NCBI GenBank assembly: GCA_034717975.1
Contig: JAYEMF010000103.1
Span: 1-36,509, forward strand
Source: Campylobacterota bacterium
GTDB taxonomy: Bacteria > Campylobacterota > Campylobacteria > Campylobacterales > Sulfurimonadaceae
DNA length: 36,509 nucleotides
Reading direction: 5' to 3'
The notes under the pieces were generated by a model. That model ran no database searches. It saw nothing but the letters and a program-made list of their open reading frames with translations, and had not been told where the DNA came from. The translations under genes and the position numbers were made by a program. Shown here piece after piece: positions 1 to 36,509 of this stretch; the first letter of the stretch is position 1, and each line of letters starts with the position of its first letter.

Positions 1-1
1 A

Positions 2-136
2 CTGTTTATTTCGCTTGCGATCGAGAATAGAAGTAAAATCTATATAAACTACAATACCGCAGAACAACATCAAATAAACATGGTAGATGAGATATCGGCC
101 GTGACAGTTCCATTCAATTATAGACCAGCCAAATAA
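2..136 (+). CDS. 3' end of an ORF entering from the left edge (LFISLAIENRSKIYINYNTAEQHQINMVDEISAVTVPFNYRPAK*); loosely resembles a YfiR/DUF4154-type C-terminus
   Basis: Frame is open from base 2 to TAA at 134-136 and converges on the kinase gene. The family resemblance is weak. Confidence 0.35.
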   Translation: MFISLAIENRSKIYINYNTAEQHQINMVDEISAVTVPFNYRPAK

Positions 137-150
137 TCGAGCTCTTTTAA

Positions 151-1617
151 TCAGGATGGAGTGTCTGTCAGGGGCAGTCTAATATCGAATCGAGCCCCCA
201 TATCGGTATTGCTTGCCTTTATTCTTCCAAGCAGCTTGATCTCGACGATTGTTTTTGCAATGAATAGTCCCAGGCCGGTTCCGTGAGCTTGATGCTTTGA
301 CGAGAAGTAGGCATCGTATATTTTATCCATCACTTCATCCGGAATGCCGCCCCCGCTATCCTTGATGCTTAAGTGGATGCTATGGGTATTGGTTGAGACG
401 GCAACGACAATCTCTCGGGCTTTGCCCTCATTTTGATTAATGGCATCAATGGCGTTGTTGATGAGAATAACAATGACCTGTTCCAGTTCAGCCGCCCTCC
501 CTTTCGCCAGGTCTGCGTCATCCTTGGAGAGATGAGTTTTAATGTCTATGTGCTCTTTTTTTAGCGAACCGGCAACAAGCTCTAGTGCATCGAAGACCGC
601 CATCGAAACATTAAACGTCCCCTCGCCATCTTCTTCTTCAGCAGACAAAAATGTTTTAAAGACATTGATGGTGTTTGACATATGATCGATTTGCTGCGAT
701 ATATCCTGATATTGTCTCATTCTGTACTCTTTGTCGAGCTTGCCAATTTCTGTTTTGAACATAAGATCACCGACGGTGGCATTTATGACATGGAGGGGCT
801 GCTTCCACTGATGGGCAATGTTTGCGATCATGGTTCCCATCTCAACAAAACGTGCCTGATGCATCAGCAGGGTGTCTTTGGCCTTGCTGCGCTCCATCTC
901 GTCTTCTTTCTCCCTTATGGCAGTATCTATATTCTTCTGCATTCTCAAGAAGCTAAGGGCGATGTTGCGAACTTCCGGACTAATTGTGTCGAGATGCTGC
1001 TTGATATCAATAGAGTCGCCGGGCTTATAGTTCATCAGGCTTCGGCCAATATTCTTTATTGGCCCCAGGAGTTTGGTAAGTAAAATATTCTCAAATACTA
1101 TAAGAATGAGCAGAAGCAGCAACAGCGCCGATGCGAAGAGAGTGTAGTTTTTTATGAAATGCGTAAGTTCCTCGGTGTTTGTCCGTCCTAATTCCAAGGT
1201 ACCGAGTATTCCGTCGCTCTTAGGGAGTGCAAAGGGAGCGGTGATATATGTTATTACAATGTTGTTGTAAGGATCATCCTTGGAGTAGGCCTCCTTTTTT
1301 TCCTCAAATGAGACTTTACCGTTTGCGGCGGGAGTGTATTTAATATAATCGAGATTGTAAAGATCCAACCACATCTTGAAGTTCGCCGCCATTCTGTCCC
1401 TATCGGACTGAAACAAGTAGTGGGATACAGAAATTTTCGGAGAAATGGTTTTTGCAACAAGGTTGATGTGGTCAGCTTGTGATTCATGGATCATCGCTTT
1501 GGAGCTGGAAAAGATAAACCATCCACCGCCGACCAAGACGACAAAAACGGAGACAAAGAAGAAGAGCATCAGTTTTAAGTGTATTGATGCTGAAAAAAGA
1601 AACTTGAACGGATTCAA
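151..1617 (-). CDS. Membrane sensor histidine kinase (2 TM, periplasmic region, HAMP-like linker, HisKA, HATPase_c)
   Basis: H-box IAHQWKQPL, N-box LINNAIDA, G1 DSGGGI, F-box YFSSK, G2 GTGLGL; two hydrophobic helices. Confidence 0.95.
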   Translation of the reverse strand: MNPFKFLFSASIHLKLMLFFFVSVFVVLVGGGWFIFSSSKAMIHESQADHINLVAKTISPKISVSHYLFQSDRDRMAANFKMWLDLYNLDYIKYTPAANGKVSFEEKKEAYSKDDPYNNIVITYITAPFALPKSDGILGTLELGRTNTEELTHFIKNYTLFASALLLLLLILIVFENILLTKLLGPIKNIGRSLMNYKPGDSIDIKQHLDTISPEVRNIALSFLRMQKNIDTAIREKEDEMERSKAKDTLLMHQARFVEMGTMIANIAHQWKQPLHVINATVGDLMFKTEIGKLDKEYRMRQYQDISQQIDHMSNTINVFKTFLSAEEEDGEGTFNVSMAVFDALELVAGSLKKEHIDIKTHLSKDDADLAKGRAAELEQVIVILINNAIDAINQNEGKAREIVVAVSTNTHSIHLSIKDSGGGIPDEVMDKIYDAYFSSKHQAHGTGLGLFIAKTIVEIKLLGRIKASNTDMGARFDIRLPLTDTPS

Positions 1618-2192
1618 AGGACTTCGCTTTCCTTGTCCAGTTCATCAAGGTACTTCTCTATAGCGCGAAAAGCGATCGCGGATTTGGTTGTGTTTTCTTT
1701 TTGGGCAATGCGTTGCATTCGCTCATCTTGCAATACGGTTGTAACCAGGGAGGTCTGATACCGCATATTCTCTTTCTGTTCGACAATCTTCTCAAGAATC
1801 CCTTGGAGGCGATGCATATTGCATGGCTTGGATATAAAGTCCAATGCGCCAAGCTCTATGGCTTTGGCTAAATGTTTTGGCTGATCAGAGGCGGAAATAA
1901 AAATAATTATTTGATCTTTCTGATTTTTTCTGATTTTTTCTGCTACTTCCAATCCACTCATGCCGGGCATTGTTATATCTATAAAAACCACCTGCGGCTT
2001 TCTTTTTCGATAGATGTTCAAAGCCTCTTCGCCGTTATATGCTGAATACATGGCTTTGAAATAATTATTGAGAGAGTTAGACAGCTTTTCGTTTGCCCTT
2101 ATATCGTCTTCTACGATCATCGCTTCGACATTCGACAGACTGTGTGCCAGTGAAATGAGCTTTTCCATATCGATCTTTTGTTTCATTTCCAA
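1614..2192 (-). CDS. Response regulator (REC) with a short C-terminal ribbon-helix-helix-like domain
   Basis: IVEDD, FIDITMPGMSG (phospho-Asp), ISA, ISKP. C-terminus reads TSLVTTVLQDERMQRIAQKENTTKSAIAFRAIEKYL. Overlaps the kinase start by 4 nt. Confidence 0.9.
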   Translation of the reverse strand: MEMKQKIDMEKLISLAHSLSNVEAMIVEDDIRANEKLSNSLNNYFKAMYSAYNGEEALNIYRKRKPQVVFIDITMPGMSGLEVAEKIRKNQKDQIIIFISASDQPKHLAKAIELGALDFISKPCNMHRLQGILEKIVEQKENMRYQTSLVTTVLQDERMQRIAQKENTTKSAIAFRAIEKYLDELDKESEVL

Positions 2193-2214
2193 CTTAACCT
2201 TCCTTCAACTTGCG

Positions 2215-2381
2215 ATTGTAATACATTTTTTTTGTTGCAAACAGCATCGATTGTTTTATTTTTTATTTTAGCGAATATCAGCAAAGAAATAGCAAAAACA
2301 TTTAAGTAATGTGTTGCATTATGGAATAAACAAAAAAGAATTGTTTTAAAAATGCCATACAAATAATGTATTACATTATGG
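2215..2381. promoter_or_regulatory. Three related palindromic operator-like sites (core AATGTATTACATT) in the divergent RR/sigma intergenic region
   Basis: Perfect palindrome ATAATGTA-T-TACATTAT at 2363-2379. TAATGTGTTGCATTATGG at 2307-2324 matches 2364-2381 at 16/18. ATTGTAATACATT at 2215-2227 is the core in reverse with one mismatch. Confidence 0.55.
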
Positions 2382-2429
2382 TTTAAACAACCCATATACA
2401 GGGCTATTCTTCGACATTCAATTCTCTTA

Positions 2430-2459
2430 TCCGCAAAACGCCCTCTTCGTAATATAAAG
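2430..2459 (+). promoter_or_regulatory. Degenerate copy of the tra promoter-like motif upstream of the sigma gene
   Basis: TCCGCAAAACGCCCTCTTCGTAATATAAAG keeps CGCAAAACG-N7-CG-N3-TAT with spacing identical to the other three copies. Confidence 0.55.
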
Positions 2460-2554
2460 ATATGCAGGCTATAATGCGACACATTATAAAAAAATTGTTT
2501 TCAAATTGCCTCTGCTTGATAGCGGGAGATGAAAACAGTGATCCAGAGAGTAGA

Positions 2555-3118
2555 ATGAAAGTTAAACCTGAATTTTTTGATGGCATCGTTAGGCATTGGA
2601 CTGACAAACAGAAGGCAGAAGCCGCCAGGATCACTTATCGTCTGGTAAGTTATTACGCTAAGAAAAATCCGGAAATAGATAAAGCAGATTTTGTACAAAC
2701 CGCCATGCTCGCGGCCATTAAGTGCAGAAAGCGATACGGGAACGATATTGTACCCGCAAACCTTAGTGGGTATATTCGCGAAGGAATAAATCGGGACCTT
2801 CTTAGCGATAAGGCCAAGATGCTTAAGCATGATGTGCGATGCGGCTCTGCGGACGAATGCGTAATTGAGTTTATATCCATTGATGGCGCTGCTCAGGATC
2901 ATCTCCTCAATCAAGACAGCCTTTCCATGTTGCTATACGCGGATGAAATTGAAGATTTGCTCACCGCGGAAGAGTATTATGTGTTTAGAAAAGTAATATT
3001 GCAAGGCGATAGCATCGGGGATTGCTATCGTGACCTCAACCCAACATATTCAAGAAGCACAATGGAGCATGACTTTACCAGAGCAAAAGGTAAAGTCGCT
3101 GCATACTACCGTGACTGA
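2555..3118 (+). CDS. Small sigma70-family (group 3/4- or phage-like) RNA polymerase sigma factor
   Basis: Region-2-like LVSYYAKK..DKADFVQTAMLAAIKCRKRY..LSGYIREGI and region-4-like HTH LTAEEYYVFRKVILQGDSIGDCYRDL..SRSTMEHDFTRAKGKV. ATG 2555 is preferred over ORF-track start 2462. Confidence 0.75.
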   Translation: MKVKPEFFDGIVRHWTDKQKAEAARITYRLVSYYAKKNPEIDKADFVQTAMLAAIKCRKRYGNDIVPANLSGYIREGINRDLLSDKAKMLKHDVRCGSADECVIEFISIDGAAQDHLLNQDSLSMLLYADEIEDLLTAEEYYVFRKVILQGDSIGDCYRDLNPTYSRSTMEHDFTRAKGKVAAYYRD

Positions 3119-3839
3119 GCATTTAAGCACACTTTGTGAAATCTATGGCTTGGAGCCTGCAGATGTCCTTAACGAACTCAATGAAGCTGTTTCAGAACAC
3201 GTAATACTTAAACCCTCCGAAGAGGTTGACACCTTTCTAAAAAATAATAAAATATATTTCAGCATAAGAGATACTGCTAAAGTTGACAATGGCATGGGTG
3301 TTGGTGCCGGCTCTAATGATGGACTGCGTATTGTCAATCTTGAAAAAGCACCAGATCTGTACGAGCAGATCATAAAGAGTTTTGAAAAGGGCGTGGCTGA
3401 GGCCAGTGCCCACAATCAATACACGAAGGCGAAGAGGTGGACAAGAAAGATAGTCACCGGAAAGATATCAAGGGCGACTAAGCAGGGCTTCTTTGTCAAC
3501 ACGCCAATAGGGCAGGGCTTTTGCAGCAAGGCGTATCATGTGGCAAAAGAGCAGGTCAACGGTCTTTATAAGAAAGACAAGGAAATGGACTTTGAAGTTA
3601 GATCCGTTTCTTATAGGTCCGGCAAAGTTCAAATCCTTCTGGCAAGGCGCTCTAATGTGTTGGCAAGAAGAGTGGCGGATGATATCTTTTTTCCTGCTCA
3701 TGCAATCAAAGACGTACAGCGAGTGCCAGGCAAGTACACTAAAATCGTACTCGACAAAAAGCCTACTGCAGATCTGATTCAAAAAGCCAGATACCGGTTT
3801 GGGGGAGAGAGAATAATTATTAAGACTGTGGCCGTATAG
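3111..3839 (+). CDS. Truncated NusA-like protein (NTD-like region, S1 domain, degenerate KH1)
   Basis: IVTGKISR (S1 start), VQILLARRS (NusA PQIILSRT), IKDVQRVPGKYTKIVL (NusA IKAIAREPGSRTKIAV), FGGERIII (NusA LNGEKIDII). GTG at 3111 overlaps the sigma stop. Confidence 0.75.
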   Translation: MTEHLSTLCEIYGLEPADVLNELNEAVSEHVILKPSEEVDTFLKNNKIYFSIRDTAKVDNGMGVGAGSNDGLRIVNLEKAPDLYEQIIKSFEKGVAEASAHNQYTKAKRWTRKIVTGKISRATKQGFFVNTPIGQGFCSKAYHVAKEQVNGLYKKDKEMDFEVRSVSYRSGKVQILLARRSNVLARRVADDIFFPAHAIKDVQRVPGKYTKIVLDKKPTADLIQKARYRFGGERIIIKTVAV

Positions 3840-3869
3840 GCCTGGTGCCTCTTTCCGAATCGAACCTCT

Positions 3870-4976
3870 TTAGATTACCGCTGATCTTTCCTCAATTATA
3901 ATTTCATACTCGATATTCGTGCCAGCTTCTATTTGTATGTCGGTGAGACCAGTGAAGAATACAGACTGATCCTTCATTGTTCCTTTTTTTACAGTATAGC
4001 CTGAACGGTAGGTACTGCTCTCAACGTATGAGATCGGATATTTCTTAATGAGGCCAAAGGCTGTGACGGCAATATAGATATCATGCTTCTCAATATATTC
4101 TTTTAAAAAGTTATCTTCGGACAATAGGCGTAAATACTCGTTCTGATAAGTGGTATGGTGCTCGGTGTGCGCAAGACCATTGAGGTCTGCTTCATGCTTT
4201 TCTCCCCAGGGCATGCGCCATCGAAAATCAACCTGAAGTTGACTATGATCCGGACTTTTACTTGAGAGACCTATTTTAACCTTGGTGGGCTTTATCACAA
4301 CACGCTTCCTGACATGGCTAAAGAAAGCGTCTGCCGCCAGTTTTCCATTGATACGGTTTAGGCGTTGTATGCGTACCTGACTCAACAGTTCCTTTGAGCT
4401 GATAGAAACAATTCTTTTAATATCCTCATTGATAATGTCAATTTGCTTTAACTCTATTTTCCTTAGCTTGACAGCTTCAAATAGTGCGTTGTTTGTCTTT
4501 TTGGCAAAACCTAAATCGGATAGATTCTTTATTTTGAGATTAAGTCTCTCGATCTGTCCCTCAATTTCTTTGTGCTTTTCCTCGAGCCTACTTAGTGCGG
4601 TTTTGGTTTCTGGTGTTGCGTTGAGGTATTCATCAATTCGGCTGTTGTCAACTTTCGCCTCGATAATAACAGTGCAGGTGTTTTTACTAAAATGAGTGCT
4701 AACAACTCTTGATCTCATGAGGGCGGCGGAGTAGACCCTGGCATCCTGCTTGCTAACCAGTGTGTCATCGGAGGATTGAGTATATGTAAAGCTTGATTGA
4801 ACTGCGGTACCGACTTTCTCGATAGCGTTGATCTTTGCAAGGCCTACTGCGACACTAGCCGCTTCCGCCTTGGTGTCGGAAGGTGCCATCTCATATATGC
4901 CGGTTGCTTGAATAGAAATAATTTCTCCATAAGCAGAAGCCATAAACAAAAATGTTAATAAAAGAAGCTTTTTCAT
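3870..4976 (-). CDS. Exported hypothetical protein with an LPP20/FlgT-N-like N-terminal domain and a coiled coil
   Basis: Signal peptide MKKLLLLTFLFMASAYG; motif A..AKINAIEKVG..VQS; RBS AAAGGA upstream. Confidence 0.7.
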   Translation of the reverse strand: MKKLLLLTFLFMASAYGEIISIQATGIYEMAPSDTKAEAASVAVGLAKINAIEKVGTAVQSSFTYTQSSDDTLVSKQDARVYSAALMRSRVVSTHFSKNTCTVIIEAKVDNSRIDEYLNATPETKTALSRLEEKHKEIEGQIERLNLKIKNLSDLGFAKKTNNALFEAVKLRKIELKQIDIINEDIKRIVSISSKELLSQVRIQRLNRINGKLAADAFFSHVRKRVVIKPTKVKIGLSSKSPDHSQLQVDFRWRMPWGEKHEADLNGLAHTEHHTTYQNEYLRLLSEDNFLKEYIEKHDIYIAVTAFGLIKKYPISYVESSTYRSGYTVKKGTMKDQSVFFTGLTDIQIEAGTNIEYEIIIEERSAVI

Positions 4977-5002
4977 TATTTTTCCTTTAGCTCTTGTATA
5001 TG

Positions 5003-5122
5003 AATACTACTAGTATACTACTATTAACATATTAATGTACGCATATTAATAGTATAAAATAAGTGACCACTAAGAAATACTACTATTAGTAGTATTATGA
5101 ACACACAATAAGCTCTTATTGT
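5003..5122. repeat. AT-rich cluster of direct and inverted repeats
   Basis: ATACTACTA at 5004, 5015 and 5077; palindrome AATACTACTA-T-TAGTAGTATT 5076-5096; TACTATTAA/TTAATAGTA at 5019-5027/5046-5054; CATATTAAT twice; ACAATAAG-CT-CTTATTGT 5105-5122. Confidence 0.75.
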
Positions 5123-5132
5123 ACTATTCATT

Positions 5133-5762
5133 TCATGCGCTGTGCGCTTTAGTATCCTGTTGAGCTACTGTTGGCATCTTTTCTGGAAAGTCGTAGTGCA
5201 GCGCTTTGATAAAATCGGTGATTAGCTTCAAATCGCTATTTGTGCCGCTTATTTTGCCAGAATGAACTAGGATATCGATAGCTTTGGGGTTTAGATCCGG
5301 ATAGCCTTCTTTAAAGAACTTGGAAAGAGCCCGCATTTTCCTGATATTGTTGGCCTTATTTTTTAGCGTAAGGTATATTATCCGCGCTTTTTTGTCAATT
5401 GAGTCCGCAAGATCCTTGTTTTGCTTTGATGCATGGGTAAACCCTTTGTATTTTTTTGTAATGGACATGTAGATCCTCGCACAACGTGAGGGGTATGCCA
5501 TTCTACCTTCCGCCGCGGCATTTATAAGCTCATTTTTAATGCACGTTCCCATTTTTCTTTCAATAGAGGTGTCTTTCTCTGCCTGCTTAACCAAGCCTGT
5601 AAACAACTTATCGTTTACGGCTAGATTTTTTAAAAATACATTGATAGCATTTTTTTCATCTACAGTGAATCCTCCTTGGATAATCTCATCTGTAAGGAGG
5701 TTTATCTGCTCTGCTGTCATGTTGACTTTGATAGGCATCTTATGATCCTTTTGGTTTTCCAT
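5133..5762 (-). CDS. Hypothetical lysine-rich cytoplasmic protein, divergent from traG
   Basis: 209-aa ORF with no recognisable motif. Confidence 0.65.
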   Translation of the reverse strand: MENQKDHKMPIKVNMTAEQINLLTDEIIQGGFTVDEKNAINVFLKNLAVNDKLFTGLVKQAEKDTSIERKMGTCIKNELINAAAEGRMAYPSRCARIYMSITKKYKGFTHASKQNKDLADSIDKKARIIYLTLKNKANNIRKMRALSKFFKEGYPDLNPKAIDILVHSGKISGTNSDLKLITDFIKALHYDFPEKMPTVAQQDTKAHSA

Positions 5763-6020
5763 TGTAATGATATCCTGCTTGCGCAGGTGTAATGGTATTT
5801 ATATTATTGTTTTATACGATTATGTGTATATGAAATGCTATTTCAGAAATGATAGCAGATATGGCCTGTGTTTTAGTAATTGTATTTTTAACTACCACTC
5901 AAGCGATGCAATAAAGTTTAGTGATATTTAGTGGGCCATCCTTGCTTGTTTGATGAGCGCAATACATTGAATCTTGTTCTATAGGGAGATGATCGCTCCA
6001 AGAAACTTTACTTCAAATTT

Positions 6021-6050
6021 TACGCAAAACGCAAAAAACGCCTTATTAGT
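6021..6050 (+). promoter_or_regulatory. Conserved promoter-like motif, copy upstream of traG
   Basis: TACGCAAAACGCAAAAAACGCCTTATTAGT ends 36 nt before the traG ATG; 29/30 identical to 20043-20072. Confidence 0.85.
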
Positions 6051-6086
6051 TATTTGTAGGGATATTGAACGCGACAAGGAAAAAAG

Positions 6087-9000
6087 ATGAAAAAAGTTCT
6101 GCCATTAATGCTGATATTTTTTGCTGGCAGTGCAATGGCTGCAACGGCACCAGACTCGGACACGATTTATACATGGGGCTATGGGCCATTTATGTTTCAG
6201 CAGCTTGCCGGACTTTCAAATATGATGGGGGATGGTTTTGCCATCAAGGTTGCCGCCGTGATCGGAATATTTTCTTTAGTCTTTAAAAAATTACTCGACC
6301 CAAGAACTTCTCATGTCTTGGAGGTGGGCAGATTCTTTTTTCTCAGCGTATTTATTTATTTTGGTTTTATGGTTGCCGTACCTGGGCACAGTACATATAA
6401 CATCAAGGATGTAACAAACGGGTATGCCGTTCAGGTGACGGGGATTCCTCTTGTGGTGGGCAAGTCCTTCGCTTTGTTCTCATCAATGGAGTATTTGATT
6501 GCCCAAGCAATAGAGCAAAGCTTTAGCACACCAAATTCGACTCAGTACGCCAATGCCGGTTTTGCATTTCCTTTGGCCGCGCATGAAGCAATGGCAAACG
6601 TAAGACCGGTAGCTCCATATATTCAGCAGAGTATGGATGAGTTCGTTGGGAACTGCTTGCTTTATGCTATTGACGAAGGAGCAATCGATCCCGTCGTTCT
6701 TTATAACAGCGCAGCGGTATATGATGATATGAATGTGAATGACCCCTCCAGGGTGACAATAGTTTATTCTGCGGCGAATCTGGTCGGAGACATAATGGGA
6801 TGTGATGTGGCGCAATCAGCCATAAAAACTATGTTGATTAATGAAGTCGGAAATATGGAGTCAGTAGCAGCAGCTTCAATGGGAGCTATAAATAAATACT
6901 CCGCAGTCGGCAATGTTGTGAGCAACAAGGCATCTGATGTCGCAATGGCGCTTTTTAACATGTCAAAAACATCGCAAGAGTACATTATGCAGTCGGCTGC
7001 CATTAATGCAATGCAGAGCTCTTTTGTGAATGTAGCTAAAGTTGCGGGCATTGACACTTACTCATTAGCATACGGAACAGCAACAGCAGAGAGGCAAGCG
7101 CAGACCAACTTCCTGATCAGTGGAAAACTGGCACAAAAGTACCTTCCTGTACTTAAGGGCGTATTAACGCTTACGATTGTCGGAATCAGTTGGCTGTTAG
7201 CTCTTTTTGCGCTGGCCTACTTTGATATGAAATACCTTTGGATGGTTTTCTCTTTACAGATATGGCTAATGCTCTGGACGCCTATCGCGGCAATTTACAA
7301 TAATATTCAGCTGCTCATGGTTCAGGCGATCCTTGAGCCATATTCAAGCGTCGGCAGTTGGTACACCCTAAACAATAAGAGTGTAGTCGATAATGAAGTT
7401 CTTTCCGCACTGTCTTGGATGGGTTATATCGGATGGCTTATTCCTCTTTTTGCATACGCTATCTCTAAAGGATCGGACCACGCATTTACTATGATGGCAA
7501 ACAGCTTATCCAGTGCAATGGGTGGCGCGACCGGTCAAGCCGCTGGAGAAGTGGCGAGAGGTAATATACAGCTTGGCGAAGTAAGGGCAGGACACAGGGA
7601 GGTGGTTGCAAACGGCTCATCATATTCAGAGGGTGCGTATGGCGCAAGATCCACTGAAGCCTTTAGGCAAAATGGCATGATTGGTACAACAGAACACACT
7701 CAATGGAAAGACCAGTCTGCGCGAACCGATAATTTGGGCGGCAAAAGTGTAATAAGCGATACTGCCGGAAACGCAACAAGCACCAATGCTGTTGACTCAA
7801 GAGTTCAGGGGGGTATCAATACGCAGCAGGCTCAAACAGTCACGACCGCACAATCCAAAATAGACACAATCTCTGACAAACAGGGAGAGACTGCTTCTGC
7901 CATGATGAAGCAGGCATATACGGCGACGAATGGCAACACCCATACGGAAGAGGGTAGCGAAGGATATACGAAAACCCAGCGTTTGGATGAGGTTACAAGA
8001 GGGGCATTCACAAAAGCCTACAATACTGACGACACTTTTCGAGAGAGCGTTACAAAATCTCTTGAAGCGAAGCTGGGAGCAGCGGGAGCTATGGATTTTG
8101 TCAAGGGCTTAAGCAAGGGGAGAGGTTCGGTCCGACCAAATGCAAGCGGGGGTTGGTCTGCCAAAGACGAGGAGGGCACAACGCATTCGTTCAGTGATAA
8201 GGAAACTGACACATTTGAGCGTTCCCTGGGAGAATCGGTAAGCGCTCAGATTTCATCCGGGCAAATGCAAAAGACAGCAACCAGCACAAGCAAGAACTCA
8301 TCCGACAGCAAAGAGTGGAACAAGGGCTTCTCTCAAATGACAGAGTATGGTGAACAGCTAAAAGAGGAGAATAAAAAAGTAAATCAGGCGCAAAAAGCAA
8401 TAACTGCCGCCGACAATATGGGAGCCGATACCTCAGCCGCTCTTTTTAATCATGTAAAAGCCAATTATAACGATAAAGTTGATGGCGAGGGCAACAAGGT
8501 GGAAGGAAGGGATCTTTCAAACAGAGAGGCGCTGGATAAATTTTTAACATACGGGAACCAAACACTAGGAGAAGAGGAGAGGACTCGACTAGATACTGTG
8601 ATGGGCGAATTTCTCAGTGGGCAGGGGGCCACTCAGGACGCAAGAACGGGCAACAAAAACAAGCTTGAGCCGAAGGAGGCCGCGAATATCAGCATGGATG
8701 GCGTGCCACAACCCGGACATATCGAAAAGAAATCTGCTAATGCAAAAGAGGCTCCGCTGGGCATTGAGGAGAATCTCGGAGGAGTCTTGAGTACAATACA
8801 CGATAGTAAGCAGCCGAGCACACACGTCGATCCCTTGAAGGCGAAACAAGAAAATCTTGAAACCTACATGAAGAATAAAAATAGTGCGGAAGCTCCGACC
8901 GGCAGTGTCGAGCAAGAGTTCAAGGACAGCTATCAGGATGTTCAGTTTCCAATGGCGGGACTGTATGCCGGAACAGCTATGGGAGTATTGGGAAGCCTGT

Positions 9001-9851
9001 TTGCTGATGGAGGCGGAGGAAAAGGCAACGCTCCGGGTCCGGAACAGCCAAGATCCCCTGATGAGGTTGCAAAAACCAATGAGGAGCTGAAGGGTAAAGT
9101 TGAGGACCTGGAAGCAAAAAGAGACGGCCTCACTAAAGAGTATAACACCAAGAGCGATATGAGCAATACCAAGCTGGCGAGAAGCGAATTGTCGGACATG
9201 GTGGGATCTAGGCTGTCTGGAATGGAGCCCGGATCGAGTGGATACGATGAGACCAGAAAACTACAGAGTGATATCCAGGGAGGCAAACCCGTATCTCGCG
9301 ATGATTTTGTGAATGCCGGTTTTTCTGAGGCGGATCTGACGGACAATGGTTTTGACTTCAAAAAAGGCGGGAGCCTTGGCGGCGAAGGCAAGGTTGTGGA
9401 TTTTGACACATCCGGAAAGAATATGAGGCCGGAAATTCTTTCTGAAATAAGCGGCGACCTTGACGCAACGAAGCATGATCTTGGTGTCACAAAAGCCAGT
9501 TATGATATGTCGAGCAAGCATCAGCTTGCCCTTGACGGCCCAGACAAGCCCGGTAGAATTCAGCAGGCGCTGGATGCCATTGATGGCGGCGGTGGCTGGA
9601 AAACGAAAACGAGCATGGCAGCAGGTGCTTTGATTTTTGGCAGCCAGAGCGAGACTTTTGCGAACACGCTGAGAGCGGCTGACCCCTTTGAGCATCTCAT
9701 GGGAACATCAATAGACAAGTCGAGTGAGCTTGAGTATAGTCAATACGGGCGGGGAGGAAATCAAGATGATGGAGGCCATGAGTATGTTTATGGCAACGAG
9801 CCTATTAGACCCGGGCAGGTTGAGCCATATAAAAACGAGACTGTGAAGTGA
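6087..9851 (+). CDS. traG: F-type mating-pair stabilisation protein TraG
   Basis: 1254 aa. IYTWG start, V.GIPL, multi-TM region with LQIWLMLWTPIAAIYN and GYIGWLIPLFAYAI, then a long Ser/Thr/Gly-rich C-terminal half. Confidence 0.88.
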   Translation: MKKVLPLMLIFFAGSAMAATAPDSDTIYTWGYGPFMFQQLAGLSNMMGDGFAIKVAAVIGIFSLVFKKLLDPRTSHVLEVGRFFFLSVFIYFGFMVAVPGHSTYNIKDVTNGYAVQVTGIPLVVGKSFALFSSMEYLIAQAIEQSFSTPNSTQYANAGFAFPLAAHEAMANVRPVAPYIQQSMDEFVGNCLLYAIDEGAIDPVVLYNSAAVYDDMNVNDPSRVTIVYSAANLVGDIMGCDVAQSAIKTMLINEVGNMESVAAASMGAINKYSAVGNVVSNKASDVAMALFNMSKTSQEYIMQSAAINAMQSSFVNVAKVAGIDTYSLAYGTATAERQAQTNFLISGKLAQKYLPVLKGVLTLTIVGISWLLALFALAYFDMKYLWMVFSLQIWLMLWTPIAAIYNNIQLLMVQAILEPYSSVGSWYTLNNKSVVDNEVLSALSWMGYIGWLIPLFAYAISKGSDHAFTMMANSLSSAMGGATGQAAGEVARGNIQLGEVRAGHREVVANGSSYSEGAYGARSTEAFRQNGMIGTTEHTQWKDQSARTDNLGGKSVISDTAGNATSTNAVDSRVQGGINTQQAQTVTTAQSKIDTISDKQGETASAMMKQAYTATNGNTHTEEGSEGYTKTQRLDEVTRGAFTKAYNTDDTFRESVTKSLEAKLGAAGAMDFVKGLSKGRGSVRPNASGGWSAKDEEGTTHSFSDKETDTFERSLGESVSAQISSGQMQKTATSTSKNSSDSKEWNKGFSQMTEYGEQLKEENKKVNQAQKAITAADNMGADTSAALFNHVKANYNDKVDGEGNKVEGRDLSNREALDKFLTYGNQTLGEEERTRLDTVMGEFLSGQGATQDARTGNKNKLEPKEAANISMDGVPQPGHIEKKSANAKEAPLGIEENLGGVLSTIHDSKQPSTHVDPLKAKQENLETYMKNKNSAEAPTGSVEQEFKDSYQDVQFPMAGLYAGTAMGVLGSLFADGGGGKGNAPGPEQPRSPDEVAKTNEELKGKVEDLEAKRDGLTKEYNTKSDMSNTKLARSELSDMVGSRLSGMEPGSSGYDETRKLQSDIQGGKPVSRDDFVNAGFSEADLTDNGFDFKKGGSLGGEGKVVDFDTSGKNMRPEILSEISGDLDATKHDLGVTKASYDMSSKHQLALDGPDKPGRIQQALDAIDGGGGWKTKTSMAAGALIFGSQSETFANTLRAADPFEHLMGTSIDKSSELEYSQYGRGGNQDDGGHEYVYGNEPIRPGQVEPYKNETVK

Positions 9852-10624
9852 AACATCTTGTACTGACATTGCTTTTTATCCTAAGCCTGCAATCTGCCGA
9901 CTCATTTTATTCTGATAAAAAAGACACATGGTTCTTTGGTGCTGAGCCGGTGAATGAAATCGATGAAAATGAAACCGCTCCAGAGCCGGCAGAAGACAGG
10001 ATGGCGGCAGAAGAGGAGTTCGTCAAAAATATTCCGTGGGAAAACCTTGATATGCTGAGCGCAGAGGAGTTTCAGGCAGCAATCAAGAAGACCAAAGAGA
10101 TAGCTGTCGTGCACCCTGCTCCTAAAAATATATCGGCATATATTCGCCTTCAGAAACACGCCACTGATCAGTCAGATCGATTCATGAAGGCGTGGCAGCT
10201 TGCCGTTATCCAAGACCCTTCGCTTACAGACAACCTTCCACAAGCAAAGCGGACTCGTGATAATAAACGTAAAAACGAGCAAGAGGAAAAAGACGACTTC
10301 ATCAAGGCCAACCTCAACAAAATCACGCTTGTTATGTTCTATGACGAAGAGAGGATGGGTGATGCAAGTACGCAGATTTTTGAGCTTAATGTTCTGAAGC
10401 AAAAATACGGAATAGCCTTTCAGAGTATTTCTATACAAAGCAACCCTTCCTATGAAAATGCACTTGGTCTGCAGGTGTACCCTGAAAATTGGTATTATTT
10501 TCAAGATGCGTCAGGCTCAAGTTGGAGGAGAATTGGCGCTGGAGTGAGAGGAGCGAGCGAACTGATAGATAATCTTATTTTGGTGCATAATTCAACTGAA
10601 AATGATGAAAATAGTAGAAATTAG
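9848..10624 (+). CDS. traF: Pilus assembly protein TraF (thioredoxin-like fold, no CXXC)
   Basis: Signal peptide; FY..K..WFF; AVVHP..NISAYIRLQK...SDRFMKAW; LVMFY..KQKYGI..ISI. Confidence 0.8.
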   Translation: MKHLVLTLLFILSLQSADSFYSDKKDTWFFGAEPVNEIDENETAPEPAEDRMAAEEEFVKNIPWENLDMLSAEEFQAAIKKTKEIAVVHPAPKNISAYIRLQKHATDQSDRFMKAWQLAVIQDPSLTDNLPQAKRTRDNKRKNEQEEKDDFIKANLNKITLVMFYDEERMGDASTQIFELNVLKQKYGIAFQSISIQSNPSYENALGLQVYPENWYYFQDASGSSWRRIGAGVRGASELIDNLILVHNSTENDENSRN

Positions 10625-10633
10625 CCTCTTTTT

Positions 10634-10663
10634 TACGCAAAACGAAAAAAACGGCTTATATAA
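10634..10663 (+). promoter_or_regulatory. Conserved promoter-like motif, copy upstream of traW
   Basis: TACGCAAAACGAAAAAAACGGCTTATATAA; 24 of the first 26 nt match the traG copy; ends 30 nt before the ATG. Confidence 0.8.
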
Positions 10664-10693
10664 ATAGTAACTAGGAATAATCGGAAAAAGAAT

Positions 10694-11335
10694 ATGAAAA
10701 AAAGCATCCACATCACACTGCTGCTTGCCATGTCGCTCAGCGCGGCGTCGCATACCTTTATGGAAGGCAAAACATACGAATTCGCAGAAAAAGATCTGCT
10801 TGTCGTCATTAACGAAAAGATAAACAATGAAAGGCCCCAGCTTCAGGCTAGGCTCGATGAAGCAAAAGAGCGCATTCGAGGAAATATTGAGAACTACAAG
10901 CCAGACGATCTAAACAAGCTGCCACCCGCAACGCAAGATAGAGTGTTTTATCCCGATATGACCTACACGCTTGAGATGGATATTCCTGATGCCGAGGGGA
11001 GAATAATTTATCCCAAAGGGTATAGCTACAACATATCTGACTACATATCTCTGCCTTACGAGATAGTCGTATTTGATGCGACTGATCCCAAGCAGCTCGC
11101 GTGGGTGATAGAAAATGAGTACCACACCAAAGCAGGGGAGCTTCTTATGATTACCGATGGTCAGCCGTTCAAGCTGATGAGGGAATTTAAAAAGCCTGTC
11201 TATTTCGCATTAAATAAGGTCCAGGAACGCTTTAAGCTCGAACATACCCCATCAAAAATAATCCAGATGGGAAATAAAATCAAAATAACAGAGGTTTGCT
11301 TGTCATGTACAAAACCAGAGGAGATAAAAAAATGA
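10694..11335 (+). CDS. traW: F-type pilus assembly protein TraW
   Basis: GKTYEFAEKDLL, DMTYTL..DIPDAEGRIIYPKG, FDATDPKQLAW, PVYF, HTPS. Confidence 0.9.
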   Translation: MKKSIHITLLLAMSLSAASHTFMEGKTYEFAEKDLLVVINEKINNERPQLQARLDEAKERIRGNIENYKPDDLNKLPPATQDRVFYPDMTYTLEMDIPDAEGRIIYPKGYSYNISDYISLPYEIVVFDATDPKQLAWVIENEYHTKAGELLMITDGQPFKLMREFKKPVYFALNKVQERFKLEHTPSKIIQMGNKIKITEVCLSCTKPEEIKK

Positions 11336-12216
11336 GAAAAAGTCTACTACTAAGTGTCTCGACGGCTTTGCTGTTGTTTTCAGGGTGCTCTTCCCGCGAG
11401 CCAGAGCCAGTTCCGGTGGAACTGGAAAAGAGCGAGGATGAAATGACCGTCGAAGAAGCGACGAAAATTATCGCCGAGCGCAACAAAGAGATCGTTATAG
11501 ATATTTCAAAATTGACCAAAGTGGTTGCCATCATCACCAAACAGCTTGAGGACTTGAGAGCAAAGACCGTAGAAGCAAAGGCGCTCGAAGAGGCGATTCG
11601 TGATAGTGAAGGCAGGATCGGTTCACTTGAAAAGAGGATTGCTGAACTCGAAAAAGTCAAGAAGATGTATTTAGCGCAGAAGGCGGTGATAGATGAACGA
11701 CTTAAAGCAGCTGAAGCAAATGTGGCCGATTATCAAAATGACAAGCGCATAGCCGAAGCGGTCAAAAAAACAAGTGGCGAATTTGAGAAGCGAAGCGGCT
11801 ATATTCGCATCAATTCATACCAGGTAAATCTAAGAGTCGCCCCTCTGGTGGGCAAGAAAACAAAACAGGAGTACGCAGAGCGAGGAGATGTGTTTGCATT
11901 TAAAGCGGTATCGAGCAAATGGTATCTACTGGAAAACGATCTCTATGTCCACGCTACTGTTGTTTGTGAGGATTGCTTAGTGGATGTAAATAAAGTCGAT
12001 GAAGGGTTGTCTCTTGAATCACCTGAAGTGAACTCTGAAGAAAAGCTGGTGAAAGAGACAGCTGTGGCTGAAGAAAAGACGGAAACAACCGAAGCCCCCA
12101 CTGTTCCGGAGGACGCAAAACTTGACATAAGCTTGCCAATCTTGACAGCCGAACAGATCAGTGAGGCCATGAGAGCCAAAGGGAGAGAGAAAAGCAGCGA
12201 GGACATTTTACAGTAA
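11332..12216 (+). CDS. Lipoprotein with a long coiled coil and an SH3b-like domain
   Basis: Lipobox LFSGC; heptad region; VNLRVAP...GDVF...SKWYLL...YVH; ATGA overlap with the traW stop. Confidence 0.7.
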   Translation: MRKSLLLSVSTALLLFSGCSSREPEPVPVELEKSEDEMTVEEATKIIAERNKEIVIDISKLTKVVAIITKQLEDLRAKTVEAKALEEAIRDSEGRIGSLEKRIAELEKVKKMYLAQKAVIDERLKAAEANVADYQNDKRIAEAVKKTSGEFEKRSGYIRINSYQVNLRVAPLVGKKTKQEYAERGDVFAFKAVSSKWYLLENDLYVHATVVCEDCLVDVNKVDEGLSLESPEVNSEEKLVKETAVAEEKTETTEAPTVPEDAKLDISLPILTAEQISEAMRAKGREKSSEDILQ

Positions 12217-13193
12217 TGAAAAAGCTGCTGCTGTTGCTACTCGTAACTATTTCACTGACCAGTCATGTTCATGCCCGGTGCGATATTTCATCAGGATTCG
12301 ATTTAATAACCCGAGCTTGTTTTGAGTGCATGTTTCCGCTTAGCATCGCGGCGGTCCCGGTGATGCATGGTCCAATGCCCGACGCGGCGGGACCGATAAC
12401 GACAGTGCCAATATGCGAGTGTCCAGCTCCTCCACCACTGTTTGTCCGCATAGGCGTTCCGCTGTCAATGTATAACCCCAACACGGTCATTGAAGCAGTG
12501 ACGGACCCTATGTGCATGCCTTCTTTGGGGCTGGACCTTGGAAGTCTGGTGCCGGCAGGAACATTAGGCGGTACGGATTCGGCTAAAAACAGCACAGGCG
12601 TACCGAGATCATTTTACCAAGCACACAAGCTGGCCTTCCCGATGATGTATCTGTTAGGGCTTTTCCTTGATAGCATCTGTTTTCAGCAGACGGATATTGA
12701 TATCATGTTCCTCACCGAGGTTGACCCCTCTTGGAACGAAGATGAGATAGCAGCGTATCTTGCCCCAGAAGCTCTTCTGTTCGGCAATCCGGTAGTTGCT
12801 TTGTCTTGCATGGCAGATGCCGTTACTGCCGCGGCATTCCACACACTAGACCCGCTGTTTTGGTGCAAGGGGTCACACGGAATGGCCTACCCTATGACGG
12901 GCAACGTACAATCAAAAAGTATGGTGGAGGATAGCGCATCAGCATCAGAAAACTTGCTTTATCATTTGCACCGATTGGGACTAGGGACAACACCGGGGCT
13001 TTGCTTTAAAATACCAACGCCAATTTGGAGAAAGGCAGACTATCGACTCCAGATTATCAAGCCTGTACCTCATCCGGTAGGAATGACAATCGGGCAGACA
13101 GGGTTGATGTGGGGTATGGGAAAGAACCCACCTTATATGGGCGATAACTTTGTCTATCTTATATTTAAAAAACTTAACTGTTGTGCATTTTAA
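12216..13193 (+). CDS. traU: Mating-pair protein TraU
   Basis: CFECMFPLSIA, PICECP, CMPSLG, SFYQAH, TEVDPSW, EALLFGNPV..LSCMAD, LFWCKG..G..YPMTG, terminal CCAF. Confidence 0.95.
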   Translation: MKKLLLLLLVTISLTSHVHARCDISSGFDLITRACFECMFPLSIAAVPVMHGPMPDAAGPITTVPICECPAPPPLFVRIGVPLSMYNPNTVIEAVTDPMCMPSLGLDLGSLVPAGTLGGTDSAKNSTGVPRSFYQAHKLAFPMMYLLGLFLDSICFQQTDIDIMFLTEVDPSWNEDEIAAYLAPEALLFGNPVVALSCMADAVTAAAFHTLDPLFWCKGSHGMAYPMTGNVQSKSMVEDSASASENLLYHLHRLGLGTTPGLCFKIPTPIWRKADYRLQIIKPVPHPVGMTIGQTGLMWGMGKNPPYMGDNFVYLIFKKLNCCAF

Positions 13194-13202
13194 GGAGCGC
13201 CC

Positions 13203-14156
13203 ATGTTGCGATATATAATTGTCAGCCTATTCTTGTCAGCCCTGCTTTTCGGAGCAGACGATATCACAGAAAAAAAAGAAGCCTTTGGCGAGCGATATCT
13301 TAAAAGTGACCGAATAGGAACGGATGCATCACATCTCGAAATGCTCAACAGCTTTAGTCAGCACGATATCCAAACAACGGATTTGAATATTTCTAAATAT
13401 ATCATTGATAATAATATTGAGAAGCTAGGTCAGACAAACCAAAATACACATGCCGTATCAGTAGCAGAGGACATTAGCGAGCAAGCGAAATCCGATGCTT
13501 TTAAAGCTACTATCGGGCGAAATATGGATCATATCATTAATGACGAAAAGCTTGATTGGGGGAAGTATCTCGGAGAATATAAAGACCAGACGCAGAACAT
13601 CATCGATCAGATGAAAAACGAAGATAGCCCGTACCTGTCAAAGAATAAATTTCTTGGCGCAAAGCAACGGTTATTTGTCGTCATCTCTTCATCCATGCCG
13701 GATGAGACAATAAGGCAGTATTTTTCTGATCTTGAAAGCGTTAACACCGACGTTGCGTTTGTTGTTAGAGGCGTTATGGGTGGGCCGGAAGCTATTATGC
13801 CGACCATTGAGTATTTTGACAAGCTTTTAATTAAAAATAAGAAAAGAGACAAGAAAGAGCCGGGCAATAGGTATAACCACAACATCACCATTAATCCAAA
13901 GATTACACAGCGTTTCGACATTGATCGCGTGCCTGCTGTTTTGTTTGTGGATAATTATGACCCTATCGCTGAAGCATATACGGGCAACAAGAAGGTGCAT
14001 GACGATGAAGATTTTTGGGTGCATTATGGCGATGTTGAAATCGAATACGCGCTGAAAACAATTAACCGATCTGCAAAGCGCCAGGGGCTAAAGACGCTGA
14101 TATCGGCAATGAACGATAGCTATTTTAAAACAAGGAAAACCATTGAGCAGCAATAA
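13203..14156 (+). CDS. trbC: F-type pilus assembly protein TrbC
   Basis: LFVVISSSMP, FVVRG, ITINP....FDIDRVPA, YGDV.IEYAL. Confidence 0.88.
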   Translation: MLRYIIVSLFLSALLFGADDITEKKEAFGERYLKSDRIGTDASHLEMLNSFSQHDIQTTDLNISKYIIDNNIEKLGQTNQNTHAVSVAEDISEQAKSDAFKATIGRNMDHIINDEKLDWGKYLGEYKDQTQNIIDQMKNEDSPYLSKNKFLGAKQRLFVVISSSMPDETIRQYFSDLESVNTDVAFVVRGVMGGPEAIMPTIEYFDKLLIKNKKRDKKEPGNRYNHNITINPKITQRFDIDRVPAVLFVDNYDPIAEAYTGNKKVHDDEDFWVHYGDVEIEYALKTINRSAKRQGLKTLISAMNDSYFKTRKTIEQQ

Positions 14157-14502
14157 AATAAGAGAATATATGGGTATTAGGATTGTGGCTATTGGCTTAG
14201 TGACTGCATCATACGGCATGGCAGCTACTTATGGAGCATTTGTTGAAAATATCACTGAATCCGAAATATTTAGACACATTGCAGAAGCGCCGCAGATCGC
14301 TTTGCTCGGTGCGGAATACATACTTCCTGCGCTGTTCTTGATCCTCTGGACGGGCATAGGAGTTTTTATATCCTCTGTGCTCTATCCTGCCGTAGAAACC
14401 GCATTTATGGAGGGCGTTGCACACCCTATATCCAAGATGTTTTCGAGGCTTGAGAAAACCATTAGAGGGAAGATAATGCTGGTCAAGAAGGAGGCGGTAT
14501 GA
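14143..14502 (+). CDS. Small membrane protein (2 TM), start uncertain
   Basis: Two hydrophobic segments; overlaps both neighbours in operon fashion. Confidence 0.6.
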   Translation: MSSNKIREYMGIRIVAIGLVTASYGMAATYGAFVENITESEIFRHIAEAPQIALLGAEYILPALFLILWTGIGVFISSVLYPAVETAFMEGVAHPISKMFSRLEKTIRGKIMLVKKEAV

Positions 14503-14903
14503 AAAAGAGCATAATCGGATTGTCTTTGTCGTTCGTGTCACTATGGGCGGAGCCGGCATATAGCGATATTTATGCCAGTGCGGATAAAGCTGTGTTCTCG
14601 CGAAAGCCAATTGTCTTTGTCGTTATGTCTTCTACATGCTCGCATTGTTACAGCTATTGGAATCGCACCCTGAGTGATCCGGACATAGAGACACTGCTTG
14701 ATAATAATTTTGAGCTTGCAGTATCTGTTGTTGATCAGGGAGGAAAGATCCCTTCAAATCTTCCCTTTAAGGGACAGTTGCCCACAACATATATTCTTTC
14801 TGCTGATGCCAAATTGCTATCTAATCCCATTGAAGGCGATATTGACAAGACGAAACTATATAGCTTGCTATACAGTCTAAATGAGGCGAGACGAAGCGAG
14901 TAG
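14499..14903 (+). CDS. Exported thioredoxin-family protein (TrbB/SoxW-like)
   Basis: Signal peptide, KPIVFVV, CSHC, cis-Pro loop LPTTYIL; RBS AGGAGG. Confidence 0.8.
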   Translation: MKKSIIGLSLSFVSLWAEPAYSDIYASADKAVFSRKPIVFVVMSSTCSHCYSYWNRTLSDPDIETLLDNNFELAVSVVDQGGKIPSNLPFKGQLPTTYILSADAKLLSNPIEGDIDKTKLYSLLYSLNEARRSE

Positions 14904-14952
14904 GCGAACGCCAGGCGTGATTTCATGCAAATACAAAAAAAAGAGGCTTGTT

Positions 14953-15453
14953 ATGATGGCGGTTACCCATGTGATTACATCACTTCTTGTTGCTTCTGCT
15001 CCGATAGTCATCGGATATAACTTTAACTACGACACAGGGCTGATCTACTTGGCATCCACCGCGCTCGGTGCCCTGATAATTGACATTGATGAGCCTAAAT
15101 CTTTCGCCGGAAGGCGTTTATACTTCTTTTCATTTCTTATTAATATGAGCCTTGGACATAGGACTATCACGCATAATTACTTTATCGCAATTATAGGCTT
15201 GATTCTCTCATGGTTCTATTGGCAAAACATTTATGCGGTTGGATTTTTTTTGGGAATGACGGTGCACATAATGGGTGATGAAATGACGGGAAATGTAAAA
15301 GGTGCCTATTGGCCGATCAGTGAAAGGTTTTCTCTTTTTCCGAAGGGTTGGCGCTTCAGGGTGGGAGGCTTTGTTGAGCGAGTGATTGCCACATGTTCGA
15401 CTATCCTGCTCATAGCGATTCACGGTTACGGGGTGATGCGTGGAATACTCTGA
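14953..15453 (+). CDS. YdjM-like metal-dependent membrane hydrolase
   Basis: TH, DIDEPKS..GR, GHRTITH and HIMGD..T motifs in a hydrophobic protein. Confidence 0.85.
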   Translation: MMAVTHVITSLLVASAPIVIGYNFNYDTGLIYLASTALGALIIDIDEPKSFAGRRLYFFSFLINMSLGHRTITHNYFIAIIGLILSWFYWQNIYAVGFFLGMTVHIMGDEMTGNVKGAYWPISERFSLFPKGWRFRVGGFVERVIATCSTILLIAIHGYGVMRGIL

Positions 15454-15454
15454 A

Positions 15455-16009
15455 ATGGCCATCGCAAATTTTGTTGGACTCTTTTTTATTTCCGCCTACA
15501 CAAAGCTCAGAAACTTTGTAGTCGCAGGCGAAAACGGAGTCATGGTCGCTGTTATTTTTTTCTTTGGAACCATTTTGCACGAAATTAGCCATTTGCTGAT
15601 GGTGTGGGCTACGCTAAGCAGAGCAACCAGTATTGACCTGGTGCCAAGGATGGCGGATGTGAAAACGGATTTTGGGCTAATTGAGCGTCGGTGGACGCTG
15701 GGCGGTGTGACCTATATCCCTCGCAGCAAGCTTGCATACTTTCCAGCCGGGATGGCTCCTTTACTATTGATTGTTCCCGCATTTATTGTGTATTCCAACT
15801 GGCTTACATGGTTTGAGGTGTCGTGGGTTTCGATTGTGTCACTCTATGTTGTCGTGTACTTATTGCTGTTTAGCAGCATTCCTTCTCCGTCCGACTTTCG
15901 CATAGCCTTCGAAGGTAACGGATGGGCAGTCTGGATTCTGATTATTGCCGTTACGGCAGCGATTTACAATTTCCATATAAAGGAGCTAATCGATGTCATA
16001 TCAATATGA
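15455..16009 (+). CDS. Membrane zinc metalloprotease-like protein (HExxH; M50-like/zincin)
   Basis: GTILHEISH, LGGV, APL and PSPSD motifs; several TM segments. Confidence 0.75.
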   Translation: MAIANFVGLFFISAYTKLRNFVVAGENGVMVAVIFFFGTILHEISHLLMVWATLSRATSIDLVPRMADVKTDFGLIERRWTLGGVTYIPRSKLAYFPAGMAPLLLIVPAFIVYSNWLTWFEVSWVSIVSLYVVVYLLLFSSIPSPSDFRIAFEGNGWAVWILIIAVTAAIYNFHIKELIDVISI

Positions 16010-18389
16010 TAATTTAATGATCGTGGAATCGCCGACGAAAGCGAGCACGATCGCAGGATTTTTGCGTGACGCCCCAGGACGATGGCTGGTCAAGGCCACA
16101 AGGGGACATATTCAGAATCTTCCGAATGATCGGCACGGCATAGAGCATGCCAATGGCCAGTTTCGTGGAGAGTGGGTATACACAAAAGGAAAAAAAGAGT
16201 TAGCCAGAGAGCTTGTTGGTGATGCGAAAAATGCCCTTGAGGCCATTTATATAGCTACTGATGGTGATTACGAAGGGGAGCGGATTGCTTCAGACCTATT
16301 CAATGTGGCCGGAATCGGAAAGCTTGGAAAGCCGTGCTATCGCATTGTTTTTAGGCAGATAACAAAAGATCATATTCTTGAGGTGCTGCAAAACACGACC
16401 GAGGGCTTGATAGACGGAAACTCCGTTGATGCCCAAAAGGCCCGACGAATGATATATCGAGAAGTAGGATTTCCGATATCACAAATCCTACTCAAAGACT
16501 TTAAGCGCAATAGGGAAAAGGAGCTTCCTGAGGGAACCGGCAATGTTATAGCCCCTGCCTTGAGGCTGATCGTTGAAGCGGAACGAAAGATTGATGTTTA
16601 TGTTGAAATGGATTTCGAAAAAGTCTATGCCGATTACATATTTGACGGGGTGCATATTAGGCTTGTGATGCAGGCAAAATTTCAAAGCGAACACAGCGTT
16701 GAGCTTTCAGAGATTCTTCACACTGTGCGTAATTCACCGCACATAGTCAAGGAGTATGACGAGAAGGATAGTGAAAAGTCACCGCCAAAACCCTTGACGA
16801 CTTCGGGCCTGCAAAGGGGCGCTTGGTATCTTTTTGGCATTGAAGAAGAGGGGACGATGAGGTTGGCTCAGAAGCTCTTTGAAGGACTAGAGCTTTATGG
16901 CAAGCGGACAGGATTGATCACCTATATGCGTACCGATTCTCATCACATAGCAAAAGAAGCAAGTGAAGAAGCGATCCAGATTGTGGAGCAGCTGTTCGGC
17001 GAAGAATATACACTTTATGGCATAAGGGACTATTCTCAGGGGAAAAGTGAAGATGAGTCACAAGAAGAGCACCCTCATGAAGCCATTAGGCCGACACAGT
17101 TTTCGCAAGAGTATTGGCCGGATAACATCAAAGAGCAGCTATTGCAACATGAAGATGGGGAGAGTCTCTTAAAGATCTATCGTTTTATCTATAACTCTTT
17201 CTTGTGCGTTCAAATGCCAAACGCACAATATGACCGCTCTCGAATAGAGGTGTCTGCGGGAGGAAACCTTTTGCTTGGACAGGCAAATCAGCAACTATTT
17301 GATGGATGGGAAATCATAGGACACGAGATTAGAGCGAACTACAAGGATCAGCGAGGGCACGAAAAAGAAGTCATTTTGCCTCCCGTCGAAGAGGGTATAG
17401 AGGTTGGCTATATCGATGTTTCCACTATGTCACTATCCTCGCGTTCTCCTGAACGATACGGAAGAGGGCGCTTTATAACCACGCTGGAAAATAAAGGGAT
17501 CGGGAAGCCATCCACTTTGGCGACAGTCATAAAATCACTCATGAAGAAAAAATATATCAAAGAGCTCAATGACGGTAATAGTAAAAAGCATAAAACGCTG
17601 AAGCCAACAGATCTTGGAAGAAAAGTATATGCATGGCATGAGTTGCACGTGCCATGGCTTATTGATCTGGAGACAGCTAAAAAGCTTGAAGAGTTTCTTG
17701 TGAAAGTTGAGAAAGGGGAGATGCCCTACAATGAACTGATCGGCATATTTCATGAATCCGTAGAAGAGTTAAAGCGGTCTATGGGCTATGACCTGGATGG
17801 GCCAACAGAAGGGCAAATAAGCCTTGCAAAAAAGATCGCGAAACAAAAAGGGCAAATGCTTGACAATAATTTTTTAGCGTCGGCAAAGATAGTATCTCTG
17901 TATATCAAAGAAAATATTGATGCGCTGGAGACAATTTGTACGTGCAGTGTGTGTGGCAAAGGTGAGCTCTATGACGGGGAGGTAAAGCTTGCCTGCAATA
18001 ATCCTAAGTGCGACTTTGAAATTTGGAAAAACAGAATGGATGGTTTTTTTGAAGCCTTCAAGGTAGAAATGCAGCAGAAGGACTGTGGAGATGTTGTCAA
18101 AATAATCATGGAAAACGGCGATGTTTTGATTAATAATATGACAGGGAAAAAAGGCCATCCCTTTAGCGCTGAGGTTGATATAGCATACGACAAGAAGTAT
18201 AAAAACTACAGCCTCCATATTAAAAAGTTCGTCAAGGACGATATGTTCAAGAGTGTTGAAAGTTCTGCTCCGGAAGTGCCATTGCGGCGCGATACAATAG
18301 ACGCTCCTGTTGATGAAAACAAGATAATGGCTGAAGTGCCACGAGCGGTCGAGCCCACAAAGCAAGCCGGAGGCTTTGAGTGGAATTAA
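15993..18389 (+). CDS. Type IA DNA topoisomerase with C-terminal zinc ribbon and Topo III-like tail; several motifs divergent
   Basis: IVESPTKA, GHI, ATDGDYEGE, LITYMRTDS (catalytic Tyr), HEAIRPT, GIGKPST, CSVC..C....C. Confidence 0.92.
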   Translation: MSYQYDNLMIVESPTKASTIAGFLRDAPGRWLVKATRGHIQNLPNDRHGIEHANGQFRGEWVYTKGKKELARELVGDAKNALEAIYIATDGDYEGERIASDLFNVAGIGKLGKPCYRIVFRQITKDHILEVLQNTTEGLIDGNSVDAQKARRMIYREVGFPISQILLKDFKRNREKELPEGTGNVIAPALRLIVEAERKIDVYVEMDFEKVYADYIFDGVHIRLVMQAKFQSEHSVELSEILHTVRNSPHIVKEYDEKDSEKSPPKPLTTSGLQRGAWYLFGIEEEGTMRLAQKLFEGLELYGKRTGLITYMRTDSHHIAKEASEEAIQIVEQLFGEEYTLYGIRDYSQGKSEDESQEEHPHEAIRPTQFSQEYWPDNIKEQLLQHEDGESLLKIYRFIYNSFLCVQMPNAQYDRSRIEVSAGGNLLLGQANQQLFDGWEIIGHEIRANYKDQRGHEKEVILPPVEEGIEVGYIDVSTMSLSSRSPERYGRGRFITTLENKGIGKPSTLATVIKSLMKKKYIKELNDGNSKKHKTLKPTDLGRKVYAWHELHVPWLIDLETAKKLEEFLVKVEKGEMPYNELIGIFHESVEELKRSMGYDLDGPTEGQISLAKKIAKQKGQMLDNNFLASAKIVSLYIKENIDALETICTCSVCGKGELYDGEVKLACNNPKCDFEIWKNRMDGFFEAFKVEMQQKDCGDVVKIIMENGDVLINNMTGKKGHPFSAEVDIAYDKKYKNYSLHIKKFVKDDMFKSVESSAPEVPLRRDTIDAPVDENKIMAEVPRAVEPTKQAGGFEWN

Positions 18390-18405
18390 ACATTAAAGGA
18401 CGATA

Positions 18406-19950
18406 TTGACAGCAAAAAGTGATTTTTTTTCAGGAATGAAGGCGACATCAGCCACTGGTAGGACGATCAGTATAGAGGAGATGACCAGCGGGGAAAGTTT
18501 GCTGCTAGGCAAGCATTATGCTAATCCATCAAAAGAGCCTGTTTCTTACAACCCCGATTTGATGCCAAATAGCCATGTACTTCTTTTGGGTAAATCCCAG
18601 ACAGGCAAAACCACTACGCTAAAAAAATTTATCGAGTATATGGGGAAGCCTAGAGATATCCCCGGCTACAGTGAGCCAGTACAGAAAACCGGATTTGTCC
18701 TTGATTTTAGTGGGGACCTGGGTGTTCCAGGAGAAAACTCGATTCTTATAAAAGGCCGGAAGTCACAATATGGCCTCAATCTATTTGAATTGTTTTCAAA
18801 AGATTACAATTCAGGCGGAGTGAACGTCCAAAGGGCGAATATCATACGGATGATTGAGCGATACTTTCTTGGCGGGGGCATGGGATCTGTTCAGAGTTCC
18901 GTGATGGAACAATTGATATCCGACACATATGCACTCAAAGGCATCTTTGATGATAAGGAAGAGACTTGGGATAATGAGTTGCCTGTTGCTGAGGATATGC
19001 TTGAGCTTCTTATATTGATAGTCGATTCGGCTGAAACGGCCTTGTCGGTCAATATGCTAAAAAAGATCAAAGCTGATGGAAAAAGGATAAGAAAACTGGA
19101 TGGACACATAGATGTTGCAAAAGATAAAATAGATCTGCTTGAGAAAAAAGGGGAAGGGGACAAGGTAGCTCAGGGGAAAATTGGGAAAATTGCCGACCAG
19201 CTCAGTAAGCTTGAAGATGATCGCAACAGTTTGTATAACGGGCTAAAAACTCTAATGAGCGACTTCCTAGACCACAAAATTTATGGCGAAGAAGCCGGGG
19301 GAGAAATTATTATTGAGGACGATAAGCCATTGAATGTGGATATCGGGTTTTACAGTGAGCGCAATGCCTTGAATGCTCTCAAGTCTTTGAGGCCACATTT
19401 GCAAAAGATCGTTGAATCTGGTGCTTTTAGTGGACAGCTGCCCCCAATCAAACGAGGGGTTAACCGGATCGATCTCTCATTGTTGTCATTGCCACTTCAA
19501 AAACTCTTCACAGATCTGTTTGCACAAAAGGCTTTTACCAGCGTGCGCAGCAGAGGTGTGTATCGCGAGTGGCCTAACAGGGTTGATTCATTCCGTATTG
19601 ATGTGTTTTTCGTGATAGATGAAGCCAAGCTCATAATTCCTGAAGGAAGGGCTGCCAAAGAGAGCAAAGAAGAGCCAATAAATCGGATCGTTGCGGAGTC
19701 GTTAAAGTTCGGAATGTGCATCCTGATGGCCTCTCAGAAAATAAGCCATTTTTCGTCTGAAATGCTTACAAATGCGAGTTTCAAGCTGATTCTTCAGCTT
19801 GGTCCAAACGACATGCAGGCGGCAAAAACGATGCTTGGATTAAAAGAGGGCGACATGAGAGTATTGCAACATTTTGGTGTTGGACTTGTCTTAGATGGCA
19901 CAAAGAAACCAGTACCGACCGTCTTTCCTTGGGCAAACATTCCAAATTAG
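18406..19950 (+). CDS. FtsK/HerA-superfamily (HerA/VirB4-like) soluble ATPase with a coiled-coil insertion
   Basis: NSHVLLLGKSQTGKT (Walker A), FVLDFSGD, FFVIDEA (Walker B), KFG..ILMASQ; no TM segment. Confidence 0.85.
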   Translation: MTAKSDFFSGMKATSATGRTISIEEMTSGESLLLGKHYANPSKEPVSYNPDLMPNSHVLLLGKSQTGKTTTLKKFIEYMGKPRDIPGYSEPVQKTGFVLDFSGDLGVPGENSILIKGRKSQYGLNLFELFSKDYNSGGVNVQRANIIRMIERYFLGGGMGSVQSSVMEQLISDTYALKGIFDDKEETWDNELPVAEDMLELLILIVDSAETALSVNMLKKIKADGKRIRKLDGHIDVAKDKIDLLEKKGEGDKVAQGKIGKIADQLSKLEDDRNSLYNGLKTLMSDFLDHKIYGEEAGGEIIIEDDKPLNVDIGFYSERNALNALKSLRPHLQKIVESGAFSGQLPPIKRGVNRIDLSLLSLPLQKLFTDLFAQKAFTSVRSRGVYREWPNRVDSFRIDVFFVIDEAKLIIPEGRAAKESKEEPINRIVAESLKFGMCILMASQKISHFSSEMLTNASFKLILQLGPNDMQAAKTMLGLKEGDMRVLQHFGVGLVLDGTKKPVPTVFPWANIPN

Positions 19951-20042
19951 CCATCAATCCTTTCTGGATTGCGGCCATCTTGTCACCAAAAAATAGAAAT
20001 TCCGCACAAATTGACTAAAATCCCACCTTTTTTTAATTTTTC

Positions 20043-20072
20043 TACGCAAAACGCGAAAAACGCCTTATTAGT
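20043..20072 (+). promoter_or_regulatory. Conserved promoter-like motif, copy upstream of traA
   Basis: TACGCAAAACGCGAAAAACGCCTTATTAGT; 29/30 identical to 6021-6050; ends 46 nt before the ATG. Confidence 0.85.
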
Positions 20073-20118
20073 CTATATGAAAGGGGCAAAAACCTTACCT
20101 TTCAAATTAGGATAAAAA

Positions 20119-20400
20119 ATGAAAAAATACTTTGGTATTGCACTGTTTGCAATGTTTATGGGCGCCTCTCTTTGGGCTGGTACAAATGACAACCTCGGAC
20201 TCTCTAGTATGTGGACCGTCATTCAGGGATGGGTGCAGGATGGCTATCTTTCTAAAATCCTCGGCCTTATGTTCTTCGCAGTCGGTGTCCAGCGTGCATT
20301 CGATGGACAGCTATTACAGTTCTTCTTGATGCTTGGCCTATCTCTGCTGATCGTTAATGCTGACACTATCATGGCTACAATCTTCTCAGCGACTATCTAA
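20119..20400 (+). CDS. traA: Conjugative pilin precursor TraA
   Basis: 93 aa; leader peptide plus two hydrophobic helices (W.Q.GYLSKIL); position ahead of traLEKB. Confidence 0.82.
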   Translation: MKKYFGIALFAMFMGASLWAGTNDNLGLSSMWTVIQGWVQDGYLSKILGLMFFAVGVQRAFDGQLLQFFLMLGLSLLIVNADTIMATIFSATI

Positions 20401-20416
20401 AAGCAGTCCAATCTTC

Positions 20417-20485
20417 AAGGGCGGGATTCTTTGCCCCCGCCGCCCTTTCTCATCTCAGCGCTTTTTGGAGCTTTGAGATGAGAAA
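20417..20485 (+). terminator. Two adjoining stem-loops between traA and traL (terminator, attenuator or stabiliser)
   Basis: AAGGGCGG 20417-20424 pairs with CCGCCCTT 20440-20447. TTTCTCATCTCA 20446-20457 pairs with TGAGATGAGAAA 20474-20485 (12 bp perfect). Confidence 0.65.
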
Positions 20486-20509
20486 TCAATCAGAAAAGGA
20501 AACAGGACC

Positions 20510-20812
20510 ATGGAAGATCACCAAGAAAAATATATCTTCATTAATAAATATATCGAATCGCTGCCATTTTTTATCTATTGGGAGATGGATGTAATCATTG
20601 TCTGGGCGTGTATCTTCGGAGTAGGTTTTATGTTTACAACCGGACTTAAAATGTTCATCCTCGCTCTTTTGGCTTTTTATATTGCCAGTGTATATGCAAA
20701 ACAGAAAAGAACTCGACAGAAGGGGTTTTTTGCTCACCTGTTTTACTCTTTTGGTCTCAGGGGAACAAAAAAGCTCGTCCCATCGCATATGCGAATCTTT
20801 CACGGAGGTTGA
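20510..20812 (+). CDS. traL: TraL
   Basis: 100 aa; INKYIE..P.FIYWEMD, GFFAHLFYSFG, VPSHMRIF.G. Confidence 0.9.
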   Translation: MEDHQEKYIFINKYIESLPFFIYWEMDVIIVWACIFGVGFMFTTGLKMFILALLAFYIASVYAKQKRTRQKGFFAHLFYSFGLRGTKKLVPSHMRIFHGG

Positions 20813-20815
20813 GTT

Positions 20816-21385
20816 ATGTTTGAAAGATTTAACAAGTACAAAATCGATAAATATATCTTAGAGAACTGGACTTCCAGGATCGTGATCTTATTGTTGGTGC
20901 TTATCGTCATGTGGCAGCAGATGATAATAGTTAATCGGATTAGTGGCCAGCGCACGGTGTTTATGCCGCCGGTTGTGGTCAATAAGCAGTTTTGGGTGGC
21001 AGGAAATACCGTGTCCACATCTTATCTTGAAATGATGTCACAGTTTATTATTTTCAACCTTTTTGACGTCACTCCTCACAATGCGATCGCAAACGGTCAA
21101 AATGTCTTGGCATTGGTTGAGCCGGAGTTTTTTGCAGAAGTGGAAGAGATGCTGAGTCGGCAGATGAGCTACCTTGTCGATAATCAAATTTCCCGTACAT
21201 TTTATTTTTCAAAAATAGATGCAAAAACCCCAGGGAGAATGGTGATTACAGGCATCTTGAAGGACTTAGTGTCTGATAAAGTAATTGATAGACGGGACGT
21301 AAATATAGAAATCAACTATGCAATCAATCAGGGACGTTTTTGGATGAACGGACTGAAGGTAATCAAGTTAAAAGGAGGAAAATAA
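20816..21385 (+). CDS. traE: TraE
   Basis: One TM, RTVFMPP, FWVAGN.VS.SYLEMM, DVTP.N. Confidence 0.92.
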   Translation: MFERFNKYKIDKYILENWTSRIVILLLVLIVMWQQMIIVNRISGQRTVFMPPVVVNKQFWVAGNTVSTSYLEMMSQFIIFNLFDVTPHNAIANGQNVLALVEPEFFAEVEEMLSRQMSYLVDNQISRTFYFSKIDAKTPGRMVITGILKDLVSDKVIDRRDVNIEINYAINQGRFWMNGLKVIKLKGGK

Positions 21386-21388
21386 TCT

Positions 21389-22171
21389 ATGCGCAAAATA
21401 GTAGCCATGCTCGGATCACTCATTGTCGGTGCCTCGACTCTCTTGGCGGATGTTGTCATTAATGATCCCGGAGAAAGTATTAAAATTAATGTTTCTCGAA
21501 GCAGTATGAACCGTGTTGTTTTTCCTTCAAAAATTCTTTCCAAACAGTATTCCAAAGAGAAAGGCCTGATGGTTAAAACTTACGACAATGAGGCGTTTTT
21601 AAAATATGCCCCAATGGTTGAGCAGACCTCAACAACCGTTGGAGGCAAGACAACCACTATGCCAACATCTGATGATGTAGTTTATTATAAAGCAAAAAGA
21701 GCGGAAGTCTTTTTTGTAACCGAAAGCGGTACCTACGCCATCATTTTTGTTCCAAAGAAAATGTCACCTCAAACTATCCGAATCAACGACACGTTAGTTA
21801 AGAAAAAAGCGATAATCAAATACGAAACAAGGGATCCATACAAAGCCTCTTTGAAGAAAATTGCACAAGAGACTCTCGCAGGCAATGTTCCTTACGGATA
21901 TGAAGAGCAAAAAAGTACAGAGCGTTATAGCAGCGGCAGTCTTGAGGTTTTTAAAAAGCGTGCCTTAAGCGGAACGCTATATCGAGCGCAACATTACAGA
22001 CTGTTCAATGCGAGCGACAAGCCGGTTAGCCTTGATGAGCGCAACTATATTGCTCTGTCAAAAGGTGAACCTTTGTTTCTGGCGGTGTTTTACGACAAAC
22101 AACTTAAGATGCTAAGCCCACTGGATAGCGCAGAGCTTGTTATAGTCGAGCGGGGTGGGCAAAATGATTGA
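21389..22171 (+). CDS. traK: TraK
   Basis: Signal peptide, VSRSSMNRV, FFVTESG.Y...VPK, LSPLDSAELVIV; position between traE and traB. Confidence 0.85.
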   Translation: MRKIVAMLGSLIVGASTLLADVVINDPGESIKINVSRSSMNRVVFPSKILSKQYSKEKGLMVKTYDNEAFLKYAPMVEQTSTTVGGKTTTMPTSDDVVYYKAKRAEVFFVTESGTYAIIFVPKKMSPQTIRINDTLVKKKAIIKYETRDPYKASLKKIAQETLAGNVPYGYEEQKSTERYSSGSLEVFKKRALSGTLYRAQHYRLFNASDKPVSLDERNYIALSKGEPLFLAVFYDKQLKMLSPLDSAELVIVERGGQND

Positions 22172-23570
22172 TAAATTCAAAGCAATGTTTGATAAAAACC
22201 CTACTGAGGCAAAAAGTAGCCAGAACACAACAAAGATGTTCGTCTTTATGGCTGTGGCCGCCATCTTTATGTTGGGGATCATGCTGACTGAGGGCAAAAA
22301 CGATACGCAAAAGCAAGTTGGCGAGTTTGCGATCGTTGAGGAACAAGATGCCGTCAAGACAGCCTTTATGGGCGAAGTCAAAAAAGAAGTATTCGGTGCC
22401 AGAAAAGATGCTCAATCAGTTCAGCAGCTATCGAAGAGCTTAAAAAATGATATGCAGGAGATCCGGAGTTTTAAGACAGAGGTAAGAGAATTCAGGGCGT
22501 TTATGAAAGATATTAAAAGCGGAGGCGGATATAAGCCGAAGAACCCAGGCGAAAACTACATGGCCGGCTCGCCTAATTTCCCTCCCATGCCTCGCACGGC
22601 TACTGGCAAGACTAATGCGACAGATATGCAACAGCCTGCAACGGTGTTTGACGTAATGGGCAAAAATGGCAACAACGGCGGTATCCCGCAACTCCCAAGA
22701 GAAAAAGTAAAGAAGTATGTCCCGATGAACGACTTTTTTGGCTCGGATATTGATATTAAAGATGAACAGTCGGCTACTCCTGCCGGACTTGATAGGACAC
22801 CTGCTGAGAATATTTTGCCAAGCGGTTCTATTTTGCACGTTTCTTTGTTGTCGGGAATCGATGCCCCTACATTGTCGAAAGCAAAGAAACAGGCAGTTCC
22901 TCTGCTGATGAAGGTCACTGATCTTGGGGTTCTCCCTAATAATTTTCGTTATGACGTAGAGAGCTGCTTTATACTTGGTGAAGGGTACGGCGACTTGAGC
23001 GCCGAACGTGTTTATATTCGAACCACAACATTGAGCTGTGTTACGCACGATGGTCTGCATATTGACGGGGAACTGACAGGTTTTGTAGCCGGAGCAGACG
23101 CAAAAAACGGGATTCGCGGGCGCGTTGTTTCAAAACAAGGCGCATTATTGGCGAGAACCGCCGTGGCTGGCTTTATGAAGGGTGCCGCTGAAGGTTTTAA
23201 CATGCAGAACCAGGTTGTTACTTCTTCTGCGCTTGGAACAACAACAGGCCCATCAAACCTCTCTACTACCGATATCGCCCAAATGGGATTTTTTAATGGA
23301 GCTTCGGAGGCGGCAGAGCGTCTTTCAGACTTTTATATGGATATCGCCGATGAGCTGACGCCCGTCATTGAGATTTCGGCAAATATTGAAGCCGATGTTA
23401 TTGTTACTGAGTTTAAGGTCATGGATACGCTTGAGAGCGGGATGCGAGACGGCAAACGATTTGATGACGAGAAGAAGAAGGTGCGTGAGAGAAAGGTGAG
23501 AAATCGGACAAACGTAGAGAAAGCGGTAGATAGAAAACGACTTGATAAAACAAAGAAGGCATTACAATAA
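22164..23570 (+). CDS. traB: TraB (VirB10-like)
   Basis: LPSGS..LLSGIDAP, CFILG.GYGDLSAERVYIR..LSCV, DAKNGIRGRVVSKQG, PVIEI; ATG 22164 overlaps the traK end. Confidence 0.93.
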   Translation: MIDKFKAMFDKNPTEAKSSQNTTKMFVFMAVAAIFMLGIMLTEGKNDTQKQVGEFAIVEEQDAVKTAFMGEVKKEVFGARKDAQSVQQLSKSLKNDMQEIRSFKTEVREFRAFMKDIKSGGGYKPKNPGENYMAGSPNFPPMPRTATGKTNATDMQQPATVFDVMGKNGNNGGIPQLPREKVKKYVPMNDFFGSDIDIKDEQSATPAGLDRTPAENILPSGSILHVSLLSGIDAPTLSKAKKQAVPLLMKVTDLGVLPNNFRYDVESCFILGEGYGDLSAERVYIRTTTLSCVTHDGLHIDGELTGFVAGADAKNGIRGRVVSKQGALLARTAVAGFMKGAAEGFNMQNQVVTSSALGTTTGPSNLSTTDIAQMGFFNGASEAAERLSDFYMDIADELTPVIEISANIEADVIVTEFKVMDTLESGMRDGKRFDDEKKKVRERKVRNRTNVEKAVDRKRLDKTKKALQ

Positions 23571-24304
23571 TGAAAAGAATAGCAATCTCCCTGACGCTTA
23601 CGGCGACAGCACTCTTCGCAAATGTGACTGAGCATGAAAAGGCCCTGGTGCAAAACATCCTCAAATCTACGACTATTGAGAAGGTGAGAAAGTCCCCGAT
23701 CTCCGGCTTTTATGAAACCTATCTCCCGAACGGTCAGCTGCTCTATGTTAATCCGTTTACCGAGTTGATCTTTTTCGGGGAAATCTATACAGCCGGGGGT
23801 AAAAACCTAACGACCAGTCCGCGTTCATCATGGAAGGGTGAGCTTACAAAAAAGAAACTTGAAGACGTCTCTCTTAACGCAGTGAAAGAGGTATCTCTTT
23901 CTGTTGGATTTAATGGCGGAAACGAGGACTATACAATCGTAATGTTTACTGATCCTCAATGCCCTTACTGTATTAAAGCAGAGAAGTTTTTGAGAACGAA
24001 AAAAGCCAGTATCGAGTATGTCTATTTTGTCGCAATGAAAAACCACAGAATGGCTCCTAAGATGATTGAAACAATCCTCTCTTCGAAAGAACCAAGACTG
24101 GCGATTGAGAGCTATGTGGATGGCAAAACAATCAAAGATATTAGTTCGCCCGAAGCGAAAGAGCAAGCAAAGAGGATGGAAGCGTTTGCAATATCAAACC
24201 GCATCAAAGGAACACCTAATTTTATGGTTTTTGATAAAAGCGGGAAAGCTGTAGAGTTTATAGAAGGAGCCAATCTTGAAAAACTTTCTAATTACGTTAA
24301 GTAG
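23570..24304 (+). CDS. dsbC: DsbC-family thiol:disulfide isomerase
   Basis: Signal peptide, SPISGFYE dimerisation domain, FTDPQCPYC, GTP. Confidence 0.9.
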   Translation: MKRIAISLTLTATALFANVTEHEKALVQNILKSTTIEKVRKSPISGFYETYLPNGQLLYVNPFTELIFFGEIYTAGGKNLTTSPRSSWKGELTKKKLEDVSLNAVKEVSLSVGFNGGNEDYTIVMFTDPQCPYCIKAEKFLRTKKASIEYVYFVAMKNHRMAPKMIETILSSKEPRLAIESYVDGKTIKDISSPEAKEQAKRMEAFAISNRIKGTPNFMVFDKSGKAVEFIEGANLEKLSNYVK

Positions 24305-24557
24305 TGCCGCAGCACTTTTATTGTTTGGCGGCTGTGCAATGATGCCCTATGAAGAGAACTTCTCCTGCAATAGCCATATTGGCCTCGGGACTTGCACCTC
24401 GGTAAGTGAAAACTACTATATTTCAAAGAAATTGCACTCCAGGAGCGTTTATGAGAAACATATGGAGCGATTTGGAGAACCACTATACGGAGCAGAAGGT
24501 GAAGACGAAAGAGCTGTTGTCATACTGAGGGATGGCACCGAATTGACGAAGAACTAA
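24276..24557 (+). CDS. traV: Lipoprotein corresponding to the N-terminal half of TraV
   Basis: Lipobox LFGGC followed by PYEENFSC......CTSVSENY. Confidence 0.72.
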   Translation: MKNFLITLSSAAALLLFGGCAMMPYEENFSCNSHIGLGTCTSVSENYYISKKLHSRSVYEKHMERFGEPLYGAEGEDERAVVILRDGTELTKN

Positions 24558-24564
24558 GGGGTAC

Positions 24565-24975
24565 ATGATGAAAAAAAGCCATTTCACTGCGGGGCTATTA
24601 GCGCTATTGTTGTTGAGCGGGTGTTCTTCACACGAAGCGCCAAAGCCGATAGAAAAAAAGCTTGATGCGACAAGCTCTAAAGCTGAACTCGAAGCATTCC
24701 TGAACAAATATGATCAAGAGAATATCAAGGCAGAAAAAAAAGCGGCGCTAACGCAAGACTCTGATCGACGAGAGATTGCCCAGGGATTGCCACCACGCAC
24801 TCCTGACTTGTTCGCAAGCGGTCTTTTTATGCCTTATGACGATGACCACGGCATCTACCATAACTATGACCACATATTTTTCAAAATTAAAGACGGAAAA
24901 TGGGATCTTGATTCCAGTGCGGAGAATCAGCACAGAGGAGGGTTTGTGTTCACTAAAGAGGAAGGATATAAATAA
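24565..24975 (+). CDS. traV: Lipoprotein carrying the C-terminal TraV motif
   Basis: Lipobox LLSGC; PPRTPD....LFMPYDDDHGIYH....FFKIKDGKW. Confidence 0.7.
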   Translation: MMKKSHFTAGLLALLLLSGCSSHEAPKPIEKKLDATSSKAELEAFLNKYDQENIKAEKKAALTQDSDRREIAQGLPPRTPDLFASGLFMPYDDDHGIYHNYDHIFFKIKDGKWDLDSSAENQHRGGFVFTKEEGYK

Positions 24976-27527
24976 TGCTAGATAGTCTACTCAAGCCCAA
25001 AACACTCTCCATTAATGCTAATGCTTGGCGAAAGCTTTTTGAGCGTAATCACCTTAGCGAGTATCTTCCTTATGCGACATTTGATGAAACAACCAATATT
25101 TACGAAGGGCTGGACAATCAATACGGCGCGATATTTGAGTGCGTCCCCCGAATCTCTATGGGATCGTCTACCGCCGTAACCATCCAGGAGATGTTGGAAA
25201 AGCTTCCAAGAACTGTTCACTTGCAGATCATCATGTTTGGCTCAAGGAACAGTGAAGACCTTATCTCTGCATGGGAGCATGATCATTGTCGCAGGGCTGA
25301 GCATGACGACGCGCACGGCCACGTGCTAAAGACTGCTATTAAGAATATGGCAGGATTTTACCGACAGAAACATTACGAATCAGTCGGAAAACAAATGGTG
25401 GCGAAGCTGCGAAAATATCATCTCTATTTTGTCCTAAAAAGCGAGGATTTTGAGGATCTTCGCAACACGAAGGCGATGATGAGTGACTTGCTTGGATCAA
25501 ACAACTTTCATCCCCGGGCGGTTTCCCCATACGACCTTAAGCCCATGCTGTGGGAGATTTGGAACGGAAACCACTTTAAAAAAGATGAAAACGGCGACAC
25601 AACGCCTAGTTTTGATATTCCTGAATATGAAGAAGCGCGAGAGATTAATCGACAGATTATTGAAAGCGATACGGTGGTTGAGTTCCGGGACGATTGTGTT
25701 ATAGCCGATAAGCGCTACTGGAAGGTGTTGAGTCCAAGTAAGCTTTCTAGTCATGCCCACTTGTTTGACTTTGGTATGCGCCTCGGCGACTATGTTTCAA
25801 ATGTCATGGATACAAACCAGTTTAATGACAGCTTTCTGTTGACATTAAATATTAAACGCCTTCCAAAAAAAGACACTGAGGAGGTGAAACGTAATCACGG
25901 AATCATTAACGGGCAGCCCTGGCCAGATGTGGTTCGTGAGTTCCATAAGCGTAAAGATGAGTCGGGAAGCATTCTTGACCGCATAAACAATAACGAAGAG
26001 CTTTTTGTTATGGATATGAATGTTTGCGTGAGTGGTGATACGCAAGAAGAGATGAACTTTAATGCGGAAAGTATTATGTCTTATTGGAACAAGGGGGGTG
26101 ACAAATCTTCAATCAAGCTCACTCCGATCGATGGTGTCCATCAGCTGGCGCTTATCGCGTCAATGCCGTTAGGAATCAATGATGAATATTATGATACGAC
26201 TCGTAAGTTTTATAAACTTTTTGGTGAACAGCTCACTCAGTATCTTCCGCTTGAAGCTGATTATGCCGGTACACACCCAAATATGATGCTTTTTTCAAGA
26301 CGCGCACAGCTCGCGGGTCTCGACCTTTTTGAGTCTGACAACAACTATAACGGGTATGTCATTGCCACTTCCGGATCAGGAAAGTCTGTGTTTCTGAATA
26401 TCCTTGCTTTCCAGAGTTATGCCCGTGACGACATTGTTTTTATTGTTGATATTGGAAATTCATATAAAAAACAGTGCGAGGTAGTTGGAGGACAATATAT
26501 CGAGCCAGATCCGAAAAATCCGAAGAGCATCAACCCGTTCAGTGATATCAAATCGATGGAGCAGATGCGTGATGACCTTGAATACCTATCCTCTTTTGTA
26601 TATATGCTCGGAGCTTCGAAGTCAGTTAGAAAATCAGAGGAAGTCGAAAAGCTGATTAAAACACGACTTCAGCAGGTCATACTGGAGCTTTTCGAAGAGT
26701 TTCGTGATGATCTCGAAGTCACCTATATTCGCGACAGATTAATGCAAGAAGACGACCGGCGCCTACTAGACTTTGCAGCACAGCTTGGCTCATATTGCCG
26801 TGGAGGAATTTATGAAGGCTTCATGTGCGGCAGAAACGAGATAGACATGCAGGCTGAATTTATTGTAGCCGAACTAGGCAAAGTTGAAAACGAAGAGGCA
26901 ATTCGAGATCCATTGATCATGATCATGCTCTATCATGTAGGCAACAAGCTTTACCATGGAGACAACGATAAGAAAATGCAGATGATCTTTGACGAAGCGC
27001 ATAAGTTTTTGGGAAAAAATCCCCGTATGGATGATTTCATTGAGCAGGCATACCGTCGTGCGCGTAAGCATGGAGCCAGCGTTATTATCGCGACACAGGG
27101 ATTCGATGATATTTATTCCGCGCATGGCGGCCTTTCCCGTGCCGGAACGACCATTGTAAACAACTCATCATGGAAGTTCTTTTTGAAGCAGACGGGCACA
27201 TCTATCAATATGCTGATCCAATCAGGAGTGTTTAGTTTTAGTCCCCTAGACGAGGATGTGCTGCGAAGCATTCGCACCATTAAGCCGCAGTTCTCCGAAC
27301 TTTTTGTTATTACGCCTGATGAGACAAAAGTGCCATTCAGGCTGGTGATGGATAAGTATTTTTACTATCTTACGAGCACCAACCAAGACGACAAAATGAA
27401 GATCTCAAAGATAGCAGAGGAGTACGGTATTGGAGATGCGGATGCCATAGAGATTCTTGTTCAATTAGAGAACGATAAGGCGGCAGCCGAGAAGAAGAGA
27501 TCCAAAGCACAAAAGGAGGCAGCATAA
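24975..27527 (+). CDS. traC: TraC (VirB4-family ATPase)
   Basis: LSEYLPY, NYNGYVIATSGSGKS, IVDIGNSY, SINPF, IFDEAH, YRRARKHG..IIATQ. Confidence 0.96.
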   Translation: MLDSLLKPKTLSINANAWRKLFERNHLSEYLPYATFDETTNIYEGLDNQYGAIFECVPRISMGSSTAVTIQEMLEKLPRTVHLQIIMFGSRNSEDLISAWEHDHCRRAEHDDAHGHVLKTAIKNMAGFYRQKHYESVGKQMVAKLRKYHLYFVLKSEDFEDLRNTKAMMSDLLGSNNFHPRAVSPYDLKPMLWEIWNGNHFKKDENGDTTPSFDIPEYEEAREINRQIIESDTVVEFRDDCVIADKRYWKVLSPSKLSSHAHLFDFGMRLGDYVSNVMDTNQFNDSFLLTLNIKRLPKKDTEEVKRNHGIINGQPWPDVVREFHKRKDESGSILDRINNNEELFVMDMNVCVSGDTQEEMNFNAESIMSYWNKGGDKSSIKLTPIDGVHQLALIASMPLGINDEYYDTTRKFYKLFGEQLTQYLPLEADYAGTHPNMMLFSRRAQLAGLDLFESDNNYNGYVIATSGSGKSVFLNILAFQSYARDDIVFIVDIGNSYKKQCEVVGGQYIEPDPKNPKSINPFSDIKSMEQMRDDLEYLSSFVYMLGASKSVRKSEEVEKLIKTRLQQVILELFEEFRDDLEVTYIRDRLMQEDDRRLLDFAAQLGSYCRGGIYEGFMCGRNEIDMQAEFIVAELGKVENEEAIRDPLIMIMLYHVGNKLYHGDNDKKMQMIFDEAHKFLGKNPRMDDFIEQAYRRARKHGASVIIATQGFDDIYSAHGGLSRAGTTIVNNSSWKFFLKQTGTSINMLIQSGVFSFSPLDEDVLRSIRTIKPQFSELFVITPDETKVPFRLVMDKYFYYLTSTNQDDKMKISKIAEEYGIGDADAIEILVQLENDKAAAEKKRSKAQKEAA

Positions 27528-27528
27528 C

Positions 27529-27879
27529 ATGAGAGAATGGATAATGACTCTTGCCATAAATATGATGCTGACGCTAGTGCTGATTGTAGGTTATGACAAA
27601 TTCTATAAACAACCAGAACCAACAATTGTTGCCATTGATGTTCAGTCAGTGTTGGCTCCAAAGGAAAAGGCGTTCAAGGCGCGGCTAAGAAATTCAGAAA
27701 ATGCAGAGGAGATGGGAGTGATCTATAACGAATCTGTAGCCTATATGGACAAAGTGTATGCATCAATAAACGCTTATGGGAAACAAAATAATCTGATCAT
27801 ACTCGATAGACGAGCCATACTGAGCGGAGAAACGGAGGATTTGACGAATGAGCTATCTAAAGCACTTGCGAAAAAGTGA
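27529..27879 (+). CDS. trbI: TrbI-like small membrane-anchored protein
   Basis: One N-terminal TM, IVAIDV, NLIILD..AILSG..DLT; directly after traC as in F. Confidence 0.7.
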   Translation: MREWIMTLAINMMLTLVLIVGYDKFYKQPEPTIVAIDVQSVLAPKEKAFKARLRNSENAEEMGVIYNESVAYMDKVYASINAYGKQNNLIILDRRAILSGETEDLTNELSKALAKK

Positions 27880-28402
27880 TATCGCCGAACGGTTTAATGA
27901 GCGGATACTGTCAAATAGAAGGTTTTACATTCTTTTGGTAGTGGGCACCATCTTTTGGATGAGTGCTCTTTTTGCATTCAAGCAAAACTTTAACTTCCAT
28001 GTCAATCTAACCCCCTCTTTACCATTTACCTTTCTAGTCACCAATAAAACGGTGGATAATACCGACTTGACTAAGCGAGCAATCGTAGAGTTCCCGCTCG
28101 GCTTCGACAGTCCATACAAAAAGTATAAGAAAGACTCTATGTTCGCCAAGCAGCTGGCATGTGTGCCGGGGGATTTGCTTGAAACCAAAGGGCTTGAATA
28201 TTACTGTAATGACTTTTTGATTGCTACGGCATTGACGCATGACTCAAAAGGCAAGGCGATCACTCAATATTTCAATTTCAACGGTGTTGTTCCGGAGGGG
28301 CAATATTTTGCAAGAGGCATACACTCTCATTCGTATGATTCTCGCTATTGGGGTTTCCTTGAGAAGAAACAGATTACAGGGGTAGGCGTATGGCAATATT
28401 AA
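27848..28402 (+). CDS. S26-family conjugative signal/pilin-maturation peptidase (TrhF-like)
   Basis: NLTPSLP (Ser), FAKQL (Lys), PGD, SYDSRYWG. Confidence 0.9.
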   Translation: MSYLKHLRKSDIAERFNERILSNRRFYILLVVGTIFWMSALFAFKQNFNFHVNLTPSLPFTFLVTNKTVDNTDLTKRAIVEFPLGFDSPYKKYKKDSMFAKQLACVPGDLLETKGLEYYCNDFLIATALTHDSKGKAITQYFNFNGVVPEGQYFARGIHSHSYDSRYWGFLEKKQITGVGVWQY

Positions 28403-29838
28403 AAAACAGAGCTTCCCCTCTGATATTGGCAATGGCTTTGACCTCGACATCCAATGCATCTATGCAATCGTTTATTGAGGGAAATATAGACGGCTCTTAT
28501 AGAGCAGTTTCCCCAGGCTACTTCAAGTCACAAACGGCAAGCAACTATACGGGTGGGAATATGGCTATCCGATGGGGCGGCGGGGGCGGTATTACAAACC
28601 CTGTGCATATTACTCCTCCGTCCATGTCGGTGGGGTGTGATGGCATCGATCTCGCATTTGGTTCATTTTCATTTATGGACCCCGATATGTTTATAGAGAA
28701 GGCAAAGCTGATTGCACAGGCTGCACCGGCCTTCGCATTTAAGATGGCTCTCTCTACGCTTTGTAAAGAATGCGACACTATTATGACTGAACTTGAAGCT
28801 GCCATCAATGCTATCAATAACATCTCAATGGATTCATGCGGAATTGCTCAAAGCCTCGGCACGATGGCGGGAAAAGCTATCGGGCAAGAAGTGATCAGCG
28901 GTACGGCAAGCGATCATAATGATGCTCATTCGAGATATTTCAGCGATCCTCTTGGGGGATTCCAGTCTTTTGTAGGAGGTGTCAACACTGCCCTCGGAGG
29001 AACCTGGAGTATCACGAGAGACAAGATGGCCTATGGATCTCTCTTGAAGCAAATCATGGCATCTAACGACAGCTTCTTGGCGTCGGAAGATTGGATGGAG
29101 CCGCTTATTCGAGGCATTTACGGGGACTTGTACGGGTATAACACCGGAGGAAAGCAGGATGGACTGGTAAATATTGGAGCCTCTATCGAGATCAATAATT
29201 TTATTGATCTTATGATGAATGGGAAAAATGAAAACAGTGATGAGCTTCTCGGCGTTGTTGTTCAGGAGACTATGGTTGGCGACATACCCGGTATACCGAA
29301 CTGGGAGAGTGTTGACCAGGTGGCGAGCATAGAGCTTATTCTGCCTGCCGGTATTGTAGGGCTCGTGTCTACCAATATAGAATCCATAAAAGACAAGGTG
29401 ATCACAAGAACGGCGTTGAGCGCCAATGAAATAGGTTTTCTAAATACCATTTCCGTTCCGGTATGGAGAGCGATTAATGCTGAAGTCTCAGCATTAAGAA
29501 GAAGCCAGACATCATCGTTTCTTACTGAAAGTGCCTATTTCTCAATCGCCTATTTTCAACTGGAACAACTTCTTCGCTATTTCAATACAGCGATCATGAA
29601 GGGCATAATTAATGTCGAAAACAATCTAAATGGAATGCTCGATGCAGAGAAGCGTTTTTTTATTGATGAATATAAGGCGCTGGTGGAGCAAAGAGTCAGG
29701 GCAATAAATACCGCATTGTATCAAAAGCGCAACCATTATGTAACAACTACCGACAAGGAGCTGATGGCCCAAATTGAAAAATTTGAGACAGACTATCGCC
29801 GGCAAGCTATTTCAAGATCTTTTGCAAACGGATTGTAA
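28390..29838 (+). CDS. traH: TraH
   Basis: PGYFKSQT..YTGG, PPSMSVGCDGIDLAFGSFSFM, AFKMALSTLC, MDSC. Confidence 0.93.
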   Translation: MAILKNRASPLILAMALTSTSNASMQSFIEGNIDGSYRAVSPGYFKSQTASNYTGGNMAIRWGGGGGITNPVHITPPSMSVGCDGIDLAFGSFSFMDPDMFIEKAKLIAQAAPAFAFKMALSTLCKECDTIMTELEAAINAINNISMDSCGIAQSLGTMAGKAIGQEVISGTASDHNDAHSRYFSDPLGGFQSFVGGVNTALGGTWSITRDKMAYGSLLKQIMASNDSFLASEDWMEPLIRGIYGDLYGYNTGGKQDGLVNIGASIEINNFIDLMMNGKNENSDELLGVVVQETMVGDIPGIPNWESVDQVASIELILPAGIVGLVSTNIESIKDKVITRTALSANEIGFLNTISVPVWRAINAEVSALRRSQTSSFLTESAYFSIAYFQLEQLLRYFNTAIMKGIINVENNLNGMLDAEKRFFIDEYKALVEQRVRAINTALYQKRNHYVTTTDKELMAQIEKFETDYRRQAISRSFANGL

Positions 29839-29839
29839 A

Positions 29840-31147
29840 ATGAAATTTCTTCTATCGACAGCCATTGTGATCTCATCGCTATTTGGTGCTGACATGACAA
29901 GCAGCAGCATTGACGGGACAGATGCCGCCAACTCTGTAAGAACTTTTTTCAGCAGTGATTTTACTGATACCATCAACAAGCCTATGACAAGTGATGCCTC
30001 AATGCAGACTGTCGATGGCGGACAGACGTTTGATGGGGTAAATATCACTTGTGCCGCGGCGCTAGAGGGGGAGTATCTCAGGGTTGAGTACCTATTGGAA
30101 GCCGGCAGCGAAATGGTTCCTATCAGCAGGCTTGATACTGACCTTGACGGTGCGTATGATACTCAAACAATCAGTTTTCAGAATGAGTCAGGAGGATCTA
30201 TTTCTTCGGTGAGCGCAAGCGGCCTGTGCGTTGACGGTATTGTTTCTTGCACCCCAGGGACATGGAGTGACTGCGATTTTTACGAATGGCAGTTCGATGG
30301 CTCTGTAGTAATTCTGCAAAGGGCAATGCGTGACGATCTTTCGACTTGCCAGTGTACAAATGAAGCGTGCGGATCTGCTGCGGCACTACAAAAGTATGGA
30401 ATGCTGAATATCATGTCGGAAGGAATCTTTCAGAAGGTATTTAGCGGGAGTCCGGACTTTGTTGTATCTAATGTGCAAAATGACGGCACCTCAGTGATGT
30501 ATTACGGACAGGACAACAGTGCGTGCAACACAGGAGTAACGCCCACAACATATACCGGTTCACTTGAGAATAAAGGTGAGCTCGCAAGACAGGACGCTCT
30601 ATTGGATCCAAACTCAGCTTATTCTGTTCTCCAGGACTCAGCTTACTCCAATGAGACGAGCCAGATAGACAAGACTTCAAGTTTTTTGACGAGCAGCTAT
30701 ACCAGCGAGTATATTTCAGCGGAAGATGAAGCGCGAATGGATGATCGTCAGGCGTCGATATATTCTTCAACCAGCAGCACACAGATAGGTGATATGCAGG
30801 CGTTCAGCTATACAGACCAATATGTCGATGAAAATGGAAACACAATCACAACTGCTCAAAGTTCAGTGGCTTACGGTGGTGGTGGTGATACAGTGCTGTT
30901 CTGTCAGGTTGAATGGCAAGGCATTTCGGCTACTGTTTTCTCTGATAAAACCAATGCATCTGACTATGCTAGTGCCAGGGAAATGGTCAGAGTTGAGACA
31001 AGAGAGTGTGTTGATGGATCCTGCCCTGTAAACGCAGGGGAGGCTATCAAACATTCGTGTGGACCGATCAGTAATTTCCCTGAAGTTGTTGTTCGAATGG
31101 AAGCCGCACATGAAGCCACCAAAGATATGATCTGTAGTACTGATTAG
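29840..31147 (+). CDS. Exported Cys-containing protein, probable N-terminal part of a split TraN
   Basis: Signal peptide; SGLCVDGIVSC.PGTW.DC, CQCTNEAC, C-terminal C..GE.IKHSC; sits between traH and the TraN C-terminal gene. Confidence 0.6.
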   Translation: MKFLLSTAIVISSLFGADMTSSSIDGTDAANSVRTFFSSDFTDTINKPMTSDASMQTVDGGQTFDGVNITCAAALEGEYLRVEYLLEAGSEMVPISRLDTDLDGAYDTQTISFQNESGGSISSVSASGLCVDGIVSCTPGTWSDCDFYEWQFDGSVVILQRAMRDDLSTCQCTNEACGSAAALQKYGMLNIMSEGIFQKVFSGSPDFVVSNVQNDGTSVMYYGQDNSACNTGVTPTTYTGSLENKGELARQDALLDPNSAYSVLQDSAYSNETSQIDKTSSFLTSSYTSEYISAEDEARMDDRQASIYSSTSSTQIGDMQAFSYTDQYVDENGNTITTAQSSVAYGGGGDTVLFCQVEWQGISATVFSDKTNASDYASAREMVRVETRECVDGSCPVNAGEAIKHSCGPISNFPEVVVRMEAAHEATKDMICSTD

Positions 31148-31150
31148 GGG

Positions 31151-33544
31151 ATGAGAATGAAACGTATATTGTTAATAATCTTACTATTTGTCACCTCTCT
31201 TTGGTCTACTTGCGCATACCCCGTATTATTATATGGAGACCATTATTACACCCATGTCACCAAAGATTATACATGGGATGAGGCCAACAACTACGCAATG
31301 TCTTTAGGTGGATATCTGGCAATTCCAAATGACACTGAAGAGAACAACTGGTTTGTAGCGCAGGGATGGAGAGAGGATTGGCTTGGAATTTATGACCCAA
31401 ATAAAATAGAAAATTTTTGTACAACGGGGGCATCAACTTGTATCCCTGATGACTCACGCTTCAGAACTGTTAAGGGAGATGCTGTTCTATATAAGAATTG
31501 GGAAGATTACGAACCAAATAATCTTGTACTTCCTGAAGACTTTGATGAAAACGGTGATCCGCTGGTTACCCCATTGGGCGAGTATTGGGTGCTTTTAGGG
31601 ACAAGTGGGAAGTGGGGGGACTATGGCAATCATGCCAATAGTTACCAGTCTATATTTAGAACCTCATCTATTATTGAGTTTGACACAGCACCGGCTTGTC
31701 ACGGAGAGGAATCGACAGAAGAGATCGTTGTGCCTGATGTATTTTGTATTGCGGATTATAATGGTGATGACGTCGGCCAAGAGGAAGAGATATTTGAATG
31801 CACACCATCAACTACGGGGTCCGTATGCGATGCAGATATGGAAATGTGCGATCCGAAATACATAGATGCTAACTGTACTTCTGACGGTGTTCTTGAGACG
31901 GATCGAAATATGTGTCAACTGGACGGCTCAATAGCATGTCCTGCGGAATACACGTTTGATGAGCTGTCGGATTTGTGCTATCAGGACGTGGTGCGCGCTG
32001 TGCCGGATATGTGCCCGAATGATAACTATGTCTTTTGGCAGGACGATCTGTGTATTGACGAACCTGTGTGCCCAGTCGGAACAACCTATGATACAACACG
32101 CAATAGATGCGAAGCTCCTGTGGTTTGCCCAACAGGAACTTTATATAACTCTGTGACCGGCTTTTGTGAAGAAAGATTTCCCGCGAGTGCTGACTGTTCT
32201 CTTACGATTCAAGGAACCGTCTTTGAATCTATTCCGGCCCCAGACGGAACGAGCATCGTTGGAATAGACACATTAATCAGTAATCAGATCCAGGACACGG
32301 TATTTTGGTTTGATAGCGGGTGTGTTGTCAAGGCTTACGCAACTTTCCCTGTTGCAGTGGTATCAGGATTCCCAGATGCAGAACCTGGAACATCTTTTGA
32401 TGTTATTTTTACTGGACCAGTTGAGAATACATCTACAATGTGTAACAGCGGGGATATATATACGGGCTCCGATTGTCTGCGTCAGGTTTCGCCATCTTGT
32501 TCCGTGACCGCACCGTATCAGGACGGAGATACTTGCTATAACTCTGCTTCGTGCCTCGATGGAGGCACGCTTGATGACGCCGTAGACCAGTGTGTATTGC
32601 CTACTGAACCTGCCTTTAATGAGGAAGAGGTAGATTGTGGAGTCGGCACATTAGATGTAAATACTTCACGATGTATCATCCCTGATACAGTTAATGAGGA
32701 CACCTGCCCTGAAGGATATTCATACTCGCCGTATCCTGTGAGTAAATGCGAGGCAATTCCACTGTGTGAGCAAGGTACATATATCCCTGCTCCCGATGCT
32801 TTGCCGAAGCCGTACAACAATACAGTAGACCACCTTATTACCGACATGTGCTATTTGGGCGATGTTGCGTGTCCTCACGGTGATCAATTTGATTGTATGA
32901 CGGTGCCTACATTGGACTATCTCAACTACTGTTCCCCGTGGTCTTGTACGGACGCATCCGGAATAACCTATAGCGGATCGGTTGTCGGTTCGTCAGACAA
33001 AACAAATGATGCGGTAATCGACGAGAATGGCTGTGCCGGGCAAATTTATATATTCAACGGAAAAGACTACCGCTGTCGCTCGGAAGATGCCTTCTTTGGA
33101 TTGACAGGCGGGGGATGCTGCGATGAAGATAAGGTATTTCTCAATCTTGTTACGTGTAAAGAAGATGAAAAGATACTGGCCGTTAAGAACCGTAATGATC
33201 TTTGCCATTACGTGGGGGAATATTGCTCAAAGGAGCTTGATCTTGTACTCACGACGATATGTATTCAGAAGACTCAGACATATTGCTGTTTCAACTCTGT
33301 TTTGGGGAGGATTATGCAGGAACAGGCAAGGCCTCAGCTTAATATCGCCTGGGGCAGTCCGGAAAGTCCGCAGTGTCGAGGGTTTAAGCCAGAAGAGTTT
33401 GAAAAGATAGACTTTAGTCAACTGGATTTGAGTGAATTTGAAGAGTCGTTAAGCTATCCAGGGGGAGAGACCGATACGACAAGCAGTTTTTATGACGATA
33501 CCAAAGAGAGCATTACCTCGAAAACGGAGGGAATAGTGCAATGA
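31151..33544 (+). CDS. traN: TraN mating-pair stabilisation adhesin with an N-terminal C-type lectin-like domain
   Basis: TraN C-terminus IFNGKDYRC..CC..CHYVGEYCS..C.QK..YCCFNSVLGRIMQEQAR.QL..WG..PQCRGF..EF.KIDFSQLDLSEF; own signal peptide. Confidence 0.93.
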   Translation: MRMKRILLIILLFVTSLWSTCAYPVLLYGDHYYTHVTKDYTWDEANNYAMSLGGYLAIPNDTEENNWFVAQGWREDWLGIYDPNKIENFCTTGASTCIPDDSRFRTVKGDAVLYKNWEDYEPNNLVLPEDFDENGDPLVTPLGEYWVLLGTSGKWGDYGNHANSYQSIFRTSSIIEFDTAPACHGEESTEEIVVPDVFCIADYNGDDVGQEEEIFECTPSTTGSVCDADMEMCDPKYIDANCTSDGVLETDRNMCQLDGSIACPAEYTFDELSDLCYQDVVRAVPDMCPNDNYVFWQDDLCIDEPVCPVGTTYDTTRNRCEAPVVCPTGTLYNSVTGFCEERFPASADCSLTIQGTVFESIPAPDGTSIVGIDTLISNQIQDTVFWFDSGCVVKAYATFPVAVVSGFPDAEPGTSFDVIFTGPVENTSTMCNSGDIYTGSDCLRQVSPSCSVTAPYQDGDTCYNSASCLDGGTLDDAVDQCVLPTEPAFNEEEVDCGVGTLDVNTSRCIIPDTVNEDTCPEGYSYSPYPVSKCEAIPLCEQGTYIPAPDALPKPYNNTVDHLITDMCYLGDVACPHGDQFDCMTVPTLDYLNYCSPWSCTDASGITYSGSVVGSSDKTNDAVIDENGCAGQIYIFNGKDYRCRSEDAFFGLTGGGCCDEDKVFLNLVTCKEDEKILAVKNRNDLCHYVGEYCSKELDLVLTTICIQKTQTYCCFNSVLGRIMQEQARPQLNIAWGSPESPQCRGFKPEEFEKIDFSQLDLSEFEESLSYPGGETDTTSSFYDDTKESITSKTEGIVQ

Positions 33545-33596
33545 TCTTGATATGTCTGGATTTGAAGCTTGACAAAACATAAATCACAGAATTAAT

Positions 33597-33615
33597 GTTA
33601 ATGATAATCATTGTC
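33597..33615. promoter_or_regulatory. Fur-box-like operator
   Basis: GTTAATGATAATCATTGTC matches the classical consensus GATAATGATAATCATTATC at 17/19; TTGACA lies at 33569-33574. Confidence 0.7.
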
Positions 33616-33660
33616 TAATAAAAGTGATAATACAACAATAAATATGAAAAGGGATATGTC

Positions 33661-33945
33661 GTGAATCACAAAAAAACGGAGACAACCGCCTTAATAAATG
33701 AATTAATTAAGAGTAAAATGAAAGAGCAGATGAGTAGGCAAAAATCTACAATCAAGACGCTGGTCGCCCTTTCGCTTAGTATCGAGAAGAGCCGAAACTA
33801 TTTATCCAGTGTGCTCAATTTGAACAATCTGCCGAGAATGGACGTTTTGTACTCCTGTGCTTATGCGCTTGGTTGTAGTGTACACGCTTTAATGCCGACT
33901 CGCGATGAGATTCATCAAGAGCTAGAAATCAGAAAAGGAAACTAG
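33661..33945 (+). CDS. XRE/Cro-like HTH transcriptional regulator
   Basis: TIKTL..SRNYLSSVLN...PRMDVLYSCAYALGCSVHALM. Confidence 0.75.
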   Translation: MNHKKTETTALINELIKSKMKEQMSRQKSTIKTLVALSLSIEKSRNYLSSVLNLNNLPRMDVLYSCAYALGCSVHALMPTRDEIHQELEIRKGN

Positions 33946-33948
33946 ATA

Positions 33949-34956
33949 ATGGGACTAAAAGAACGAATAAAAAGCTTGTTTCGCATAACCGGAACAGAAA
34001 AAGGGCTGCTTGAACTAAAAGAGATAAAGCAGCAGTTTATCCTTGTGGGTGTCGGCCTATTGCTTATCTTCCAAGTGGCTATAGGTTATATTGTTTTGGC
34101 TGAAATGGGAATGTTGACTCCGGCAATCAAAGCAAAATATGATAAAAACGTGGCGGTTCTTATGCTTGATAAGCCGATTACCAACCCCTATATTAACACT
34201 ATTATTGAGCGCCTTGAAGAGGTTAGGGGAAAAAAAGAGGAGTTCCCCCACTTAATGATTGTCGTGGCGAGCGGCGGCGGTTCCCCGCAGGGATCATCGG
34301 AGCTTGCAAACTATCTCGTCGATCTTCAAAAAGAGATAAAAGTAACCATGTATATCGAGAGTGTGGCCGCCAGCGGAGCATATTACATTGCTTCTGCCAT
34401 CAAGCATGATCCGAACGACAAATTGTCAGGCATCATTGCCAACGAGAACGCGATTGTTGGCTCTATCGGTGTCATTTTGACAAATCTGGTCTACAAGGAC
34501 GCGGCAGATAAGCTGGGTATTAAACAAAACGAGATTACTATCGGGAAGTTTAAATCACCTATCAGTGGATGGAAGAATTTAACACCGGATAACGAGCTGT
34601 ATCTTAAAAACCAGCTATTAGAGCCCGTATACAATAACTTTCTCAAGTTTGTCAGCAAGGGGCGCGATATTCCAATGGACGAGCTCAAAGAACTTGCGGA
34701 AGGCAGAGTCTATATTGCTACCGAAAGCGTAGGGAAACTTGTTGATCGCGTGTCATACCTAACGCAGATTAAGCGCGAGATCAAAGAGAGCGTAGAGGTT
34801 GCCAATCCGGACGACGAGGTAGGCTTTGTGCCCGTCAGCCTTTCGCGCAAGCGCGGTTCATTGTTTAATGTCAGTCTTAATATCGAGAACCTCTCAGTCG
34901 GCAGTGACCTTGCCGGCTCAATTAGAGGCGATTCCCAAAACTATGGGATGCAGTAA
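33949..34956 (+). CDS. sppA: S49-family serine peptidase (SppA-like)
   Basis: One TM, SGGGS, AASGAYYIA (Ser), VGSIGV, GKFKS (Lys), GRVY, LVD. Confidence 0.9.
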   Translation: MGLKERIKSLFRITGTEKGLLELKEIKQQFILVGVGLLLIFQVAIGYIVLAEMGMLTPAIKAKYDKNVAVLMLDKPITNPYINTIIERLEEVRGKKEEFPHLMIVVASGGGSPQGSSELANYLVDLQKEIKVTMYIESVAASGAYYIASAIKHDPNDKLSGIIANENAIVGSIGVILTNLVYKDAADKLGIKQNEITIGKFKSPISGWKNLTPDNELYLKNQLLEPVYNNFLKFVSKGRDIPMDELKELAEGRVYIATESVGKLVDRVSYLTQIKREIKESVEVANPDDEVGFVPVSLSRKRGSLFNVSLNIENLSVGSDLAGSIRGDSQNYGMQ

Positions 34957-34979
34957 GATAAAATAAAAAAGGACGGATT

Positions 34980-35900
34980 GTGAAATTAAAATCAACCATT
35001 ATTATAGTGACAATCGCTACGACGGCATTGACATTTAGTGGGTGTGGAGCGAATGCGATGGCGGCGAAAGATCCGTCTAGAATCGAAAACCCGCAAAACC
35101 TGAAAGATGTTATTGCTGCGGAAAAGAAGATGGCGATTCTTGCAGAAACAGACAAAAAAACTACCATTCTTATGAAATCGTCAGTGAACGACGAATCCAT
35201 TTTTTATGCCCAAGCTACTAATAGCCTTAAGGCTTTTGATGGATATTGTAAAAAGCAGGGTGGAGTGACTATTTATGGAAAAAAAGCGGGAGATTTTTTA
35301 AATAATAATACTCCTGCTGGAATATCAAGCGCGTTCCTGGACACTGTTCTAAAAGATAGCTATGCCGAACAGGGAAGAAGAGGCATGAAGTCATATTTGG
35401 GATGGTTTGAATGTCTATCGGAGGTCGATGGGTTTCGGGTCGATATTAAGAGCAGCAACTTGATGAGTAACCCTAAATACTTCACTATCCACCACGACAA
35501 AGCTCAAGAGCAGGGCTATGCGGTCTTGGGTTTTAAAAACGAATTTAAAGAGGCGGATATCAGCGAGATCGAGAACTATAAGTTCGCTCCAAATGTCATT
35601 GCCATGATGGACGGTTTCTGTCAAGCAAAAGGGGGCGACTTTTTTGTGCAGGTCCCCACTACGAACGGAAAAGCGCTTAAAGCAGCCAACTTCTTAATGG
35701 AGTTCGCAGATCCTAATAGCAAGAAAGGGTACATAGTGCAAAAAGAGGGAAAGATGTGGTGCGTAGATACAGAGAATATTAAGAATGAGTTTACGGCGAA
35801 TGTGGCTCCATTGAAACTGCAACGATCAGGGAGTTATCGCATGACAACCAACTGCGATCTTATCCGGGGCGTAAATAAAAGCGAAATGGTAAGGAGATAA
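34980..35900 (+). CDS. Hypothetical lipoprotein with an internal two-Cys repeat
   Basis: Lipobox TFSGC; FDGYCKKQGG...WFEC and MDGFCQAKGG...MWC. Confidence 0.75.
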   Translation: MKLKSTIIIVTIATTALTFSGCGANAMAAKDPSRIENPQNLKDVIAAEKKMAILAETDKKTTILMKSSVNDESIFYAQATNSLKAFDGYCKKQGGVTIYGKKAGDFLNNNTPAGISSAFLDTVLKDSYAEQGRRGMKSYLGWFECLSEVDGFRVDIKSSNLMSNPKYFTIHHDKAQEQGYAVLGFKNEFKEADISEIENYKFAPNVIAMMDGFCQAKGGDFFVQVPTTNGKALKAANFLMEFADPNSKKGYIVQKEGKMWCVDTENIKNEFTANVAPLKLQRSGSYRMTTNCDLIRGVNKSEMVRR

Positions 35901-35901
35901 A

Positions 35902-36509
35902 ATGCGTTCACTAATTACTGCTGCACTTCTTGTTTCGTCCTCTTTTCTTTATGCGGAAGAGGCGACAACTTTAAAGCAACAGCTTAATGCCTCACCTGAT
36001 CTTCTTATAATTGCGGAAGAGGGCAGTGCTTCCGCTCTCTACTATGGAAGTGAAGATATGCCTCTGTCCACAATCGGCGCAATGGATCGATCCTGCCAGG
36101 GCATCGGAGGTGTCGGGATCATAGGGAAGCAATCAGTAGGTGCTCTGGCCTCCGAACTGCCAAACAATGAAAGCGCTCAGGCATACATGAATATCTTTAA
36201 GAACTATCCGGAAAAAGGCGTTGCCATCTACAATGGCTGGTTTAGATGTATTGCCGACAAAGGAAGCTTTGCTGTAAAAAAACAGTCGCAGCTCCCTTTG
36301 CTGATAATTGAGGAAAATATTGCCTCTGCCCATTTTGAGGCGTTTGATAACTACAAGAGTTTTGCAAATGAGAACAATTCTGCTTTTGCACGGCTTGTTG
36401 ATGCTGCTGCTGACTGTAAAGCCGATCGAGGCAGAGGGGTGATCGTAGGTGATTTTAATGGAAAAATACCGGTCCCGGTAAGCTCTTTATTTATGGCAAC
36501 AGCCAATGG
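35902..36509 (+). CDS. Exported protein truncated by the window edge; paralog of 34980-35900 (absent from the ORF track)
   Basis: RBS AAGGAG, ATG 35902, frame open to the edge: MRSLITAALLVSSSFLYAEE...MDRSCQGIGGVGIIGK...YNGWFRCIAD. Confidence 0.75.
   Translation, partial: MRSLITAALLVSSSFLYAEEATTLKQQLNASPDLLIIAEEGSASALYYGSEDMPLSTIGAMDRSCQGIGGVGIIGKQSVGALASELPNNESAQAYMNIFKNYPEKGVAIYNGWFRCIADKGSFAVKKQSQLPLLIIEENIASAHFEAFDNYKSFANENNSAFARLVDAAADCKADRGRGVIVGDFNGKIPVPVSSLFMATAN

Follow-up and report, generated by a model that had tools for sequence, protein, structure and literature searches.

How a conjugative plasmid came to encode its own version of the elongation factor NusA, and what this protein does beside a gene of sigma-factor likeness, are the questions raised by a gene pair on contig C103 of a campylobacterotal genome. 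The pair lies within a 36,509-nt stretch of this contig, which was analysed as a whole and is referred to as the window (Table 1). The pair was best explained as a small regulatory cassette whose two genes are co-translated and which belongs to an F-type conjugative plasmid.

Table 1. Positions of the gene pair, its protein domains and the surrounding features in the window.
Feature	Position (nt)	Strand	Remarks
Histidine kinase	151-1617	-	Pfam HATPase_c; divergent from cassette
Response regulator	1614-2192	-	Pfam Response_reg; divergent from cassette
Three exact 15-nt palindromes, TAATG-N5-CATTA	2307-2321, 2364-2378, 2472-2486		Candidate operators 5' of sigma-like gene
9-nt motif core (CGCAAAACG)	2432..2440	+	115 nt 5' of sigma-like start; TATAAA-type stretch follows
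Sigma-like and NusA-like gene pair	2555-3839	+	Contig C103
Sigma-70-family-like ORF, 187 aa	2555..3118	+	Internal ATG 2555 of ORF 2462..3118
Region-2-like part, residues 24-111			Of sigma-like protein
Region-4-like helix-turn-helix, residues 123-187			Of sigma-like protein; fold likeness; single-sequence model poor
Truncated NusA paralogue, 242 aa	3111..3839	+	GTG 3111 inside ORF 3030..3839
NusA N-terminal-domain-like part, residues 1-108	3111..3434	+	Acidic, pI 4.9; model aligns from NusA residue 5
S1 domain, residues 112-180	3444..3650	+	Basic, pI 10.3; Pfam S1 E 0.0099
KH1-like domain, residues 181-240	3651..3830	+	Basic, pI 10.3; without GXXG loop
Promoter-like motif copy	6023..6046	+	Ends 40 nt 5' of TraG_N gene start (6087)
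Promoter-like motif copy	10636..10659	+	Ends 34 nt 5' of TraW gene start (10694)
Promoter-like motif copy	20045..20068	+	Ends 50 nt 5' of pilin (TraA) gene start (20119)
F-type genes	6087..36509	+	TraG_N, TraF, TraW, TraU, TrbC, TraA, TraL, TraE, TraK, TraB, TraV, TraC, TraH, TraN; topoisomerase III and others

Gene pair and plasmid context

The overlapping ORFs of 187 and 242 aa that had been predicted proved to be real reading frames. They shared 8 nt, and the GTG start codon of the NusA-like gene lay inside the final codons of the sigma-like ORF, whose stop codon occupied positions 3116–3118. The length of 187 aa was also recorded for the sigma-like protein in one public source. The NusA-like ORF ended with a stop codon at 3837–3839, and its start was placed at or before 3114 because the N-terminal helix was kept in homologues. 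A 229-aa form starting from TTG 3150 was rejected as too short.

Genes of an F-type type IV secretion system filled the window from 6087 to its end, as identified by Pfam and NCBIfam scans, and the MPF_F gene set (TraA, L, E, K, B, V, C, W, U, TrbC, N, F, H, G) was present. The conjugative plasmid is split across contigs C103 and C93, the latter encoding its T4CP and an HD-domain protein in the relaxase position, and its host belongs to the Campylobacterota. The genuine nusA gene of this host was located on contig C75, with 314.8 bits against the TIGR01953 cut-off of 253.4. The flap of the host RpoB, at about residues 850–965, contained the flap-tip helix. The window DNA was recovered in four metagenome runs, all of DNA and from a single study.

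A two-component system, encoded divergently from the pair, may be tied to the cassette, to which it is adjacent. The C-terminal 58 aa of its response regulator gave no family match, and a ribbon-helix-helix fold guessed by eye for this C-terminus was dropped, as no family match of any kind was obtained. The left flank of the window ran on into contig C53, which bears a TonB-dependent receptor, and the kinase and regulator may therefore be cargo.

Fold of the NusA-like protein

Sequence and structural model gave strong indications of homology to NusA across all three domains of the protein, the N-terminal, S1 and KH1 domains. The TIGR01953 profile matched residues 39–216 (profile positions 61–236 of 340) with an E-value of 6e-8, and the score of 32.1 bits was below the equivalog cut-off of 253.4. 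When the protein was aligned with NusA of the host lineage by hhalign, residues 2–220 matched NusA residues 5–256 with a probability of 98.2% and an E-value of 5.6e-14. The first matches listed by Foldseek for the model (ranks 1–16 and 18) were all NusA structures, the best being 4mtn with an E-value of 5.2e-14. This search, which had been proposed as a check, and the F-type genes around the pair bore out the original prediction of a NusA paralogue that stops before KH2 on an F-type element. The Atlas structure comparison with NusA clusters gave TM values of 0.74–0.78. NGN or KOW domains, which are of the NusG type, were absent from the Pfam and NCBIfam scans of the protein, and its fold was that of NusA.

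The model was superposed on residues 5–278 of NusA, starting at its own residue 1, and contained the N-terminal domain fold and the S1 fold of NusA. The KH1 fold was also present, with its GXXG loop, a nucleic-acid-binding element of KH domains, replaced by an 11-column gap in the global profile alignment with host-lineage NusA. KH2 was absent, the end of the protein corresponding to NusA residue 278. Thus, when compared with bacterial NusA (TIGR01953: NusA_N, S1, KH1 and KH2, with or without AR1/AR2), the domain order and fold were the same through KH1, whereas the window protein was plasmid-borne and had lost KH2, the C-terminal repeats and the GXXG loop. The two proteins also differed in overall pI, which was 9.5 in the NusA-like protein and 4.6 in NusA; the pI of KH1 was 10.3 in the former and 4.6 in host NusA.

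Sequence of the sigma-like protein

The likeness of the 187-aa protein to sigma factors was real but weak, and every curated threshold was missed. TIGR02937 matched its region-2-like part with an E-value of 8.7e-4 (19 bits; cut-off 42.9), and Pfam Sigma70_r2 matched with an E-value of 0.034 (14.4 bits; cut-off 24). Of the sigma-70 regions 2 and 4 originally proposed, region 2 had this weak likeness, with all matches under the curated cut-offs, and region 4 is a candidate from the helix-turn-helix fold likeness of residues 123–187. The ESM-Atlas feature score against sigma-factor clusters was 0.97, a level which, according to the tool, is reached by shuffled proteins about once in 100.

The Foldseek match that had been anticipated was not obtained at E ≤ 1e-3 with the single-sequence model, which was poor (pLDDT 55.4), and neither the A3 nor the A6 alignment profile had a PDB match up to an E-value of 10. 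None of the seven homologues in A6 matched a sigma family. The hhalign comparisons of profile A3 with host-lineage FliA (E 0.38) and RpoD (E 0.18) were not significant, and tblastn of the protein against plasmids gave no match.

Promoter-like motif and candidate operators

A 24-nt promoter-like motif was found in five copies in the 2.52-Mb genome and in none in the reversed control; three of the copies were in the window, where 0 were expected. All five lay on the coding strand of C103 or C93, each heading a plasmid operon. Of the two copies on C93, one preceded an operon that begins with a parM-like gene and extends to the relaxase-position gene, and the other preceded a further operon. In the motif, the -35 position and the spacer were covered by a conserved block, and the -10 was of the TATTAG type. 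It ended 28–64 nt before the start codon across the five copies, and therefore no room was left for a separate core promoter. This five-copy plasmid-only promoter-like motif at operon heads is new, and its 9-nt core was also present before the sigma-like gene. The core by itself was not specific, with 29 matches genome-wide, some of them in housekeeping regions of contig C111. The full motif was absent from the 10 related loci described below. The palindrome TAATG-N5-CATTA occurred three times in the genome, each time between 2307 and 2486.

A plasmid-only motif at operon heads fits a private initiation factor, and its presence before each transfer operon, together with the gene pair, is a hint of transcriptional control possibly exerted by the plasmid itself. 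Element-specific promoters had been predicted for these blocks. The motif heading those at 6087, 10694 and 20119, and the two C93 operons, agreed with this prediction; the sigma assignment of the 187-aa protein stayed under the thresholds. The further idea of read-through across blocks of about 4.5, 9 and 13.5 kb was weakened because terminator-like sites were not enriched in the tra blocks, with 22 found and 17.6 ± 4.0 expected.

NusA-like family and its gene neighbourhoods

At E ≤ 1e-3 the NusA-like family comprised 12 representatives, which shared invariant residues, and its fold was predicted confidently. The profile of alignment A1 matched relatives of about 225–255 aa with E-values of 1e-11 to 1e-41; all of these were on F-type/MOBH-like elements, and the family is so far confined to conjugative elements. 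Outside the Campylobacterota, the Atlas comparison pointed to Thermodesulfobacteriota. One member, WP_004276236.1 on the Campylobacter upsaliensis plasmid NZ_OU701460.1, is annotated as hypothetical. The N-terminal domain was kept in 10 of the 12 representatives and at all 10 loci examined. It was nevertheless the domain in which family members differed most, with a mean pairwise identity of 16.7% compared with 28% in S1 and KH1, and the six invariant residues were all located in S1 or KH.

The related loci numbered 10 and came from homologues other than the closest ones, P0003 to P0006. At seven of them the NusA-like gene was the operon head, followed by dn270, (HD_5), the T4CP and an HD-domain protein in the relaxase position; at two it was flanked on one side by a UvrD-type helicase gene and on the other by the gene of a Rep3 initiator with iterons. 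The neighbours of the family are genes of DNA processing or replication (T4CP, HD protein, UvrD, Rep3), and the family does not lead the long pilus-assembly operons. In four relatives the NusA-like gene came first after an ordinary AT-rich promoter region, and the same first-gene position is occupied by operon-specific NusG paralogues. A 69-aa gene found 5' of the NusA-like gene in four relatives was considered as the sigma-like counterpart and rejected, as it resembled neither sigma factors nor the sigma-like protein of the window. The window's own NusA-like gene stood outside the Dtr operon, which is located on C93 and is preceded there by a copy of the motif. No loci of relatives were found with alignment A4 or homologue P0006 in the genome, metagenome (two scans) and viral contigs.

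The sigma-like neighbour was missing at eight of the 10 related loci, and the NusA-like family therefore works without a sigma-like partner. Such a partner recurred in two other genomes only, G033 and G398, with an overlap of 20 nt in each, so that the overlapping pair was kept in three genomes. In a neighbour-joining tree, which had no support values and is descriptive only, the proteins of G033 and G398 fell on another branch than that of the window. The sigma/NusA pair had been conceived as a module to be met beside F-type tra clusters; the pairing was not the rule among the related loci.

Comparison with known systems

Specialised NusG paralogues of mobile elements or long operons include RfaH, ActX, TraB of IncI1, UpxY and LoaP. 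They likewise arose by divergence from a universal elongation factor, and their genes are borne by the element or come first in the operon served. The window protein, however, belongs to the NusA family and not to the NGN-KOW type, and the likeness is one of functional analogy with a predicted activity. Specialised NusG paralogues are covered in two reviews (PMC7593976, PMC7819879) and one paper (PMC12691694). No recruitment site of the ops kind, as used by the NusG paralogues, was found for the NusA-like protein.

The gene slot after an ECF sigma factor is usually taken by an anti-sigma factor. The sigma-like protein resembled alternative/ECF sigma-70 factors, including SigN, in its size of about 190 aa, its region-2-like and region-4-like halves, its element-borne gene and its possibly auto-regulated promoter, for which the core 5' of the gene is a candidate. 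In contrast to ECF sigma factors, it was below the curated thresholds and had no anti-sigma partner, the NusA paralogue being in that slot. We take the window motif to depart from the AAC/CGT spacing of ECF promoters. SigN of pBS32 is a plasmid-encoded alternative sigma factor (PMC6751061).

The relatives at the heads of T4CP/relaxase operons, such as WP_004276236.1, were of the same family as the window protein, whereas the window gene was detached from the Dtr operon and translationally coupled to the sigma-like gene. MobI-type auxiliary factors serve MOBH relaxases. These relaxosome factors are also encoded by a small gene beside the T4CP and relaxase, a likeness by position, and MobI is not known to us to have a NusA fold.

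Proposed function and alternatives

The earlier interpretation was partly supported. It was retained as to the NusA paralogue, the F-type element and the element-specific motif, and was weakened by a pairing that is not the rule, by sigma matches under the thresholds and by terminator-like sites that are not enriched. From sequence and model we tentatively prefer a reading, plausible although it may well prove wrong, in which the sigma-like protein reads the plasmid-only promoters and the NusA-like protein replaces host NusA on RNA polymerase. As a very divergent sigma-70-family member with region-2-like and region-4-like parts, the former would most likely guide host RNA polymerase to the plasmid-only promoter, which would drive the operons led by traG_N, traW, traA and the parM-like gene and the one further operon. 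A degenerate promoter copy would precede the sigma-like gene itself, and the three palindromic operators would hold this gene off. The N-terminal domain of NusA is known to bind RNA polymerase; through it the NusA-like protein would bind the enzyme and displace host NusA and, being basic and without KH2, would alter pausing or termination on plasmid transcripts. Sigma activity, promoter recognition, polymerase binding and the effect on elongation are what we infer. This reading is opposed by the low conservation of the N-terminal domain, by S1 and KH halves that are basic, unlike those of NusA, and by the location of the family beside DNA-processing and replication genes. The response regulator or another protein could also be the reader of the motif.

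It is possible, though doubtful, that neither protein acts on RNA polymerase and that the NusA-like one binds single-stranded nucleic acids as an accessory factor in conjugative DNA processing or in replication. With its basic S1 and KH-like half it would serve at the relaxosome or origin or as a T-strand chaperone, and the upstream helix-turn-helix/sigma-like protein would be the partner that recognizes double-stranded DNA, much as MobI-type factors do their service for MOBH relaxases. The gene order at the seven T4CP loci and the two helicase–Rep3 loci agrees with such a role, as do the basic S1 and KH parts, which contrast with the acidic host KH1 and are the best conserved, and the position of all invariant residues there. 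The profile of the NusA-like family, moreover, scored ribosomal protein S1 (E 6e-8) as high as NusA (E 1.6e-7). However, the protein retained the complete fold of the NusA N-terminal domain, for which we know of no role in DNA binding, and had the nucleic-acid-binding KH loop deleted. The window gene, outside the Dtr operon and paired with a sigma-like gene, does not follow the pattern, and an operon-head position suits a cis-acting transcription factor equally well.

It is unlikely that the 187-aa protein is an ordinary helix-turn-helix activator or repressor, the motif being read by host sigma-70 and another regulator, for example the adjacent response regulator, and the NusA-like protein being an RNA-binding post-transcriptional regulator of plasmid mRNAs. 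The sub-threshold sigma matches would accord with this, the TATTAG/TATAAA stretch is -10-like and usable by the housekeeping sigma factor, and the two-component system is divergently adjacent. On the other hand, the region-2-type match was in the N-terminal half, outside the helix-turn-helix, the Atlas score pointed to sigma clusters, and a block over the -35 and spacer at such a short distance from the starts appears more like that of an alternative sigma factor; the kinase and regulator, as noted, may be cargo. It is very improbable that the two genes have no function and are left over from decay or produced by chance. Close homologues were very few in the word-indexed search, which returned a 99%-identical copy of the sigma-like protein and, for the NusA-like protein, itself only. 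Nevertheless, both reading frames were intact, the family kept its invariant residues and fold, the overlapping pair was conserved in three genomes, and the same DNA was present in the four metagenome runs.

Implications for plasmid transcription

In agreement with the original remark that no NusA paralogue was known in such a role, a search of the published literature on NusA paralogues and on NusA-like proteins in plasmid conjugation found no specialised NusA paralogue. Many specialised NusG paralogues are known, and they are the textbook means by which plasmids and long operons evade host termination. In the Campylobacterota, conjugative elements could conceivably have domesticated NusA as other plasmids did NusG, although we hold this to be rather doubtful: an NTD-S1-KH1 factor would replace host NusA on RNA polymerase and, in this plasmid, would be made together with a private sigma factor. 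If so, a specialised NusA paralogue would have been described for the first time, and five identical plasmid-only promoters with a dedicated elongation subunit would make up a transcription system for DNA transfer that is nearly orthogonal. If the DNA-processing role were true instead, the NusA scaffold would have been reused for the handling of single-stranded DNA. A conjugation-linked NusA family, if it acts on RNA polymerase, would give mobile elements a second way of reprogramming the host enzyme. Together with the sigma-like gene and the operator cluster, the five identical promoters would form a compact and directly testable regulatory circuit for the transfer of an environmental plasmid.

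The sigma-like and NusA-like reading frames

Both overlapping open reading frames of the original prediction were present in the window, contig C103 (see table). The sigma-like frame starts with ATG, and the same length was recorded in one public source. The NusA-like gene starts with GTG three bases before the upstream stop, which gives a gene overlap of 8 nt. A 229-aa gene call from TTG 3150 was rejected as too short for the NusA-like protein, because its homologues keep the first helix.

The NusA model TIGR01953 matched the NusA-like protein with an E-value of 6e-8, but its 32 bits fall short of the cut-off of 253. Among 1.84 billion representatives searched, 12 family members reached E <= 1e-3, mostly 221–255 aa in length, with two shorter ones of 187 and 208 aa. 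The family profile was aligned to the solved NusA chains 1k0r (E 1.6e-7; 14–217 on 36–244, nearly the whole common length) and 1hh2 (E 5.4e-6). When compared by hhalign with 12 Campylobacterota NusA proteins, the host's own among them, residues 2–220 were matched to residues 5–256 of the host NusA with a probability of 98.2% (E 5.6e-14). The AlphaFold model, computed from the alignment of the family, was confident (pLDDT 87.9, pTM 0.72), with only the loop of residues 58–70 poor. The first 16 among the Foldseek matches listed for this model were all NusA (best 4mtn, E 5.2e-14), and the ESM Atlas model gave TM scores of 0.74–0.78 to NusA clusters. Therefore, the protein is composed of the N-terminal domain, S1 and KH1, and ends where KH2 would start, as had been predicted.

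The genuine nusA of the genome was located on contig C75 (314.8 bits). In a global profile alignment, the GXXG loop of KH1, present in NusA, was removed by an 11-column gap in the NusA-like protein. The NusA-like protein is basic (pI 9.5), with a pI of 10.3 in each of its S1 and KH halves, whereas the host NusA has an overall pI of 4.6 and an acidic KH1. The N-terminal domain was the least conserved part of the family, with a mean pairwise identity of 16.7% versus 28% in S1 and KH1, while the corresponding values in true NusA were 48% and 56–67%. All invariant residues of the family were within S1 or KH. By its score and its lack of KH2 and GXXG, the protein does not qualify as NusA itself; it is most aptly described as a new NusA-type variant borne by an element. 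The original prediction knew of no NusA paralogue described in conjugation. In a full-text literature search, the phrase 'NusA paralog' occurred in no paper, and 'NusA-like' was nowhere combined with plasmid and conjugation. The passages retrieved for NusA, conjugative and paralog together concern NusG paralogues.

A relation of the 187-aa protein to sigma-70 is probable rather than demonstrated, and descent from the sigma family is considered fairly probable. TIGR02937 matched residues 24–111 (profile positions 7–86) with an E-value of 8.7e-4, Pfam Sigma70_r2 matched at 0.034, and the Atlas feature score to clusters named sigma factors was 0.97, where, according to the tool itself, about 1 in 100 shuffled proteins scores at least 0.95. 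These matches agree with the predicted sigma70 assignment, but the protein missed every curated cut-off. Its profiles A3 and A6 found nothing in the PDB, and hhalign against FliA and RpoD of the host lineage was not significant. The single-sequence model was poor (pLDDT 55.4) and gave no Foldseek match at E <= 1e-3. Its homologues, which are annotated without exception as hypothetical proteins from Aliarcobacter or Arcobacter, matched none of the sigma models. Plasmid-encoded sigma factors are known, such as SigN of pBS32 (PMC6751061).

Organization of the plasmid and its promoter-like motif

C103 is a complete 36.5-kb contig of a 2.52-Mb genome in 149 contigs, and the stretch was found in 4 sequencing runs, none of RNA: all were DNA metagenomes from one study. 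The part from 6087 onwards, up to the contig end, codes for an F-type type IV secretion system (TraG_N, TraF, TraW, TraU, TrbC, TraA, TraL, TraE, TraK, TraB, TraV, TraC, TrbI, TraH and TraN), together with a DsbC-like protein, S26 and S49 peptidases and topoisomerase III. The topoisomerase gene is followed by a gene for an FtsK/HerA-like ATPase, extra to the TraG-D_C-type coupling protein (T4CP) on contig C93. A GC-rich inverted repeat, recognized by eye, lies between traA, the pilin gene, and traL, and was not among the sites reported by the terminator scan.

The plasmid continues on a second contig, C93 (12 kb; L054 1–12000), which carries first ParB, ParA and a 688-aa protein matching no known family. 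Behind its first motif copy lie genes for a ParM-like protein, a 180-aa protein, a 275-aa homologue of the conserved ~270-aa protein dn270, HD_5, the T4CP and an HD-domain protein in the relaxase position, after which comes the second motif copy. The left end of C103 (1–150) shares a 127-nt overlap with contig C53 (L088), which encodes, besides a weak YfiR-like match, a TonB-dependent receptor. The histidine kinase and response regulator that lie divergently beside the cassette may therefore be cargo and not control it. The C-terminal 58 residues of the response regulator matched no family.

Reading of the intergenic regions revealed a conserved block, the 24-nt promoter-like motif CGCAAAACGNNAAAAACGSCTTAT, with three copies in the window versus 0 expected. 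The whole genome contained five copies and the reversed control none. All five were on the coding strand, directly upstream of plasmid operons, and the three in the window marked the starts of the gene blocks noticed in the original prediction. Because a ribosome-binding site also falls inside the 28–64 nt between each copy and the start codon, we infer that the block itself spans the -35 to -10 region.

The 9-nt core of the motif, by itself not specific (29 matches genome-wide), also occurred ahead of the sigma-like gene, at a distance of 115 nt from its start, with a TATAAA-type stretch behind it. It is surrounded by three exact TAATG-N5-CATTA palindromes, the only copies in the genome, in the interval that separates the sigma-like gene from the response-regulator gene. 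Judged from sequence, such an arrangement is consistent with a dedicated initiation factor whose gene is auto-activated and operator-repressed.

Coordinates of the features, with size, distance to the start codon or first gene
Feature	Contig or locus	Position	Detail
Sigma-like ORF	C103	2555–3118 (+)	187 aa
NusA-like ORF	C103	3111–3839 (+)	242 aa
Palindromes	C103	2307, 2364, 2472 (within 2307–2486)	
9-nt motif core	C103	2432	
Motif copy	C103	6023–6046	40 nt; traG_N
Motif copy	C103	10636–10659	34 nt; traW
Motif copy	C103	20045–20068	50 nt; traA
Motif copy	C93	5404–5427	28 nt; parM-like gene
Motif copy	C93	11397–11420	64 nt; small ORF
FtsK/HerA-like ATPase	C103	18406–19950	514 aa
Inverted repeat	C103	20401–20509	
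69-aa gene	L035	9769–9978	
69-aa gene	L036	10598–10822	
69-aa gene	L037	9780–9989	
69-aa gene	L038	10606–10815	
HD-GGDEF protein	L035	13329–15716	
HD-GGDEF protein	L036	4714–7116	
Integrated element	G033:C1 (L043, L086/L087)	about 1148860–1155270	

Relatives and their gene neighbourhoods

Of 400 other genomes of the phylum searched with the family profile, 11 had full-length members, with open frames of 224–256 aa; ordinary nusA or rpsA genes accounted for the rest of the matches at E <= 1e-5. Ten loci were compared, nine genome stretches and the Campylobacter upsaliensis plasmid NZ_OU701460.1; two genomes with matches on contigs under 2.4 kb were left out.

Seven loci (L004, L035–L040) were of the T4CP/relaxase, or DNA-processing (Dtr), type, with a divergent XRE-type repressor followed by NusA-like, dn270, HD_5 (in four loci), T4CP and an HD-domain protein. 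The hydrophobic dn270 is likely a membrane protein, judged by eye. A conserved 69-aa gene lay directly before the NusA-like gene in four of these loci and overlapped it in three; it matched no family and had no detectable relation to the sigma-like protein. The relaxase-position proteins of L035 and L036 (795–800 aa) carried an HD domain fused to GGDEF (PF00990; E 2e-38 and 6e-34). On the 6.5-kb contig L041, NusA-like was followed by dn270.

The remaining loci, L042 and L043 in genomes G398 and G033, had the order UvrD-type helicase, 155 to 160-aa gene, NusA-like and Rep3 initiator. About seven iteron-like repeats followed the Rep3 gene in G033, and the integrated element of this genome has a repeated stretch of ~105 nt in front of the transfer operons led by DsbC and by TraK. 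The 155 to 160-aa gene overlapped the NusA-like gene by 20 nt in both genomes. Its HMM gave the sigma-like ORF as the top match among all ORFs of the window (E 0.0013), with a common N-terminal signature in the alignment. In a neighbour-joining tree without support values, the NusA-like protein of the window clustered with its closest metagenomic homologues (P0003 to P0006), and the G033 and G398 proteins were on another branch. The gene pair had been expected beside F-type tra clusters. Such tra genes were found within 10 kb in 6 of the 10 loci. Among the 400 genomes, a profile search located the sigma-like family in G033 and G398 alone, apart from two marginal matches.

The dn270, HD_5, T4CP and HD block was also matched on C93 (E 1.5e-74 to 1.7e-140), there without the NusA-like gene, which in this plasmid has moved to a place beside the sigma-like gene on C103.

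Possible roles of the two proteins

A modified version of the original prediction is tentatively favoured, at somewhat less than an even chance: a private initiation factor acting with an RNA polymerase-binding NusA paralogue. The N-terminal-domain fold was whole in 10 of the 12 representatives and all 10 loci, the NusA-like gene was first in the operon in four relatives, and co-translation with the sigma-like gene occurred on two branches of the family. The number of terminator-like sites counts against it, showing no excess over expectation (5 vs 4.1 +/- 2.1, and 22 vs 17.6 +/- 4.0), and this agrees with the main rival, a rather unlikely one, by which the NusA-like protein binds single strands as an accessory to DNA processing or replication. 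That reading is also supported by the association of the family with T4CP/relaxase or helicase/Rep genes, not with long pilus operons, by the weak conservation of the N-terminal domain, by the confinement of every invariant residue to S1 or KH, and by the basic S1 and KH half. By a third reading, improbable in our estimate, the 187-aa protein is a regulator of the ordinary helix-turn-helix kind.

In the favoured pairing of initiation factor and NusA paralogue, the 187-aa protein would be the plasmid's private factor for initiation at the motif promoters, as read from the sequence, and the NusA paralogue is predicted to bind RNA polymerase through its retained N-terminal domain. Lacking KH2 and GXXG, and with its charge reversed, the paralogue would modify those pausing or termination events on plasmid transcripts that depend on NusA.

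Follow-up and report, generated by a model that had tools for sequence, protein, structure and literature searches.

A conjugative plasmid of a brine bacterium probably switches on its transfer machinery with private promoters

A 30-nt motif stands at the head of each of three blocks of transfer genes in the window (the whole 36,509-nt stretch of Campylobacterota DNA that was analysed), and these 30-mers are, with a probability that we put at about two in three, the cognate promoters of a sigma factor encoded by the same element (2555-3118), probably under autoregulation. The element itself is a conjugative plasmid of a brine bacterium, carried on a plasmid-like scaffold of ~52 kb that holds all six motif sites. 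The scaffold is a chain of contigs, in which the tail of C53 equals the head of the window contig (C103) over 127 nt and the head of C53 is a near-identical variant of the end of C93. This union of the sites on one replicon is among the grounds for the sigma-promoter reading. The features of the window are collected in Table 1.

Table 1. Regulatory genes, motif copies and tra blocks of the window, in order of position
Feature	Position	Strand	Remarks
Histidine kinase (151-1617) and receiver-only response regulator (1614-2192)	151..2192	-	Divergent from sigma operon
Two 26-nt direct repeats, TAATGTnTTnCATTATGGnnTAAACA	2307-2332, 2364-2389 (span 2307..2389)	.	Between regulator and sigma genes
Degenerate sixth motif copy	2430..2459	+	TCCGCAAAACGCCCTCTTCGTAATATAAAG; 96 nt upstream of the sigma gene's likely ATG
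Predicted sigma-70-family two-domain factor (domain 2 and domain 4)	2555..3118	+	187 aa; near-orphan
Truncated NusA paralog	3111..3839	+	NTD-S1-KH by fold; GTG start overlaps sigma stop (GTGACTGA)
Motif copy 1	6021..6050	+	TACGCAAAACGCAAAAAACGCCTTATTAGT; traG ATG 36 nt downstream; heads traG-traF
tra block 1	6087..10624	+	traG (TraG_N), traF
Motif copy 2	10634..10663	+	TACGCAAAACGAAAAAAACGGCTTATATAA; most divergent canonical copy; heads traW block
tra block 2	10694..19950	+	traW, orf, traU, trbC, small orfs, YdjM-like, topoisomerase III-like, P-loop ATPase-like
Motif copy 3	20043..20072	+	46 nt from its end to the ATG of the traA-like pilin gene; heads traA-L-E-K-B-dsbC-V-C...traN
tra block 3	20119..36507	+	traA-like, traL, traE, traK, traB, dsbC, traV, traC, trbI, S26 peptidase, traH, orf, traN, orf, S49 peptidase, orfs; runs off contig end

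Motif copies and their distribution

An earlier note, made from the letters alone, had quoted the three 30-mers on the forward strand, and its sequences and coordinates are exact. It placed the ends of the motifs 30-46 nt before traG, traW and traA, and the distances come to 36, 30 and 46 nt, the start codons being the ATGs at 6087, 10694 and 20119; copy 2 begins 10 nt past the traF stop. The T-rich tract that it described upstream is borne out by an A+T content of 65-75% in the 40 nt preceding copies 1-3 (an AT- or T-rich tract), and the 17-nt distance from TACGCA to the TAT-hexamer is as claimed. The three genes that follow match TraG_N (PF07916, E 2e-54), TraW (TIGR02743, E 2.8e-32, below the model cut-off) and a TraA-family pilin (NF041281, E 1.7e-8, likewise below the model cut-off).

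The window was scanned with a degenerate 26-nt pattern at <=3 mismatches, which returned copies 1-3 as its sole matches and none in 100 dinucleotide-preserving shuffles; apart from the motif, the window contains no well-conserved intergenic repeat family with several copies. Across the 2.52-Mb genome, five matches are found at <=3 mismatches and none with the reversed control, and a 30-nt weight matrix scores the five copies at 41-54 bits, with the next best match at 19.7. The two further strong copies both lie on a linked contig, where one heads an operon that includes traD and a relaxase-like gene with an HD domain, while the chromosome holds no copy at scan stringency, as the earlier note had predicted for a scan of the replicon. 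The bipartite pattern CGCAAAACG-N12-TAT has six matches on both strands of the genome, again all on the element, to which both the strong copies (5/5) and the bipartite matches (6/6) are thus confined. Without the TAT requirement, CGCAAAACG occurs 29 times, and its 24 background occurrences lead to a chance expectation of ~0.5 extra bipartite match; the sixth match is unsurprising as a count and notable through its location only.

All six sites are intergenic and share the orientation of the next gene, with 25-96 nt between the end of the TAT-hexamer and the start codon. The two blocks, fixed spacing and position shortly upstream of a gene that are typical of a promoter are seen in all six sites of the element and in the three sites of a second element, G464 (below). 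The spacer (an A-tract and ACGSC) is conserved as strongly as both blocks in five of the six, the exception being the degenerate copy, which keeps the upstream block, CG and TAT in register while its A-tract spacer is not kept; this copy also carries a C>T variant at 2434 (one run, one population). The sequencing runs that hold the element are all of DNA. The 5' part of the motif holds two tandem 9-nt units (GCAAAACGC/GAAAAACGC). A scan for sigma-70-like promoters calls none of the motif sites. Upstream of copy 3, one 9/12 sigma-70-like match is present at 19994-20021.

Three copies share the same sequence through all 30 nt and a fourth departs from it at a single base, as recent duplications of a short cassette without shared function might leave them. 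The identity ends sharply at the edges of the motif, however, the flanking DNA is unrelated between copies, every copy is intergenic and gene-oriented, and a parallel motif exists in a second element (below), which makes duplication alone hardly credible.

The sigma-family protein and the NusA paralog

The 187-aa protein, proposed in the earlier note to be a sigma factor, is assigned to the sigma-70 family by its predicted fold and by language-model features. Its AF2 model has two confident domains, and 49/49 of the Foldseek matches listed are sigma chains (best 6dv9_F, E 0.011, probability 0.99), with none of those listed reaching E 0.001. Residues 1-90 resemble sigma domain 2 (VIA match 3ugo with Z 7.5 and an rmsd of 2.4 Å across 64 aa; 4x8k and 8b3z match as well), and residues 124-187 resemble the helix-turn-helix of sigma region 4 (8jzt, Z 7.4, rmsd 1.6 Å over 57 aa; further 5fgm, Z 7.3, and 2h27, Z 6.2). 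Sigma factors make up ~30 of the 50 VIA matches listed, and all sigma-fold matches fall below a Z-score of 8, which is middling by the tool's own grading. The language-model (Atlas) feature score to sigma clusters is 0.97.

At the sequence level the evidence for a sigma identity is weak. TIGR02937 gives 18.5 bits against a cut-off of 42.9 (E 1e-3) and Sigma70_r2 (PF04542) gives 14.4 bits against 24 (E 0.034), with E-values of 0.03-0.08 for Sigma70_r2 in two of six family members, and a profile search of PDB sequences matched no sigma. The family is present in 4/401 sampled genomes of the phylum, and the host genome has just two canonical Sigma70_r2 genes.

The next open reading frame, named in the earlier note as a NusA paralog, indeed has a NusA fold: the 19 best-listed Foldseek matches are NusA chains (E 3.4e-12 to 1.9e-5, 153-297 aligned columns), and the domain order NTD-S1-KH is found by fold comparison. 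Its match to TIGR01953 spans model positions 60-236 (E 7e-8) and falls well short of the cut-off; the host NusA (C75), which is longer, scores 314.8 bits. The paralog is kept next to the sigma in four elements, and the overlap of the two genes predicts that they are translationally coupled. NusA contacts the polymerase flap where sigma region 4 binds. We found no published case of such a sigma factor accompanied by a NusA paralog.

Promoter, activator box or other site

The sigma-promoter reading draws on several of these observations together: the motif is confined to the element, with 6/6 bipartite matches there; the sites are intergenic, gene-oriented and close upstream of start codons; the neighbouring 187-aa protein has a sigma fold; and canonical Sigma70_r2 genes number only two in the host. 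A promoter of a non-housekeeping type is indicated because the sigma-70 scan calls no site and because the hexamer ends in G or A at 6/6 sites and never in T, with no TG upstream. We infer from sequence and position that domain 4 of the sigma would bind the upstream block T-A-C-G-CAAAA-CG and domain 2 the TAT-hexamer starting 14 nt after CAAAA, with transcription beginning a few nt past the motif to give leaders of ~20-55 nt. Five promoters would then drive all transfer and segregation operons seen, namely traG-traF, traW to the ATPase-like gene, traA to traN and beyond, an actin-like gene to traD and the relaxase-like gene, and one further unit cut by a contig end. The weaker copy before the sigma gene could provide positive feedback. 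The adjacent histidine kinase and response regulator are a likely upstream input to the sigma operon, which would make the sigma the probable middle tier of a cascade, and the 26-nt direct repeats may be operator-like. The co-translated NusA paralog would most likely act on the same polymerase after initiation.

Independent support comes from G464, a distantly related F-type element with a homologous sigma (profile E 8e-11) and the same sigma/NusA-like pair. Here the motif TTCCAAAAA-N13-TGTTTTAATTG heads the dsbC, traA-like and traK blocks, and its three exact matches in that genome are all on the element in the sense of the genes. When the six own and three G464 sites are aligned on CAAAA, the downstream block begins 14 nt later in 9/9, an agreement (CAAAA-N14-T) that was noticed post hoc. 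The G464 sites and the site before the sigma gene keep the two blocks and not the spacer. Two points from relatives count against the reading: the downstream block in G464, TGnTTTAAT, resembles the extended -10 of the housekeeping sigma, and a further related element, G230, has no match at <=3 mismatches.

The main rival is an activator box that overlaps the -35 position, with class II activation of the kind known from AcaCD/SetCD and Pho boxes. A DNA-binding protein of the element or host would cover positions 1-22 and bring in the host's housekeeping holoenzyme at the TAT-hexamer, while the element's sigma works elsewhere or nowhere. A conserved spacer is not normally required by a sigma, and the conservation of the whole 5' 22 nt, spacer included, in five sites therefore counts against the sigma-promoter reading, as do the tandem 9-nt units, which suit the site of a DNA-binding protein. 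A seventh, partial site lies right after parB (C93:356, minus strand, 19/22 match) and keeps block and spacer without TAT; lacking TAT and ending 16 nt upstream of the next ATG, it cannot be a promoter of the 30-mer form, and as a box with no -10 it speaks for the activator. The variation at 2434 before the sigma gene, the low sigma sequence scores and the middling structural Z-scores weigh on the same side, and by the extended -10 rule for the housekeeping sigma the G464 downstream block would fit an activator box as well. In MOBH/F-type elements, moreover, control by a master activator whose box precedes each tra operon is the known rule.

Against this rival, no FlhDC-like, HTH or RHH regulator was found among the element's open reading frames, by Pfam on 36 of the window and 12 of C93, by NCBIfam on 28 of those, or by a relaxed Pfam scan of 19 unassigned ones including three on C53. 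No transcription-factor domain beyond those reported here appeared among the scanned open reading frames of C103, C93 and C53. The hexamer, without its final T and without TG upstream, is a poor housekeeping -10, the sigma-gene site and the three G464 sites keep blocks and not spacer, and a conserved element sigma would be left without a visible target on its own element. On balance we consider an activator box rather improbable.

The partial site also bears on a third reading, that of a global regulator site of the KorB/NAH7-ParB type or a scattered centromere. Centromeres are often located beside parB, and the partial copy abuts the parB stop codon. In NAH7, ParB is reported to bind six sites near tra genes, 18-bp inverted repeats, and to raise the transcription of these genes (PMC12421886), which resembles the present case in that one short site recurs by plasmid transfer genes. 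Such sites are inverted repeats, however, whereas the 30-mer is asymmetric and strictly gene-oriented, and two perfect 24-bp palindromes just upstream of parA (C93:2184-2208 and 2299-2323) are far better ParB sites, so that this reading is highly improbable. The separate ParB palindromes, together with the absence of another repeat family in the window and of another transcription-factor domain in the scanned set, again favour the sigma promoter.

The earlier note had also offered a loading site for the NusA paralog, a post-initiation signal of the nut or ops kind with transcription starting farther upstream. The paralog's conservation beside the sigma and the length of the tra operons (9-16 kb) would suit such a signal. 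For copies 1 and 2, however, no sigma-70-like promoter is called in the intergenic stretch that precedes them, and copy 2 is separated from the traF stop by only 10 nt. RNA spanning the motif is no more structured than shuffled sequence (z -0.5 to +0.6, 4/4 sites folded), and the G464 motif, with its two blocks and free spacer, suits a promoter better. This alternative is very unlikely. The earlier note's own interpretation as a sigma promoter is supported, all of its computational predictions having been borne out, with the link between sigma and motif drawn from sequence.

Known systems and significance

ECF (group 4) sigma factors resemble the present factor in having domains 2 and 4 only and a bipartite promoter of fixed spacing. 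They also have a promoter copy before their own operon, a role for which the degenerate copy at 2430 is a candidate here. The ECF consensus has AAC in the -35 and CGT in the -10, 16-17 nt apart. In the 30-mer this signature is off register, since AAAC ends at position 10 and the invariant CG lies at 19-20, 8 nt apart, and the block in the -10 register is TAT and not CGT. The Pfam and NCBIfam ECF models are not reached, and a NusA paralog lies beside the sigma in place of an anti-sigma gene; no anti-sigma domain was found among the scanned open reading frames of the element (Pfam, NCBIfam, relaxed Pfam). In IncC plasmids and SXT/R391 ICEs, FlhDC-like activators bind the AcaCD/SetCD boxes and work with the host sigma. 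These boxes share with the 30-mer a single box at the -35 place before every transfer operon of an element with a MOBH relaxase and F-type T4SS, but the scanned open reading frames here hold a sigma-family gene and no FlhD/FlhC-like one.

The closest precedent, by likeness in organisation, is Sig7-8 of Tn916, an element-encoded sigma that is reported to drive the element's own transfer-related transcription from Psig7, with a promoter copy before its own gene and positive feedback (bioRxiv 10.64898/2026.10.01.756105). As described there, Sig7-8 is a split two-subunit sigma, whereas the present factor combines both domains in one chain, and it has one major promoter against five site-bearing operon heads here; Tn916, an ICE of Gram-positive bacteria, also differs in its T4SS type and is not known to have a NusA paralog. 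SigN of the Bacillus plasmid pBS32, cited in the same report (bioRxiv 10.64898/2026.10.01.756105), is likewise a plasmid-encoded, autoactivating sigma, but by that account it governs plasmid hyper-replication and cell death, not a conjugation regulon, and belongs to another host phylum.

The two genes may form a portable transcription kit for the F-type elements of this bacterial group, a minimal sigma coupled to a truncated NusA paralog, a view that we regard as possible though doubtful. The sigma would initiate at private promoters before every transfer operon, and the NusA paralog would take over on the same polymerase through operons of 9-16 kb. If true, neither the promoter rules of the host nor its termination would have much hold on the transfer programme.

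To our knowledge, how conjugative elements control their costly transfer genes has been worked out in only a handful of model plasmids, and almost all of these rely on activators or repressors that act with the host sigma. In the present element an entire transfer regulon seems to depend on a sigma factor of its own, accompanied by a NusA paralog, and the putative sigma promoter can be read directly from the sequence. The regulator belongs to a rare family that standard annotation missed entirely. With one small protein and one 30-bp site the system is easily testable, and it offers a candidate orthogonal promoter/sigma pair with which the plasmid probably switches on its transfer machinery.

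Motif copies in the window and across the genome

The conserved 30-mer that the earlier note placed at the heads of three tra blocks is present verbatim on the forward strand at each of the three positions, and the observation is confirmed by a shuffle test as well as by exact coordinates. A 26-nt degenerate pattern allowing up to three mismatches matches only these sites in the window and yields no match in 100 dinucleotide-preserving shuffles. No other well-conserved intergenic repeat family with multiple copies is present in the window. The genes it precedes belong to an F-type type IV secretion cluster comprising traG, traF, traW, traU and trbC, followed by traA, traL, traE, traK, traB, dsbC, traV, traC, trbI, an S26 peptidase gene, traH and traN. 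The traW block is closed, within the transfer region, by a topoisomerase III-like gene (Toprim and Topoisom_bac; 15993-18389) and a gene for a 514-aa P-loop ATPase-like protein (18406-19950). The ribosome-binding contexts of traL and the S49 peptidase gene (20488-20513 and 33927-33952) both contain AATCAGAAAAGGAAAC and agree at 85% over 26 nt. Three repeats containing ATACTACTATTA are found at 5001-5111, between unassigned minus-strand genes at 3870-4976 (with a signal-peptide-like N-terminus) and 5133-5762.

The window is the whole of contig C103, and the genome amounts to 2.52 Mb in 149 contigs. Scanning this genome with up to three mismatches returns five motif copies, all forward, and none for the reversed control. 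With a 30-nt weight matrix, the five copies score 41-54 bits versus 19.7 bits for the next best match. The earlier note had proposed such a scan and predicted a copy before traD; one is found at the head of the traD-containing operon on contig C93, and every copy lies on the same element.

Motif copies and palindromes on the element, with their immediate contexts
Feature	Contig and position	Strand	Sequence	Context	Distance to start codon
Motif copy	C103 (window) 6021	+		Gene with TraG_N (E 2e-54)	36 nt from motif end to ATG
Motif copy	C103 10634	+		TraW, TIGR02743 (E 2.8e-32, under the model cut-off)	30 nt from motif end to ATG
Motif copy	C103 20043	+		TraA-family pilin, NF041281 (E 1.7e-8, under the model cut-off)	46 nt from motif end to ATG
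Motif copy	C93 5402	+		Heads operon of actin-like segregation gene, three further ORFs, TraD coupling protein and HD-domain relaxase-like gene	
Motif copy	C93 11395	+		Heads small ORFs; unit cut by contig end	
Degenerate sixth copy	C103 2430-2459		TCCGCAAAACGCCCTCTTCGTAATATAAAG	11/12 first positions, CG at 19-20 and TAT kept; A-tract spacer not kept	96 nt 5' of ATG at 2555
Partial copy	C93 335-356	-	TAAGCAAAACGTAAAAAACGGA	Directly after parB stop; 19/22 of the motif's 5' 22 nt	Ends 16 nt before 35-codon hydrophobic ORF
Perfect 24-bp palindromes	C93 2184-2208 and 2299-2323		TTTAAGnGTTCCGGAACnCTTAAA	Upstream of parA	

The bipartite pattern CGCAAAACG-N12-TAT, searched on both strands of the genome, has six matches, namely the five copies and a site at window position 2432 within the degenerate sixth copy, which precedes the sigma-like gene (2555-3118). 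An extra bipartite match is expected by chance about 0.5 times, given 24 background occurrences of CGCAAAACG; the count is thus unremarkable, and what is notable is the place and orientation of this copy. The degenerate copy is not strictly constrained, since position 2434 in its upstream block is changed from C to T in one of four metagenome runs. The partial copy after parB retains the upstream block and spacer and has no TAT; at the same 19/22 stringency the reversed control gives no match. In the strain variant of this copy on contig C53 (about 128-150), the A-tract is one base shorter.

Several look-alikes were set aside. A single near-match in the comparison genome G195 falls in the 3'-terminal part of a coding region beside a hairpin and was treated as chance, and the bipartite pattern gives no signal in G454 (20 matches against 16 in the control). 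Look-alikes on contig C111 are chromosomal intergenic hairpins. These form a repeat family starting with TACGCAAAACGAGCAAAAGCCCGTTTTAC (C111 28009, 33909 and 34529; C29 31213), which shares the first 12 nt of the motif, apparently by chance.

The plasmid-like scaffold

The tail of C53 equals the head of C103 over 127 nt, and the head of C53 and the end of C93 are near-identical strain variants. Since C93, C53 and C103 chain together in this way, the element forms a plasmid-like scaffold about 52 kb long that carries every motif copy. C93 contributes parA, parB, the palindromes 5' of parA, which are likely parS or operator sites, and a Rep-like gene, which matches Rep3_C weakly. Its roughly 1 kb of non-coding sequence at 4421-5346, which holds four iterons of about 40 bp (4548-4732), four copies of CGTTCGnnnTTTCGGTAAAT and three of a 39-mer, is probably a replication and/or transfer origin; a 109-codon ORF at 5005-5334 is built from these repeats and is doubtful as a gene. 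Apparent cargo on C53, between parB and a kinase gene, consists of a PAP2-like membrane protein (733-1221) and a TonB-dependent receptor (1305-3401; Plug and beta-barrel).

The element is seen in four metagenome runs, all from one study and none of them listed as RNA. No variant falls in the three canonical window copies among the 40 listed of the 40 + 72 contig differences. Contigs of 2319 and 1065 nt from sequencing runs X1 and X2 match window positions 5524-5832 at about 89%, with 33-34 differences and 4 gaps, before diverging from the window; judged from these alignments, the two samples may contain a second, related element.

Promoter or protein-binding box, and the candidate sigma factor

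All six sites (the five copies and the degenerate one) are intergenic and oriented towards the next gene, whose start codon follows the TAT-containing downstream hexamer at a distance of 25-96 nt. None of the six is called as a promoter in a scan for the sigma-70 consensus; the upstream hexamer agrees with TTGACA at 3/6 positions, and no site has T as the final base of the downstream hexamer. RNA structure around the motif does not exceed that of shuffles. The reading offered in the earlier note, that the motif is the cognate promoter of the element's sigma factor, is supported at a probability of about 0.68.

The main rival, a class II activator box, is considered unlikely. In MOBH/F-type elements AcaCD/SetCD boxes are the rule, and within this element conservation of the spacer equals that of the two blocks, the spacer forming two tandem 9-nt units. 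This conservation, together with the partial copy after parB that keeps block and spacer without TAT, favours a box for a DNA-binding protein, or extra contacts beyond those of a plain sigma factor. Domain scans of ORFs on C103, C93 and C53 detect no other transcription-factor domain. ParB has palindromic sites of its own, which are better candidates for its binding than the motif; on plasmid NAH7, ParB activates tra genes via six palindromic sites (PMC12421886).

The protein to which the promoter reading assigns the motif has 187 aa and is a near-orphan: a HMMER search against 1.84 billion representatives returns its own cluster and four remote homologs (E 1.5e-5 to 6e-4). The ATG at 2555 is the true start, as the N-terminus M..P..F.F..HW is common to the remote homologs. 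Sequence models hardly detect it, with TIGR02937 at E 1e-3 and Sigma70_r2 at E 0.03-0.08 in two of six family members. In the AF2 model (mean pLDDT 73.6), two confident helical domains are joined by a disordered linker. All 49 Foldseek matches listed are sigma-factor chains, none reaching E 0.001; three of them, known by mnemonics only, are presumably sigma-H, -B and -D. A Foldseek-independent scan relates the N-terminal domain to sigma domain 2 and the C-terminal domain to region 4, with Z-scores of 7.3-7.5 that are middling on the tool's own scale, and a language-model feature search gives a score of 0.97 with clusters that bear sigma or ECF factor names. The host genome has only two canonical Sigma70_r2 genes. 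Between the response-regulator and sigma genes lie two 26-nt direct repeats (2307-2332 and 2364-2389), each with an internal inverted repeat (TAATGTnnnnCATTA), which may be an operator for a higher tier of control.

The NusA-like gene (3111-3839) begins with a GTG that overlaps the stop codon of the sigma gene. Its product has the NusA NTD-S1-KH fold, the 19 best-listed structural matches all being NusA chains (E down to 3.4e-12), and the host encodes a separate full NusA. Complex prediction for the sigma-like and NusA-like proteins gives a score of 0.01, which speaks neither for nor against an interaction. Literature searches, in part of titles only, returned nothing relevant on plasmids where a sigma factor is accompanied by a NusA paralog or a NusA-like protein.

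Related elements and known systems

Sigma profile searches covered 400 genomes each for the class and for a sample of the phylum. The family is found in G230, G464 and, partially, G249, corresponding to 3/401 genomes in the class and 4/401 in the phylum sample with the window's own included; the member in G454 comes from a separate, prior search. In G454, G230 and G464, sigma is followed by a gene whose product aligns from end to end with the NusA-like protein of the window (pairwise E 1e-7 for G454 and 0.005 for G230). The G454 sigma-like ORF (contig C11, 10293-11282) has no stop at the homologous end and continues in another frame across the NusA-like gene for 329 codons; a stop codon may have been lost, or the assembly may be in error. 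TraC was not found in G454, a genome that is 65% complete.

The distantly related F-type element of G464 has a CI-type repressor gene divergent from helicase, sigma, NusA-like and Rep3 genes, followed by three tra blocks (dsbC-traF-traH; traA-like-traL-traE; traK-traB-traV-traC). The motif TTCCAAAAA-N13-TGTTTTAATTG, whose spacer is not conserved, stands at the head of each block. Across the genome it matches exactly at three places, each of them on the element and in the same orientation as the gene; near-matches comprise one with one mismatch before a chromosomal lectin-domain gene, one with two mismatches antisense in a gene and nine with three, against six in all for the reversed control. 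In a post hoc comparison, the downstream block starts exactly 14 nt after a shared CAAAA in 9/9 sites of both elements, the window's element having TAT there and G464 having TGT. A degenerate site before the sigma operon of G464, ATCCAAAAA-N13-AGCTTATACCT, is not counted, because it agrees with the downstream block at only 4/11 positions and the word forming its first block is frequent in this AT-rich genome.

The related element of G230 gives no match at up to three mismatches. It lacks traA, traL and traE and has an identical leader of about 110 bp before dsbC and traK, in which inspection by eye suggests the downstream block, mismatched at one position, and an upstream block of poorer fit, the two spaced by 12 nt. 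This element (L019 3774-5873 and 9379-11478; L019/L020 junction) is within a complete one-contig chromosome, beside a GmrSD restriction gene and a gene for a fused E2/ThiF/JAB protein, and may be a decaying integrated element.

No relative was found in PLSDB, either with megablast of window 2300-12000 or with tblastn of sigma, and the exact motif pattern is absent from genome_contigs, metagenome_contigs and viral_contigs. Word-seeded protein searches match the sigma and NusA-like proteins to their own clusters only; a related-locus search with TraG and a search of viral contigs with sigma and its remote homolog P0002 found none. The sole locus returned with P0008 was discarded as chance, with no ORF on the matched strand.

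According to a preprint, which also cites SigN of pBS32, the split sigma factor Sig7-8 of Tn916 autoactivates the main promoter and is required for excision and conjugation (bioRxiv 10.64898/2026.10.01.756105). Sig7-8 is the closest mechanistic precedent for the probable sigma-driven control of transfer in this element.

Follow-up and report, generated by a model that had tools for sequence, protein, structure and literature searches.

An EPN-bearing C-type lectin-like domain ahead of the TraN body in a Campylobacterota F-type conjugation operon, with a possible role in mating-pair stabilization

Within a 36,509-nucleotide stretch of Campylobacterota DNA (hereafter the window, meaning the whole stretch that was analyzed), the traN gene of an F-type conjugation operon encodes a protein whose N-terminal region is, based on profile searches and structure prediction, a true C-type lectin-like domain (CTLD) of the carbohydrate-recognition type. 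Our favored explanation, which we put forward tentatively and as something close to an even chance, is that this domain is a Ca2+-type glycan-binding accessory module that aids mating-pair stabilization, and that it is not the main determinant of specificity. The gene, its upstream companion and the parts of the encoded protein, in order, are as follows.

29840..31147, + strand: orf457, companion gene upstream of traN, exported and Cys-rich (ORF and translation)
31151..33544, + strand: traN open reading frame, 797 aa (ORF list; Pfam F_T4SS_TraN, 1.8e-28)
31151..31213, + strand: predicted Sec signal peptide, residues 1-21, MRMKRILLIILLFVTSLWSTC (from translation; cleavage site putative)
31226..31684, + strand: C-type lectin-like domain, long-form and CRD-like, residues ~26-178 (profile, AF2, Foldseek and VIA-align)
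31685..31744, + strand: linker, residues 179-198, with P181 and C183 (pLDDT <50 at 184-198 in the full-length model)
31745..33028, + strand: Cys-rich variable middle, residues 199-626, presumed stalk and 'tip' (identity comparison)
33029..33457, + strand: conserved TraN C-terminal domain, residues 627-769, with a GGGCC motif (PF06986 at 631-745)

A preliminary description of this DNA had called the gene traN, and that identity is borne out by the match of the C-terminus to F_T4SS_TraN and by the F-type operon context. The Pfam model (PF06986) scores 100.2 bits against a gathering score of 23 over residues 631-745 (model positions 131-239 of 240), and a C-domain HMM that we built here scores 258 bits at residues 627-769. 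The matches of 14 NCBIfam TraN models are confined to the C-terminus, and each lies below its cut-off; the best TraN equivalog, NF009019, reaches 128.4 bits against a cut-off of 518, and no curated TraN subfamily fits. Because all of the NCBIfam TraN equivalogs fall far below their cut-offs, the protein belongs to a distant TraN lineage. Genes surrounding traN on the same strand form an F-type set (TraG_N, TraF, TraU, TrbC_Ftype, TraL, TraE, TraK and TrbI/TraB, together with DsbC, TraV, TraC, TrbI_Ftype, S26 peptidase and TraH), and the operon fills the window. Low et al. 2022 (PMC9246713) recognize TraN as an exported protein with at least 20 cysteines; the present protein agrees with that description, as it has 47 cysteines in 797 aa (counted from the translation) and an N-terminal hydrophobic signal. 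Judged by its sequence and its neighbors, the gene encodes TraN, the mating-pair-stabilization protein, as part of a conjugative element of the F type (MPF-F).

The residue at the end of the predicted signal peptide, Cys21, is conserved in at least 90% of 17 aligned TraN homologues. We do not favor lipoprotein anchoring via this cysteine: the residues leading to it read STC here and INC, MNC or LIC in relatives, which does not match a lipobox. In the linker, P181 and C183 are invariant in the alignment of TraN homologues. The full-length AF2 model of the 797-aa protein (17 sequences) has a mean pLDDT of 52.8 and a pTM of 0.29; the variable middle is poorly modeled, and the model is too poor for placing the CTLD. 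The upstream companion orf457 probably starts at the ATG at 29840 rather than at the TTG at 29774, and no Pfam or NCBIfam family was found for it. Its homologues adjoin TraN in 52 of 80 related loci, including two in which the orf457 homologue and the TraN C-domain lie in one open frame.

The CTLD string quoted in the preliminary description, at 31232-31684 on the forward strand, is given exactly by the translation (YGDHYY...TWDEA...LGGYLAIPND.EENNW...WLGIYD...YKNWEDYEPNN...GKWGDYGNH). Pfam Lectin_C matches the whole protein at E 0.0049 (18.0 bits) and the domain alone at 7.8e-4 (20.6 bits); both matches stay below the gathering score of 22.6. Since the query alone falls below this score, we set the homology at the level of the family: Lectin_C matches 15 of 16 aligned family N-domains at E≤0.01, and two relatives exceed the gathering score with 29.0 and 30.3 bits. 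When a profile of the 16 homologous N-domains was aligned against PDB sequences, 166 distinct sequences matched at E≤1, with the CL-P1/SRCL CRD at 5e-10 and MBP-A at 2e-8; all 60 PDB matches listed are C-type lectin domains, mostly sugar-binding CRDs.

Structure prediction agrees. AF2 predicted a CTLD fold for the domain, comprising two helices, two sheets and the long-loop region, as had been proposed from its sequence, with a mean pLDDT of 90.9 and a pTM of 0.87. Foldseek matched this model to C-type CRDs, with at least 460 hits at E≤0.001. VIA-align superposed it on SRCL (2ox9) with Z 16.9 and an rmsd of 2.1 A over 125 of 130 residues, on the ASGR CRD also with Z 16.9, and on all 115 of 115 residues of MBP-C (1kza) at 30% identity. 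Overall, the animal Ca2+-dependent CRDs (mannose-binding protein, SRCL/CL-P1, asialoglycoprotein receptor and macrophage galactose lectin) superpose as whole domains, with Z 16-17 and rmsd 1.7-2.1 A over 115-125 residues. They share with the TraN domain the WIGL-type core, the EPN/QPD motif followed by Asn, the beta3 Glu and the W-x-D motif, whereas the Asn of WND and the canonical cysteines are absent from the TraN domain. The latter is also longer (~155 residues, as opposed to 112-135 in the matched CRD chains) owing to insertions that include ~15 residues between EPN and beta3, as counted against MBP-A numbering, and unlike the animal CRDs it shows no evident neck or oligomerization region.

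Within TraN residues 1-200, cysteines occur at positions 21, 90, 97, 183 and 199. The four cysteines of the canonical CTLD positions (C1-C4 and C2-C3) are absent from the domain, and the fold is kept without them; W146 stands at the canonical C2 position, and no cysteine follows W-x-D. The positions suggest two probable disulfides instead, C21-C183 and C90-C97; C90 is 91% conserved (66 rows). The motifs of the domain, with conservation in the 66-row family alignment, are listed below.

31379..31399, + strand: W77-L-G-I-Y-D82-P83, WIGL-type core motif (G79 and D82 100% in 66 rows)
31418..31441, + strand: C90...C97 loop, a family-specific probable disulfide in an insertion, non-canonical (Cys positions)
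31511..31522, + strand: EPN motif E121-P122-N123 (GAACCAAAT), at 31511-31519, plus N124 (translation)
31538..31540, + strand: D130, a nearly invariant Asp within the insertion of ~15 residues that separates EPN from strand beta3 (98% in 66 rows)
31577..31588, + strand: G143-E144-Y145-W146, start of strand beta3 (G143 100% and E144 98% in 66 rows)
31613..31621, + strand: W155-G156-D157, the 'WND' position, with Gly for Asn (translation)

Translation confirms that the EPN reported at 31511-31519 is E121-P122-N123, and N124 is 100% conserved in the 66 rows. In Ca2+-dependent CRDs, this tripeptide, EPN or QPD, sits in the long loop and has a cis-Pro. Strand beta3 spans residues 121-128 of the AF2 model, which correspond to 142-149 of the protein. 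By MBP-A numbering, D82 probably corresponds to a Ca2+ site-1 Asp (D161), E144 to the Ca2+-bridging Glu of animal CRDs (E193) and W146 to C195. Across the family, conserved positions are concentrated at the canonical Ca2+/sugar site, namely [EQ]P[ND]-N, the beta3 Glu and W-x-D, and D130 is a candidate extra metal ligand.

Variation at the EPN position is restricted. Among 69 family members, the motif reads QPDN in 35, EPNN in 19, DVEN in six, EPDN in four, DIEN in two, EPSN in two and QPNN in one; 59 of the 69 have [EQ]P[ND], and every member has only O-donors, with E, Q or D at the first position and N, D, E or S at the third. Based on a tree of 67 rows from which the motif columns were left out, the best tree requires 13 QPD and 11 EPN changes, and the starred branches force at least five of each. 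The EPN position looks functionally constrained, with the classic EPN/QPD alternation. The eight members (of 69) that form the D[VI]E plus WRD clade have no proline at this motif and probably lack the Ca2+/sugar site.

The preliminary description had cautioned that WND reads WGD in this protein, which holds (W155-G156-D157). In the family, W155 is 100% and D157 94% conserved (66 rows), and Asp occupies its position in 63 of 69 members; residue 156 is hypervariable, with A, G, Y, R, S and F among those that occur but never N, such that none of the 68 members complete at that position has the Asn. In animal CRDs, the Asn of WND is a ligand of both Ca2+ and the sugar. Because it is absent from the query and from 68 of 68 members, any binding of Ca2+ or sugar at this site may differ from the canonical mode.

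Outside TraN, the domain is most closely related to bacterial surface proteins in which Lectin_C is repeated (T9SS-sorted, RTX/cadherin and LRR multidomain proteins). All 13 that we scanned pass Pfam Lectin_C. Of six that were aligned, four have a non-Asn W-x-D (WVD, WGD, WSD, WAD, WYD or WLD) and one has WND. In these proteins, which have no link to conjugation, the CTLDs are repeated along adhesin-like scaffolds, whereas the TraN domain is single and N-terminal. The C-terminal domains of intimin and invasin and the variable proteins of DGRs (Mtd, TvpA) also bind receptors at cell or virion surfaces via a C-type-lectin-type fold; however, they are compact or FGE-type and lack the Ca2+/sugar loop, unlike the TraN domain, and no folds of these types occur among the 49 Foldseek or 50 VIA-align matches listed. 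We rejected a DGR-diversified lectin-fold protein because the domain folds as a canonical CRD and a scan of 33 window ORFs detected no reverse transcriptase family.

The CTLD-TraN family comprises at least 55 clusters at 50% identity, mostly from Campylobacterota judging by their record titles, with CTLD identities of 37-63% across them. All 17 word-index homologues are TraN. Among 150 representatives listed, 56 belong to the close family: the TraN C-domain is present in 41, and the remaining 15 are fragments no longer than 534 aa. A further 16 are more distant, 14 of them with the TraN C-domain. Pfam identified TraN in 12 of 13 distant single-CTLD matches scanned. Weak versions of the domain (30-67 bits) occur in TraNs of Deferribacterales, Hydrogenothermaceae and Sulfuricurvum. 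Using megablast, traN had no match in PLSDB; tblastn with the CTLD identified five named plasmids that carry the family, and the Campylobacter and Nitrosophilus plasmid TraNs that were examined (4 of 4) are all QPD.

No CTLD match was detected in 58 of 80 TraN-related loci, and the alignment of CTLD-less TraNs begins at query residue ~193-199. In 15 CTLD-less TraN N-terminal parts, a survey of what stands in place of the domain found no credible Pfam domain, only weak cEGF and one CBM_14 fragment. The CTLD has been added cleanly at the N-terminus of a full TraN and does not stand in for another domain. Literature searches found no description of a CTLD-bearing TraN.

Known TraNs (F-like, IncA/C, IncH and Acinetobacter plasmids; TraN-S/M/L/V) share with this protein the PF06986 C-terminal Cys-rich domain and the position within an F-type T4SS operon, and their ends are likewise conserved, with a variable middle that moves between backbones. 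As described in PMC9246713 and PMC13104618, known TraNs are built from a base that bears one or two tips, and their partners are the outer-membrane proteins OmpA, OmpK36, OmpW and OmpF, whereas in the present TraN a complete lectin-type domain precedes the body. The words lectin, LPS and glycan have 0 occurrences in PMC13104618 (J Bacteriol 2026).

Identity comparisons between close relatives bear on which part of the protein might select recipients. The query and its closest distinct homologue (P0003) share 62% identity in the N-domain, 32% in the middle and 71% in the C-domain; for a second pair (P0014 and P0018), the values are 91%, 30% and 97%. Thus, the CTLD is conserved in step with the C-terminal TraN domain, and the middle region is exchanged between backbones, which argues that the variable 'tip' seems to carry fine specificity and that the CTLD looks like an accessory module. 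The earlier proposal that recipients are chosen by the lectin domain therefore stands in part: the CTLD is of carbohydrate-recognition type, but its role as chooser is weakened, as it evolves like the C-domain.

The same pattern, in which the CTLD keeps step with the C-domain while the middle is swapped, would also suit a donor-side anchor, whereby the CTLD binds an outer-leaflet glycolipid of the donor itself (LOS core or a lipid-linked glycan) and holds or orients TraN with no contact to the recipient. In the F-like TraN models of PMC9246713, the N-terminus is a portion of the region packed against the C-terminal domain and remote from the tip; a CTLD on the N-terminus may therefore sit nearer to the donor membrane than to the recipient. 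The same paper (PMC9246713) considers TraN to be held solely by an amphipathic helix, and the conserved metal/sugar-site residues fit any glycan ligand, the donor's included. However, 58 of 80 related TraN loci do without a CTLD match, the repeated EPN/QPD switching fits the tracking of variable partner surfaces at least equally well, and the full-length AF2 model (pLDDT 52.8, pTM 0.29) gives no position for the CTLD. We regard a donor-side anchor as unlikely.

An explanation that we consider similarly improbable is that the CTLD binds a protein, free of Ca2+ and sugar, in the manner of the CTLDs of intimin, invasin and NK receptors, with a recipient outer-membrane protein or an orf457-type transfer partner as its ligand. 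Consistent with this, no member has the WND Asn, the domain lacks the canonical disulfides, and the family alignment shows three family-specific loop insertions around the site; moreover, the conserved companion gene stands by TraN in 52 of 80 loci and is in one frame with the C-domain in two, and the characterized TraN receptors are all proteins in the portions of PMC9246713 and PMC13104618 cited. By contrast, the top-scoring structures are Ca2+-dependent CRDs that bind sugars, and they match from end to end, with the long loop; in addition, the limitation of [EQ]P[ND]-N, Glu and Asp to metal-ligand residues is unexpected for a protein-only interface. Finally, the CTLD might be a structural or vestigial part, a cap for folding or stability or a spacer, that the TraN lineage inherited without a ligand of its own; this seems to us quite improbable. 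In its favor, decay of the site with the domain retained is seen in the D[VI]E/WRD clade (8 of 69) and in the weak versions from Deferribacterales, Hydrogenothermaceae and Sulfuricurvum (30-67 bits). Against it, at least 55 clusters retain the domain at 37-63% identity, the invariant residues are clustered at the canonical site, and motif exchanges are conservative only (E/Q and N/D).

Under the favored explanation of an accessory glycan-binding module, the long-form CTLD of ~155 residues, added directly after the signal peptide and ahead of a complete TraN, would be displayed on the cell surface with the rest of the protein. A metal ion may be held via E121, N123, E144 and D157, with D130 perhaps substituting for the missing Asn. 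This metal site would grip a glycan of the partner cell, be it lipo-oligosaccharide, capsule or a protein-linked glycan; the grip would be multivalent and of low specificity and would help mating-pair stabilization, and fine receptor specificity would still be set by the hypervariable middle 'tip'. EPN/QPD alternation would tune the class of sugar, mannose/GlcNAc-like versus galactose/GalNAc-like. The sequence evidence suggests that surface sugars may help plasmids with a CTLD-TraN to hold the partner cell. Low et al. 2022 (PMC9246713) note that F conjugation had both OmpA and LPS as recipient factors.

A further-reaching claim, which we view with considerable doubt, is that CTLD-TraNs are true metal-dependent lectins and that the repeated change between EPN and QPD acts as a 'glycan code' governing conjugative host range among Campylobacterota and neighboring groups. 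If this were true, QPD forms would grip Gal/GalNAc-rich surfaces and EPN forms, such as the present TraN, Man/GlcNAc/Glc-type glycans; recipient surface sugars and outer-membrane proteins would then both gate plasmid spread. Campylobacter N-glycans and LOS are GalNAc-rich.

The receptors defined for TraN in mating-pair stabilization are all recipient outer-membrane proteins, as given in the parts of PMC9246713 and PMC13104618 cited; a lectin module in TraN would add surface glycans (LOS, capsule and glycoproteins) as a second layer of partner recognition. This would be relevant to how plasmids spread among Campylobacterota, a group with both food-borne pathogens and sulfur oxidizers that are abundant in the environment. 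It would also be a rare instance in which a C-type CRD of the animal EPN/QPD type performs a defined task within bacterial machinery. Because the family naturally includes EPN, QPD and site-less forms, the glycan idea can be tested directly. Even if the ligand is a protein or the donor envelope, the arrangement of signal peptide, CTLD and TraN body, with its conserved companion gene, represents a new architectural class of TraN.

Translation of the + strand gave exactly the peptide that the preliminary description had reported at 31232-31684, in the N-terminal part of a traN ORF; GAACCAAAT at 31511-31519 encodes E121-P122-N123, and W155-G156-D157 lies downstream. Pfam F_T4SS_TraN matched the C-terminus of the protein (residues 631-745, 1.8e-28), and 14 NCBIfam TraN models matched at the C-terminus only, all far under their equivalog cut-offs; this TraN lineage is distant from enterobacterial TraNs. 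The window is one entire contig of a 2.52-Mb genome in 149 contigs, and it is occupied by an F-type transfer operon (TraG_N, TraF, TraU, TrbC, TraL, TraE, TraK, TraB/TrbI, DsbC, TraV, TraC, TrbI_Ftype, S26 peptidase, TraH, an unnamed 457-aa gene, then traN). Based on the domain match and this operon context, the name TraN given to the gene at the outset is correct. The genes considered here are:

151-2192, - strand: HATPase_c histidine kinase paired with a response regulator, at the contig's left end
2462-5762: four ORFs without a family, adjoining that pair and preceding the 1254-aa TraG
14881-15453: YdjM-family membrane protein gene, embedded in the transfer operon between trbC and traL
15993-18389: type IA topoisomerase gene (Toprim and Topoisom_bac, 798 aa), embedded mid-operon between trbC and traL
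27848-28402: S26 signal peptidase gene
29774-31147, + strand: companion gene, 457 aa, likely start ATG 29840, exported, Cys-rich, between traH and traN
31151-33544, + strand: traN, 797 aa, 47 Cys
33949-34956: S49/SppA-type signal-peptide peptidase gene, directly downstream of traN and additional to the S26 gene

The kinase/response-regulator pair may represent regulation or cargo of the element. From 299 TraN relatives in species-representative genomes, we kept 80 related loci; no homologue of the S49/SppA-type peptidase was seen in these 80. The 457-aa companion protein has no family in Pfam or NCBIfam, and its homologues adjoin TraN in 52 of the 80 loci (Campylobacterota, Desulfobacterota, Geobacter, Sphingomonadaceae). 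Within loci L026 and L035, the companion-homologous part and the TraN C-domain share a single open frame. These sequence relationships suggest a conserved TraN companion, or a split/fused TraN half.

Searched alone, the query matched Lectin_C marginally: the whole protein scored 18.0 bits and the isolated domain 20.6, against a gathering score of 22.6. The best phmmer E-value for the mannose receptor and MBP-C among PDB sequences was likewise modest, at 0.03. When residues 20-185 were used in a word-index search, 17 of 289 candidates proved to be homologues, every one of them a TraN, and 7 have precomputed PF00059 matches. Lectin_C was matched at E≤0.01 by 15 of the 16 members of an N-domain alignment, and two relatives exceed the gathering score (29.0 and 30.3 bits), and the Lectin_C signal that was to be checked is clear for the family and marginal for the query alone. 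A profile of these 16 N-domains matched 166 distinct PDB sequences at E≤1. Every one of the 60 matches listed is a C-type lectin domain, and single-domain matches include the SRCL/CL-P1 carbohydrate-recognition domain (CRD; 5e-10) and MBP-A (2e-8).

With the same alignment as input, AF2 modeled the domain at a mean pLDDT of 90.9 and a pTM of 0.87. Foldseek returned at least 460 PDB matches at E≤1e-3, and all 49 among the matches listed are C-type lectin domains, nearly all CRDs. VIA-align superposed the model on SRCL (Z 16.9, rmsd 2.1 A, 125/130 residues), on ASGR1 and ASGR2 (Z 16.9) and on MBP-C (Z 16.2, 115/115 residues, 30% identity). Because the family-level sequence signal and the structure prediction agree, we consider it solid that the predicted fold of the N-terminus is that of a C-type lectin-like domain (CTLD), as had been claimed from the motif; it is of the long-form, sugar-binding type. 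The N-terminal part of the protein is arranged as follows:

residues 1-21: signal peptide
about residues 26-178: CTLD
P181 and C183, both invariant: linker, followed by the TraN body

Alignments to TraN relatives without a CTLD begin at query residue ~193-199, which argues that the CTLD is an N-terminal addition to a complete TraN. In the VIA-align comparisons, the domain spans ~155 residues versus 112-135 in the matched CRD chains. Relative to these CRDs, it has a C90...C97 loop, an insertion of about 15 residues that separates EPN-N from strand beta3 (by MBP-A numbering), and a longer stretch downstream of W-x-D. The canonical CTLD cysteines are absent, the only cysteines in the first 200 residues being 21, 90, 97, 183 and 199; C21-C183 and C90-C97 probably form disulfides. 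The traN operon also includes a DsbC gene.

We aligned 68 family members and the query with an N-domain HMM for a census of the putative sugar site. The tetrapeptide at the EPN position was QPDN in 35 of 69, EPNN in 19, DVEN in 6, EPDN in 4, DIEN in 2, EPSN in 2 and QPNN in 1; thus [EQ]P[ND] occurred in 59/69, and both variable positions held only oxygen-donor residues in 69/69. The Glu that opens beta3 (E144) was present in 68/69 and the Asp of W-x-D in 63/69. The preliminary description had cautioned that WND is replaced by WGD, and this caveat applies family-wide: Asn occupied the middle position in 0 of the 68 members having the motif; this position is hypervariable, with A in 14-15, G in 11-12, Y in 11, R in 9-10, S in 6-8 and other residues besides. 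In 66 complete, non-duplicate rows (without fragments P0073 and P0067 and P0002, a 99% copy of the query), Y33, P59, G79, D82, R103, N124, G143, W155 and E176 were 100% conserved, D130 and E144 98%, and D157 94%.

We take E121/N123/E144/D157 to be E185/N187/E193/D206 of Ca2+ site 2 in MBP-A numbering, and D82/N124 to be D161/D188 of site 1; on this assumed mapping, site 2 retains four of its five ligands and lacks N205. A candidate to replace N205 is D130, which is family-invariant and lies in the insertion between EPN-N and beta3. The D[VI]E sequences have WRD in every case and lack the proline, and they probably have no metal site.

EPN and QPD are the two classic sugar-class motifs. A quick IQ-TREE analysis of 67 N-domains, with motif columns removed and two fragments dropped, placed the D[VI]E group in one clade (99*) and requires 13 QPD changes and 11 EPN changes, with well-supported branches forcing at least 5 of each. 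These totals are approximate, because the alignment has just 154 columns and the tree leaves 29 of 64 inner branches unresolved. Repeated EPN/QPD interconversion with EPD and QPN intermediates is what a working, retunable sugar site would give.

An exhaustive search with the 151-aa domain identified 280 clusters at E≤1e-3, 71 at E≤1e-10 and 19 at E≤1e-30. The best 150 of the 280 comprise 56 close family members, 16 more distant ones and 78 that are not TraN. The TraN C-domain was found in 41 of the close family, the other 15 (157-534 aa) probably being incomplete sequences, and in 14 of the 16 distant members. Pfam identified TraN in 12 of 13 distant single-CTLD matches, with lengths up to 2436 aa. 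All 13 multi-CTLD proteins scanned, which bear T9SS tails or RTX/cadherin, PPC or LRR domains, had their Lectin_C assignment confirmed. Very long TraNs of other lineages (P0116, 1749 aa; P0126, 2436 aa; P0138, P0161 and P0162) have a single divergent CTLD at ~50-200 or ~250-400, and therefore the lectin-TraN combination is wider than the Campylobacterota clade.

Across the 80 loci, a full CTLD was found in 15, a weak or partial match (30-67 bits) in 7 and none in 58. Thirteen of the 15 are labelled Campylobacterota (Sulfurimonas x6, Nautiliaceae, Aliarcobacter, Arcobacteraceae, Poseidonibacter, two Campylobacter, one labelled Epsilonproteobacteria); the others are a Thermodesulfobacteriota MAG and a 4-kb contig binned as Flavobacteriaceae. 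Among 200 other genomes of the window's own family, 8 have a TraN relative, the N-terminal part also being matched in 6 of these; such a sporadic distribution is what mobile DNA would show. In PLSDB, the domain occurs on five plasmids: C. iguaniorum pCIG1485E, C. upsaliensis plasmid 2, C. coli plasmid 2, Nitrosophilus labii pHRV44 (all QPDN) and Aliarcobacter cibarius pACIB (DIPN/WRD). Four of the five copies are annotated plainly as TraN. On C. coli plasmid 2 (NZ_OU532557.1, L082 8848-11012), two adjacent CDS encode a "C-type lectin domain-containing protein" (385 aa) and "TraN" (332 aa), with a traT gene nearby; in Sulfurimonas MAG locus L019, the CTLD and TraN C-domain are in separate frames. 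Each arrangement may be a real split or a sequencing error.

Identity (%) of the N-domain, Cys-rich middle (query residues 199-626) and C-domain (627-769), for selected pairs only; P0003 is the closest distinct homologue of the query, and the other P numbers are family proteins
Pair; N-domain; middle; C-domain
Query / P0003; 62; 32; 71
P0014 / P0018; 91; 30; 97
P0012 / P0016; 91; 46; 96
P0004 / P0018; 40; 50; 64

The CTLD follows the conserved C-domain in the upper three rows, and the middle diverges there. Within P0012/P0013/P0016 and P0014/P0018, the CTLD and C-domain are 91-97% identical, whereas the middles differ in length and share 30-59% identity; the equivalent region of the query is 31745-33028. 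P0004 and P0018 resemble each other more in the middle than in the N-domain, suggesting that middles are exchanged and that these two distant backbones share one. These patterns look like natural "tip swapping" by recombination, and conserved ends with a variable middle mirror the base/tip logic described for enterobacterial TraN in PMC9246713 and PMC13104618. The CTLD tracks the C-domain and thus belongs to the "conserved" side; we read it as an accessory, coarse-specificity module, and the pairwise identities speak against the earlier proposal that it chooses recipients.

A rival reading is a donor-side anchoring role. In the F-like TraN models of PMC9246713, the N-terminal domain extends toward the tip and has the C-terminal domain folded back against it; thus a CTLD at the extreme N-terminus may sit near the TraN base. 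The full-length model of the 797-aa protein was of poor quality, too low to place the CTLD.

We found no description linking TraN with a C-type lectin domain in the open-access literature, although subscription journals may hold one; "lectin," "LPS" and "glycan" occur 0 times in a 2026 survey of TraN size classes (PMC13104618). Precomputed PF00059 matches and one PGAP product name exist, so the domain is unremarked rather than invisible. TraN proteins with a fused CRD-type CTLD are real and form a family of considerable size, most of it from Campylobacterota. The EPN/QPD site appears constrained and repeatedly retuned, which partly supports the proposed glycan binding; the missing WND Asn and canonical disulfides weigh against it. 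By its evolutionary behavior, the CTLD appears to be a conserved accessory module of TraN rather than the recipient-choosing tip.
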